34,966 bases of DNA from Candidatus Caldarchaeales archaeon. GTDB lineage: Archaea; Thermoproteota; Nitrososphaeria_A; Caldarchaeales; Wolframiiraptoraceae. A program made the position numbers and the translations under genes. The DNA lies in assembly GCA_039630055.1 (NCBI GenBank), contig JBCNVN010000014.1, positions 1-34,966 on the forward strand, read 5' to 3'. Each line of letters starts with the position of its first letter. Positions within the stretch are counted from its first letter, which is position 1. The notes under the pieces were generated by a model that saw only the letters and a list, made by a program, of their open reading frames with translations, did no database searches and was not told the origin of the DNA. Shown here piece after piece: positions 1 to 34,966 of this stretch.

Positions 1-43
1 GCTAGAACTATATGTTTCGAATTGAATCTCCCATTTCGTAATT

Positions 44-2290
44 GAATCTCATAAAGAGAATTGAAAGACGTGGTGGTTCGCCAATCTTTCGGGGTGGATA
101 TGAGGACATGAATCTCATAAAGAGAATTGAAAGATCACTGCATATGTAGACGCTGTACTGGATCCTCTCAACAATCCTCCCGAATCTCATAAAGAGAATT
201 GAAAGTATCCACCTACACCACCCTCCACAGGCTTAACCTCATAATCTTGAATCTCATAAAGAGAATTGAAAGTGAACGTTCACTTAGCATTTCAACAAAC
301 GTACTAAATACAAAAAGAATCTCATAAAGAGAATTGAAAGATATTGATAGGGGGATTAGTGTAGGTAGCTGTGTAGGTTTCGAATCTCATAAAGAGAATT
401 GAAAGAGGAGAGATTGAGGGGTGAGGAGAAGAATGGGTAGGGTCGCGGAATCTCATAAAGAGAATTGAAAGTTTTTGGGAGAACCGTAAATCCATTCTCT
501 CCAGTGTTTTACAGCTTCAAGAATCTCATAAAGAGAATTGAAAGTCTCCTATAATGGTATGCCAACGTTGAGCCATCATCCTTGGCTACGAATCTCATAA
601 AGAGAATTGAAAGCTCCGCGAAGAGGCTTCTACGATATGAGGTGGTGCGTGAATCTCATAAAGAGAATTGAAAGAAATATTCTCCTACTGGGCGATCCCA
701 GTAACCCGGATAGTTTCCCGGAATCTCATAAAGAGAATTGAAAGTCTTCGACTTCTTTAAGAATATTTTCGACCTCTTTCTTGGGAATCTCATAAAGAGA
801 ATTGAAAGTCCCCCCTCTTCCTGTATTCCGCCATAATCTCGCTGAACCTGAATCTCATAAAGAGAATTGAAAGATTGAGAATGAATGACGGGTTTCGGCT
901 CGCTAACTTTTTTGATGAATCTCATAAAGAGAATTGAAAGTTAGATGCTTCAACCATGCATCGCATCAGCATGATGCTTGGAGAATCTCATAAAGAGAAT
1001 TGAAAGATCTAAACCCACATACTGTGCATATCTTTATTCCACCAGAATCTCATAAAGAGAATTGAAAGTTAAGAAGCTGAACCTGATAGTTGAATGGCTT
1101 AAAGTCCAGAATCTCATAAAGAGAATTGAAAGTTTGGAATCACTCCATTGGATATAATATTAGTGTAACGTTATGAATCTCATAAAGAGAATTGAAAGAC
1201 ATCATATGTTGTAGGCGTCGTGTATGTCTTGACATTGTACTTGGAATCTCATAAAGAGAATTGAAAGAGCATTTCTGATGGCTTCAAATCGTCGAAATTA
1301 GTCCCGATAATGAATCTCATAAAGAGAATTGAAAGTGTGAGTAAGAAGGTTGAGAGGAGGGAAGAGCAGAAGAGAATCTCATAAAGAGAATTGAAAGTTT
1401 CTGACGCCTTCGGGAAACACCCCTAAGAGGGAGTGCTGAATCTCATAAAGAGAATTGAAAGTTAGGATCATGTCCTTCCTCATTATGCCAGATGATTGAA
1501 TCTCATAAAGAGAATTGAAAGTCAACACTGTTTTGCCGTCGGGTGCAAAAACAACAACCTCGAATCTCATAAAGAGAATTGAAAGTCCAAATCTGTTAAC
1601 TTCTATGTGTTTTTCTCCAAACCACGAATCTCATAAAGAGAATTGAAAGATATATCTCGGTTGAATCATTTTCAAAGCAGTGTAAACACGAATCTCATAA
1701 AGAGAATTGAAAGCAAATTTCAACCTGTTTGGGTCATGAATGTTTGTAAGCTTCTTGAATCTCATAAAGAGAATTGAAAGTGATAGTCGACAGGACCGCC
1801 TACATTATGAGTGTGAACCTGAATCTCATAAAGAGAATTGAAAGATGTTTGGCTCGCTCCAAACCCTATCTGGAGGTATCCACCCGAATCTCATAAAGAG
1901 AATTGAAAGTTATCTTCTTTACATGTTTGTGTCAATTTTCATACAGAATCTCATAAAGAGAATTGAAAGCTGCGGACCATGAAAAAAACATTTTGTCTTT
2001 TTCCATCTTGAATCTCATAAAGAGAATTGAAAGTATTTACATAGCAACATTAAAAGGGTTCTTATGTGTTCAATGAATCTCATAAAGAGAATTGAAAGAT
2101 GAACGCTGCGTACTCTTTCTCGTTTATCACGTTGGCTACGGAATCTCATAAAGAGAATTGAAAGTCATGGCAATTATTTCAGCACTATATTCAAGTGTCT
2201 TGATAGGAATCTCATAAAGAGAATTGAAAGGTTTTTGAAGAAAATCATGCACCTCGTCGATTGTTTGAACCTCATAAAGGGATTTGAAAG
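44..2290 (+). CRISPR. CRISPR array, 35 repeats of 24 nt (GAATCTCATAAAGAGAATTGAAAG), 34 complete spacers of 36-49 nt; probably continues left of the window
   Basis: Identical repeats counted from 44-67 to 2207-2230. The last copy, 2267-2290 (GAACCTCATAAAGGGATTTGAAAG), has 3 mismatches and marks the trailer end. The 3' ATTGAAAG is the usual 8-nt crRNA 5' tag, so transcription is on the + strand with the leader outside the window. The repeat has a short TCTC-ATAAA-GAGA stem-loop. Confidence 0.99.
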
Positions 2291-2324
2291 AGGGGGATGT
2301 GTTTATGTAATTAAAAAATTTGCT

Positions 2325-2340
2325 GAAAAAGTTTATAATA
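2325..2340 (+). promoter_or_regulatory. Archaeal BRE/TATA promoter for the type III-D operon
   Basis: GAAAAAG-TTTATAATA lies about 25 nt upstream of ATG 2362, consistent with a leaderless transcript. Confidence 0.55.
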
Positions 2341-2361
2341 AACTTTCCACATGTTTCCTTT

Positions 2362-2748
2362 ATGTCTTTACAACTCTCTGAGATATTAAACTATGCTGTT
2401 AGGATAGGTGTACAAGCTAAGTTAGAGAATGTAACTAAGGCGCAGATAGAAAATCTTCTTAGCTCACTAGACTTCGTTAATGATCCAAAATTAAGCCTTC
2501 TAGTAACCTCTGCATACGCTCATAGACAAGCGGCTAGATTGGAGAGAGGACGTAATACTGCAAGATTAGTTAATGAATTAATGGATAAGATCTATAGAGG
2601 TGGAGAAGATAGAGAGAGGGCTAGATTTGCACTAGGTCTTGCAAAATGGATCTACGAAATAATGGAACAATACCGAATACCGAAGACAGATATCTCTACA
2701 TTAACTTTTGAGAAATTCCTCGAACTTCTAAGAGGAGAGCGTCAATGA
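2362..2748 (+). CDS. cas11: Type III-D small subunit (Cas11/Csm2-like)
   Basis: Small alpha-helical ORF that opens a RAMP operon; YAHRQAARL and LGLAKWIYE resemble small-subunit motifs. Start moved from TTG 2320 to ATG 2362 on promoter spacing. Gene order matches the Saccharolobus solfataricus SSO1424-1432 III-D operon. Confidence 0.7.
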   Translation: MSLQLSEILNYAVRIGVQAKLENVTKAQIENLLSSLDFVNDPKLSLLVTSAYAHRQAARLERGRNTARLVNELMDKIYRGGEDRERARFALGLAKWIYEIMEQYRIPKTDISTLTFEKFLELLRGERQ

Positions 2749-3443
2749 CAAACTTCAAAGATCTAGACATACTAAAAATCTTTACAAAGATTGAAGGAAT
2801 ACTGATAAATGAAACACCTCTAAGAATTGGAGTAGGTAGAGAGGGGCCGATAGGTAGCCCAATCGATCTATCAGTCTATCGAGTCAATGGGATACCATGT
2901 ATTCCAGGGTCAAGTCTAAAAGGAGTATTTAGATCATTTGTTGAATCAATAGCATCTTCAAAAGGATACAGAGTGCATCAACCCTGGGATAACCAAATAA
3001 TAGAAGATGAAGCAAAGAATAATAATTTCTGCATTATTTGCGGAATCTTTGGAAGCGGTGAATTAGCAAGCCATGTTAAGATCTATGATTCAACACCCCT
3101 AAAAAATTCAGATGGAAGAACATTTATGAAGACGGGAATAGGGATCGATAGAGAATTTGGAAGCGTAAGGCCTGGACACCTATTTACCGAAGAATTTGTA
3201 ATCCCGAAAACAAAATGGACTTTTAGAATGGATTTATACAATATATCATTGTTTCCTGAGCCAGAAGATGAGAGGGGAAAGCTTTTAAGAACGCTCTTAG
3301 ACACACTAACATCAATTGGTTTAAGCATCGGTGCGAGAAAAAGTGCTGGATGTGGTTTAATTAAACTCTTAGAAGCAAAATGGGAAACATACTCGATAAT
3401 CGATGGAACTTTTAAGCTTAAAGAAAGCGGTGTATTGAGATGA
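2745..3443 (+). CDS. csm3: Cas7-group RAMP (Csm3-like)
   Basis: ETPLRIG, IPGSSLKGVFRS, CIICGIFGS, GIGIDR and G-rich loop IGARKSAGCG; putative catalytic Asp in SPID. ATGA overlaps with neighbours. Confidence 0.9.
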   Translation: MTNFKDLDILKIFTKIEGILINETPLRIGVGREGPIGSPIDLSVYRVNGIPCIPGSSLKGVFRSFVESIASSKGYRVHQPWDNQIIEDEAKNNNFCIICGIFGSGELASHVKIYDSTPLKNSDGRTFMKTGIGIDREFGSVRPGHLFTEEFVIPKTKWTFRMDLYNISLFPEPEDERGKLLRTLLDTLTSIGLSIGARKSAGCGLIKLLEAKWETYSIIDGTFKLKESGVLR

Positions 3444-4381
3444 ACTTCTGGACATCTTCATCTATACTCTTAAGAGAAACAGTCTTCCAAGGATATATTG
3501 TAAATGTTGAGCCTCTACGTATTGGAAGCGGTAAAGAACCGCCATTAGGATCGTTAACAGACCTAGCAGTACTTAGAATAAAATACGGAGAAAAAGATAT
3601 TCCATACATTCCAGGCTCAAGTCTTAAAGGAGTATTTAGAAGTTCTGCAATAATGCTTGCTAGATCAATCGGTCTCAAAGCATGTAGTGGTCTATCAAAA
3701 GATGTATGTACAGAGGTTGAGAAAGTTGTTGAAGGAGCATCGGAGATGAAGTTAGGAGATGTAGTAGAACATTATATTAGAATCGGAGAGCCTGCAAACG
3801 CTATGAAAAAATTCTATGAGAAAGCATGTCTTATATGTAAAATATTTGGCTCACCTCATTATCTATCTAAAGTCTATTTTAGTGATGCATACCCGATCGG
3901 AGATAACGGCGAACTTCTTCCCTTCAGCTTAAACACTAGAACAGGGACAGCGATAGACAGAAAGACTGGAGCAGTATATGGTGGAGCACTTTATACGGTA
4001 GAATTCGTTGAGCCAAATACAAAATTCAAGTTTATGATATATGCTAGAAACTTACCAAACTATGCCCTCGGTCTATTAAGCAGTATTATCAATATGATAA
4101 ACCGTGGAGAAGTAAAGATCGGTGGATTTAAAACTAGAGGATTTGGAACAGTCCATATAGAAGAGCTCCTATTCAAATCCAGAGAGTATCCGAGAACTGA
4201 GGAGACTAAATTGGTCTCCCTCGATCTTGGAGAAGATAAAGAAATCGATCTTACTGGAATAGTCAAGTTGGAGAATAACTGGCTTATTGCAAGAGAAGAG
4301 AATGCTTGGAAGGTTTTAAAGATGTTGGAGGATTTATGGTATGAGTTCGGTAAAAGTTCAAGTGGTAAGAAATCCACCTAG
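3440..4381 (+). CDS. csm3: Cas7-group RAMP (Csm3/Csx7-like backbone subunit)
   Basis: EPLRIGSG, PYIPGSSLKG, CLICKIFGS, AIDRKTG, IGGFKTRGFG; Asp in SLTD. Confidence 0.92.
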   Translation: MNFWTSSSILLRETVFQGYIVNVEPLRIGSGKEPPLGSLTDLAVLRIKYGEKDIPYIPGSSLKGVFRSSAIMLARSIGLKACSGLSKDVCTEVEKVVEGASEMKLGDVVEHYIRIGEPANAMKKFYEKACLICKIFGSPHYLSKVYFSDAYPIGDNGELLPFSLNTRTGTAIDRKTGAVYGGALYTVEFVEPNTKFKFMIYARNLPNYALGLLSSIINMINRGEVKIGGFKTRGFGTVHIEELLFKSREYPRTEETKLVSLDLGEDKEIDLTGIVKLENNWLIAREENAWKVLKMLEDLWYEFGKSSSGKKST

Positions 4382-5306
4382 AGATAGAAGTATACTAGAA
4401 AATCTTTCAGGAAAGATCAGAACATCTATCATATCTCTCTCATACCTCCACATCGGAGCTGGAGATAGAATGCTTCTAGAAACAGAAGAAGGTAAGTTGA
4501 GAGAGATCGCAAAGAGAGCTGGAGATTTAAGAGAGGTAACTAGAGAGATAAGGTTTAAAGAATCTTCACCATTCTCTCTAACGACTAGAGGGCTCACTAT
4601 TCCTGGAAGCTCTATTAAAGGAAACATAAGATCTAGATTGGAATTGAGTTTTAGAAATGTAGATGGTAAAGTTGAAGCATGCTTCCAGAGATCAAGGATC
4701 CTGAAGGCTGAACCATCTATTGGAGAACAAGGTTGGAGACATTACAGGATATGGGGTGAGGTTTTAAGAGAAGATAGAGGCTCACCATGTGATTATACTG
4801 TTAATAAGTCTGTATGCCTTATCTGCGACCTATTTGGAACAGCTGGATTAAAAGGAGTCTTAGAATTCTCAGATTTCATACAAGATAATGTCTCTATAGA
4901 AGTCCTCAGACTACCTTATGGGATAGAGTTTGTAGCAGCAAGACAGAACTCTCGTTTTACAGGTTTCATAAACTTCTACAATCTCAAACCTGAAGAGGTT
5001 GGCCTAATATTAATGGGTATGGGCTTAAAAGATAGTAGGATCGGAAGACCCATACTGTTAGGAAGATTAAAGTATAGGAAGAAGATCGATGAAAGAGAAC
5101 TCGGTAAAGTAAGGTATGAAATAGAATCACTAGAGCTGTTTAGATATTCTAAGCCTCTGAAACTTGATGGTATCGAGATAAGCGGAGGTCAGAAGATATC
5201 TGGAGAAGAACTAGATAGAGTTATCAAGCTTCTTACAAGTCAATCTCTCAAAACCTATACTGGGTTAAAAATAGTCGACGAGGTTGAGAATCTTGAAAAA
5301 CTTTAA
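4341..5306 (+). CDS. Cas7-group RAMP (Csm5-like)
   Basis: YLHIGAG, IPGSSIKGNIRS, CLICDLFG; directly upstream of cas10. Confidence 0.85.
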   Translation: MSSVKVQVVRNPPRDRSILENLSGKIRTSIISLSYLHIGAGDRMLLETEEGKLREIAKRAGDLREVTREIRFKESSPFSLTTRGLTIPGSSIKGNIRSRLELSFRNVDGKVEACFQRSRILKAEPSIGEQGWRHYRIWGEVLREDRGSPCDYTVNKSVCLICDLFGTAGLKGVLEFSDFIQDNVSIEVLRLPYGIEFVAARQNSRFTGFINFYNLKPEEVGLILMGMGLKDSRIGRPILLGRLKYRKKIDERELGKVRYEIESLELFRYSKPLKLDGIEISGGQKISGEELDRVIKLLTSQSLKTYTGLKIVDEVENLEKL

Positions 5307-8034
5307 CGATCTAGAAGTAGAGCTTCCCAAATTCCCAGTATACAAATCATACATCTTACCATATAGGCATGGTGGAGACGAGATCGTAGATGTACTAGAG
5401 GTTGATAGTTACGCCATAGAAGATTGGAGAAAGATGTTATCCTATCTACATGAATTCTTGAGAGAAAGCTTGGCAATCGCTAGATTAAGTGACCAAGATG
5501 AGGTAGAGAAGATTGAACTGGTAAACGATCTCATAGTCCTCTTCTTAAGGATACCGTTGGTAAGAGAACTACTTCCAACAATAGCTCCCAGCCCTCTTAA
5601 ATCATATCTATTCTATAGACTTAATGAGCCTGTGACCACAGGGTCAGTAGAAGATATACTTGATTACGTCTATGCTTTCTACGATAAAATTACGAAAGAG
5701 AAGTTTTCCGAGACATCTGTTTCAAGATTTTTCGATGACCTTGAATTATGTGAACTTGTTGAGAGATGCTGGTTCAGGATCCCTGCAGATACGAGACCAG
5801 GGCCCAACACATGTGGACTTATCCCCCACATACTCTTATCATCTGCTATAGCATGGGCTTTAGCAATAGAGGAGGGCCTCTCAAGAGATAGAGTAGCAGT
5901 ATTAACCCTTGCAGCACTATTACACGATATTGGAAAACCCATAAGATACAGAGACCATGTTAGAGTTTCTGTAGAAGTAGCTAGAGAGCTACTTAAGAAT
6001 CTGCTTTCACAGGAGAAAGTTGATGAAGTAGTTAGATTAATAGAGCTTCACCACATAGGTGATGGCTCTGTTGAAGTTGAGATAATAAAGAGGGCTGACC
6101 ATATTGCTTCTAGAATCGATAGGCTTTCCAGCCTACTGGAAGATCTTCTAAAAAATGAGTTAAATAGAATTTCTAAAGAGACAAGTATAGATATTTATCG
6201 AGGTTATGAAGGTGGAGAGAGCTCTTGGGAGATATGGGAGGAACTGCATAGAGTTAAGCCTGATGCTATTAGAGAGCTCAGCACGTTATTTGTTCAAAGG
6301 ATTAGAGAATCGTTAAACAACTTTCAAGTAGTTCCGAAGATCGTTAAGACCGAAGATGTAAAAGGCGTTCTTATAGGCTTAGTAGACATAGGGGCTATTC
6401 AAGAATTTATCATGGCGACATCTGAGCTTAGAACTGTAGTAGCCTCAAGCCTCATAGTAGATATCCTTACGGCATTATTTATCCCAGTAGAGATCCAGAG
6501 ATCCAATCTTCTCAAAGGCAGAGTTCCTCTGGGGAATATTACGTATGCTGCTGGAGGAGTTGTAGAATTCATAATCCCTGAAAGATTTTATGATAATGTT
6601 CAAGAAGCTCTAGAAAACCTTCATAAGAAAACGTCTAAGATCGGTTTACCGATAAGAGTAGCTCACATAACCTTGAAAGATTACTATCCAGCAACGATTT
6701 TAGAACTCGTCAAAGATATGCAGATAGCTAAGCTCGAAGTGGATAGCTCTAAACAGCATATTACATTGAGTAGAAGTAAAGAGACTAGAGAACTATGCCA
6801 GGTATGCTATCTAAGAACTCCAGTAGAAGATATGCCAACTCCTGAAGGCAGTAAGAGAGTATGTAATATCTGTAAAAGATTATATGAAGTAGGTAGTGAG
6901 TTACATTTCAGATCAAAATACACATCAAAGATAACTATAAATAACAGTAATGTAGTTCCCCGAGAATTATTCGGAAAAGAGTGGGAAAGTATTGGCAAGT
7001 ACATCTTAGAGGTCATAGCAGGTCACGATGAGATAGAATTGGATAAACTTAAAAAACATATTATTGAATATAGGGATTTAGCAGTTATAAAACTTGATGG
7101 AAACCTTATGGGGCCGCTCATGGCTTCAAGCATATCTCTAGCAGACGCATGTGAGAGGAGTGCTAGAATAGATCTAGCTTTAAAGAAAGCTATGGATGAA
7201 GCTATTAAACAAGTTTTTGAAGCTGTTAGAGAAGTTGGTGGAGACCTTCAAGCTTTAAAGATTATCTCGCAGATAAAGCTCGGGTTAATGTATGCTGGAG
7301 GTGACGATGCACTAATCTTTATGCCTTCATGGACTTCGATAGGATTTACGCTAGTTGTTGGTGAAGAATTCTGCCTTAACATGGGAGGAGCGAGAGGATT
7401 ATCCATAGGATTAGCTGTAGGGAAATCCAAAGCAGATATATGGGGTCTGATAACTGCAGCCTCAAAATTAATGAAGATATCTAAAGGAGAAATGTCTGAA
7501 GAGGAGATCTGCAGGAGAGATCCATCAAGTAGCCGTATATGCTTTGATGTCTCAGATAGCCTAACTCTTACGGAGTCATCCGTTAAAACACATCTGGATC
7601 ATCTAAAGAGGGAGGGCTTGACGGCTCAACCCTTAAGGTTTGATGGAGGAGCGCCAAGTTTCAAACAGCTTATCTCTCTAGTAATCTCTGAAGATGTAAA
7701 GCCTAGAGAAGTCTTCAAGAACTGCTATCTCATATCTAGGCTCATAGAAAACGATCAGCAGAGTAGAGCAAAACATGTAAGGAGAGCTATTGCTGAATCG
7801 TTAAGCAGCGCTAGACGTATGGTCAAGAAGGTTAAAGGCTTAGAAGATTATCTAATCTCATTATCGACCACATATGCTTATAGACAGTCTCGAAGGGAAG
7901 AGTTAGATGAACTAACTAGAAGATGCTTCGAGACTATTACTAAGCTCGACTTATCTAGATACAATGGAAAGCAATATTCAATGTACTCAGATGCTGACCG
8001 TTTAATAAAGATCTCTGGAGGTGGAGCGATATGA
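5284..8034 (+). CDS. cas10: Cas10 large subunit with HD nuclease and cyclase Palm domains
   Basis: PADTRP, LLHDIGK (HD), ADHIAS, Zn finger CQVC...CNIC, KLDGNLMG and YAGGDD (intact GGDD). Confidence 0.96.
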   Translation: MRILKNFNDLEVELPKFPVYKSYILPYRHGGDEIVDVLEVDSYAIEDWRKMLSYLHEFLRESLAIARLSDQDEVEKIELVNDLIVLFLRIPLVRELLPTIAPSPLKSYLFYRLNEPVTTGSVEDILDYVYAFYDKITKEKFSETSVSRFFDDLELCELVERCWFRIPADTRPGPNTCGLIPHILLSSAIAWALAIEEGLSRDRVAVLTLAALLHDIGKPIRYRDHVRVSVEVARELLKNLLSQEKVDEVVRLIELHHIGDGSVEVEIIKRADHIASRIDRLSSLLEDLLKNELNRISKETSIDIYRGYEGGESSWEIWEELHRVKPDAIRELSTLFVQRIRESLNNFQVVPKIVKTEDVKGVLIGLVDIGAIQEFIMATSELRTVVASSLIVDILTALFIPVEIQRSNLLKGRVPLGNITYAAGGVVEFIIPERFYDNVQEALENLHKKTSKIGLPIRVAHITLKDYYPATILELVKDMQIAKLEVDSSKQHITLSRSKETRELCQVCYLRTPVEDMPTPEGSKRVCNICKRLYEVGSELHFRSKYTSKITINNSNVVPRELFGKEWESIGKYILEVIAGHDEIELDKLKKHIIEYRDLAVIKLDGNLMGPLMASSISLADACERSARIDLALKKAMDEAIKQVFEAVREVGGDLQALKIISQIKLGLMYAGGDDALIFMPSWTSIGFTLVVGEEFCLNMGGARGLSIGLAVGKSKADIWGLITAASKLMKISKGEMSEEEICRRDPSSSRICFDVSDSLTLTESSVKTHLDHLKREGLTAQPLRFDGGAPSFKQLISLVISEDVKPREVFKNCYLISRLIENDQQSRAKHVRRAIAESLSSARRMVKKVKGLEDYLISLSTTYAYRQSRREELDELTRRCFETITKLDLSRYNGKQYSMYSDADRLIKISGGGAI

Positions 8035-8711
8035 GATTCTACGTTAGAGCTAGACCTGTAGGAATAGCTTTAGTCGGTTGGAGTTATCCCTCAATGTTTG
8101 ATATCGATGTACCTTTCATGAGGAAGATCGTGAAAATGCTTAAGCCATCTAGTGATAGAGATTACGATATGAAGGTTTACATACCTGGTTCAAGCTTTAA
8201 GGGTTCTTTAAGATCTTCGGTGAGCAGGATAGCCAGCTCTTATGGTTTCACTTCATGTGGATATATCGAGCCTGAACTTATTAGAATAGCTCATCAGAGA
8301 AGTGGTATATGCGATGTCTGTAAGATCTTTGGTTATCCTGGAAGCAATACTTCTAGCCTTATCCATGTCAGCGACCTAGACCCTGTAAACAGCATTAGAA
8401 CATTCAACGTTACTAGAACCAAGCTTGAAGATGGGTCTCTTAAAGTCTTCGAGCACGCTCTCTATACATATGAGCATATCGATGACCAAGCAGAGTTTAG
8501 AGGATATATTGAAGTTGAGTCTAAAAATCCAGATATACTGGGTCTCGTTCTTCTAGGTTTAGCAGAGCTTAGACTTGGTAGAATGGGTAGAAGCTCTATC
8601 TTCGACCTAAGAATTGAAGAATCCAGAGAGCTTAGAGACCTTCTATCTAAGACTAAATGGATCTATCTACTAGAAGATCTGGAGAGGTGGCTCTGGATTG
8701 GAGTTACTTAA
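8031..8711 (+). CDS. Cas7-group RAMP
   Basis: YIPGSSFKGSLRS, CDVCKIFG, LGRMGRSS loop. Confidence 0.88.
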   Translation: MRFYVRARPVGIALVGWSYPSMFDIDVPFMRKIVKMLKPSSDRDYDMKVYIPGSSFKGSLRSSVSRIASSYGFTSCGYIEPELIRIAHQRSGICDVCKIFGYPGSNTSSLIHVSDLDPVNSIRTFNVTRTKLEDGSLKVFEHALYTYEHIDDQAEFRGYIEVESKNPDILGLVLLGLAELRLGRMGRSSIFDLRIEESRELRDLLSKTKWIYLLEDLERWLWIGVT

Positions 8712-9816
8712 GATTGTATTCGAGACGAGGTCTCCTACCATAGTAACTAGTAAGATGTCTAAAAGAGGATACTGTACACCGTTGGATTATATTCCACCAT
8801 CAACTCTCAGAGGCGCATTAATATCTTCACTCTACAGAAGTGAGATCGTTGATAAAGACTATCTAAGTAGGGAGGCTGAATCACCTAACATCGTTACTTC
8901 ACCAGCATTCCCACTAGACCGAGGGAGAGAATCGTATCCAGCCCACCCATTCATCTATGAATGTAAGATACCTCATGAAAAGAACGGTCAGAGGTTTAGA
9001 GAGAGATATAATGATGGTAGAGAGATCTTACAGACTATTAAAGAGGGATTGGATATAAAAATCAGACAGTTATGTAGTGTGGGTCATCCATCATTGGAGA
9101 ACCTTCACCCGAGACTTCTCATTCCACTTAAAGAATCGTTTGAAGAAGTTAAGTTGCTTACTATGCACTTTGTAAATACAGGTGTAAACAAGCATAGAGG
9201 TACATCTCATAAAGGTATGCTATTCGAGTATGAAGCAATAGTTGAAGGCGTAGAGTTCTGGTCGAACATATCTACTCCAGAAGAGTTTGTCGAAGTTTTC
9301 AAGCCTGGTTTTGAATTCTCTATTGGAAGAGGTGTATCAAGAGGGTTTGGAAAAGCCGTGATAAAGGATGTTAAGAAGATAAACTTAGACGAGGAAGCTG
9401 AAGATTTTAAAAAGATATTAGAAAATAATAGAAGGATCGTCTTCTACTCTCTCTCAAATCTACTCTCAGTACGAGCGGACAATACTGCTTCGACATATCC
9501 GAGTGAGATAGAACTTAGACGTATAGGTGAAAGATTTAACGTCAACGTCGGTGGAAGGATCATTATAGAAAAAGTATATGGTAAGATGTCCGCCTTCCAC
9601 TCTGGATGGGATATTAGGAGTAATATGGAGAGACCGATTATACGGTCAGCATCCCGTGGAAGTATAGCGATTGGAAGAGTTTCTGGGACAGGTGAATTGT
9701 CTAAGATTTTAGCTATTCTAAGTCATATAGGGACGATTGAGTATGGTCTAGACTTCAATATAACGGGGGTAAACATTCTCGTACCTTTAGAGATACATCC
9801 AATGGCAGGGTGGTAG
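8698..9816 (+). CDS. csx10: Cas5-group RAMP, Csx10-like (type III-D signature)
   Basis: DYIPPSTLRGAL, GMLFEYEAI, IGRGVSRGFG; length and position match the III-D Cas5-group subunit. Confidence 0.78.
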   Translation: MELLKIVFETRSPTIVTSKMSKRGYCTPLDYIPPSTLRGALISSLYRSEIVDKDYLSREAESPNIVTSPAFPLDRGRESYPAHPFIYECKIPHEKNGQRFRERYNDGREILQTIKEGLDIKIRQLCSVGHPSLENLHPRLLIPLKESFEEVKLLTMHFVNTGVNKHRGTSHKGMLFEYEAIVEGVEFWSNISTPEEFVEVFKPGFEFSIGRGVSRGFGKAVIKDVKKINLDEEAEDFKKILENNRRIVFYSLSNLLSVRADNTASTYPSEIELRRIGERFNVNVGGRIIIEKVYGKMSAFHSGWDIRSNMERPIIRSASRGSIAIGRVSGTGELSKILAILSHIGTIEYGLDFNITGVNILVPLEIHPMAGW

Positions 9817-9817
9817 G

Positions 9818-10720
9818 ATGGAGCTACATCTAAACCCGATGATGTTTAAAGTTATCGGCATACTATCGTTCAAGCTGGTCTCACCGCTAAATATCGGTCT
9901 AGGCGAGAGAGAAGTTAGAAGAGACTTCTTAAGAATTCCTGATGGAAGATTACTAATACCTGCATCTACATGGAAGGGATCATTCAGGCATCTAACAGAG
10001 CTAATTGCAAAGAATACGAAATTCAATGGCATAACCGAATTAGCCGTAAGACTCTACAAAGAAACAAAAGCAGGAATCATCTACAGTGAAGATAAGGAAA
10101 GGTTTAAAGAATTTGCTTATGGATTCCAGAAGAGTCTTTGGGATGTCAAGGTGAGAGATGTCTTGCTAGATATCGGCTACTCTAATGAGGATATTGAAGA
10201 AGCTCAGAAAGATACAGACACTGGACGCCAAAAACTGCTCGAGATAGCTGAAGACTACATAGCTATCCATTGCCCAATCGGTAAACTTTATGGAAACAAA
10301 GTATTAGCTGGAAAAATCCGATTTCTAGACAATCTGACTAAACTGGGTAGCAATGAAGTGGAGCTTCATATCAGACCTGGAACCGGGATAGATAGACAGA
10401 CTGGTAAGGTAAGAGAAGGAGTATTATACTTTATCAATACGATCTCACCTGGACCAGAAATAAGGTTAAGATTGATAATAGACAACTTGATGCCTAGAGA
10501 AGATGATTCAAGATTGTTTGCAAGCACTCTTGAAGCATTGAAGTTTACAGGTTTATCGATAGGTGCTAGGAAGAGTGCTGGAATGGGTCATCTGAATCTA
10601 GATAAGGCAACCTTCTACCTTATCGATCTGAGAAAAGATGAGAACCTCGCTATAGGCAACCCCTTCAAGAAAGCAGAAAAGATAGATCTTGAAGGGTTCA
10701 TAAAATGGCTCCGAGAGTAG
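9818..10720 (+). CDS. Cas7-group RAMP
   Basis: SPLNIG, IPASTWKGSFR, GIDRQTG, IGARKSAGMG. Confidence 0.88.
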   Translation: MELHLNPMMFKVIGILSFKLVSPLNIGLGEREVRRDFLRIPDGRLLIPASTWKGSFRHLTELIAKNTKFNGITELAVRLYKETKAGIIYSEDKERFKEFAYGFQKSLWDVKVRDVLLDIGYSNEDIEEAQKDTDTGRQKLLEIAEDYIAIHCPIGKLYGNKVLAGKIRFLDNLTKLGSNEVELHIRPGTGIDRQTGKVREGVLYFINTISPGPEIRLRLIIDNLMPREDDSRLFASTLEALKFTGLSIGARKSAGMGHLNLDKATFYLIDLRKDENLAIGNPFKKAEKIDLEGFIKWLRE

Positions 10721-12003
10721 ACTGGACTGAAGAATCGGAGAAGAAGGTCGGTGAAATACTGGGAAGGTTCAAACTTTATAAACTCGATAAACCTGATAAA
10801 CTTTATGGACTTAAATATTGGGAGGATTTAAGAAAATATAATACTTTTACTTTTTCAGAAGCGGAAAGTGATACAATTTTAGGATCTTTAGTTGATATAT
10901 TGAACTTGGAGATTAGAAACTTTATCATTAGTAAGTTTAGTAAATTTAAAGATGACATAGTAATTTTTCCTGACAAGTGCACAGATATTATTAATTATGA
11001 ACTTGCTGGTCTAGATGGGTTACTCCGAGAATTATACTTTGAAAAAGGTGGTCAAGACACCTTTCGTACAAGTTACAATGATAAGTTAAAGAACTTAAGA
11101 AAACGTTTTAAAGAAGAAGTTACCCGCATATACAAGGAGTATTACGACTCATACTCGAATCTGGTTAAAGGGATTACATCTCTTTCCTCAGAAATACGTG
11201 GATATCTATCTATAGCTCTATCGCTTACGTCATTAAAGGGATTCTGGAATAAAGAATTTAGAAGGGTGTGGATGAGGTTTAATAAGATCAATATAGGTGA
11301 TGATAGTATTCAGTCTAAGTTCTGTGAATTTACTTCAAGAGATATAGATTTCTTTAAAGGAGATTATTCATTTTTTGAGCTTCTTGAGCTTCATAAAGAG
11401 TTTCAAGTTGATGAGTTGGACTTAAAAAAGATCTACTATAATTATTACAAAGGTGAAAGAAAAGGAGAACTAGAGAATCTTGTAAATAAACTATGTAGTA
11501 GGACTAATCTCAAGAATAAGGGGAAGCAGGTTTACCATCTTCTAAAAAATTTCTTTGATAGTTTACAGCCAAATTTATTACATCATGAATTGAGTGAAGA
11601 TGAGTTTAAAGACATTTACGATCAGTTTTTAGTTGAAAATGTTATCATGGAGTATGAGCTTTTTAGAGTTCTTGTTAATAATGGATACCCATGTATACCT
11701 AAGGTTTGCATATTCAAGAAAGATGAGAAAGGAGATGTAAAAATTGGTGAAGTGGATGTTATGGTCCTGGATGATGATATTTTACATTTAGTTGAGATAA
11801 CTTTGAGAAGAGACCCCTCTGAGAAAGAAGAGAAATTATCTAGAATTAAAGAACTTCTTGATAATGAACCGGAAGGGATAAGTGATTTCAAACCTTGTGT
11901 CATAAGTAATAGAGATAAATTTGAAGAATTCATAAGAACATTGAGATGTGAAGAGCTAGCTCAAACCCATCACCATGTTAAGGAAAATATAAACTTAACA
12001 TGA
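10705..12003 (+). CDS. Uncharacterised CRISPR-associated protein with a C-terminal PD-(D/E)xK-like nuclease domain
   Basis: 432-aa ORF overlapping the last RAMP gene by 16 nt. C-terminal EYELF...GEVDVMV...LVEIT pattern; N-terminal ~300 aa look helical and are unrecognised. Confidence 0.6.
   Translation: MAPRVDWTEESEKKVGEILGRFKLYKLDKPDKLYGLKYWEDLRKYNTFTFSEAESDTILGSLVDILNLEIRNFIISKFSKFKDDIVIFPDKCTDIINYELAGLDGLLRELYFEKGGQDTFRTSYNDKLKNLRKRFKEEVTRIYKEYYDSYSNLVKGITSLSSEIRGYLSIALSLTSLKGFWNKEFRRVWMRFNKINIGDDSIQSKFCEFTSRDIDFFKGDYSFFELLELHKEFQVDELDLKKIYYNYYKGERKGELENLVNKLCSRTNLKNKGKQVYHLLKNFFDSLQPNLLHHELSEDEFKDIYDQFLVENVIMEYELFRVLVNNGYPCIPKVCIFKKDEKGDVKIGEVDVMVLDDDILHLVEITLRRDPSEKEEKLSRIKELLDNEPEGISDFKPCVISNRDKFEEFIRTLRCEELAQTHHHVKENINLT
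11974..12002 (+). terminator. Perfect 9-bp inverted repeat at the operon end (terminator hairpin or operator)
   Basis: CATGTTAAG-N11-CTTAACATG followed by ATTTT, overlapping the stop codon of the 432-aa ORF. Confidence 0.35.
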
Positions 12004-12070
12004 TTTTGTCCCACTAAGTCTTATCTGTTACCATACTCTTTCAAGCGTTTATCTTCTTCTCATAGTTAAA

Positions 12071-12283
12071 ATGTTTCGAGCTGAGATCATTAACTTAACA
12101 GAGATGAAACCACCAGCTTCTTATGACCTACTATCCAGCGAAGAATATAATAGAAGCATGGAGAAGATCTGGAGCATGGTGAAAAGCAGAACTGACTTGA
12201 CTAGCATAAATCATAAGGTTGCATTATATCAGAAAGAGCTGAGGAGGATTTTAAATGTCTATGCCAGAGTGGATGAGCATTAG
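12071..12283 (+). CDS. Small hypothetical protein, possibly a degenerate nucleotide-sensor (SAVED/CARF-like) fragment
   Basis: 70-aa ATG ORF overlapping csx3; only a by-eye resemblance. Confidence 0.3.
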   Translation: MFRAEIINLTEMKPPASYDLLSSEEYNRSMEKIWSMVKSRTDLTSINHKVALYQKELRRILNVYARVDEH

Positions 12284-12554
12284 AGAAGATACTATAATCT
12301 TTAATATCCCGCCTACCCGCTCTATAACCTATAGCGAGTTACCTAATGCTGTAAATGCCGCCTTCGAGTATTTCAGTAAGAACAAGAAAAACATAGTTAA
12401 AATAACAGGTAGAGGACCAATATGGTTATACAGTTCAATAGTTCATGTAGTAGCCCACTTAGCGAGGGCGGTAGCTGTCTATGACGCAATAGTAGGGAAA
12501 TATGTTATCGTAGTAAGCCATGACCCAGAGTATAGTATAGGTAGCGTACTTTAA
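12255..12554 (+). CDS. csx3: Csx3 / Crn3 cA4 ring nuclease
   Basis: ITGRGPIWLY, AH...VAVYD, VVSH match Archaeoglobus fulgidus Csx3 motifs; GAGGAGG ribosome-binding site at 12241-12247. Confidence 0.9.
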   Translation: MSMPEWMSIREDTIIFNIPPTRSITYSELPNAVNAAFEYFSKNKKNIVKITGRGPIWLYSSIVHVVAHLARAVAVYDAIVGKYVIVVSHDPEYSIGSVL

Positions 12555-12587
12555 AACAGAGCTAAAACACTCTTCCCCACATGAAGA

Positions 12588-14024
12588 TTACTGAAAGGTC
12601 AATCCTTTTGATGATGAGTCAAGTATACGTTTTTGTGCTTCCCGTTCTTCACTATATTTTACCAGCAAATGCTCTCTTAGATTGTACTTATCTTTACCCT
12701 CTGTGCTGAGCTTCATATATGTTACATTACGTTCAAAGCCTGAATGGGCTAGAAAATTTCTATCATCAAACCTATTCATATCAGGTTTCTTCCTTTCAAA
12801 GATTTCACTTAAGCTTATCCAAGAAGCTAGTTGATCTCTACAAGCTTCATCCTTCTCGATCATGTTTTTGACTTTTTCTTCAATCTCATGAAGAGAATTA
12901 CTGATCATTATGTCTAACCTCCTATTCTTGAAAAAGAACTTCCTTCTAACATCATGGAGATCTCTTAGACTTACTATTTTCTTATTATCTAATCCGAAAA
13001 CTTTAGCTGTAAAATAGCATTTTATAAGCGTGGCAAAATCATTCTCGAAGCTAACCTTCCTCACAACTCTAAACCCATTTTCTGTTCTGTAGATCTCTAT
13101 CCACTTTCTGTATATGTTCTCTAAACAGTTAAGATATTCTTCTAGCTTTTTATGGTCCGGAAAGAAAGAATAGAGGGTAAGTGGTAATCCATTGAGAACA
13201 GCTCCCAGGAAAGCATTTAGCTCTTTAATACTTAGGTCTTTTAGACATGAGTCTACTTCATTATCCAATTTCCTACTATCTAATTCGCTCAATTTCTCAG
13301 AGGCAAGTTTAGGATTGGTAGCAATTTCTGATATCTTAAGGAATTTCGCATTATCGTTTAAAGCTTCACTACATGGAGATGGAGCTACAGATGTATTCTC
13401 CACAGAGTGAATACGTAGAGATGTGGTAACTTCTCCAACGAATGGCTCAGCATTATATACTTTGAGTGTTACTATATCACTCCCTATTGCAAGTATGCCT
13501 AGCAATTCCTTGATAGCTCTATAGACTAGAACAGGCATGTAATTTATACCATGTGAAAGATCTAGGTGTAAGCTGAGTTCGCCAGGGTTAAGTTCTTTAG
13601 ACAACTTGAGGAGTACGTATATGTAAAAGTCGAGAAGATCACCGAGGAACTCACCAATCTGAAGACCTTCTGTTCTACTTGTGCGAAATCTTCCAGTACC
13701 AGGTGCAACTATAATCTCAATATTTCTAGTATCGAGTCCAAGGTCTTTTCTCACGAAATCCAGAAACTTTCCCTTGACATAACCTAAGAGTTCTTCGTAA
13801 GTGGATACATATCTATCGGCAACCGTATCTAGGACTATTATCAGAATCTTTGAAAGCTCTTTCTCCTCTTTCTTTATTCTACATAGAAGTGAAGAAAGAG
13901 AGCACTTGCTCATAACTCTCTCATCGTTAAGAATATATTCAACTTCTCTCCATCCTGGAATCCAGGGGTTGCCCCAAGTAGCTACCAGAATACTGTCCAT
14001 AACGGCCTTTCTGATACTATCCAT
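12588..14024 (-). CDS. csx1: Csx1 CARF-HEPN cOA-activated ribonuclease
   Basis: N-terminal VATWGNP..W, LDLSHGINYMP (DxTHG-type CARF) and C-terminal HEPN RNFLAHSG (R-x4-H). Start may be the second MDSI at 14000. Confidence 0.92.
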   Translation of the reverse strand: MDSIRKAVMDSILVATWGNPWIPGWREVEYILNDERVMSKCSLSSLLCRIKKEEKELSKILIIVLDTVADRYVSTYEELLGYVKGKFLDFVRKDLGLDTRNIEIIVAPGTGRFRTSRTEGLQIGEFLGDLLDFYIYVLLKLSKELNPGELSLHLDLSHGINYMPVLVYRAIKELLGILAIGSDIVTLKVYNAEPFVGEVTTSLRIHSVENTSVAPSPCSEALNDNAKFLKISEIATNPKLASEKLSELDSRKLDNEVDSCLKDLSIKELNAFLGAVLNGLPLTLYSFFPDHKKLEEYLNCLENIYRKWIEIYRTENGFRVVRKVSFENDFATLIKCYFTAKVFGLDNKKIVSLRDLHDVRRKFFFKNRRLDIMISNSLHEIEEKVKNMIEKDEACRDQLASWISLSEIFERKKPDMNRFDDRNFLAHSGFERNVTYMKLSTEGKDKYNLREHLLVKYSEEREAQKRILDSSSKGLTFQ

Positions 14025-14123
14025 TAGTAGTATTTATTTCTCGCTCTTATTTAGAAATCTACTGAAATAGTGGGTACAGATCTCAGATTATATCCCAGAG
14101 TGTAACGTATATCGTAGAGGAAT

Positions 14124-14933
14124 ATGGATGGTTGGGCTCATCTGGTTTTGGTCGGAGCATATATCGTAAATAATGCTTATAGAAGTAACTTGATAGAGCG
14201 TGATGTTCCTAATTTAGAGGAGAACCTTAAAGAAGAAAGGTTTAGAGATAGCTTTATTGAATTACTTCTAAACTATGTTGAGAGTAATTATAAGGAGGCT
14301 AGTGCTGAGCTGAATACTTGCATAGACTTGATTGTTGAAGGATATGAGAATGGTAAGCAGCAGTGATGTTATCTACTATCTTCTGATATAAAAGTCGGTA
14401 AACTGTGTAGCGATATCTTGTTTAGATTCTTGAAGAAGTTTTCTAGTGAGAGGCTTGATGGTAGGCTTGCTGTACTCGATCCAGTATCCATTCCTCTCTT
14501 AGGAGATCCTAAAAAATTTAATGATGGTTTAGCTAACCTATTTGAGAAGATCGTCGATATGCTATCATACCATAAGAGGCTTGGTGATAATGTCTTTGTT
14601 CATGTAACTAGAGAATTTAAACCAGAGACAGCTATAGCTATTCTAGCAGCCAACATGTCTATGACCGATGCTTCAACATTCTACATACATGAACACTTAA
14701 ACCAGCTCGAAAGGATACCTGCTATGCCTATAGCTTTCAGGAAGTGGAGAAGATTCTCAGAGATGATGAGTCATCTTCTAAACGTTGATAGAGCAAACAA
14801 GGAACAGTACATCAGATTTTATGGAAGAAGAGCTGTATTAGAAGGAATTAGACTTGGATGGATAGAAGAAGAGAGTACATTCTTAAAACTTGCCACATTT
14901 GGTAGATTGTTGTGGAGTAAGCTGAGAAGATAG
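14124..14933 (+). pseudogene. Disrupted APE2256-family CARF protein (Crn1/Sso1393-like ring nuclease)
   Basis: ORFs 14124-14366 and 14418-14933 are one frame split by TGA at 14364-14366. Read through, it shows VG..IVNN, SAELN, LLSSD...G..C, F.DGL.NL, FKPE, YIHE and IP.MP motifs plus a wHTH-like tail. Confidence 0.75.
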
Positions 14934-15164
14934 ATAGGAGGTTGAATTATTCTATATATGTGTTTAAGTCTCCATGAGGTCTGCATGAAACTATTGAGCA
15001 TTAATTATCATTAAAGAATCCCTTATAGAATATGATCTCCAATAATCTTCTTAAGATGTGATCAGAAGATCCAGAAAATATATTAATAGGTAGAACTTGA
15101 AGTGCGGAGAAAGTAGATCAAGATTATAAAATAGGAGTTGTTCACTATCTGTTAGTGTTTAGTA

Positions 15165-16004
15165 TTGTGTGTAGAAGTTATTGGCATTATTGCTACATCA
15201 TCCCTAGATAGCTATCCAAAATTCTCTATAGGCTTCCATATCAGAAGCTTATTTTACAAGATCTTAAAATTTTCTGATCCCGCTCTCGCTTCTAGAATCC
15301 ATGAGTATAGAGGGCTGGCGCCTTTTTCAGCCTCACCATTAATCAGGCTTGAGAAGAGTATTTACTACTTTCGGTTTACCTCTTTTGATAGTAGAATCTC
15401 TAATGCATTGCTAGACTTCTTTAAGAGATTTGATGAAGTTGAGTTGCTCAATTCAAGGTTTTATCTAAATGAAGTTGTTTATAAGAGTCTTGATTTAAAG
15501 AAGCTCTTATCTGAATCTCATCCATACCAGAGATATGAACTAGAGTTTCTTAGTCCAACCTGTTTTAGGAGACCTTGTCCATACATTCCCCTCTATGCTC
15601 TCGGCCCGATTGCCAGTATATTGAGATTCTTTAACAAGCCTAAATCAAGTTATAGATATTATCCATTACCTGATCCTGTATTAATGTTTAGGAATCTTGC
15701 TAGACTTTGGAGAGAGTATGGTGGAGTAACGATACATTCTAAGAGATTTAGTAGATGGCTTGAAGAAGGTGGAGTAGCACTATCAGGGGTTGAAGATGTT
15801 AAGACCCATAGATTAATACATAGAAGGCGTAGAGCATTCATTGTAGGATTCACTGGAAAGATTAGATTAAATCTTCCAAACGATACATTCAATGAGAAAT
15901 ATGCAAGAATAGTCCACGCATTATTAAAGCTGGGTGAAGAAGTACAGGTAGGAGTTAACAGAACAGCAGGATTCGGACTATACAAAATATTGAAAATAAT
16001 TTAA
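15165..16004 (+). CDS. cas6: CRISPR-associated endoribonuclease Cas6
   Basis: IHE...APFSASP, FLSPTCF, PLPDP, VGFTG and C-terminal G-loop VGVNRTAGFG. Confidence 0.93.
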   Translation: MCVEVIGIIATSSLDSYPKFSIGFHIRSLFYKILKFSDPALASRIHEYRGLAPFSASPLIRLEKSIYYFRFTSFDSRISNALLDFFKRFDEVELLNSRFYLNEVVYKSLDLKKLLSESHPYQRYELEFLSPTCFRRPCPYIPLYALGPIASILRFFNKPKSSYRYYPLPDPVLMFRNLARLWREYGGVTIHSKRFSRWLEEGGVALSGVEDVKTHRLIHRRRRAFIVGFTGKIRLNLPNDTFNEKYARIVHALLKLGEEVQVGVNRTAGFGLYKILKII

Positions 16005-16030
16005 TGTTCTATAATATAAGCATTGCATAA

Positions 16031-16389
16031 TCATTGCTGAAGTCTTATTATGCCTAGGTCTCTATCGTAATTCTTTACAATCGAAAGTCTTAATTCTTCA
16101 TCCCATTCCATATTTCTGAGATCTGAGCGAGAAGCTGGAGCGAGATACTTCTTTATACAACTGTAGAGCCTCATATGTTCTTCAAATCTATTCACTTCAC
16201 GTATCTTCTTCAATAAATTACAAACTTCTTCAAGATATATTGCTGGCAACCTTGCAATCCTTACCGATGTATCACCACATCCGTTATGTGGGATTGATTA
16301 AATATGGGAGCTGGACGGCATTAAGCCTTTATACTCAGAGTTTATCGCAAGTATCATCACAGCCTCGATCTCTCCCATTCCAGCTATCC
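16031..16389 (-). pseudogene. Gene remnant, possibly the C-terminal part of a CARF-type protein
   Basis: The frame of the 72-aa ORF extends upstream through one TAA (16298-16300), reading AGMGEIEAVMILAIN...SHI*SIP...RIARLPAI. No proper start found. Confidence 0.25.
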
Positions 16390-16540
16390 GATAAAATGTA
16401 AAATTAAATCCAAAATATGATTTATAGATAGAAGGAGAAGACTTCTCGCCGCTAGTTCAAGATTATGGAGTCGTATAGTTGATTCGAGGCGTAATGCATT
16501 ATAGTCAGCGACTTATATCTTATCTGGAAGGGGATCGAGG

Positions 16541-17284
16541 TTGGTGAGGATTCTTATTGAGGTGTCGAGGTTGACGAAGAGCTTTGACGGTGAGACTGCT
16601 GTCCGTGGTCTAAACTTAACTGTAAGTCAAGGAGAGATCCATGGTCTCCTAGGTTTAAATGGGGCAGGGAAGACGACGACAGTCAAATGTATCGTAGGGC
16701 TCTTAAAACCTGATCAAGGAGAGATTATGATTGATGGACGATCAGCTTTCCATGACAACTCTTACAAAGACTTTCTTGGATACCTTCCCGAGAACCCTTC
16801 GCTACCCGAATACTTGACTACAGAAGAATTCCTCATCTTCATCTCGAGGCTTAAAGGTCTTAAGGGTTTGGAGTTGGAAAGACGTTTCTCAGAGGTTGTA
16901 GAGCTTTTCAGCCTCCAAAGATACTTAGACAAGCTTATATTCGAGTTATCAAAAGGGATTAGGCAGAGGATAGCATTCGCAGCGGCAGTTGTGAATACTC
17001 CTCGTATATTGATCCTTGATGAACCATTCAATGGTTTGGACCCGGAGGCTCAGAGCATCGCGAAGCTTCTTATGAAGGAGACCGCTGAGAGAGGTGGAGC
17101 CGTACTTGTAAGTACTCATCTCCTCGACTCTATCGAACGTATCTGCGACTCGGTGACGATTATCCACAATGGAAGAGATCTGGCCACTGGAACGCTGGAT
17201 GAGATTAGAAGTTTAGCAGGTCTTTCAAAATCTGCTCCACTCGAAGAAGCTTTCCTACGCATAGTCTCGAGGCATAAAAGTTGA
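16541..17284 (+). CDS. ABC transporter ATP-binding protein (ABC-2/exporter type)
   Basis: Walker A GLNGAGKT, signature LSKGIRQR, Walker B ILILDEP, STH switch. Confidence 0.93.
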   Translation: MVRILIEVSRLTKSFDGETAVRGLNLTVSQGEIHGLLGLNGAGKTTTVKCIVGLLKPDQGEIMIDGRSAFHDNSYKDFLGYLPENPSLPEYLTTEEFLIFISRLKGLKGLELERRFSEVVELFSLQRYLDKLIFELSKGIRQRIAFAAAVVNTPRILILDEPFNGLDPEAQSIAKLLMKETAERGGAVLVSTHLLDSIERICDSVTIIHNGRDLATGTLDEIRSLAGLSKSAPLEEAFLRIVSRHKS

Positions 17285-18798
17285 CCTGGACAGTGATCCT
17301 ACTCTTAAAGGTTAAGCTTAAACAGTATCTAGGACAGGTGAGACGCTCCATCAGAAACTTACTCTCACTGATTCTCGTCTACCTTCTCTGGCTTACGGTA
17401 ATCGGTTTAATCTCATTTGTACTTCGAGCTACTGGAGTCTCATCCAGCTCACAAGATTTTCTTAAGATCTTATCAGATGTAACGGTTATAGCTATCTTAG
17501 CGGTAGGCATCTTCCTCGGGATCAAGGGTGGAATAACAGCGCTTCCCTACGAGCTAGACTATGTCCTATCCTCGAATATAGGTCCACGAATCTTCTTGCT
17601 TACAGACTTACTCTTTCAACTCTGCCTCCTAACCTTCTTCATAATCCCACCTACATCCGTCATGCTAACGATATTGACTTATCCAAACCATTTCACTTAT
17701 CTCGGGAGAGCTATTCCTCTCTATATTGTGGCAATCATAATGTCTATAATGCTTTCCCATATTCTGGGAGTATCTAGAAGCATTATAGGTGAGAGTAGAG
17801 TGAAGATGATAGGCTGGCCCCTCTTACTCATGATAACATCGCCTCTTATTCTTCTAGCTTTAAAGACCCCTCTACCCCCTCTATTAACATACCATCCAGC
17901 ACTGGTTCTCACATCTGCAATAGATAGAGTTGGTGAGAACTTTTACTGGATGATGCCCTATCTCTTTATTCTCGGGTTAGCATATCTACGTCTTTCAAAG
18001 ACCAACTTCTACTCTTCTGTCTCACCTCTACTCCTCTCCATATTGATGGAGCCACCCACCAAGCTTTCAAAATACATTAAAACTCCGATAAAGATTGAGA
18101 AGCTTTTAGGTCTCAAGGTAGCTAAAGGCTACTCTTCTCTCATGTATATGCTCCATTTGTTGAGAGTCTTGAGAGAAGGAAGTCTCTGGACAGGGGTCAT
18201 AGTGCTGCTTTTCTTGATATTAGTGAATACGGCCATTCCAAGATTGGTAAATGTTGCCCAGTTCCCAGAAGTGGCTGAGCTGACTATGATAGCTCTATAC
18301 ATCCCCTTACTCCCAGCTCTCCTCTCGATAAACTGGAGTATCTCGGAAAGACCTAATACATGGATCGTCAATCTCTCTACTAAAGGTGAGAGATATTATC
18401 TATCCGGCCTCTTCTTCTCGTATCTCACAGTCACCTTCCCATTCTCTTTAAGCCTTTATGGAATCGTCTCCATTGGCTCCACTGACCTACCATTCATATT
18501 AGTTGATATAGTCTTGCTTCTCGCGATGTCATGTTTCGGGACAGCTCTCTCAATCCTTATCTCGCTAGTAGCGAAACTCGCACTCTCACCCCTCTCCCTC
18601 AGTTCCCTACTATATATCTTGACACCTTTAACAGGTTCATTGATCCTCTCGCTACCCATATTGACCATTAGATTGCATGAACCGCTTGCCAGTTCTCCGA
18701 CAATAGGTCTTACTAGCATGATGATAGGATACATCGTCATCACTACTTTCATCCTCTATAGGATACTGGTTAAGGAAGGTGTAAGATATCTCAATTAG
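17281..18798 (+). CDS. Polytopic membrane protein, probable ABC exporter permease
   Basis: 505 aa with roughly a dozen hydrophobic segments; overlaps the ATPase stop codon. Confidence 0.8.
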   Translation: MTWTVILLLKVKLKQYLGQVRRSIRNLLSLILVYLLWLTVIGLISFVLRATGVSSSSQDFLKILSDVTVIAILAVGIFLGIKGGITALPYELDYVLSSNIGPRIFLLTDLLFQLCLLTFFIIPPTSVMLTILTYPNHFTYLGRAIPLYIVAIIMSIMLSHILGVSRSIIGESRVKMIGWPLLLMITSPLILLALKTPLPPLLTYHPALVLTSAIDRVGENFYWMMPYLFILGLAYLRLSKTNFYSSVSPLLLSILMEPPTKLSKYIKTPIKIEKLLGLKVAKGYSSLMYMLHLLRVLREGSLWTGVIVLLFLILVNTAIPRLVNVAQFPEVAELTMIALYIPLLPALLSINWSISERPNTWIVNLSTKGERYYLSGLFFSYLTVTFPFSLSLYGIVSIGSTDLPFILVDIVLLLAMSCFGTALSILISLVAKLALSPLSLSSLLYILTPLTGSLILSLPILTIRLHEPLASSPTIGLTSMMIGYIVITTFILYRILVKEGVRYLN

Positions 18799-18963
18799 AT
18801 ACTCAATCTTAGATGATTTCACAAGCAGCAGCATGTTTCGAGATATTGATAATTCCAAGAAAGGTTGTTAAGACTGGACAACGGGTTCAAAATTCTTGAC
18901 GTGACCATTTAAGAAGATCTCAGGTTATGTTAAACTATCTAGAAGAAGATGAACATATTCTCT

Positions 18964-19893
18964 TCAGATGATATGGATGTATCTTAAGACCGTGTCTGGG
19001 ATCAATGTCACGACTGTTCCTTTGCCAATCTTTTCAGCCATCCTCAAAGCTGCGTAGACATTTGCTCCCGCCGACAATCCGCCGAGTATGCCCTCCGAGA
19101 CTATAAGCTTCTTCATCATCTCCAGTGCATCCTGATAACTTACTTCAACCAGTTCGTCTATATATTCTCTATTCCGGGTCCATAGCTCTGGGACTACATC
19201 GACTGCCAGCCCCTCGATCCTATCAGGCTTACTTCCACCGATTATAGGCGAGTTTCTGGGGATGACCCCTACAATCCTCACCTTCTTACCGACCTTCTCT
19301 CTGAGGAATCTGCCAACGCCAGATATGGTTCCACATGTTCCTATACCCATCACAAATACATCTACATTATCTCCTAGTTGATCATATATTTCGGCTGCTG
19401 TAGTCTCGTAATGAGCTTTAACATTAGCCTCATTTGCATATTGATTTAGATAAAAGTAGCCATGTTCTTCAGCATATCTCTTCGCTACGGCCACATAGTT
19501 CCCAGGATCACTTGGAGGTTTAGAAGGTACCTCAATAAGCCTAGCTCCGAACGATTTTATCAGCTTCAACTTTGCAGGTGAAGCTTGTTCTTCCACGAAT
19601 ATCTCTGCTCTATAGCCTAAGATGGATGATGCCCATGCCACTGAGATAGCGGTGTTCCCGCTTGAGGCTTCAACGACAACATCCCCAGGTTTTATAAACC
19701 CTCTCAGCTCTGCTTCTCTAATCATATAGATTGCTATCCTATCTTTATGGCTCCCAGTGGGATTATAGTATTCAAGCTTCACATATATATCTGCTGCTCT
19801 ATCTTTAACGATTCTATGCACCTTGACAAGTGGGGTTCTTCCTATAAGATCAATAATCGACCGTCCCATATCTCGATGCCTATCCTCTGACAA
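18964..19893 (-). CDS. cysK: Cysteine synthase family PLP-dependent enzyme (CysK/CysM-like)
   Basis: IGRTPLV, KLEYYNPTGSHKDR (PLP lysine), EASSGNT, NQYAN, GIGTCGT, IEGL. Confidence 0.85.
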   Translation of the reverse strand: MSEDRHRDMGRSIIDLIGRTPLVKVHRIVKDRAADIYVKLEYYNPTGSHKDRIAIYMIREAELRGFIKPGDVVVEASSGNTAISVAWASSILGYRAEIFVEEQASPAKLKLIKSFGARLIEVPSKPPSDPGNYVAVAKRYAEEHGYFYLNQYANEANVKAHYETTAAEIYDQLGDNVDVFVMGIGTCGTISGVGRFLREKVGKKVRIVGVIPRNSPIIGGSKPDRIEGLAVDVVPELWTRNREYIDELVEVSYQDALEMMKKLIVSEGILGGLSAGANVYAALRMAEKIGKGTVVTLIPDTVLRYIHII

Positions 19894-20235
19894 TCTACCG
19901 ACTTGAGAGATGATATAAATATTTAGAAGAGTCCATTTTCTTTACTTCACGCATGATATCGGATTTCTTAGAGGGTGTAGAGTTAATCTAGAAACGTTTT
20001 TATTTTTCTAAAGGTTTTAAGGCTTGCGGGAAAACTCTTGTAAATCATAAAGATTTGTAGAGAAGTTTCACTAAAACCTTCTAATAGACTTGTCTCCATT
20101 ATGAGACAGAATATTATGTTCTAATAGTTAATCAATATGATAGTATAGAATATTTTTAGAAAACTATCGGATAGACGCTATATACAATTATCAAGTTTGA
20201 TAATTAACCAATGAACTTATTTATGGAGTCTTCAA

Positions 20236-22044
20236 TTATGAATCTTCTGATAATGGTATGGATTTAATGAATTCTGACTGGAAACTAAGCTCGGTTGCTA
20301 ACTCTACGTACTCTATTTGTTTAACTAGTTCTGTTGCCTCATCTCTGATCTTTTTTGAAAGAAGCATCATCTTAGCTCCCATACCTGCAGTGTTTCCGAC
20401 GAGCCTTACCTTATCCAAATCAAATTTTGGGAACATTCCTATCTTCATAGCAGATACAGGGTTGATGAAGAATCCAAATGTACCTGCAATGTATATTCTC
20501 TCAAGTTCCCCCTCATCCATCCTCACCTTCTTCAACAAGGTGTTGATACCTGTTCTAATAGCCGCTTTTGCAAGCTGTATCTCTCTTACATCTTTCTGAG
20601 TGATAACTATATCAACTCCTATCGTTGTCTCATCCCCATAAGCTATAACAAACTCAGGATATCCTTCCTCACCAATTCTCAGCCTTTTTGATCTCTCTTG
20701 ACAGAACTTCCCAGTTTTATCTATTATTCCTACATCATATAGTTCGGCGATTGTATCTATAACAGCCGACCCAGTCAGCCCCATCGGCTTTCCACCACCT
20801 ATCACAGTATAACTAACCTCACAATCATGGGATATCTCGACTCTATCTATTGCGCCTTTTGCAGCTCTCATCCCAAACTTTACATGTGCTCCCTCAAAGG
20901 CAGGTCCTGATGCTGTGGAACATGCTATGAATCTTCCATCAGTTCCGATTACTATCTCAGTATTGGTTCCTATATCTATTAGCATGGTTTTCAAACTTTC
21001 TCTATGGAGTCCCGTAGCAAGCATGTCGGCCACCACATCTGATCCTATGTAACCTGCGATTAATGGTGGTAGGAAGAGCCTTGCTCCAGTATTAACGTTT
21101 AACCCTATATCAGATGCTTTCACGTACATCTGCTCTTTTATGATCGGCGTATAGGGGAAGAAGGCAAGACTTCTAAGGTCTAGCCCTAGCAATGTGTGGT
21201 GCATAACGGTATTTCCTACCGCTACTACTTCGTAGATCTCATCTGGATGAACTCCAGCAAGACTACATGTCTTCTCGATCATAGTGTTTATCCCTTCAAT
21301 CACCTTCTTATTCAGATCTTCTACCCCATTCTTTATGGCATATGTTATCCTGGATACCACATCTTCACCATAAGCAGTCTGCGGGTTTATCTCAGCAGTT
21401 GCTGCCAAGGTCTTTCCATCGATTATGTCAACGAGATAACTTGCCAGCTTCGTTGTGCCGACATCTACCGCAAACCCCAAAACACGATCTTTACAACCTC
21501 TTACATCTAACACCTCTTTATCGTGTAATATTAAGCAAATCTTCTTTTCTTCATCCTCTAGAATCCTTGACAATCTTTTAATAGGCCATGCATCAAAGAC
21601 TAAATCTCTTGTAGGCAGATTATTTACAAGGCTTCTCAAGACAGAGTGGTTGCCCTTCTTCGAAACTAAGACTTCAATCTTTCTAATGAGCGGGTCGTGA
21701 ACCTCTTCAGCCAAATAGCCTTCAACCAATAATACATGCTCCAATGCTCTAGAGTCTGATGGTACATGTACAGTTACAGTTCCTTCACTCGATATCTTAC
21801 ATCTACATGCAAGTCTGAAGCCCTCCGACAACTTTCTCCAACCAAGTATTGATCTCTCCTCCTCAGTCGGATGCGTCAGAAGACTACTTCCATCAATTAT
21901 CTTGACCACGCATCTTCCACACGACGCTTTTCCACCACATGGCCCAAGAATATCTATTCCACCAATCCTAGCTATCTCGAGTAGATAGTCTCCTACATTG
22001 CACTCGACCTCTTTCGAATCTGGGACAAATCTCACAGTTGGCAT
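20236..22044 (-). CDS. ATP-dependent reductive activator of corrinoid proteins (RACo type; N-terminal 2Fe-2S plus ASKHA ATPase)
   Basis: CGGKASCGRC...RLAC ferredoxin motif, DVGTT, NPQ..YGEDVVSRI, DIGTNTE, GPAFEG, QLAKAAI, AGTFG. Start taken at MPTVRF (22044). Confidence 0.9.
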   Translation of the reverse strand: MPTVRFVPDSKEVECNVGDYLLEIARIGGIDILGPCGGKASCGRCVVKIIDGSSLLTHPTEEERSILGWRKLSEGFRLACRCKISSEGTVTVHVPSDSRALEHVLLVEGYLAEEVHDPLIRKIEVLVSKKGNHSVLRSLVNNLPTRDLVFDAWPIKRLSRILEDEEKKICLILHDKEVLDVRGCKDRVLGFAVDVGTTKLASYLVDIIDGKTLAATAEINPQTAYGEDVVSRITYAIKNGVEDLNKKVIEGINTMIEKTCSLAGVHPDEIYEVVAVGNTVMHHTLLGLDLRSLAFFPYTPIIKEQMYVKASDIGLNVNTGARLFLPPLIAGYIGSDVVADMLATGLHRESLKTMLIDIGTNTEIVIGTDGRFIACSTASGPAFEGAHVKFGMRAAKGAIDRVEISHDCEVSYTVIGGGKPMGLTGSAVIDTIAELYDVGIIDKTGKFCQERSKRLRIGEEGYPEFVIAYGDETTIGVDIVITQKDVREIQLAKAAIRTGINTLLKKVRMDEGELERIYIAGTFGFFINPVSAMKIGMFPKFDLDKVRLVGNTAGMGAKMMLLSKKIRDEATELVKQIEYVELATELSFQSEFIKSIPLSEDS

Positions 22045-22131
22045 CGATTTTCCACGACAAGAGATTAGCTTCCTCAACCATCTAAAAAGTTTTGCATAAA
22101 TCTTAAATCTTCTTAAATTATTTTTTAAGAT

Positions 22132-22821
22132 ATGTTGGAAGAAGTATCTGAGTATCTTGAGAAGTTGAAGAGTGCGATACTGAGTGGAGATTCTGACTCT
22201 GCTAGAGAAATAGCGAAGATTCTAAAGGAGAAGAATGTAAACCCTGTTGATGTCGTGAATAATGCGATAAAACCTGCGATGGACGAGATGGGTAAGAAAT
22301 ATGAGAACCTCGAAGTATTTCTCCCCGAGCTCGTATTAGCGGGGGAGGCTGCGCAAGAGGTTCTCGGAGTTCTTCTACCAAGAGAGATGGAGTCATCTTT
22401 TATCAAAGGAAAGGTCGTCATAGGGACGATCTACGGTGATATCCACGATATAGGTAAAAACATAGTCGCAGCAATGCTTCGAGCTAATGGATACAAGGTT
22501 ATCGACCTCGGTTACGATGTACCACCGAGAAACTTTGTCGAGACCGCCAAGAGAGAGGGTGCAAGGATAATTGGGATTTCTTGCTTGTTAACCCCATCCA
22601 TGTTCTATATGAGAGATGTTATAACTAGACTTATCGATGAAGGGATACGAGATAAGTTCTACGTCATCATAGGCGGTGCAGCCGTCTATCCTGGTTGGGC
22701 TAGGGAGATAGGTGCTGATGGCTGGGCGAAGGATGCCGAGAGGGCGGTCCATCTATGTGATACACTACTTGAGAAAGGTCACGAGTTACCTAAGCCCGTG
22801 ATACTTGGAGAATGGAGATAG
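22132..22821 (+). CDS. Methyltransferase cognate corrinoid (B12-binding) protein, MtaC/MtmC family
   Basis: FLPELV cap domain, GDIHDIGKNIV (DxHxxG cobalamin motif), IIGGA, IGADG. Confidence 0.92.
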   Translation: MLEEVSEYLEKLKSAILSGDSDSAREIAKILKEKNVNPVDVVNNAIKPAMDEMGKKYENLEVFLPELVLAGEAAQEVLGVLLPREMESSFIKGKVVIGTIYGDIHDIGKNIVAAMLRANGYKVIDLGYDVPPRNFVETAKREGARIIGISCLLTPSMFYMRDVITRLIDEGIRDKFYVIIGGAAVYPGWAREIGADGWAKDAERAVHLCDTLLEKGHELPKPVILGEWR

Positions 22822-22831
22822 GTGAACGTCC

Positions 22832-24214
22832 TTGGATCTCCTCTTCAATGTTCTAGATAAAACTTTAAGCGGACCCCCTATGGAAAAACGCGATTTTGAG
22901 TTAAAGCTTGTTCCGAGAATAACGAGAGAAGTTTTAAAAGAGCATGGTTTAGAGAGAACATTCGACCCTAACAACCCGATAAACACAGACTTGTCTCTTG
23001 CAAAAGACTTCTACAGAGCTGGCTATGACTTCGCTATTAGAGTTGGAATGTTCTGTCCAGACACTGGGAGGAGAGTTATCTTCACCGAGGAAGAGATAAA
23101 GCAAGCTCTCCGAGATGCGCCGAGAGAAGTTGTTCTCGGTTATGGAAAAGACAGTGTAGTCATAAGGAGTAGGAAGCCTGAGGATGGTATACCGCCAGTC
23201 GCAGAAGGCTCAGCACTAGGCATGGCGGTATCAGAAGAATACTTTATACCGCTCTGCATGAGCATTGCTCAGTACAAGGTAATAGACATAATACTTGCAC
23301 CTACTCTAGACAGGATAAATGGGAGAGAGATACGCGCGAGAACACCATACGAGACGATCATGGGGATGTATGAAGCGAAGTATGTAAAAGAAGCGTTAAG
23401 GAGGGTTGGGAGACCTGGTATGCCACTTCATGGTGTTGAAGGTGCACCAACCGAATACGCTTACATATCGGGTTTCCTGCCAGGAGGCTACGACCCCGAT
23501 AGGACTATTGGGATAGCCTTGATACCAGAACCGATAATACTCTCCTACCAGATAATGCACAGAGTGGTTACTAACCACCTGATAGGCTCACCGCTAGAGG
23601 CAGGCCATATGCTGAATATTGGAGGATACTTTGGGCCTACTGAAGGTGCTGTCGTAGGAGCTGTAGCAGCTCAGATACTCCAGACGGCCTCTATGTTCCC
23701 CACAGTCGTGGAAAGCACGATACTCGACGCTAGATTCTTCTCAAATACTAGTAGAGAAGCTTTGTGGGCGACGAGTACGAGTATGCAGGCGAGGACTCTG
23801 GGTAACCAGGTGATGAATCTCGGTATTACAAGTCAAGTGAGTGGACCATGCACAGACATGCTCCTATACGAGACCACCACGATAACCATCGCCGACTCAG
23901 TCTCAGGGGTCTCTATCGAGATAGGTACTAGACCTGCCGCGTGTAGGTATAAAGACCATGGTAGCGGCTTGGAGAATAAGTTCTTCGCCGAGGTCCTCAA
24001 ATCATCTGCCAAGAACCTAAAGCTCTCGGATGCGAATGAGATTGTAAAAGCGATACTTCCAAAGTATGAAGGTAGGTTGAGGGATCCACCTAAGGGGAAG
24101 AGCTTCGTAGAGTGTACAGATCTCAAGACTCTTCAACCAACGAGAGAGTGGTTGGAGATATATGAGAGAGTCTGGAGGGAGCTGGAGGACCTAGGGCTTC
24201 CAAGGTGGGAGTAA
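22832..24214 (+). CDS. mtmB: Monomethylamine:corrinoid methyltransferase homologue, non-pyrrolysine
   Basis: 460 aa with CPDTGRR..FTEEEI, TPYE, GRPGM, GPCTDM and PPKGKSF.EC.D motifs; no in-frame TAG. GGTGA ribosome-binding site before the TTG start. Confidence 0.85.
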   Translation: MDLLFNVLDKTLSGPPMEKRDFELKLVPRITREVLKEHGLERTFDPNNPINTDLSLAKDFYRAGYDFAIRVGMFCPDTGRRVIFTEEEIKQALRDAPREVVLGYGKDSVVIRSRKPEDGIPPVAEGSALGMAVSEEYFIPLCMSIAQYKVIDIILAPTLDRINGREIRARTPYETIMGMYEAKYVKEALRRVGRPGMPLHGVEGAPTEYAYISGFLPGGYDPDRTIGIALIPEPIILSYQIMHRVVTNHLIGSPLEAGHMLNIGGYFGPTEGAVVGAVAAQILQTASMFPTVVESTILDARFFSNTSREALWATSTSMQARTLGNQVMNLGITSQVSGPCTDMLLYETTTITIADSVSGVSIEIGTRPAACRYKDHGSGLENKFFAEVLKSSAKNLKLSDANEIVKAILPKYEGRLRDPPKGKSFVECTDLKTLQPTREWLEIYERVWRELEDLGLPRWE

Positions 24215-24215
24215 G

Positions 24216-25574
24216 ATGCGCTTCACCGACCTCGCGTACGATGCTCCAGAAGACTTGTTATTTGGTTTTGCTAAGCATCCTCTAGACTATGGCTTCGACC
24301 TATCTGTTGGTAGAGGAAGAGTTGTCCCAGAGGTAAAGTATTTATTGAAACCTGGGTTTGAGAGGGATAAGGAGCTTCTTCTTGAAGAGTATAAGAAGAC
24401 TACGATGGCGATTATGGAGAGGGTCGTTAACCTAGGTTTTAGAGAAGTCCAGCTAGATACCGAATTCGTTGAACCTATGGTTAGAAACGTAGAGTGGGGG
24501 GGCTCGGTGGTGAGAGAGCAGAAAGAGATCCTCCACAAGTACTATCTAGAGCACGGTGTGAAGTCGGCTCTGAGAGCAACCGTCGCCGATATTAGAAGGT
24601 TTGAGAGAGGCTTGAGGAGGGATGACTATGTCCAGATGATTCTAGAATCTCTTGAGCGCTCTGATGATGAGGGTGCAGACCTCTTATCAATAGAGTCGAG
24701 AGGTGGACAAGAAGTCTTCTCGTATTCGATCATGAGAAACGACTTATCCGGAATACTCTTCTCGTTAGCTATCTTAGCATCTAGAGATGTTAGATTCTTG
24801 TGGAGAGAGATAGTAAGTTTATCGAGAGACGCTATACCCGCTGGGGATACTGCATGCGCTCTAGCAAATAGTGCAATGGTCCTCGCGGACGGCCTCTTAA
24901 ATAGAAGGATACCCCACGTCTTATCCACTGTAATAAGAGCGATGTCAGCTGTCAGGACGCTTGCATGTTATGAAGAAGGTGCGAGGGGCCCTGGAAAAGA
25001 CTGTGCATACGAGAACGTTATCATCAAGGCGATAACCGGGTATCCGGTGAGTATGGAGGGGAAGACATCGGCTCCAGCGCACTCCAGCCTATTGGGGAAT
25101 ATCTCTGCAGCTGTATGTGACCTATGGTCAAATGAATCGATAACTGTAGACGATTTCTTTAGTGGAAAGAGCGTGGCCGCTATGTTGGAGATACTTTGCT
25201 ACGACGTCTCAGCCATGAATACGTCTATAACATTGAATCTGAATAGAGAACTCCAGAGAGTTCTCATAGAGTCTGATAAGTATAGAGATCCTCAAGCACT
25301 CATACTTTCTCCATACAATGCTCACAGAATTGCAAGAGCCATAGTATCTGAGAAGACTGATTATTACCGAGCGGTTGTAGCTGCGAATGAGGCAGTAAAG
25401 ATAATCGAAGAGAACATGGATAAGCTTAATTGTCCAGAAGCTGAGATAAGGTATCTCTCATTAATTAAGAAGTTCTTTGAGAATGTCCCTGAAGAAGAGA
25501 GATTTATCGAGGAGGCTGTTAAGAAGTACACTGAAAAAGTTCAGAGCTTTAAACTATCGAACTACGAGCTTTAA
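24216..25574 (+). CDS. mtaB: Methanol:corrinoid methyltransferase
   Basis: FTDLAY...FG.AK.P, LSIES.GG.EV, GDTAC..AN.AM, GPGKDCAYEN (Glu/Cys/Cys Zn ligands retained), EGKTSA.AHS, DLWSNES, DKYRDPQ. Confidence 0.9.
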   Translation: MRFTDLAYDAPEDLLFGFAKHPLDYGFDLSVGRGRVVPEVKYLLKPGFERDKELLLEEYKKTTMAIMERVVNLGFREVQLDTEFVEPMVRNVEWGGSVVREQKEILHKYYLEHGVKSALRATVADIRRFERGLRRDDYVQMILESLERSDDEGADLLSIESRGGQEVFSYSIMRNDLSGILFSLAILASRDVRFLWREIVSLSRDAIPAGDTACALANSAMVLADGLLNRRIPHVLSTVIRAMSAVRTLACYEEGARGPGKDCAYENVIIKAITGYPVSMEGKTSAPAHSSLLGNISAAVCDLWSNESITVDDFFSGKSVAAMLEILCYDVSAMNTSITLNLNRELQRVLIESDKYRDPQALILSPYNAHRIARAIVSEKTDYYRAVVAANEAVKIIEENMDKLNCPEAEIRYLSLIKKFFENVPEEERFIEEAVKKYTEKVQSFKLSNYEL

Positions 25575-25579
25575 CATCT

Positions 25580-26518
25580 CTATCTCATCTTCTTAAATGG
25601 CTTCGCTAGAGCTGCAGGCCCCTTCACTCTTCTTCCCGCTATAATCAAGACCACTATCGTGAGAAGATATGGTAGCATCAGAGAGAATTGATGTGGTAAG
25701 GATATTACTCCAGATGCTTGTATTCTAAGCTGGGCAGCATCTATAAAGCTGAATAGAAAACTTGCAGGTAATAATAGTAGAGGATTCCATCGAGCTAATA
25801 TGATGAGCGCGATGGCTATGTAGCCTCTCCCCTGCGTCATATTATCTAAAAACATGTTGTAGTAGGCTATAGAGAGCGTTGAGCCCGCTATCCCTACAAT
25901 GAAGCCTTCAAATACGAGGATGTAGGAGCGGATGAGATTTACATTTATCCCTAAGTAGTCTGCAACCTGAGGATCCTCTCCTATAGCTCTCGTCTTAAGT
26001 CCAAGTCTAGTCTTGAATAGGAGCCACCATACTAGTGGAACTAGTAGAAACGCTATATACGTATGTGGGATGTGATAGAAGACTGCCTCCCCTACGAGTG
26101 GGATCTCTGAGAGTACTGGTATCTCTATCGGTCTTATAGTCTCTTTAATATGAGGTGGCACTGGACTGACATACCATCCAAAACTAGCTCTGTATAGATA
26201 TGATGTCATACCGATGGTGAGCATATTCATTGCGAGACCAATGACCATCTGGTCTAGGGATAGGAAGACTGTTAAGAGAGCGAAGAGTAAGCACATAATG
26301 ATTCCCGCGGCACCTGCTGTGATAGTTGCGAACAGCAGGTCTCCCGTATAGTATGCGACCATGAAGGCGGTAAACGCACCCATGAGCATCGTCGCCTCAA
26401 TGCTTAGATTCAACAATCCACTCTTCTCAACTAATAGCTCTGCCGCCCCAGCGAGTAGTAGAGGAGTGAGGAGTATTATGCTAGAGTAGACTATCCCCGA
26501 TACCAGTTCACTTATCAT
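25580..26518 (-). CDS. Nucleoside/sugar (CUT2-type) ABC transporter permease
   Basis: EKSGLLNLSIE, RAIGEDP, GRGYIAIA, PAALAKPF; hydrophobic throughout. Confidence 0.9.
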   Translation of the reverse strand: MISELVSGIVYSSIILLTPLLLAGAAELLVEKSGLLNLSIEATMLMGAFTAFMVAYYTGDLLFATITAGAAGIIMCLLFALLTVFLSLDQMVIGLAMNMLTIGMTSYLYRASFGWYVSPVPPHIKETIRPIEIPVLSEIPLVGEAVFYHIPHTYIAFLLVPLVWWLLFKTRLGLKTRAIGEDPQVADYLGINVNLIRSYILVFEGFIVGIAGSTLSIAYYNMFLDNMTQGRGYIAIALIILARWNPLLLLPASFLFSFIDAAQLRIQASGVISLPHQFSLMLPYLLTIVVLIIAGRRVKGPAALAKPFKKMR

Positions 26519-27558
26519 TGCCTTAACCTCTCTAACAGCTTGGTCGCGAACTTCTCCTCCAAATAGTATCCAACCATTATGAAGATTATCATGATGGCTT
26601 GAATTATCCCCGCCATACCTACAGGTACATTCGCCATCCTATGCATCGTCATACTTCCATTTATTATGCCTCCTAGGAATATAGATGTCGCAGCGATCAG
26701 TACTGGGTTTAGATATCCTAGGAGTGCGACGGCTATTGCAGTGTAACCATAGGGTGAGATTGATGGCGATATCTCTAACCTCATCTTATGCTGTATCCCG
26801 AGTACCTCGATACCTCCTGCAACGCCTGCAAGAAAACCGCTAATCAACATGGATTGTATAATCAATCTTGTAACGTTTATCCCAGCGTATTCCGCGGTCT
26901 TTCTACCAGAGCCAAGTATCTCCAACTTCATACTGAAAGCTGTCCTCCTCAGAATAAAGTATATGATGGGGACTGTGAAGAATGCAAGTAGGATCCCCGC
27001 ATGGAACCTTGTACCTGGAAACAGTATCGGGATCCAGATCTGTTCTGGAAGGGTCGATGTCTCAGGAAATGATGAGACGGGATCTCTAAAAGGATTGTGG
27101 AGCAAGTAGCTAACAGTATAGATAGCGACATAGTTGAGCATCAACGTTGTTATAATCTCGTTTATACCGTAATGTGCTCTCAGGATCGCTGGAGGAAGAG
27201 CCCATGCTGCACCACCAACTCCAGCTGTTGCAAACAGTAAGAAGTATGCGAGCGGTTGTGGAAGATTTTGAGTGTAGAGTCCGAGGATCGCGGTTATAGT
27301 TGCACCTATGTAAAATTGTCCTTCTGCACCTATATTCCATATATGTGCTGTAAATGAGATCGCTAATCCTAAACCTATTAAGAGTAAGGGTGTTGCACGT
27401 ACAAATGTCTCTATGAGAGATGTTGCTGAGAATGCTCCGTAGAAGAGCCAGTAGTATGCTACTAGGGGGTTTACACCGGCAAGTAACAGTATTACTGACC
27501 CTACTAGGAAAGCTATACCTATAGTCATAGTTCCTAAGAAAGCCCGTATAATTATCAA
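26515..27558 (-). CDS. Nucleoside/sugar (CUT2-type) ABC transporter permease
   Basis: WNIGAEGQ, NEIITTLMLNY, AEYAGI, GYTAIAVALLG. Confidence 0.9.
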   Translation of the reverse strand: MIIIRAFLGTMTIGIAFLVGSVILLLAGVNPLVAYYWLFYGAFSATSLIETFVRATPLLLIGLGLAISFTAHIWNIGAEGQFYIGATITAILGLYTQNLPQPLAYFLLFATAGVGGAAWALPPAILRAHYGINEIITTLMLNYVAIYTVSYLLHNPFRDPVSSFPETSTLPEQIWIPILFPGTRFHAGILLAFFTVPIIYFILRRTAFSMKLEILGSGRKTAEYAGINVTRLIIQSMLISGFLAGVAGGIEVLGIQHKMRLEISPSISPYGYTAIAVALLGYLNPVLIAATSIFLGGIINGSMTMHRMANVPVGMAGIIQAIMIIFIMVGYYLEEKFATKLLERLRQ

Positions 27559-27566
27559 TGATCTCT

Positions 27567-29063
27567 CTACCGTGAAGATAAGCCGACCTCCGCGGCTAAC
27601 ATGTACATACCAATCCTGTTCGGGTCTACCTCACTCGCATTAAATATCCTCACTATTCTTCCATCTCTCATGACAGCAATCCTATCACATACCTCTAGTA
27701 CTTCATCTATGTCGTAAGATACGAGTAGTATGCCTACACCCATCGATGCAAGCTTAAGTAAGCTCCTCCTAACGTGGTAGGCTGATCTCACGTCTAAGCC
27801 AGCAGTAGGCTGCTCTGCTATCAAGAGCTCCGAACCCCTCATCAACTCTCTTCCTACTATAAGCTTCTGGATATTTCCACCTGAAAGATACTTTACCGGC
27901 AAGTTCGTATTCGGCGTTCTCACATCCATGAAATGTATTATTTTATTCGCGGTCTCTTCTATCTTTGAGAATCTCAGGATACCGTATTTCCCACTAAATT
28001 CCTCACGCTCAAAATCTCTCAGAACTGCATTCTTCATCACGCTTAGCGATGGGGCGACACCGATCTCCAAACGCTCTTCAGGGATATAGCTTGGGCTAGA
28101 GGAGCACCTATTGTTGATAAATATTATTTGACCTGATAACTGTTTTCTCAAACCAGTTATCGACTCGATAAGCTCTCTCTGCCCACTCCCTTCTACACCT
28201 ATCAAACCGAATATCTCTCCCTTGCGAACTTGGAACGATACTCCATTCACCTTTACCACACCTTGATCGTTTTTAACGACTAGGTCTCTCACAATGAGTA
28301 GTGGAGTCTCATACTCTTCACGTGGTTGTCTTAAAACTTCTGGCAAAAAGTGCTCACCAAGCATCATCTCAAGCAATACTCTCTCATCTTTTATCTCATC
28401 CCTCTTCAATGTAGATATCGTCTTCCCCTTTCTCATAACCGTAACCCTATCACAAACCCTCAATGCCTCCCTAATCTTATGAGTAATCAAGACAATGCCA
28501 TAACCTTCAGATGCAAGTTTCCTGAGCATATCCAGGAAGTTTTCAGCATCAGGTCCGCAGATTGAAGACGTAGGCTCATCGAATATCAGAATCCTCGCCT
28601 TCAAAAGCATCATCCTCATTATCTCGACTTTCTGCTTCTCTCCAACTGATAGAACGTGAACCGGCGACCTCAAGTCTACATTTAACCTAAGAAACCTAGA
28701 TATTCTCTCTATGTCTTTGAACAGTTTTTCTTTCTTTACGTCTTGACCTGTAAGACCGAGCATTAGGTTTTCCAAGACGGACATGCTCGGTATTAGTGTA
28801 AAGTGCTGATGTAGCATTCCTATACCATGCTTCATAGCGTGAGCTGGAGACTTGAACTCGACCCTCATTCCATCTACGTAGATGGATCCTGAAGTCGGTT
28901 TAAGACATCCACTCAGTATCTTCATAAGCGTAGTCTTTCCAGCCCCGTTCTCGCCTAAGAGTGCGTGGACCTCACCCTTCTCAACCTCAAAGTATGCGTT
29001 ATCTACAGCTACTGTTCCACCTGGATATATCTTTACTATGTTTTCAAGTCTGATTAACGACAT
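27567..29063 (-). CDS. CUT2-type ABC transporter ATP-binding protein (tandem ABC domains)
   Basis: GENGAGKT, LSVGEKQKVEI, IFDEPT; second domain LSGGNIQK, QPTAGLD. Confidence 0.93.
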   Translation of the reverse strand: MSLIRLENIVKIYPGGTVAVDNAYFEVEKGEVHALLGENGAGKTTLMKILSGCLKPTSGSIYVDGMRVEFKSPAHAMKHGIGMLHQHFTLIPSMSVLENLMLGLTGQDVKKEKLFKDIERISRFLRLNVDLRSPVHVLSVGEKQKVEIMRMMLLKARILIFDEPTSSICGPDAENFLDMLRKLASEGYGIVLITHKIREALRVCDRVTVMRKGKTISTLKRDEIKDERVLLEMMLGEHFLPEVLRQPREEYETPLLIVRDLVVKNDQGVVKVNGVSFQVRKGEIFGLIGVEGSGQRELIESITGLRKQLSGQIIFINNRCSSSPSYIPEERLEIGVAPSLSVMKNAVLRDFEREEFSGKYGILRFSKIEETANKIIHFMDVRTPNTNLPVKYLSGGNIQKLIVGRELMRGSELLIAEQPTAGLDVRSAYHVRRSLLKLASMGVGILLVSYDIDEVLEVCDRIAVMRDGRIVRIFNASEVDPNRIGMYMLAAEVGLSSR

Positions 29064-29070
29064 CTAGACT

Positions 29071-29091
29071 CCCCCGAAAAAATATGGGGGG
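29071..29091 (-). terminator. Intra-operon hairpin/T-tract between the binding-protein and ATPase genes
   Basis: Minus strand CCCCCC-ATATTTTTTC-GGGGG; the 3' arm overlaps the GGGGGAG ribosome-binding site of the ATPase gene. Confidence 0.45.
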
Positions 29092-29100
29092 TTAAAGAAT

Positions 29101-30177
29101 TCACTTCCATCTCTCAGGATTCCAATCCTCGATTACTGGTACCTTAAACCTTCCTTCTACTATATCTTTCTCTGTTTTTTCTACGAGTTCCAAGACTTCT
29201 TTTGGAACCTCTTTCTTGAGCTTCTCGTTCCAGATTAGTTTAGCCCATCCTTCCTTCATCCCCCAATCGTATATTCCACCCTCCCATCTTCCTTTCTGCT
29301 TCATCTCTATCAATTTAGCAACGAAAGTCTTGAGATCCCATACGACGCTAGCGAGAACTACTTCTGGTGCAAGAGTAGATTGGTCTACTATATTACCAAA
29401 ACAGTATACTTTCTTCCCCCTTACTAAAGCTTCTTTCGCTGCTTCAAATGGACCGTATCTTTCAGCATATATGAAGTCGGCTCCCATCTCTATTAGAGTC
29501 TTTGCAGCATCTTTACCCTTAATAGGGTCGAACCAACTCTCGATATAGATAGCTTTAACCTCAACCTTAGGATTGGCGGATTTAGCTCCAGCCGCAAAAG
29601 CGTTTACGAGTCTATTGACATCTGGGACAGCGTATGCAGCTACCACTCCTACAATATTGGTCTTAGTCATCTTCCCCGCTATTATTCCTGCAAGATATGC
29701 AGCATCTTGTATCCAGTAATCGTATAGAACTATGTTGGCAGGGTACTTGATGTCTGTTGGACCTGAGCCTTGTGCAAAAGCTACATTCGGGAACTCTTTC
29801 GCTAATTTTATCGTAGTCTCATAGAAGCCCCAGCTATGAGGCATTATTATATCGTATCCTGCGGCTAAGTATTCTCTAATAACTCTCTCAACATCAGCTG
29901 TATCGACTTTTTCAGAATAAACATACTCGAAATCATATCTTCCCTTAGCCCATGTCAACGCTTCGTGAAGAACTGTATTCCAAGGCTCCTCGATAGGTGT
30001 GGTATAGATAACCGCAACCTTAAGCTTTTTCATAGGTGTTGTCGACTGAGGCCCAGGGGAGAGAGTTACAAAATATCCAGCTACGACTGCAACAACAATT
30101 ATCACCGAGATAACTAATGCTAAAACCATTTTCGAGATTCCACACTTACCTTGAGATTCAATTCTTACCATATTCAT
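29101..30177 (-). CDS. BMP/PnrA-family ABC transporter substrate-binding protein
   Basis: N-terminal membrane anchor, EEPWN, AYLAG..AG.MTKTN.VG, SWFDP, GADFI, GNIVDQ. Confidence 0.9.
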   Translation of the reverse strand: MNMVRIESQGKCGISKMVLALVISVIIVVAVVAGYFVTLSPGPQSTTPMKKLKVAVIYTTPIEEPWNTVLHEALTWAKGRYDFEYVYSEKVDTADVERVIREYLAAGYDIIMPHSWGFYETTIKLAKEFPNVAFAQGSGPTDIKYPANIVLYDYWIQDAAYLAGIIAGKMTKTNIVGVVAAYAVPDVNRLVNAFAAGAKSANPKVEVKAIYIESWFDPIKGKDAAKTLIEMGADFIYAERYGPFEAAKEALVRGKKVYCFGNIVDQSTLAPEVVLASVVWDLKTFVAKLIEMKQKGRWEGGIYDWGMKEGWAKLIWNEKLKKEVPKEVLELVEKTEKDIVEGRFKVPVIEDWNPERWK

Positions 30178-30269
30178 CTAATCTACACTCTATTATATAA
30201 GATTGGTTTTACACGTTTATATAAAAAGAACACGATCTCGTAAAAACCGCATCCCCATATCGAAATCCT

Positions 30270-30379
30270 GCTATCAAATATGCCTAACTATAATCACCAA
30301 ATTCTACACTCTTTTTAGCATGCATTAGACCAGCTTTAGCACTGTCAAGCCAGTTTATGACCTCGTCTCTCATAGACAT
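30270..30379 (-). pseudogene. Truncated HEPN-domain (toxin-antitoxin type) gene remnant
   Basis: MRDEVINWLDSAKAGLMHAKKSVEFGDYS*AYLIA matches the N-terminus of archaeal standalone HEPN proteins (W...A..DL..A......GDY.WA.F.A), with TAG at the Trp position (30284-30286). Confidence 0.5.
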
Positions 30380-31097
30380 AGAACATCCATCCCTACGCAT
30401 AATGACATCAGCTCAGTTAAAATCTTACCATCACTGACGTGAGATAAGAACATATCGGGAAGGAAAACATGTTGTTTAAGTGTATTAGTATCAAAAGGCT
30501 ATCGAGCCGATATCTCTGATGGTAAAATCTTGAAGATAACAGATATTGGAGATTCGCCAAAAAATACCATTCTTTACCTAGTACAATATTTTCAGATAAC
30601 ATATCGGAGACCTCTAGCAAACCTTCTTTATACACGTCCAAGATACTATTGTGGCCTCAACCATAACATAATCGCTTGGTAGAACCCATCTTTCTATAGT
30701 TTAGATAATTGTATCACATATTAATTCATTTAATCCATGACCTCCTTCAACAACTTGTAAGATTGCAACCTGCTTATGATGAAGAATCTCATAAGACTCT
30801 TGGGTGATCTATAATATCACTCGTGATCAAATTATAGTTGACTGGAGATGGGGTTAGTCGGGTAGACTATGGCCAGAGCCGAGTCCAAAGTGTGGTCTAA
30901 GAGTAATACCATTGAAGAAGAGATATGAGGATATGCTCCATCTTTAAGTTCAGATGGTTCGATCCCTGAAGATTCACGGCCAAGCCATGTATACCACCAC
31001 ATCAATATCGCTAATAGTTAAGGATGTCATGCTGGAGAGATGGGCAGAATAAAGCATAATTAGGATTAGAACAATTTTAGGTTTGGAGTGAGCCGAG

Positions 31098-32240
31098 ATG
31101 ACTTATATCGCTCATCTTGCAGATTTGCATTTAGGTTACAGACAATATGGATTGATAGAGAGGGAGGAGGATATCTATGAGACCTTTGATGAGGCAGTTG
31201 ATAAAATAATTGAAGAACATGCGAGGATAGTTATTATCGCAGGAGATTTATTTAATTCGGCTAGACCTCCTATCCGATCCCTCTATCATGTAAAATCAAA
31301 TCTTGAGAAGCTTAAGTCTAGAGGTATCAACGTTTTCTGTATTCTAGGAGACCATGATATACCGAGAAGAGTTGGCGAATACAGTCCATTAACTCTTTTC
31401 AGAGGAGACCTGCTTCACCACATAGATGGTAAGACTGTAGAGATTGAAATAGATGGAATACGTATCAAGATCACTGGGGTAGATAGAGCGCCATCCACAG
31501 CATCGGATAAAGTTCGTAAGATTATTGAGAAGCTTTCAAAGGATATACAGACAAAAGCTGGAACCGAGAGAAATATCTTGGTTACACACCTTCCTTTACA
31601 TGGCATTTCAGGTGAACTATGTATAGATGATCTGCCTGAAAACTATGATTACTATGCATTGGGACATGAACATGTGAGAAGAGTTTTCCGTAAGGGGTTG
31701 GGTCTGGCCTCATACCCTGGGTCCATAGATATTCTATCAAGAGATGAGATTATAGGGTGGAAGTTAGAAGGAAAAGGTTTTTATCTAGTAGACCTTTCAG
31801 GTTCTGAACCTATAGTTGAGAAGGTGGACTTAAAGTCTATAAGACCACAAGAGATCTTTGAGATAAGCCTTGGAGAGCCTATAGATAAGCTGGTCGATTG
31901 GATTACTCATCAGAGTAAGAAGCCGATCCTTCATCTTCTAATAAAAGATCGAGAATTCGATTTAAGAAGAATAAATGAGATTGCTGAAAAATTACGAGGA
32001 ATAGGCTGCCTCGATGTCAGATATAGGAGAAAAATCTTTAGAGAGGACGATCAATTTAAAGCACTTCCACACATCGATCATTCACGATTCAATATTATAG
32101 ATCTTATAAAGACGAGTATTATGGAGATCGGTTTATCCGAAGAAGAGGCTGAATTAGCAATAAATATCTATAAAGAGTTCCGCACTGGAGGAGGAGATGC
32201 TCTCAAAGAGTTATTACTTAGAAGATCTCCAGAGGGATAA
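31098..32240 (+). CDS. mre11: Mre11/SbcD nuclease
   Basis: Phosphoesterase motifs ADLHLG, AGDLF, GDHD, VTH, ALGHEH and YPGS; directly upstream of rad50. Confidence 0.92.
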   Translation: MTYIAHLADLHLGYRQYGLIEREEDIYETFDEAVDKIIEEHARIVIIAGDLFNSARPPIRSLYHVKSNLEKLKSRGINVFCILGDHDIPRRVGEYSPLTLFRGDLLHHIDGKTVEIEIDGIRIKITGVDRAPSTASDKVRKIIEKLSKDIQTKAGTERNILVTHLPLHGISGELCIDDLPENYDYYALGHEHVRRVFRKGLGLASYPGSIDILSRDEIIGWKLEGKGFYLVDLSGSEPIVEKVDLKSIRPQEIFEISLGEPIDKLVDWITHQSKKPILHLLIKDREFDLRRINEIAEKLRGIGCLDVRYRRKIFREDDQFKALPHIDHSRFNIIDLIKTSIMEIGLSEEEAELAINIYKEFRTGGGDALKELLLRRSPEG

Positions 32241-32244
32241 GTAG

Positions 32245-34671
32245 ATGATTATTAGAGAAGTTTATCTAAATAATTTTATCTCATACGAAGAGGCGGTTGT
32301 GAAATTCCCTATAGGGGTGACAGTTATAGTTGGAGAGAACGGTGCAGGGAAGACAGCCATACTAGATGCGATAACTTATGCACTCTTCAAAGAACATAGT
32401 AGAGGTAGAGATGAAAACCTGATAAGAAGACGTATGAACAACTCAAAGATCAAGCTTAGATTCTCTGTTAGAGGGAAAAACTTTGAGGTCGAATGGAATC
32501 TCTCAAGAGGCAGGTCTCCTATAGGAAACCTAAAAGATTTAGATGAGGGATATTCTTTGGTTAGGCCTGGGTCGGGAGAGAGAACCATCATCCCGGAGAT
32601 AGCCAAGTTAACAGGATTAGATAAAGAAGTCTTCATCAATGCAATCTATGTTAAGCAAGGAGAGATCGCTAAGTTTCTAGATGCTAAACCCTCTGAAAGA
32701 AAGAAGATAATTGGACAACTATTGGGAATAGAGGAGTTAGAGAAGATATGGGAAGCTATGAGAGACCCTCTCAAGGATCTGGAAGCCAAGGTAGAAAGCT
32801 ATGCTTTAGAAGTTGAGAGGATAGAAGTTGAGAGGAGAAGGATTCAAGAAGAGTTGGAGACCCTATCAAAGAAACAAGATCAACTTAGAGAGATAGAGTC
32901 TGAGAAGGCGAAGCTTAGAGAAGAGATAGAAGATTTAAGAAGAAAGATCGATAAGCTTGAAGAAAAGAGGAAGAGATGGAGTGAATTAGAAAGCCTTATC
33001 ACAAGTCTAGAGAAGAGAGAGCTTGAAAATAGGTCGCAGAAGGAGCGTTTAGATGAAAAAATCCGTATTCTAGAAGAGGCTTCTAGTAGATTAAGAGAAT
33101 ATGAACCTCTAAATACTGAAAAGATGGTAGAAGAAGGAAAGCTCCACTCGCTCTACATTAAGAGGGATGAGTTAGAGGGACTGCTACAGATTAAGAGGTT
33201 GAAGAGAGAAGAGGTAGAGAGAGTTAAAGGAGAGAAGCAATTTTTAGAAGCTCAAGTCAATCAATCGCTAGATAAATTCAAGAAGGTTACTGGTATCGAG
33301 GTAAATGTGGTAGACTTCAAAGAAGTCTATGAGCAGGTCTACAAGAATGTTAAAGATGGAATCTCCAAGATAAACGTAGAGATGCAAGAGAAGATGAGAG
33401 GTAAGCAGAAGTATTATAAACTAGGCATCTTCTCAACCATCTTAGGCACAACTTCATCGATTATCTTGCTAGCAGTCTCTGGAATAAGCATGACATCACT
33501 CATCATCTCATCTCTCATCGTAGTGCTTGCAGTTCTCTCGCTGATTACATCCTTCAAGAAGCAGAAGATACTAGAAGACAAGATAAACAGTCTACTGGAA
33601 GAGAGGCAAAGACTGGAAATGCAGAAATCACAGTTAGAAGATATTAGAGTAAATGAGGTTCATGAAAAAATCAGTAGATACAACAAGATTGAAGAAAAGA
33701 TCATAGAGCTGGAGGAAGATGTTAAAGATTTGGATATACTTGAATTAGAATACCAAAATCTAAGAAAGGATATTGAGAAGATTCAAAATAGAGTAAAAGA
33801 GCTACAACAGTATTCAGATGGATATATGAAGGCTTTAGGGGTTCTTGAAAGAGAGGGTTTGAAGAACATCGAAGAACTTGAAGAGAGGATCAAAGAGCTT
33901 AAACAAGAGAAAGCTAATATCGAGGAGGAATTGGAGCAGATCTCGAGTGAACTTGCTCACTTAAGAGAAGAAGAGTGTAGGATAGCATATAATGATGAAG
34001 AGTATAGATCAGCGAAAGAACGATACATCCTACTCCAAGAGGAAATGATGGATATTGAGAAGAAGATAGCTGAAATAGAGGCAGATATCAAATACTTATC
34101 TAGAGAGATTGAAGAGTTGAAAGCCGACTTGGAAAGATTGGAGCATTCTAGAGAAGCATACATAAAACTGAGACCCTACGTTGATTCTTTGAATAGGATC
34201 CGTGAAATATTTTACAAAGATGGTATCCTCCAGAAGACGGTTAGGAGAAGTGCCTCAACCCTCATAGAAGAGTATGCTAGACTATTCCTTCAAGAATTTA
34301 ATCTACCATTCTCCGATATAAGAATAGATGAAGACTTTAACATCTTCTTGGATGGCAGAGATGGAGAGCAAACACTTGAAACCTTGAGTGGAGGAGAGAA
34401 GATAGCCATAGCATTGATACTTAGGTTGAGTATAGCCGCATCTCTCGCAGGAGAAGCCTTCGAACTTATAATCATGGATGAGCCGACTATTCATCTAGAC
34501 TCAGAGAGGAGGAGAGAGTTGATAAACATGTTCAAGAAATTTAGAGGAGGGAAACGTATAATCCCTCAAGTAATACTCGTATCACATGACAGAGAATTAG
34601 AAGAAGCTGCAGACGAGGTATTCGAGGTTGTGAGGTCTGAAGGTATCTCAAAGATTAAATCATACATCTAA
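32245..34671 (+). CDS. rad50: Rad50/SbcC SMC-family ATPase, hook-less, with a central hydrophobic hairpin
   Basis: Walker A GENGAGKT, Q-loop YVKQGEI, long coiled coils, LSGGE, Walker B IMDEPT, SHD. No CXXC motif. Confidence 0.9.
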   Translation: MIIREVYLNNFISYEEAVVKFPIGVTVIVGENGAGKTAILDAITYALFKEHSRGRDENLIRRRMNNSKIKLRFSVRGKNFEVEWNLSRGRSPIGNLKDLDEGYSLVRPGSGERTIIPEIAKLTGLDKEVFINAIYVKQGEIAKFLDAKPSERKKIIGQLLGIEELEKIWEAMRDPLKDLEAKVESYALEVERIEVERRRIQEELETLSKKQDQLREIESEKAKLREEIEDLRRKIDKLEEKRKRWSELESLITSLEKRELENRSQKERLDEKIRILEEASSRLREYEPLNTEKMVEEGKLHSLYIKRDELEGLLQIKRLKREEVERVKGEKQFLEAQVNQSLDKFKKVTGIEVNVVDFKEVYEQVYKNVKDGISKINVEMQEKMRGKQKYYKLGIFSTILGTTSSIILLAVSGISMTSLIISSLIVVLAVLSLITSFKKQKILEDKINSLLEERQRLEMQKSQLEDIRVNEVHEKISRYNKIEEKIIELEEDVKDLDILELEYQNLRKDIEKIQNRVKELQQYSDGYMKALGVLEREGLKNIEELEERIKELKQEKANIEEELEQISSELAHLREEECRIAYNDEEYRSAKERYILLQEEMMDIEKKIAEIEADIKYLSREIEELKADLERLEHSREAYIKLRPYVDSLNRIREIFYKDGILQKTVRRSASTLIEEYARLFLQEFNLPFSDIRIDEDFNIFLDGRDGEQTLETLSGGEKIAIALILRLSIAASLAGEAFELIIMDEPTIHLDSERRRELINMFKKFRGGKRIIPQVILVSHDRELEEAADEVFEVVRSEGISKIKSYI

Positions 34672-34674
34672 TTC

Positions 34675-34797
34675 ATGGGTTCTGAAGTTGATCATGGTTT
34701 AGATGGAGTCGTAATTGAGCTTGAGAGATTAGGTGTAGATTATACTAGCGAGCTTAAATACTTCCTAGAAGAGCTGGAGTCCAAGAGATATATATGA
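34675..34797 (+). other. Short 40-aa ORF or truncated gene directly after rad50
   Basis: ATG 4 nt after the rad50 stop; reads MGSEVDHGLDGVVIELERLGVDYTSELKYFLEELESKRYI*. Confidence 0.25.
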
Positions 34798-34966
34798 ACT
34801 ATGCAGGTTTTGAGAATATAGAATGGATATAGTCAATCTCCCCGTAAAAGTTCTAAAGTAAATACTTAGACACAATCTTTGATAACTCATTTCTCGCAAT
34901 ACCGACTTGTAACAAGCTAGTTCAGTGCTTTCCCACTACCAATTATTTCAAGTCAGTTTTTATAGG

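Follow-up and report, generated by a model that had tools for sequence, protein, structure and literature searches.

A putative Can2-like nuclease family without a CARF domain linked to archaeal SsoCsm-type III-D CRISPR operons

We identified a small archaeal protein family whose genes are consistently and specifically linked to type III CRISPR modules, which qualifies them as CRISPR-associated accessory genes, and whose C-terminal domain is predicted to adopt the nuclease fold of the Can2/Card1 family. The member described here, hereafter the focal protein, is encoded in a window of 34,966 nt (the whole stretch of DNA analysed) on the forward strand of contig JBCNVN010000014.1 from Candidatus Caldarchaeales archaeon (GCA_039630055.1; Table 1). 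We tentatively favour the interpretation that it is a III-D-dedicated, CARF-less Can2-like effector nuclease that may be activated by docking on the III-D complex. On this interpretation, it would serve a single clade of archaeal SsoCsm-type III-D systems as a specialised accessory nuclease, with a Can2/Card1-type PD-(D/E)xK nuclease domain in its C-terminal ~250 residues and a putative metal site built from E316, E349, D351 and E364, threonine standing in for the textbook lysine. The CARF sensor of Can2 would be replaced by a 170-residue helical-hairpin domain that may dimerise the protein, dock it on the III-D effector complex or do both. Recruitment to the target-RNA-bound complex, or activation there, would let the nuclease work next to the Cas10 HD domain and the cOA-driven Csx1 without relying on a diffusible cOA signal.

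The eight genes upstream of the focal gene match the S. solfataricus III-D system SsoCsm (operon 1424-1432; PDB 8BMW) in both order and family, as far as the operon is described in the sections of PMC9945777 that deal with it. The neighbouring Cas10 has an intact GGDD motif (YAGGDDAL), alongside an HD motif (LHDIGKP). As the sequence-only reading had stated, the focal start codon, an ATG, lies inside the last cas7 gene, with the preceding Csx7/Cas7 ORF stopping at 10720 and an overlap of 16 nt. The same reading described the gene as AT-richer than its neighbours, and its GC content is 0.319 compared with 0.389 for the operon (2320-10720). The C-terminal motif that it quoted is found in the translation (MEYELFRVLVNNGYPCIPK...GEVDVMVLDDDILHLVEITLRR), with motif residues E316, E318, K333, E349, D351, E364 and T366. 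The source annotation's gene call covers the last 243 aa only, from M190; the 432-aa reading is supported because its N-terminus (MAPR.NW...) is common to homologues. Further downstream, the Csx3/Crn3-like gene scores 53.9 bits against TIGR02579, slightly below the 55.4 cut-off, and Csx1 is a canonical cOA-activated effector in the locus of the focal gene. Cas6 is separately encoded in the window and several other loci.

Table 1. Features of the window, with positions counted from its first nucleotide.
Feature	Position	Strand	Basis or conservation
CRISPR array: 34 identical 24-nt repeats and a degenerate terminal repeat (2267-2290)	44..2290	+	
SsoCsm-type III-D operon	2320..10720	+	Pfam, NCBIfam, PADLOC
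cas11	2320-2748	+	
cas7/csx7, two genes	2745-3443, 3440-4381	+	
RAMP	4341-5306	+	
cas10 with HD and GGDD	5284-8034	+	
RAMP	8031-8711	+	
csx10/cas5	8698-9816	+	
csx7, last operon gene before the focal gene	9818-10720	+	
Focal gene, 432 aa, member of an unnamed archaeal family	10705..12003	+	ORF, translation, full-length homologues, AF2 model pLDDT 90.4
N-terminal all-helical domain, residues 1-171, predicted long antiparallel hairpin (helices 79-111, 117-176)	10705..11217	+	AF2 secondary structure
Predicted Can2/Card1-like nuclease domain, residues 172-418: helical 172-312 and alpha-beta-beta-beta-alpha-beta-alpha core 313-414	11218..11958	+	VIA-align, Foldseek
E316, helix alpha-1 glutamate (LEYE motif)	11650..11652	+	40/43 members
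E349-V-D351, strand beta-2, 'PD' position	11749..11757	+	E 43/43, D 42/43
E364-I-T366, strand beta-3, (D/E)xK with Thr for Lys	11794..11802	+	E 40/43 (+3 D)
Csx3/Crn3-like ring nuclease gene, 99 aa	12255..12554	+	Pfam PF09620, E 5.5e-15
Csx1 (CARF and HEPN)	12588..14024	-	PF22230, PF09455; TIGR01897 243.6 bits

Homologues of the focal gene co-occur with cas10. In the window and in 17 of 17 further loci with usable flanks, on which the locus counts are based, the gene adjoins the same eight-gene III-D operon. In the window and 13 of the 17 loci it occupies the ninth position on the operon strand, with a start that overlaps the cas7 stop in 8 of 14 same-strand cases, and it is divergent from cas11 in four loci, one of which holds a degenerate copy. 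The same Cas10 type is present in every family-bearing genome (21/21), all 15 linked Cas10 proteins retain GGDD, and no family members away from the SsoCsm-type III-D operon were found in the loci and genomes sampled. Related Cas10 proteins occur in 56 of 401 genomes and the family in 21 of these 56, a distribution that does not make it a core subunit of SsoCsm-type complexes.

Operons that lack the gene provide a view of the slot that it occupies. The family is absent from the ten Cas10-positive loci with readable operon ends, and the slot in sister operons holds Csx1, Cas6 or nothing. For example, in one sister operon (L058) the start of a Csx1 gene overlaps the stop of this cas7, and the last cas7 of Sulfolobaceae-like operons is followed by Cas6 (L070, L071) or by no same-strand gene (L072). 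A six-frame HMM search for remnants of the gene across 17 loci returned only the intact L057 copy. The presence of about ten Cas10-clade genomes without the gene looks like a swappable ancillary-effector slot and not like a structural subunit. Two modules located among housekeeping genes (L040, L044) have no CARF gene within the ±10 kb examined.

The AF2 model of the focal protein (pLDDT 90.4, pTM 0.88) is helical through residue 312 except for a short strand at 188-192, with helices only in residues 1-181. The predicted core that follows consists of helix 313-325, strands 330-340, 343-356 and 359-365, helix 372-386 and strand 394-400. Judged by this model, Foldseek and VIA-align, the C-terminal part has the PD-(D/E)xK fold that had been suspected from its motif, and specifically resembles the nuclease domain of Can2 and Card1. 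When superposed, residues ~172-418 cover the full nuclease domain of Can2, Card1, Cdn1 and VC1899 (Z 7.0-8.5, 167-210 residues), with VIA-align scores for Cdn1 9u49 (Z 8.5, 185 aa, model 175-417), Can2 8q44 (Z 8.3, 191 aa), VC1899 (Z 7.7, 188 aa), Card1 6xl1 (Z 7.6, 186 aa) and SthCan2 7bdv (Z 7.5, 167 aa). Comparison of model residues 171-420 with the nuclease domains of 9u49, 8q44, 1xmx, 6xl1, 7bdv and 8bao gave Z 7.1-8.5 and an rmsd of 3.7-5.8 over 167-197 aligned residues, in agreement with the first model, and Foldseek places Can2, VC1899 and Card1 at the top (probability 0.92-1.00), as it did for the first model. These structural Z scores of 7-8.5 to the Can2 family are moderate.

The N-terminal ~300 aa had been described as an unknown part without CARF or SAVED. 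The first half of this description holds for residues 1-171 only, as residues 172-312 are the helical part of the Can2-like nuclease domain in the model; the second agrees with the family libraries, which find neither domain, and with the helical N-terminal part of the AF2 model. Structure matches of residues 1-171 are generic helical hairpins whose Z scores, 9.5 at most, stay under the noise level of helical folds, and no column before residue 168 reaches 60% conservation among 43 members. An origin of this domain from Cas11 was rejected after hhalign comparison with the operon's own Cas11 (probability 0.2%, E 0.3). Complex prediction for the last Cas7 and the focal protein scored 0.00, a value with no bearing on association either way.

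The family is small, with 41 archaeal representatives among 1.84 billion proteins, all named 'hypothetical protein' in databases. Pfam and NCBIfam searches of the focal protein at permissive E-values gave no significant match and none above a curated cut-off, DUF1887, CARF and SAVED were without a match in Pfam, NCBIfam or PADLOC at permissive E-values, and PF09002 (Card1-like endonuclease) had none at E up to 10. Its best Pfam match, PNPase (E 0.042), was dismissed as chance, and its only PADLOC match, NsnC (E 0.037), is likewise at chance level. Across the 43 members, sub-threshold Pfam matches go exclusively to PD-(D/E)xK-type nuclease families: Card1_endonuc/PF09002 in 3/43 (best E 0.0032, under the 26.4-bit cut-off), NERD in 3/43, Hjc in 2/43, and PDDEXK_10, Cas4 and CoiA_C in one each. 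Among the 401 genomes sampled from the phylum, none contained a canonical Card1_endonuc protein with a score over the cut-off. A PDB sequence search with the first family profile gave 0 matches at E up to 10, and two further profiles reached Can2, VC1899 and Hjc at E 0.03-0.7. Nominally significant top PDB profile matches to apolipoprotein-like proteins and designed helical bundles were rejected as relatives because they reflect coiled-coil composition. The best ESM Atlas score was 0.88, with all clusters unnamed, and a viral structure library gave generic PD-(D/E)xK matches only, at E 0.01 or weaker.

Several candidate members were also set aside: four with N-terminal coiled-coil matches within ORFs of 221-1160 aa (G387, G004, G094, G251), three with 47-residue matches (G136, G146, G358), of which the two checked lie in ATPase_2 and DUF4143/DUF234 proteins, and one artefact of 1605 aa with 26 matched stretches and incoherent Pfam matches (P0022).

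The fold elements of the model together with E316, E349, D351 and E364 give the alpha-beta-beta-beta-alpha-beta core of the PD-(D/E)xK superfamily, with its acidic residues on helix alpha-1 and strands beta-2 and beta-3. Motif and spacing match those of SthCan2 (GEVDV...LHLVEITLR versus NELDV...LHVIECKTR), in which E349-V-D351 aligns with ELD (E 0.07, not significant) and E364-I-T366 with ECK. The threonine at the lysine position, first noticed in the focal protein, is family-wide (40 of 43 members, against two with S and one with K); the K-bearing member (L034) has E-V-K and so keeps ExK. Basic residues lie near the motif in sequence, with K/R333 in 32/43 and R368 in 31/43 members. Mean pairwise identity within the family is 18.6%, and the acidic residues are still kept in 40-43 of 43.

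A comparison with the operon's core genes places the gene's history alongside that of Cas10. Pairwise identities of the family correlate with those of Cas10 (Spearman 0.53), and the nearest neighbour is the same as for Cas10 in 8 of 15 loci, compared with 9/15 and 11/15 for core genes. The gene evolves at about twice the rate of core genes, and its dS is equal to theirs in the only close pair. The dN/dS of 0.77 in that pair and the pseudogenised copies found in two genomes show weak constraint. Given its co-divergence with Cas10, the family was not acquired horizontally in recent times, and the earlier proposal of a horizontally added gene, understood as a recent event, is contradicted by this co-divergence, the conserved operon slot and the equal dS. 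Recent horizontal transfer was also rejected as the source of the AT-richness, against which co-divergence and equal dS both speak. The gene's GC lies below that of its operon in 14 of 14 loci compared, by 5-23 points, and its GC and GC3 remain low irrespective of host GC content. AT-richness is thus a family-wide trait, not the mark of a single transfer.

The analysis shows the gene and its family, the predicted fold, the retained acidic residues and a strict tie to the operon together with shared divergence; catalytic activity, a substrate and docking as the activation route are inferred. Docking is preferred to a diffusible signal because only one Cas10 clade has the family, while Table 2 of Shah 2018 (PMC6546367) shows cOA effectors shared between subtypes. 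The N-terminal domain without conserved pocket-like columns, the co-divergence with Cas10 and the two modules without a nearby CARF gene argue in the same direction. Counted against our preferred interpretation are the E-values of 0.03-0.07 for Can2, which sequence searches by themselves leave below significance, the sampled Sulfolobaceae-like operons without the gene, and the native purified S. solfataricus complex, for which the passages of PMC9945777 on its composition list eight subunits, with no ninth and none from this family. A bolder form of the docking interpretation is possible, if doubtful. Here a CARF/SAVED-free type III effector nuclease would have its Can2-type domain coupled to the III-D complex via a fast-evolving helical docking domain, recognition of target RNA would license a second, complex-tethered nuclease beside the Cas10 HD domain, and the AT-rich, poorly adapted codons present in every host would serve as a built-in expression brake.

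Alternatively, the protein may work unattached to the complex, as an ancillary effector responding to cA4 or some other nucleotide made by Cas10. Its sensor would be of a new non-CARF type, located in the helical domain or the conserved junction 167-227, and it would cut ssRNA or ssDNA or nick dsDNA in the manner of Can2. The Can2-like nuclease domain, the intact GGDD motifs, the slot held by Csx1 in L058 and the lack of another candidate receptor within the ±10 kb examined around L040 and L044 all agree with this possibility, and NucC and Csx23 sense cyclic nucleotides without CARF or SAVED. We nevertheless think it unlikely: residues 1-167 are without conserved columns even though cA4 would be an invariant ligand, helical hairpins are not among the known nucleotide-binding folds, and the family, unlike known cOA effectors, keeps to a single Cas10 clade. 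A further possibility arises from the missing canonical lysine. Since Thr or Ser takes its place in 42/43 members, the domain may have lost activity; the protein would then have a dead PD-(D/E)xK fold and act as a nucleic-acid-binding or scaffolding factor, for example a III-D regulator or assembly factor. Fast evolution and the pseudogenised copies would also fit, yet retention of four acidic residues at such low mean identity is hard to explain without metal binding, conserved basic residues lie near them, and active PD-(D/E)xK enzymes such as BglII and BamHI have Q or E at the lysine position, so that we regard a dead fold as improbable.

Two other roles seem more improbable still. A nuclease of crRNA maturation or RNA trimming, for example at the crRNA 3' end, would be in keeping with the RNA-processing Cas6 found in the same ninth slot of L070 and L071 and with ssRNA cutting, described as possible for Can2-family enzymes in a section of PMC12825302. 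However, Cas6 is already encoded separately in the window and several loci, the fold has no link to crRNA, and operons without the gene are common; we give this role little credence. Least credible of all is a selfish or toxin-like nuclease gene riding in III-D operons with no immune role. Low GC and GC3 in any host, fast evolution and occasional decay are what such a gene might display, but its position is fixed, it co-diverges with the operon, neither the sampled genomes outside these operons nor the viral contigs searched contained it, and it has no antitoxin-like partner gene.

A comparison with known systems brings out both likeness and difference. The nuclease domain of Can2/Card1/Cdn1/VC1899 (DUF1887; CARF and PD-(D/E)xK, cA4-activated) has the fold predicted for the focal protein, and the two groups share the ExD...Ex[K/T]xR spacing, type III loci and a size of ~430 aa. 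In contrast, the Can2/Card1 family has a CARF domain where the focal protein has a helical hairpin in residues 1-171, its catalytic Lys is Thr in 40/43 members of the focal family, no significant sequence match connects the two, and the focal family occurs in a single archaeal III-D clade only. Can1 of T. thermophilus (6sce), a cA4-linked type III DNA nuclease, has a related nuclease domain (Z 8.4, 157 aa) and is a monomer of two CARF domains and a nuclease-like domain, an N-terminal architecture absent from the focal protein. Csx1/Csm6 proteins can take the same operon position after the last backbone gene, but differ in their unrelated HEPN RNase fold, their CARF sensor and their spread across subtypes. 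A complex-tethered effector is provided by the Csx29 protease on Cas7-11 in III-E. NucC-Cas10 fusions, mentioned in PMC11229360, physically couple an effector to a type III complex. The folds of NucC-Cas10 and Csx29 differ from that of the focal protein, and only the concept is shared, as coupling of the focal protein is a proposal.

The type III ancillary nucleases of this fold that we know of (Can1, Can2, Card1, Cdn1) are all cOA-activated via CARF. Here the nuclease domain is retained, a helical hairpin takes the place of the sensor, and the whole family belongs with one Cas10 clade, which suggests that RNA recognition and collateral cleavage are coupled in another way. The swap may represent a novel means by which a CRISPR complex is armed. 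The family also represents a lineage-specific ninth gene added to the SsoCsm-type effector, to our knowledge the most subunit-rich CRISPR effector. It would offer a convenient system for asking whether nucleases of this family can do without the ExK lysine, how type III effector slots are refilled (focal gene, Csx1, Cas6 or nothing) and why the GC content of one gene can remain 10-23 points lower than that of co-transcribed neighbours across hosts.

The literature searched held no description of a CARF-less Can2 or of a III-D-linked PD-(D/E)xK protein in archaea. Table 2 of Shah 2018 (PMC6546367) lists 'unknown' III-D-linked archaeal clusters C3a76 and C3a223; either might be the focal family, the two being known from table entries and not from sequences. 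A pattern-based locus search found 0/108 candidates in genome contigs, 0/229 in viral contigs and 1/325 in metagenome contigs. This last candidate is a close relative (L055), and it is followed by ORFs that match the window's Csx3 and Csx1 in size and strand, the comparison being of sizes and strands only.

The data support the view that the target gene, a 432-aa ORF, is an accessory gene of one type III-D Cas10 clade and encodes a predicted nuclease. As the sequence-only reading had it, the gene overlaps the last cas7 gene (its ATG lies 16 nt within the third csx7) and is more AT-rich than its neighbours (GC 0.319 vs 0.389 for the operon). The source's own call, P0002, starts at M190 and spans 11272-12003 (243 aa). 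Homologues share an N-terminus of the form MAPR.NW..., which shows the 432-aa reading to be correct and the 243-aa call not.

Features of the type III-D locus in the window
Feature	Position	Strand
cas11/csm2	2320-2748	+
two csx7 genes	after cas11/csm2	+
RAMP gene	between the csx7 pair and cas10	+
cas10 (HD and palm domains)	5284-8034	+
second RAMP gene	after cas10	+
csx10/cas5	8698-9816	+
third csx7	9818-10720	+
target gene	10705-12003	+
Csx3-like gene	downstream of target	
csx1 (CARF-HEPN)	downstream of target	-
Cas6 gene	downstream of target	
APE2256-family gene, broken by in-frame TGA	14124-14933, downstream of target	

A word-indexed search recovered three relatives and the source's 243-aa call among 7095 candidates, and an exhaustive profile search of 1.84 billion proteins returned 41 representatives at E ≤1e-3 (19 at E 1e-10 and 11 at E 1e-30). 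Pfam scans covered 29 of the 41, the rest being short fragments (nine), the call from the window itself and two sequences aligned earlier. None of those scanned reached a curated Pfam cut-off except P0022, a 1605-aa repetitive oddity that was discarded. Every source name seen for the family was "hypothetical protein", and the MAGs encoding it are labelled Nitrososphaeria, Nezhaarchaeales, Thaumarchaeota or Methanomethylicaceae.

We identified 27 profile matches in 401 genomes sampled from the phylum and accepted 20 as family members. The other seven matches, either coiled-coil or 47 residues long, fall in unrelated proteins; two of these were examined and proved to be ATPase_2 + DUF4143/DUF234 proteins. 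ORFs in the 20 regions were called by a simple greedy script, and 233 of 270 were scanned against Pfam, the remaining 37 lying far from the family match. All 16 loci that have both a member and flanks (L030-L045) show the gene directly adjoining the same operon (cas11, cas7, cas7, cas7, cas10, cas7, cas5, cas7). According to excerpts of PMC9945777, genes 1424-1432 of S. solfataricus, the SsoCsm operon, have this order too. A local HMM search added a 17th locus, L057. This count leaves out copies on a 1969-bp contig, at a contig edge (a fragment) and on a 4.5-kb contig (broken). As in the window, 13 of the 17 loci have the target in ninth place on the operon strand, and in the other four (L034, L035, L041 and L039, the last of these degenerate) it is divergent from cas11. 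Counting the window, same-strand copies number 14, and 8 of them start within cas7, overlapping its stop by 8-22 nt. Decayed copies occur in two genomes (L039 10152-10731 and L049 1662-2113) as pieces that are out of frame with one another, contain stops and lack the N-terminal part; cas genes still adjoin them.

A Cas10 profile built from the family loci matches 56 of the 401 genomes, including all 20 accepted family-bearing genomes; G057 brings these to 21. Co-occurrence with cas10, which the sequence-only reading had put forward as a check, holds throughout the family-bearing sample: all 17 loci with a member and flanks adjoin the operon and 21 of 21 genomes are Cas10-positive. Among 15 genomes of one family, most of them closed chromosomes of 2-3 Mb, 13 match Cas10 (at lower scores) and none the target. 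We also took 17 Cas10 loci without a target match, seven of which end at a contig edge before the slot that follows the last cas7. This slot holds a Csx1 gene in L058 (11470-12972) and Cas6 in L070 (3840-4634) and L071 (10771-11586), in each case overlapping the last cas7 stop. Operons in L063 and L064 are followed by housekeeping genes. In L056, L059, L060, L068 and L072, what follows is small or unnamed ORFs or no operon-strand ORF at all. A six-frame HMM search of the 17 loci found no remnants of the target gene. Purified SsoCsm, in the same excerpts (PMC9945777), has eight subunits. Since many operons of this type lack the target and the purified complex has eight subunits, the target occupies a swappable slot after the last cas7 as an accessory gene, and core-subunit status is rejected.

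An AlphaFold model built with four sequences had a pLDDT of 62.6, compared with 90.4 (pTM 0.88) for one built with the 43-sequence family alignment. Residues 1-181 are purely helical, consistent with the earlier failure to see a CARF or SAVED motif N-terminally. Their main feature is a hairpin of helices 79-111 and 117-176 that matched generic helical bundles alone (Z ≤9.5, noise for helical folds according to the tool) and is unrelated to the operon's Cas11. Residues 313-414 form the alpha-beta-beta-beta-alpha-beta-alpha core of a PD-(D/E)xK nuclease, the fold anticipated for the C-terminus. For both models, Foldseek's first-ranked structures were Can2 (8q3y), VC1899 (1xmx) and Card1 (6wxw), with probabilities of 0.72-1.00 and E values of ~2-6e-3, not under the tool's 1e-3 line. 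In VIA-align, model residues ~171-420 cover the entire Can2-family nuclease domain, beyond the core alone: Cdn1 9u49 (Z 8.5, 185 aligned residues, chain 149-399), Can2 8q44 (8.3, 191), VC1899 (7.7, 188), Card1 6xl1 (7.6, 186, chain 145-373), SthCan2 7bdv (7.5, 167) and 8bao (7.1, 184). A separate wide search with the first model gave Can2 with a Z of 9.3 and 192 aligned residues. The aligned ranges agree with Cdn1, described in part of PMC12825302 as a Can2-family CARF and PD-(D/E)xK enzyme whose nuclease domain follows a linker at 151-157. Although the Z values are moderate, the predicted Can2-like fold of the C-terminal part is persuasive because one family recurs, spans all 250 residues of the domain and is the sole non-coiled-coil family near the top.

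The E...D...ExT pattern quoted in the sequence-only reading is present as E316/E318, K333, E349-V-D351 and E364-I-T366. Across the 43 members, conservation is highest at E349 (43), D351 (42), E316 (40) and E364 (40, D in the other three), with K/R333 in 32 and R368 in 31. Threonine does occupy the expected lysine position, in 40 of 43 members; two have S, and the single K belongs to L034 (E-V-K). The best local alignment to SthCan2 (NELDV...VIECKTR vs GEvD...lvEvTtR), at E 0.07 not significant, places the ExD and Ex(K/T)xR motifs in the same register. Sub-threshold Pfam matches among the 43 are scattered (NERD and Card1_endonuc three each, Hjc two, and PDDEXK_10, Cas4 and CoiA_C one each) and are exclusively to PD-(D/E)xK-type families. 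Assignment to the PD-(D/E)xK superfamily with a Can2-like fold therefore stands, with ExT a candidate catalytic motif. Can2, Card1, Cdn1 and VC1899 are the closest known nucleases, in a likeness limited to the presumed catalytic half. The target falls outside the Can2 family, whose CARF domain and catalytic Lys, two of the features tested, it lacks.

The N-terminal domain has no conserved columns among the 43 members. This pattern fits a co-evolving interface better than an invariant-ligand pocket and, with the frequent translational coupling to the last cas7, leads us to favour docking, or complex-coupled action, as the route of activation. The family is also restricted to a single Cas10 clade; cOA effectors, by contrast, are common to several subtypes (Shah 2018, PMC6546367, Table 2). 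Sensing of cOA through a novel sensor is kept alive by the GGDD motif, intact in 15 of 15 Cas10s (including the window's YAGGDDAL, as had been read), by the Csx1 gene in the same slot of L058 and by two modules with no CARF gene in the ±10 kb examined. Of the 15 Cas10s, 14 have an intact HD (LHDIGKP in the window); the exception, L030 (7072-9723), has RD in place of HD, lacks the second HH motif and retains GGDD, and the target is still present. Literature searches turned up no account of a Can2-like protein that lacks CARF, nor of such operons having a ninth gene; one of the "unknown" III-D clusters of Shah 2018 (PMC6546367) might be this family.

The target diverges faster than its operon, with a mean pairwise identity over 15 loci of 18.6%, compared with 34.8% for Cas10, 37.3% for the last Cas7 and 33.9% for Cas5. 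Its pairwise identities track those of Cas10 (Spearman 0.53 over 15 loci, with significance overstated as pairs are not independent), and it shares Cas10's nearest neighbour in 8 of 15 loci (Cas7 11, Cas5 9). In the sole close pair (L043 and L045), target dS is 0.087 vs 0.071 and 0.065 for core genes, and dN/dS 0.77 vs 0.32 and 0.16. The gene thus moves together with the operon under weak or diversifying constraint, which fits poorly with the horizontal addition originally proposed, if taken as recent.

Low GC is a general property of the target, which lies 5 to 23 points below the operon in 14 of 14 loci compared (0.29 vs 0.48-0.55 in L040; 0.39 vs 0.59-0.67 in L034) and is the lowest-GC ORF in five of six loci tabulated gene by gene, L031 included. 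In L044, low GC extends to the flanking housekeeping genes (0.36-0.43). Co-divergence with the operon rejects recent transfer as the cause, and amino-acid content alone does not explain it, since target GC3 is low throughout (0.16-0.44) while that of Cas10 varies (0.15-0.76). The low GC may stem from selection to keep a dangerous enzyme poorly expressed, from AT-biased drift where selection is weak, or from repeated replacement out of an AT-rich pool.

The window is one entire contig of a 1.54-Mb, 80-contig archaeal assembly, and a CRISPR array stands first in it, with 34 identical repeats of 24 nt and a degenerate one (2267-2290, 3 mismatches) that adjoins cas11; the operon lies 3' of the array. 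Because the contig begins within the array, the array's leader end probably lies outside it. The single TGA (14364-14366) in the APE2256-family (CARF/ring-nuclease-like) gene leaves 80-aa and 171-aa ORFs in the same frame; the gene could be a pseudogene, or the TGA could be an assembly error or be read through. A 505-aa ORF (17281-18798), with no match in Pfam, NCBIfam or PADLOC, overlaps the 3' end of the gene for an ABC-transporter ATPase (16541-17284) and is presumably its permease partner. Within csx1, a 19-nt stretch (12881-12899) is identical at 17 of 19 positions to the start of the CRISPR repeat, nt 1-19 (~4e-4 expected in random sequence, a hand estimate), and the target gene contains a weaker 29-nt match (11372-11400) to a spacer-repeat junction.

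Follow-up and report, generated by a model that had tools for sequence, protein, structure and literature searches.

The zinc hook counts among the hallmarks of Rad50, and its mechanics are debated, the hook being held either to join the arms within one complex or to bridge DNA ends between complexes. A Rad50/SbcC-like ATPase that does without the CxxC motif has been described in Bacillus subtilis: SbcE (YhaN) has a hydrophobic central domain that is insoluble if expressed alone, pairs with an Mre11-like nuclease, SbcF (YhaO), and acts in double-strand-break repair (PMC2811018). A literature search returned no report of an archaeal Rad50 with a membrane hairpin, and of the papers found only that of 2009 on SbcE describes a hydrophobic central domain.

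Here we describe an archaeal mre11-rad50 pair that, in a reading we hold with moderate confidence, encodes a DNA-end-processing complex whose zinc hook is replaced by a helical hydrophobic hairpin, most likely lodged in the membrane.

The mre11-rad50 locus

The pair is placed at the end of a contig in the source genome, within the window (the whole stretch of DNA that was analysed, 34,966 nt), and is preceded by a stretch in which no convincing gene was seen:

30178-31097, no strand assigned: gene-poor stretch, 920 nt between a Bmp-type ABC-transporter binding-protein gene and mre11, with small ORFs only
31098-32240, forward strand: mre11, encoding the nuclease partner, 380 aa (ORF call)
32245-34671, forward strand: rad50, 808 aa, hook-less, with a hydrophobic apex (ORF call)

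The mre11 stop occurs 4 nt ahead of the rad50 start, in agreement with the pairing with Mre11 proposed in an initial annotation of this DNA. The mre11 product scored 221 bits against NCBIfam Mre11_Sulfo (cut-off 500) and 50.5 bits against Pfam Metallophos, and its top solved-structure match was the archaeal Mre11 3auz (E 3.9e-47). Motif III of this Mre11 is GDHD in place of GNHE, a trait shared with the Mre11 partners of hook-type sister Rad50s.

The 808-aa protein is a genuine archaeal Rad50. Pfam SMC_N, AAA_23 and SbcC_Walker_B all exceeded their cut-offs, and the top solved relatives were archaeal Rad50 heads (E 1e-66); solved archaeal heads include those of Methanocaldococcus and Pyrococcus Rad50. 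The top NCBIfam matches were likewise archaeal Rad50 equivalogs, all scoring below cut-off (Rad50_Sulf, 294 against 1000 bits; PRK01156, 278 against 847; PRK03918, 255 against 700). The two halves of the head frame the coiled coil:

32245-32730, forward strand: N-terminal half of the ABC-ATPase head, residues 1-162, with Walker A (G30-T37) and the Q-loop (Q138), from AF2, PDB Rad50 head matches and alignment
34213-34668, forward strand: C-terminal half of the ABC-ATPase head, residues 657-808, with signature SGGE (715-718), Walker B (D745-E746) and H781

Walker A, Q138, S715-G-G-E718, D745-E746 and H781 are invariant across a 10-sequence clade alignment, bearing out the complete set of Rad50 ATPase motifs first read from the sequence. 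These alignment columns correspond to the Walker A, Q-loop, signature, Walker B and H-loop motifs.

A search of 30178-31097 for a tRNA, an Rfam family or a HerA remnant (tblastn with operon-type HerA) found none, and repeats there were at chance level only. Synteny with the closest congener stops at window position 30213, which is the end of that congener's contig. Two segments of the gene-poor stretch, at ~30458-30604 and ~30640-30788, resemble DNA on two other contigs (C22 and C33), and a type III CRISPR-Cas locus is found on the same contig, 16-30 kb from mre11-rad50. Two sequencing runs span the whole stretch with substitutions only, and an independent contig, assembled from another sample of that study, runs gap-free from 32575 to 33644, apex included. 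Strain-level break points were seen in the read contigs at ~30253, where a contig of run X2 diverges, and at ~34669 (run X1); the 30-letter consensus strings of these loose ends, with up to 3 mismatches allowed, had no match in the window or in five genomes of the genus.

A hydrophobic apex at the hook site

Only one cysteine (C578) and no CxxC occur in the 808 residues, as annotated initially. The longest run free of D, E, K, R and H extends over 45 residues (393-437, nt 33421-33555, inside the 33400-33570 interval first singled out), with the second-longest run in the protein reaching 10. This stretch has a mean hydropathy of 2.0 and is bordered by KQKYYK and KKQK, giving flank net charges of +4 and +2. 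On simple scales, the peak Kyte-Doolittle mean (19-residue window) is 2.65 and the insertion-energy sum reaches the protein's minimum of -2.41, both at residue 419. The AF2 model draws continuous helices over residues 163-656 (mean pLDDT 83.4), folded back at a loop at 412-417, so that helix 355-411 and helix 418-465 form a hairpin and the uncharged stretch falls at the coiled-coil midpoint, where the initial annotation had put it; confidence at the apex itself is only 56-73. The parts are as follows:

32731-33420, forward strand: ascending coiled-coil arm, residues 163-392, AF2 helices 163-349 and 355-411, ending in basic KQKYYK
33421-33477, forward strand: apex helix 1, hydrophobic, residues 393-411, from hydropathy and AF2
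33478-33495, forward strand: hairpin turn, residues 412-417, SGISMT, an AF2 loop
33496-33555, forward strand: apex helix 2, hydrophobic, residues 418-437, holding the protein's most hydrophobic 19-mer
33556-34212, forward strand: descending coiled-coil arm, residues 438-656, starting with KKQK, AF2 helices 418-465 through 585-656

In the clade alignment, Tyr390 at the end of the ascending arm is nearly invariant. In an alignment with hook-bearing relatives, the SGISMT turn falls on the CPLC hook of the sister Rad50s, and the length hardly changes. Precomputed domain assignments place Pfam Rad50_zn_hook (PF04423) in the more distant relatives that come next, and not in this protein or its 10 closest relatives. 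An ESM Atlas search for look-alikes of residues 330-500 gave only unnamed clusters and sub-threshold structural rows. Helix packing through small-xxx-small (glycine-zipper-like) motifs was dropped as evidence, there being no enrichment of these motifs in the apex (11 against 7.0 expected from shuffles).

A hydrophobic apex of 35-46 residues with positive flanks recurs at the same site in about a dozen relatives (36-50% identity). Among 86 homologous proteins, 11 had the hydrophobic apex without Rad50_zn_hook, 74 had a central CxxC and one had neither; a single Glu interrupts the stretch in one of the 11 (P0006). All segments examined (13/13) lie at a relative position of 0.46-0.52 and are net positive on both sides. 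Among the best 150 of ~65,800 Rad50/SbcC-like hits (50%-identity representatives), 6 were of the hairpin type (4 full-length, 2 fragments), 143 had CxxC and one was an N-terminal fragment, the score falling from 1022 to 690 bits past the four full-length hairpin proteins. In the best 80 loci of named genomes, the apex occurred in 2, both from one Ca. Caldarchaeum MAG, and in one further, broken gene, with CxxC in 77. These 77 hook-bearing loci reach at most 0.99 in 19-residue hydropathy and 17 in uncharged run length in the middle 40% of the protein, and because they never approach the values seen here, the uncharged 45-residue apex is beyond chance.

This conservation bears on whether the apex is functionless, being either an assembly chimera or part of a decaying gene whose hook was disrupted by a hydrophobic insertion. 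The placement of the pair at a contig end would suit such an origin, as would the fragmentation of both genes in one Caldarchaeum relative (G033/L042). Against it, both reading frames are intact with every catalytic motif present, the length, position and flanks of the apex are kept across >20 contigs from several sources, and the two runs differ across the stretch by substitutions only, with one contig spanning the apex. The segment's presence in all close homologues thus disposes of the assembly artefact that the initial annotation had allowed for, and we regard a functionless apex as very improbable.

Whether the apex lies in a membrane is a separate matter. Its sequence varies freely in the clade alignment, with composition and length kept; mean hydropathy reaches up to 2.3 among the segments, and the helical hydrophobic moment is 0.2-0.9 in 22/23 candidate apex helices and 1.21 in the remaining one. 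The partner proteins have no membrane-like segment (KD19 ≤1.67). In members of the Caldarchaeum type, by contrast, prolines crowd the second apex half (3-5 Pro), whose insertion-energy sums are +5 to +7; instead of spanning the membrane, this half may be re-entrant or interfacial.

These prolines, which make for poor transmembrane helices, speak for an apex outside the membrane, where a hydrophobic four-helix bundle would join two Rad50 arms in the cytoplasm by zinc-independent dimerisation. The apex sits exactly at the dimerisation site of the canonical hook, and AF2 draws it as an extension of the antiparallel coiled coil, both as such a bundle would have it. However, 35-46 consecutive residues with no or one charge, a hydropathy of up to 2.3 and a low hydrophobic moment would give the bundle a greasy exterior; every segment has a net positive charge on both flanks, the usual mark of cytoplasmic membrane-helix ends; and free variation of sequence under a kept composition and length is the behaviour of membrane anchors. 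A prediction of the apex dimer (two copies of residues 345-485, with the clade alignment) scored 0.01 and has no weight either way. We consider the cytoplasmic bundle unlikely. What stands of the two transmembrane helices initially annotated as anchoring the arm tip is thus a conserved, positively flanked, two-helix hydrophobic apex; its insertion we infer from the sequence, and the topology and anchoring purpose are likewise putative.

Ancestry, operon context and distribution

In a head-domain tree (61 rows, 342 columns), the apex proteins nest inside the hook-bearing Rad50s of the Caldarchaeum group. Eleven of the 12 are monophyletic (SH-aLRT 99), and their sister group, within a 29-row clade (SH-aLRT 99), consists of hook-bearing Rad50s from the same order. 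The position among archaeal hook-bearing Rad50s, on a tree that includes no YhaN sequences, argues against placement in the YhaN family, an affiliation raised by the initial annotation. This nesting argues for a hook-to-hairpin replacement within a true archaeal Rad50, the zinc hook having, on the evidence of the tree, been swapped for a hydrophobic hairpin during evolution. On the free tree the twelfth protein (P0012) falls beside hook-bearing proteins, and the sequence of its apex resembles none of the others; there may accordingly have been two separate replacements, with a single origin of all 12 not rejected (p-AU 0.674).

Pfam AAA_27 (PF13514) gave 21.0 bits (cut-off 22) over the P-loop part only (profile positions 1-60 of 206), and 24.6 bits over positions 1-61 only in a six-frame search. 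As a YhaN marker this family was rejected as non-specific, since it also matches every one of the 14 control genomes, some of them from archaea whose Rad50 is canonical.

The gene order at both Caldarchaeum loci is nurA-herA-mre11-rad50, and the same context was found at all 10 metagenome loci that carry the apex together with upstream sequence (nurA visible in 8). No conserved fifth gene was found beside these four among the clade loci compared. That the hairpin rad50 belongs to this classic operon favours membrane-tethered break repair over defence or uptake. The hairpin protein is also the only Rad50 found in two genomes (G000 and G038), and the broken pair in G033/L042 indicates that the system is dispensable in that Caldarchaeum genome.

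The source genome departs from this pattern. No nurA-herA adjoins the pair in the window, and the genome's HerA paralogues, only 22% identical, lie with NurA partners on another contig (C1). A second Rad50 or Mre11, such as the hook-bearing rad50 that the initial annotation had proposed to look for elsewhere in the genome, was sought in the source assembly (92% complete) and none was found. All the other genomes of the genus that were searched (7/7) lack the hairpin pair and carry a different, hook-bearing one, whose syntenic site holds an MFS transporter gene in the source genome. The hook-bearing pair typical of the genus thus seems to have given way to an accessory mre11-rad50 block. Because the cognate nurA-herA was not found in the source genome, the function there may differ from that in the clade.

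An alternative is that the anchored pair mainly meets DNA crossing the envelope, processing imported DNA in uptake or exchange, or degrading viral or plasmid ends in defence, a role that the initial annotation had put forward. The missing nurA-herA, the contig-end position, the absence from the seven congeners, the two strain-level break points and the type III CRISPR-Cas locus nearby would all be in keeping with this, and SbcE/YhaN, the analogue in bacteria, functions in transformation and accumulates at the poles of competent cells (PMC2811018). The ATPase also matches the PADLOC models mad3 (135 bits) and LmuB (104 bits), but Rad50 families score higher (294 bits), the PADLOC matches reflecting generic head similarity, and the Mre11 has no PADLOC family match at all. 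No effector or defence partner is conserved alongside, nothing above 30% identity was found in the viral contigs searched, and the gene remains, across the clade, the Rad50 of a housekeeping operon and the sole Rad50 found in G000 and G038. The proposed role in defence or DNA uptake therefore finds little backing, and we think it improbable.

Proposed mechanism and comparison with known systems

We return to the preferred reading, an Mre11-Rad50 complex with a membrane hairpin, in which the Rad50 repair complex is probably attached to the membrane of the cell. Two helices of ~19-20 residues, joined by a turn of ~6 residues and edged by basic residues on both cytoplasmic sides, would insert into the cytoplasmic membrane with both ~225-residue arms pointing into the cytoplasm, placing the ATPase-nuclease head ~30 nm from the membrane. 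In an M2R2 complex, one two-dimensional membrane would hold both apices and, perhaps aided by lateral contacts between the hairpins, would link the arms into a closed ring, taking over the role of the hook with no need for zinc; bound DNA ends would also be tethered to the cell envelope. The job in the clade would be homologous-recombination repair, because the protein is there the Rad50 of the nurA-herA-mre11-rad50 end-resection operon. A reach of ~30 nm covers peripheral DNA only, which is a counterpoint to the membrane reading and awkward for a sole housekeeping Rad50. More tentatively, and with somewhat less confidence than we would call probable, the hairpin may belong to the cell's only Mre11-Rad50, in the HerA-NurA operon, and have arisen perhaps twice, with the membrane acting as a ring-closing hinge and breaks being resected on the inner face of the envelope.

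The hairpin clade would represent a natural hook replacement in an Mre11-Rad50 that is ordinary in other respects and belongs to the archaeal resection operon. Hook-bearing sister proteins are close by, so that hook and hairpin versions can be matched in swap experiments and in structural studies of how the coiled coils are constrained by an apex; if the reading is true, the hook and hairpin sister lineages amount to a natural swap experiment on the purpose of the hook. All carriers of the hairpin Rad50 are uncultured hot-spring archaea, which is a practical limit.

Compared with canonical archaeal Rad50, the hairpin protein has the same head motifs, a ~225-residue antiparallel coiled coil and mre11 immediately upstream, and the nurA-herA-mre11-rad50 operon is common to its relatives; total length is also alike (795-805 aa, against 804-841 aa for hook-bearing sisters). 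It differs in lacking CxxC and PF04423, in having, exactly where the hook would be, a hydrophobic hairpin of 35-46 residues bordered by basic residues, and in falling far under the NCBIfam equivalog cut-offs (294 against 1000). With Lamassu LmuB, MADS mad3 and DndD/PbeC it has Rad50-like heads and coiled coils in common, whereas cognate effector or partner genes (LmuA, LmuC) do not adjoin it, its neighbour being an Mre11, and the operon context of its relatives is that of DNA repair.

A further likeness is to SbcE/YhaN, which also has a hydrophobic central domain instead of CxxC and an Mre11-like partner (PMC2811018). Unlike YhaN, the hairpin clade has NurA and HerA as operon partners, not YhaM, and its nuclease is an archaeal-type Mre11. 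Because the nearest relatives are archaeal hook-bearing Rad50s, the AAA_27 match is partial and the partners differ, we judge this likeness, on a tree without YhaN sequences, to be most probably convergent, with the hairpin Rad50 probably outside that family. The solution of a little-studied bacterial family would then have arisen independently in archaea, which argues that anchoring the apex in the membrane can work, and be selected for, in place of zinc.

The gene pair and the apex of its Rad50

The window is the entire contig C6 (34,966 bases), part of an assembly of 1.54 Mb that is 92% complete. It encodes an Mre11/Rad50 pair with the following features:

31098..32240, + strand: mre11, 380 aa, at the right end of contig C6
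32245..34671, + strand: rad50, 808 aa, starting 4 nt after mre11
33421-33555, + strand: hydrophobic apex, residues 393-437 of Rad50; 45 residues without D, E, K, R or H

The 808-aa protein passed the Pfam cut-offs for SMC_N, AAA_23 and SbcC_Walker_B. Its top NCBIfam matches were archaeal Rad50 equivalogs (Rad50_Sulf first, at 294 bits against a cut-off of 1000), and the solved structures closest to it were archaeal Rad50 heads (E = 1e-66). It has a single cysteine (C578) and no CxxC. The apex, bordered by KQKYYK before and KKQK after, contains the peak 19-residue Kyte-Doolittle mean of the whole protein (2.65), the runner-up uncharged run elsewhere being 10 residues long. In an AlphaFold2 model computed from the clade alignment (mean pLDDT 83.4), helices were continuous across residues 163-656 and reversed direction at residues 412-417, a loop joining helix 355-411 to helix 418-465, with modest confidence at the apex tip (56-73). 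Because the model folds back at this loop, the hydrophobic stretch is predicted to form a helical hairpin halfway along the coiled coil. Reading frame, composition, Pfam matches and model together confirmed, as written, the hook-less Rad50 with a 45-residue uncharged, basic-flanked apex described in the initial annotation.

A search of 5.8 billion proteins (E <= 1e-20) returned 86 sequences, among which a hydrophobic apex occurred in 11, including the query, a central CxxC in 74, and neither in one. The initial annotation had raised the possibility of an artefact, with the apex missing from close homologues; instead, none of the ten closest relatives (36-50% identity) matches Pfam Rad50_zn_hook, and each carries a hydrophobic apex at the equivalent place, broken in one of them (P0006) by a single Glu. 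Read contigs agree: in two public hot-spring runs they extend over the whole stretch and differ from it by substitutions, never by indels, and a second sample of the same study supplied one contig that runs across the apex. For comparison, the middle 40% of the protein at 77 hook-type loci of named genomes had hydropathy of at most 0.99 and uncharged runs of at most 17 residues. The apex is neither an artefact nor a product of chance, and an origin in artefact or gene decay, contradicted by the conservation and by the intact motifs, is very improbable.

Apex sequence varies freely within the clade, with only Tyr390, just before the stretch, and Gly401 nearly invariant. Across 13 apex segments (from 11 proteins and two genomic copies), the uncharged run was 35-45 residues long and the relative position was 0.46-0.52, a position that would also suit a zinc-free soluble dimerisation bundle. 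Such a bundle conflicts, however, with 35-46 uncharged residues, with their low hydrophobic moment and with the net positive charge on both flanks in 13/13, and we consider it unlikely.

Origin and rarity of the hairpin-type Rad50

The tree was built from the head domain alone (61 rows, 342 columns), neither the coiled coil nor the apex nor any YhaN sequence being part of the alignment. Eleven of the 12 hydrophobic-apex proteins formed one clade (SH-aLRT 99), whose sisters are hook-bearing Rad50s of the same order; the joint 29-row clade (99) lies within other archaeal Rad50s. The hairpin turn aligns opposite the CPLC of the sister proteins, with the length nearly unchanged. The hook was replaced by a hairpin inside a bona fide Rad50 lineage. 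The twelfth protein, P0012, was the basal branch of the hook-bearing sister group (96), and its nearest full-length relatives are hook-bearing (38-41% identity, versus 35-36% to the hairpin clade). Forced monophyly of all 12 was not rejected (p-AU 0.674); the free search ended 9.7 log-likelihood units below the constrained tree. One origin of the hairpin is compatible with the data, and two origins are possible. The same order also contains Rad50-like proteins of 713-795 aa with neither CxxC nor hydrophobic apex (loci L019-L023, L025 and L026, in genomes G039, G012, G018, G010, G014, G023 and G030), which on the head tree group with short Rad50-like proteins of Nitrosopumilus and Nitrososphaera.

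Hydrophobic-apex Rad50 is rare. A profile of the clade run against 1.84 billion representatives gave four full-length clusters above 1000 bits, followed by one at 690; the best 150, which were inspected, comprised six hairpin-type proteins (four full-length, two fragments), 143 with CxxC and one N-terminal fragment. Among the best 80 loci of named genomes, surveyed with one genome per prokaryotic species, intact hairpin-type copies were confined to one MAG, Candidatus Caldarchaeum sp. G038, which has two. Metagenome contigs added 11 apex-bearing loci, some of them repeats of the same population, and IMG/VR viral contigs gave no match closer than 30% identity. In a further Ca. Caldarchaeum MAG (G033, L042 6862-10411), a hairpin-type locus with a visible apex has its Mre11 in two pieces and its Rad50 in four, and the space from the conserved upstream gene to mre11 lacks nurA and herA; this reflects either decay of the copy or poor polishing of the assembly. 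Another contig of that MAG carries a second, different Mre11/Rad50-like pair.

Genomic setting in relatives and in this genome

Both loci of G038 have the order nurA-herA-mre11-rad50, with NurA and HerA confirmed by Pfam, and no match to another Rad50 was found in that MAG. The two loci (L039 and L040) encode NurA proteins 74% and HerA proteins 88% identical, and the first reading frame of the shorter contig is only partly similar to the gene that precedes nurA on the longer contig; the two loci may represent two strains binned together, not true paralogues. Upstream sequence was present in 10 of the 11 metagenome loci, with herA-mre11 directly upstream in all ten and nurA in eight, the other two contigs beginning inside herA. 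Around the clade loci we found no conserved neighbours beyond these four genes, and no membrane-like segment in the operon partner proteins. By gene order, the hairpin protein is, in its clade, the Rad50 of the archaeal end-resection operon and has a housekeeping role. Motif III of Mre11 reads GDHD here and GNHE in solved archaeal Mre11; since GDHD recurs in the Mre11 partners that go with hook-type sister Rad50s, this oddity is unrelated to the apex.

In the present genome, the 920 nt upstream of mre11 are empty of convincing genes, and neither a tRNA, an Rfam match nor a remnant of HerA was found there. Farther upstream are a Bmp-type ABC transporter operon, a cluster of methyltransferase/corrinoid genes and a CRISPR-Cas locus of type III. 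Contig C1 carries two HerA/NurA pairs, which are only ~22% identical to the operon type. Neither the Rad50 nor the Mre11 type was found in seven other genomes of the genus. All seven carry a genus-typical pair: an Mre11-like metallophosphoesterase of 437 aa and a Rad50-like ATPase of 661-664 aa whose hook reads CPTC. This pair was not found here. The site of that pair in the closest congener (G005, C19, L275 6966-10559) has flanks matching contig C7 of this genome at 77-80% identity, between which C7 (22399-23824, L285) carries a gene for a 437-aa MFS transporter instead. The 10 kb left of mre11 (20209-30213), which take in the methyltransferase cluster and the adjoining ABC-transporter genes, are 92% identical in DNA to G005, whose contig stops at 30213; this value, against 77-80% in another syntenic region, may point to recent exchange or to unusually strong conservation. 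Read contigs diverge from the window at 30253 and 34669. With the block absent from congeners, the genus pair missing here and variants diverging at its edges, mre11-rad50 looks like an accessory segment, and by gene content it appears to have functionally replaced the genus's own hook-bearing pair. This accessory status, like the behaviour of B. subtilis SbcE, agrees with a role mainly in handling DNA that crosses the envelope, in uptake or defence; the operon context in the clade conflicts with such a role, which seems doubtful.

Other features of the window were also recorded. Within the gap upstream of mre11, 30458-30604 resembles contig C22 (73% identical) and 30640-30788 resembles C33 (79%), and these may belong to a small dispersed repeat. 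The type III locus (2320-16004) contains six RAMP-family genes, a 916-aa Cas10 with an HD domain, Cas6, a minus-strand Csx1 (CARF+HEPN) and a Cas_APE2256-family protein. The methyltransferase cluster (20236-25574) encodes a RACo-type corrinoid activase, a B12-binding corrinoid protein, a 460-aa MtmB-like protein matched over its full length with no in-frame stop, and an MtaB methanol-cobalamin methyltransferase (530 bits).

The putative membrane hairpin and known systems

Rad50 identity, loss of the hook, a conserved, positive-flanked hydrophobic apex hairpin and a repair-operon context are established. Simple hydropathy scales suggest that the hairpin is probably membrane-inserted. It would then sit in the cytoplasmic membrane with both ends on the inside, leaving the two ~225-residue arms and the ATPase-nuclease head in the cytoplasm, the head ~30 nm off the membrane (taking about 0.15 nm per residue). 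If both apices of an M2R2 complex sat in one membrane, they would be joined without zinc, so that arms and membrane could enclose DNA like a hook-closed ring, with bound ends tethered to the envelope. Weighing against membrane insertion, the second apex halves of the Caldarchaeum type are proline-rich and score poorly as spanning helices, the model is of modest confidence at the tip, and a sole Rad50 limited to peripheral DNA would be awkward.

An archaeal Rad50 with a membrane-type hairpin in place of the zinc hook is real and conserved, in a rare clade of the Caldarchaeum group. In our literature search, no archaeal Rad50 with a membrane hairpin came up, and the parts consulted of a Mre11/Rad50 review describe the apex as a CXXC hook and mention no alternative (PMC7752040). 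Sister proteins with hook and hairpin offer a direct test of Rad50 apex function.

The closest known kind is canonical archaeal Rad50, from which the 808-aa protein differs in missing the hook, one of its defining features, and in scoring below the equivalog cut-offs. The closest analogue is the B. subtilis pair SbcE (YhaN) and SbcF (YhaO); according to PMC2811018, SbcE is without CxxC, has a hydrophobic, insoluble central domain and functions in break repair and transformation. The initial annotation had allowed that the protein might fall inside a YhaN-type clade. AAA_27, a non-specific model, matched only the P-loop part and below its cut-off, and the nearest relatives are archaeal hook-bearing Rad50s; by this match and a tree without YhaN sequences, the protein appears to lie outside the YhaN family. 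Its hairpin apex would be convergent with that of bacterial SbcE/YhaN.
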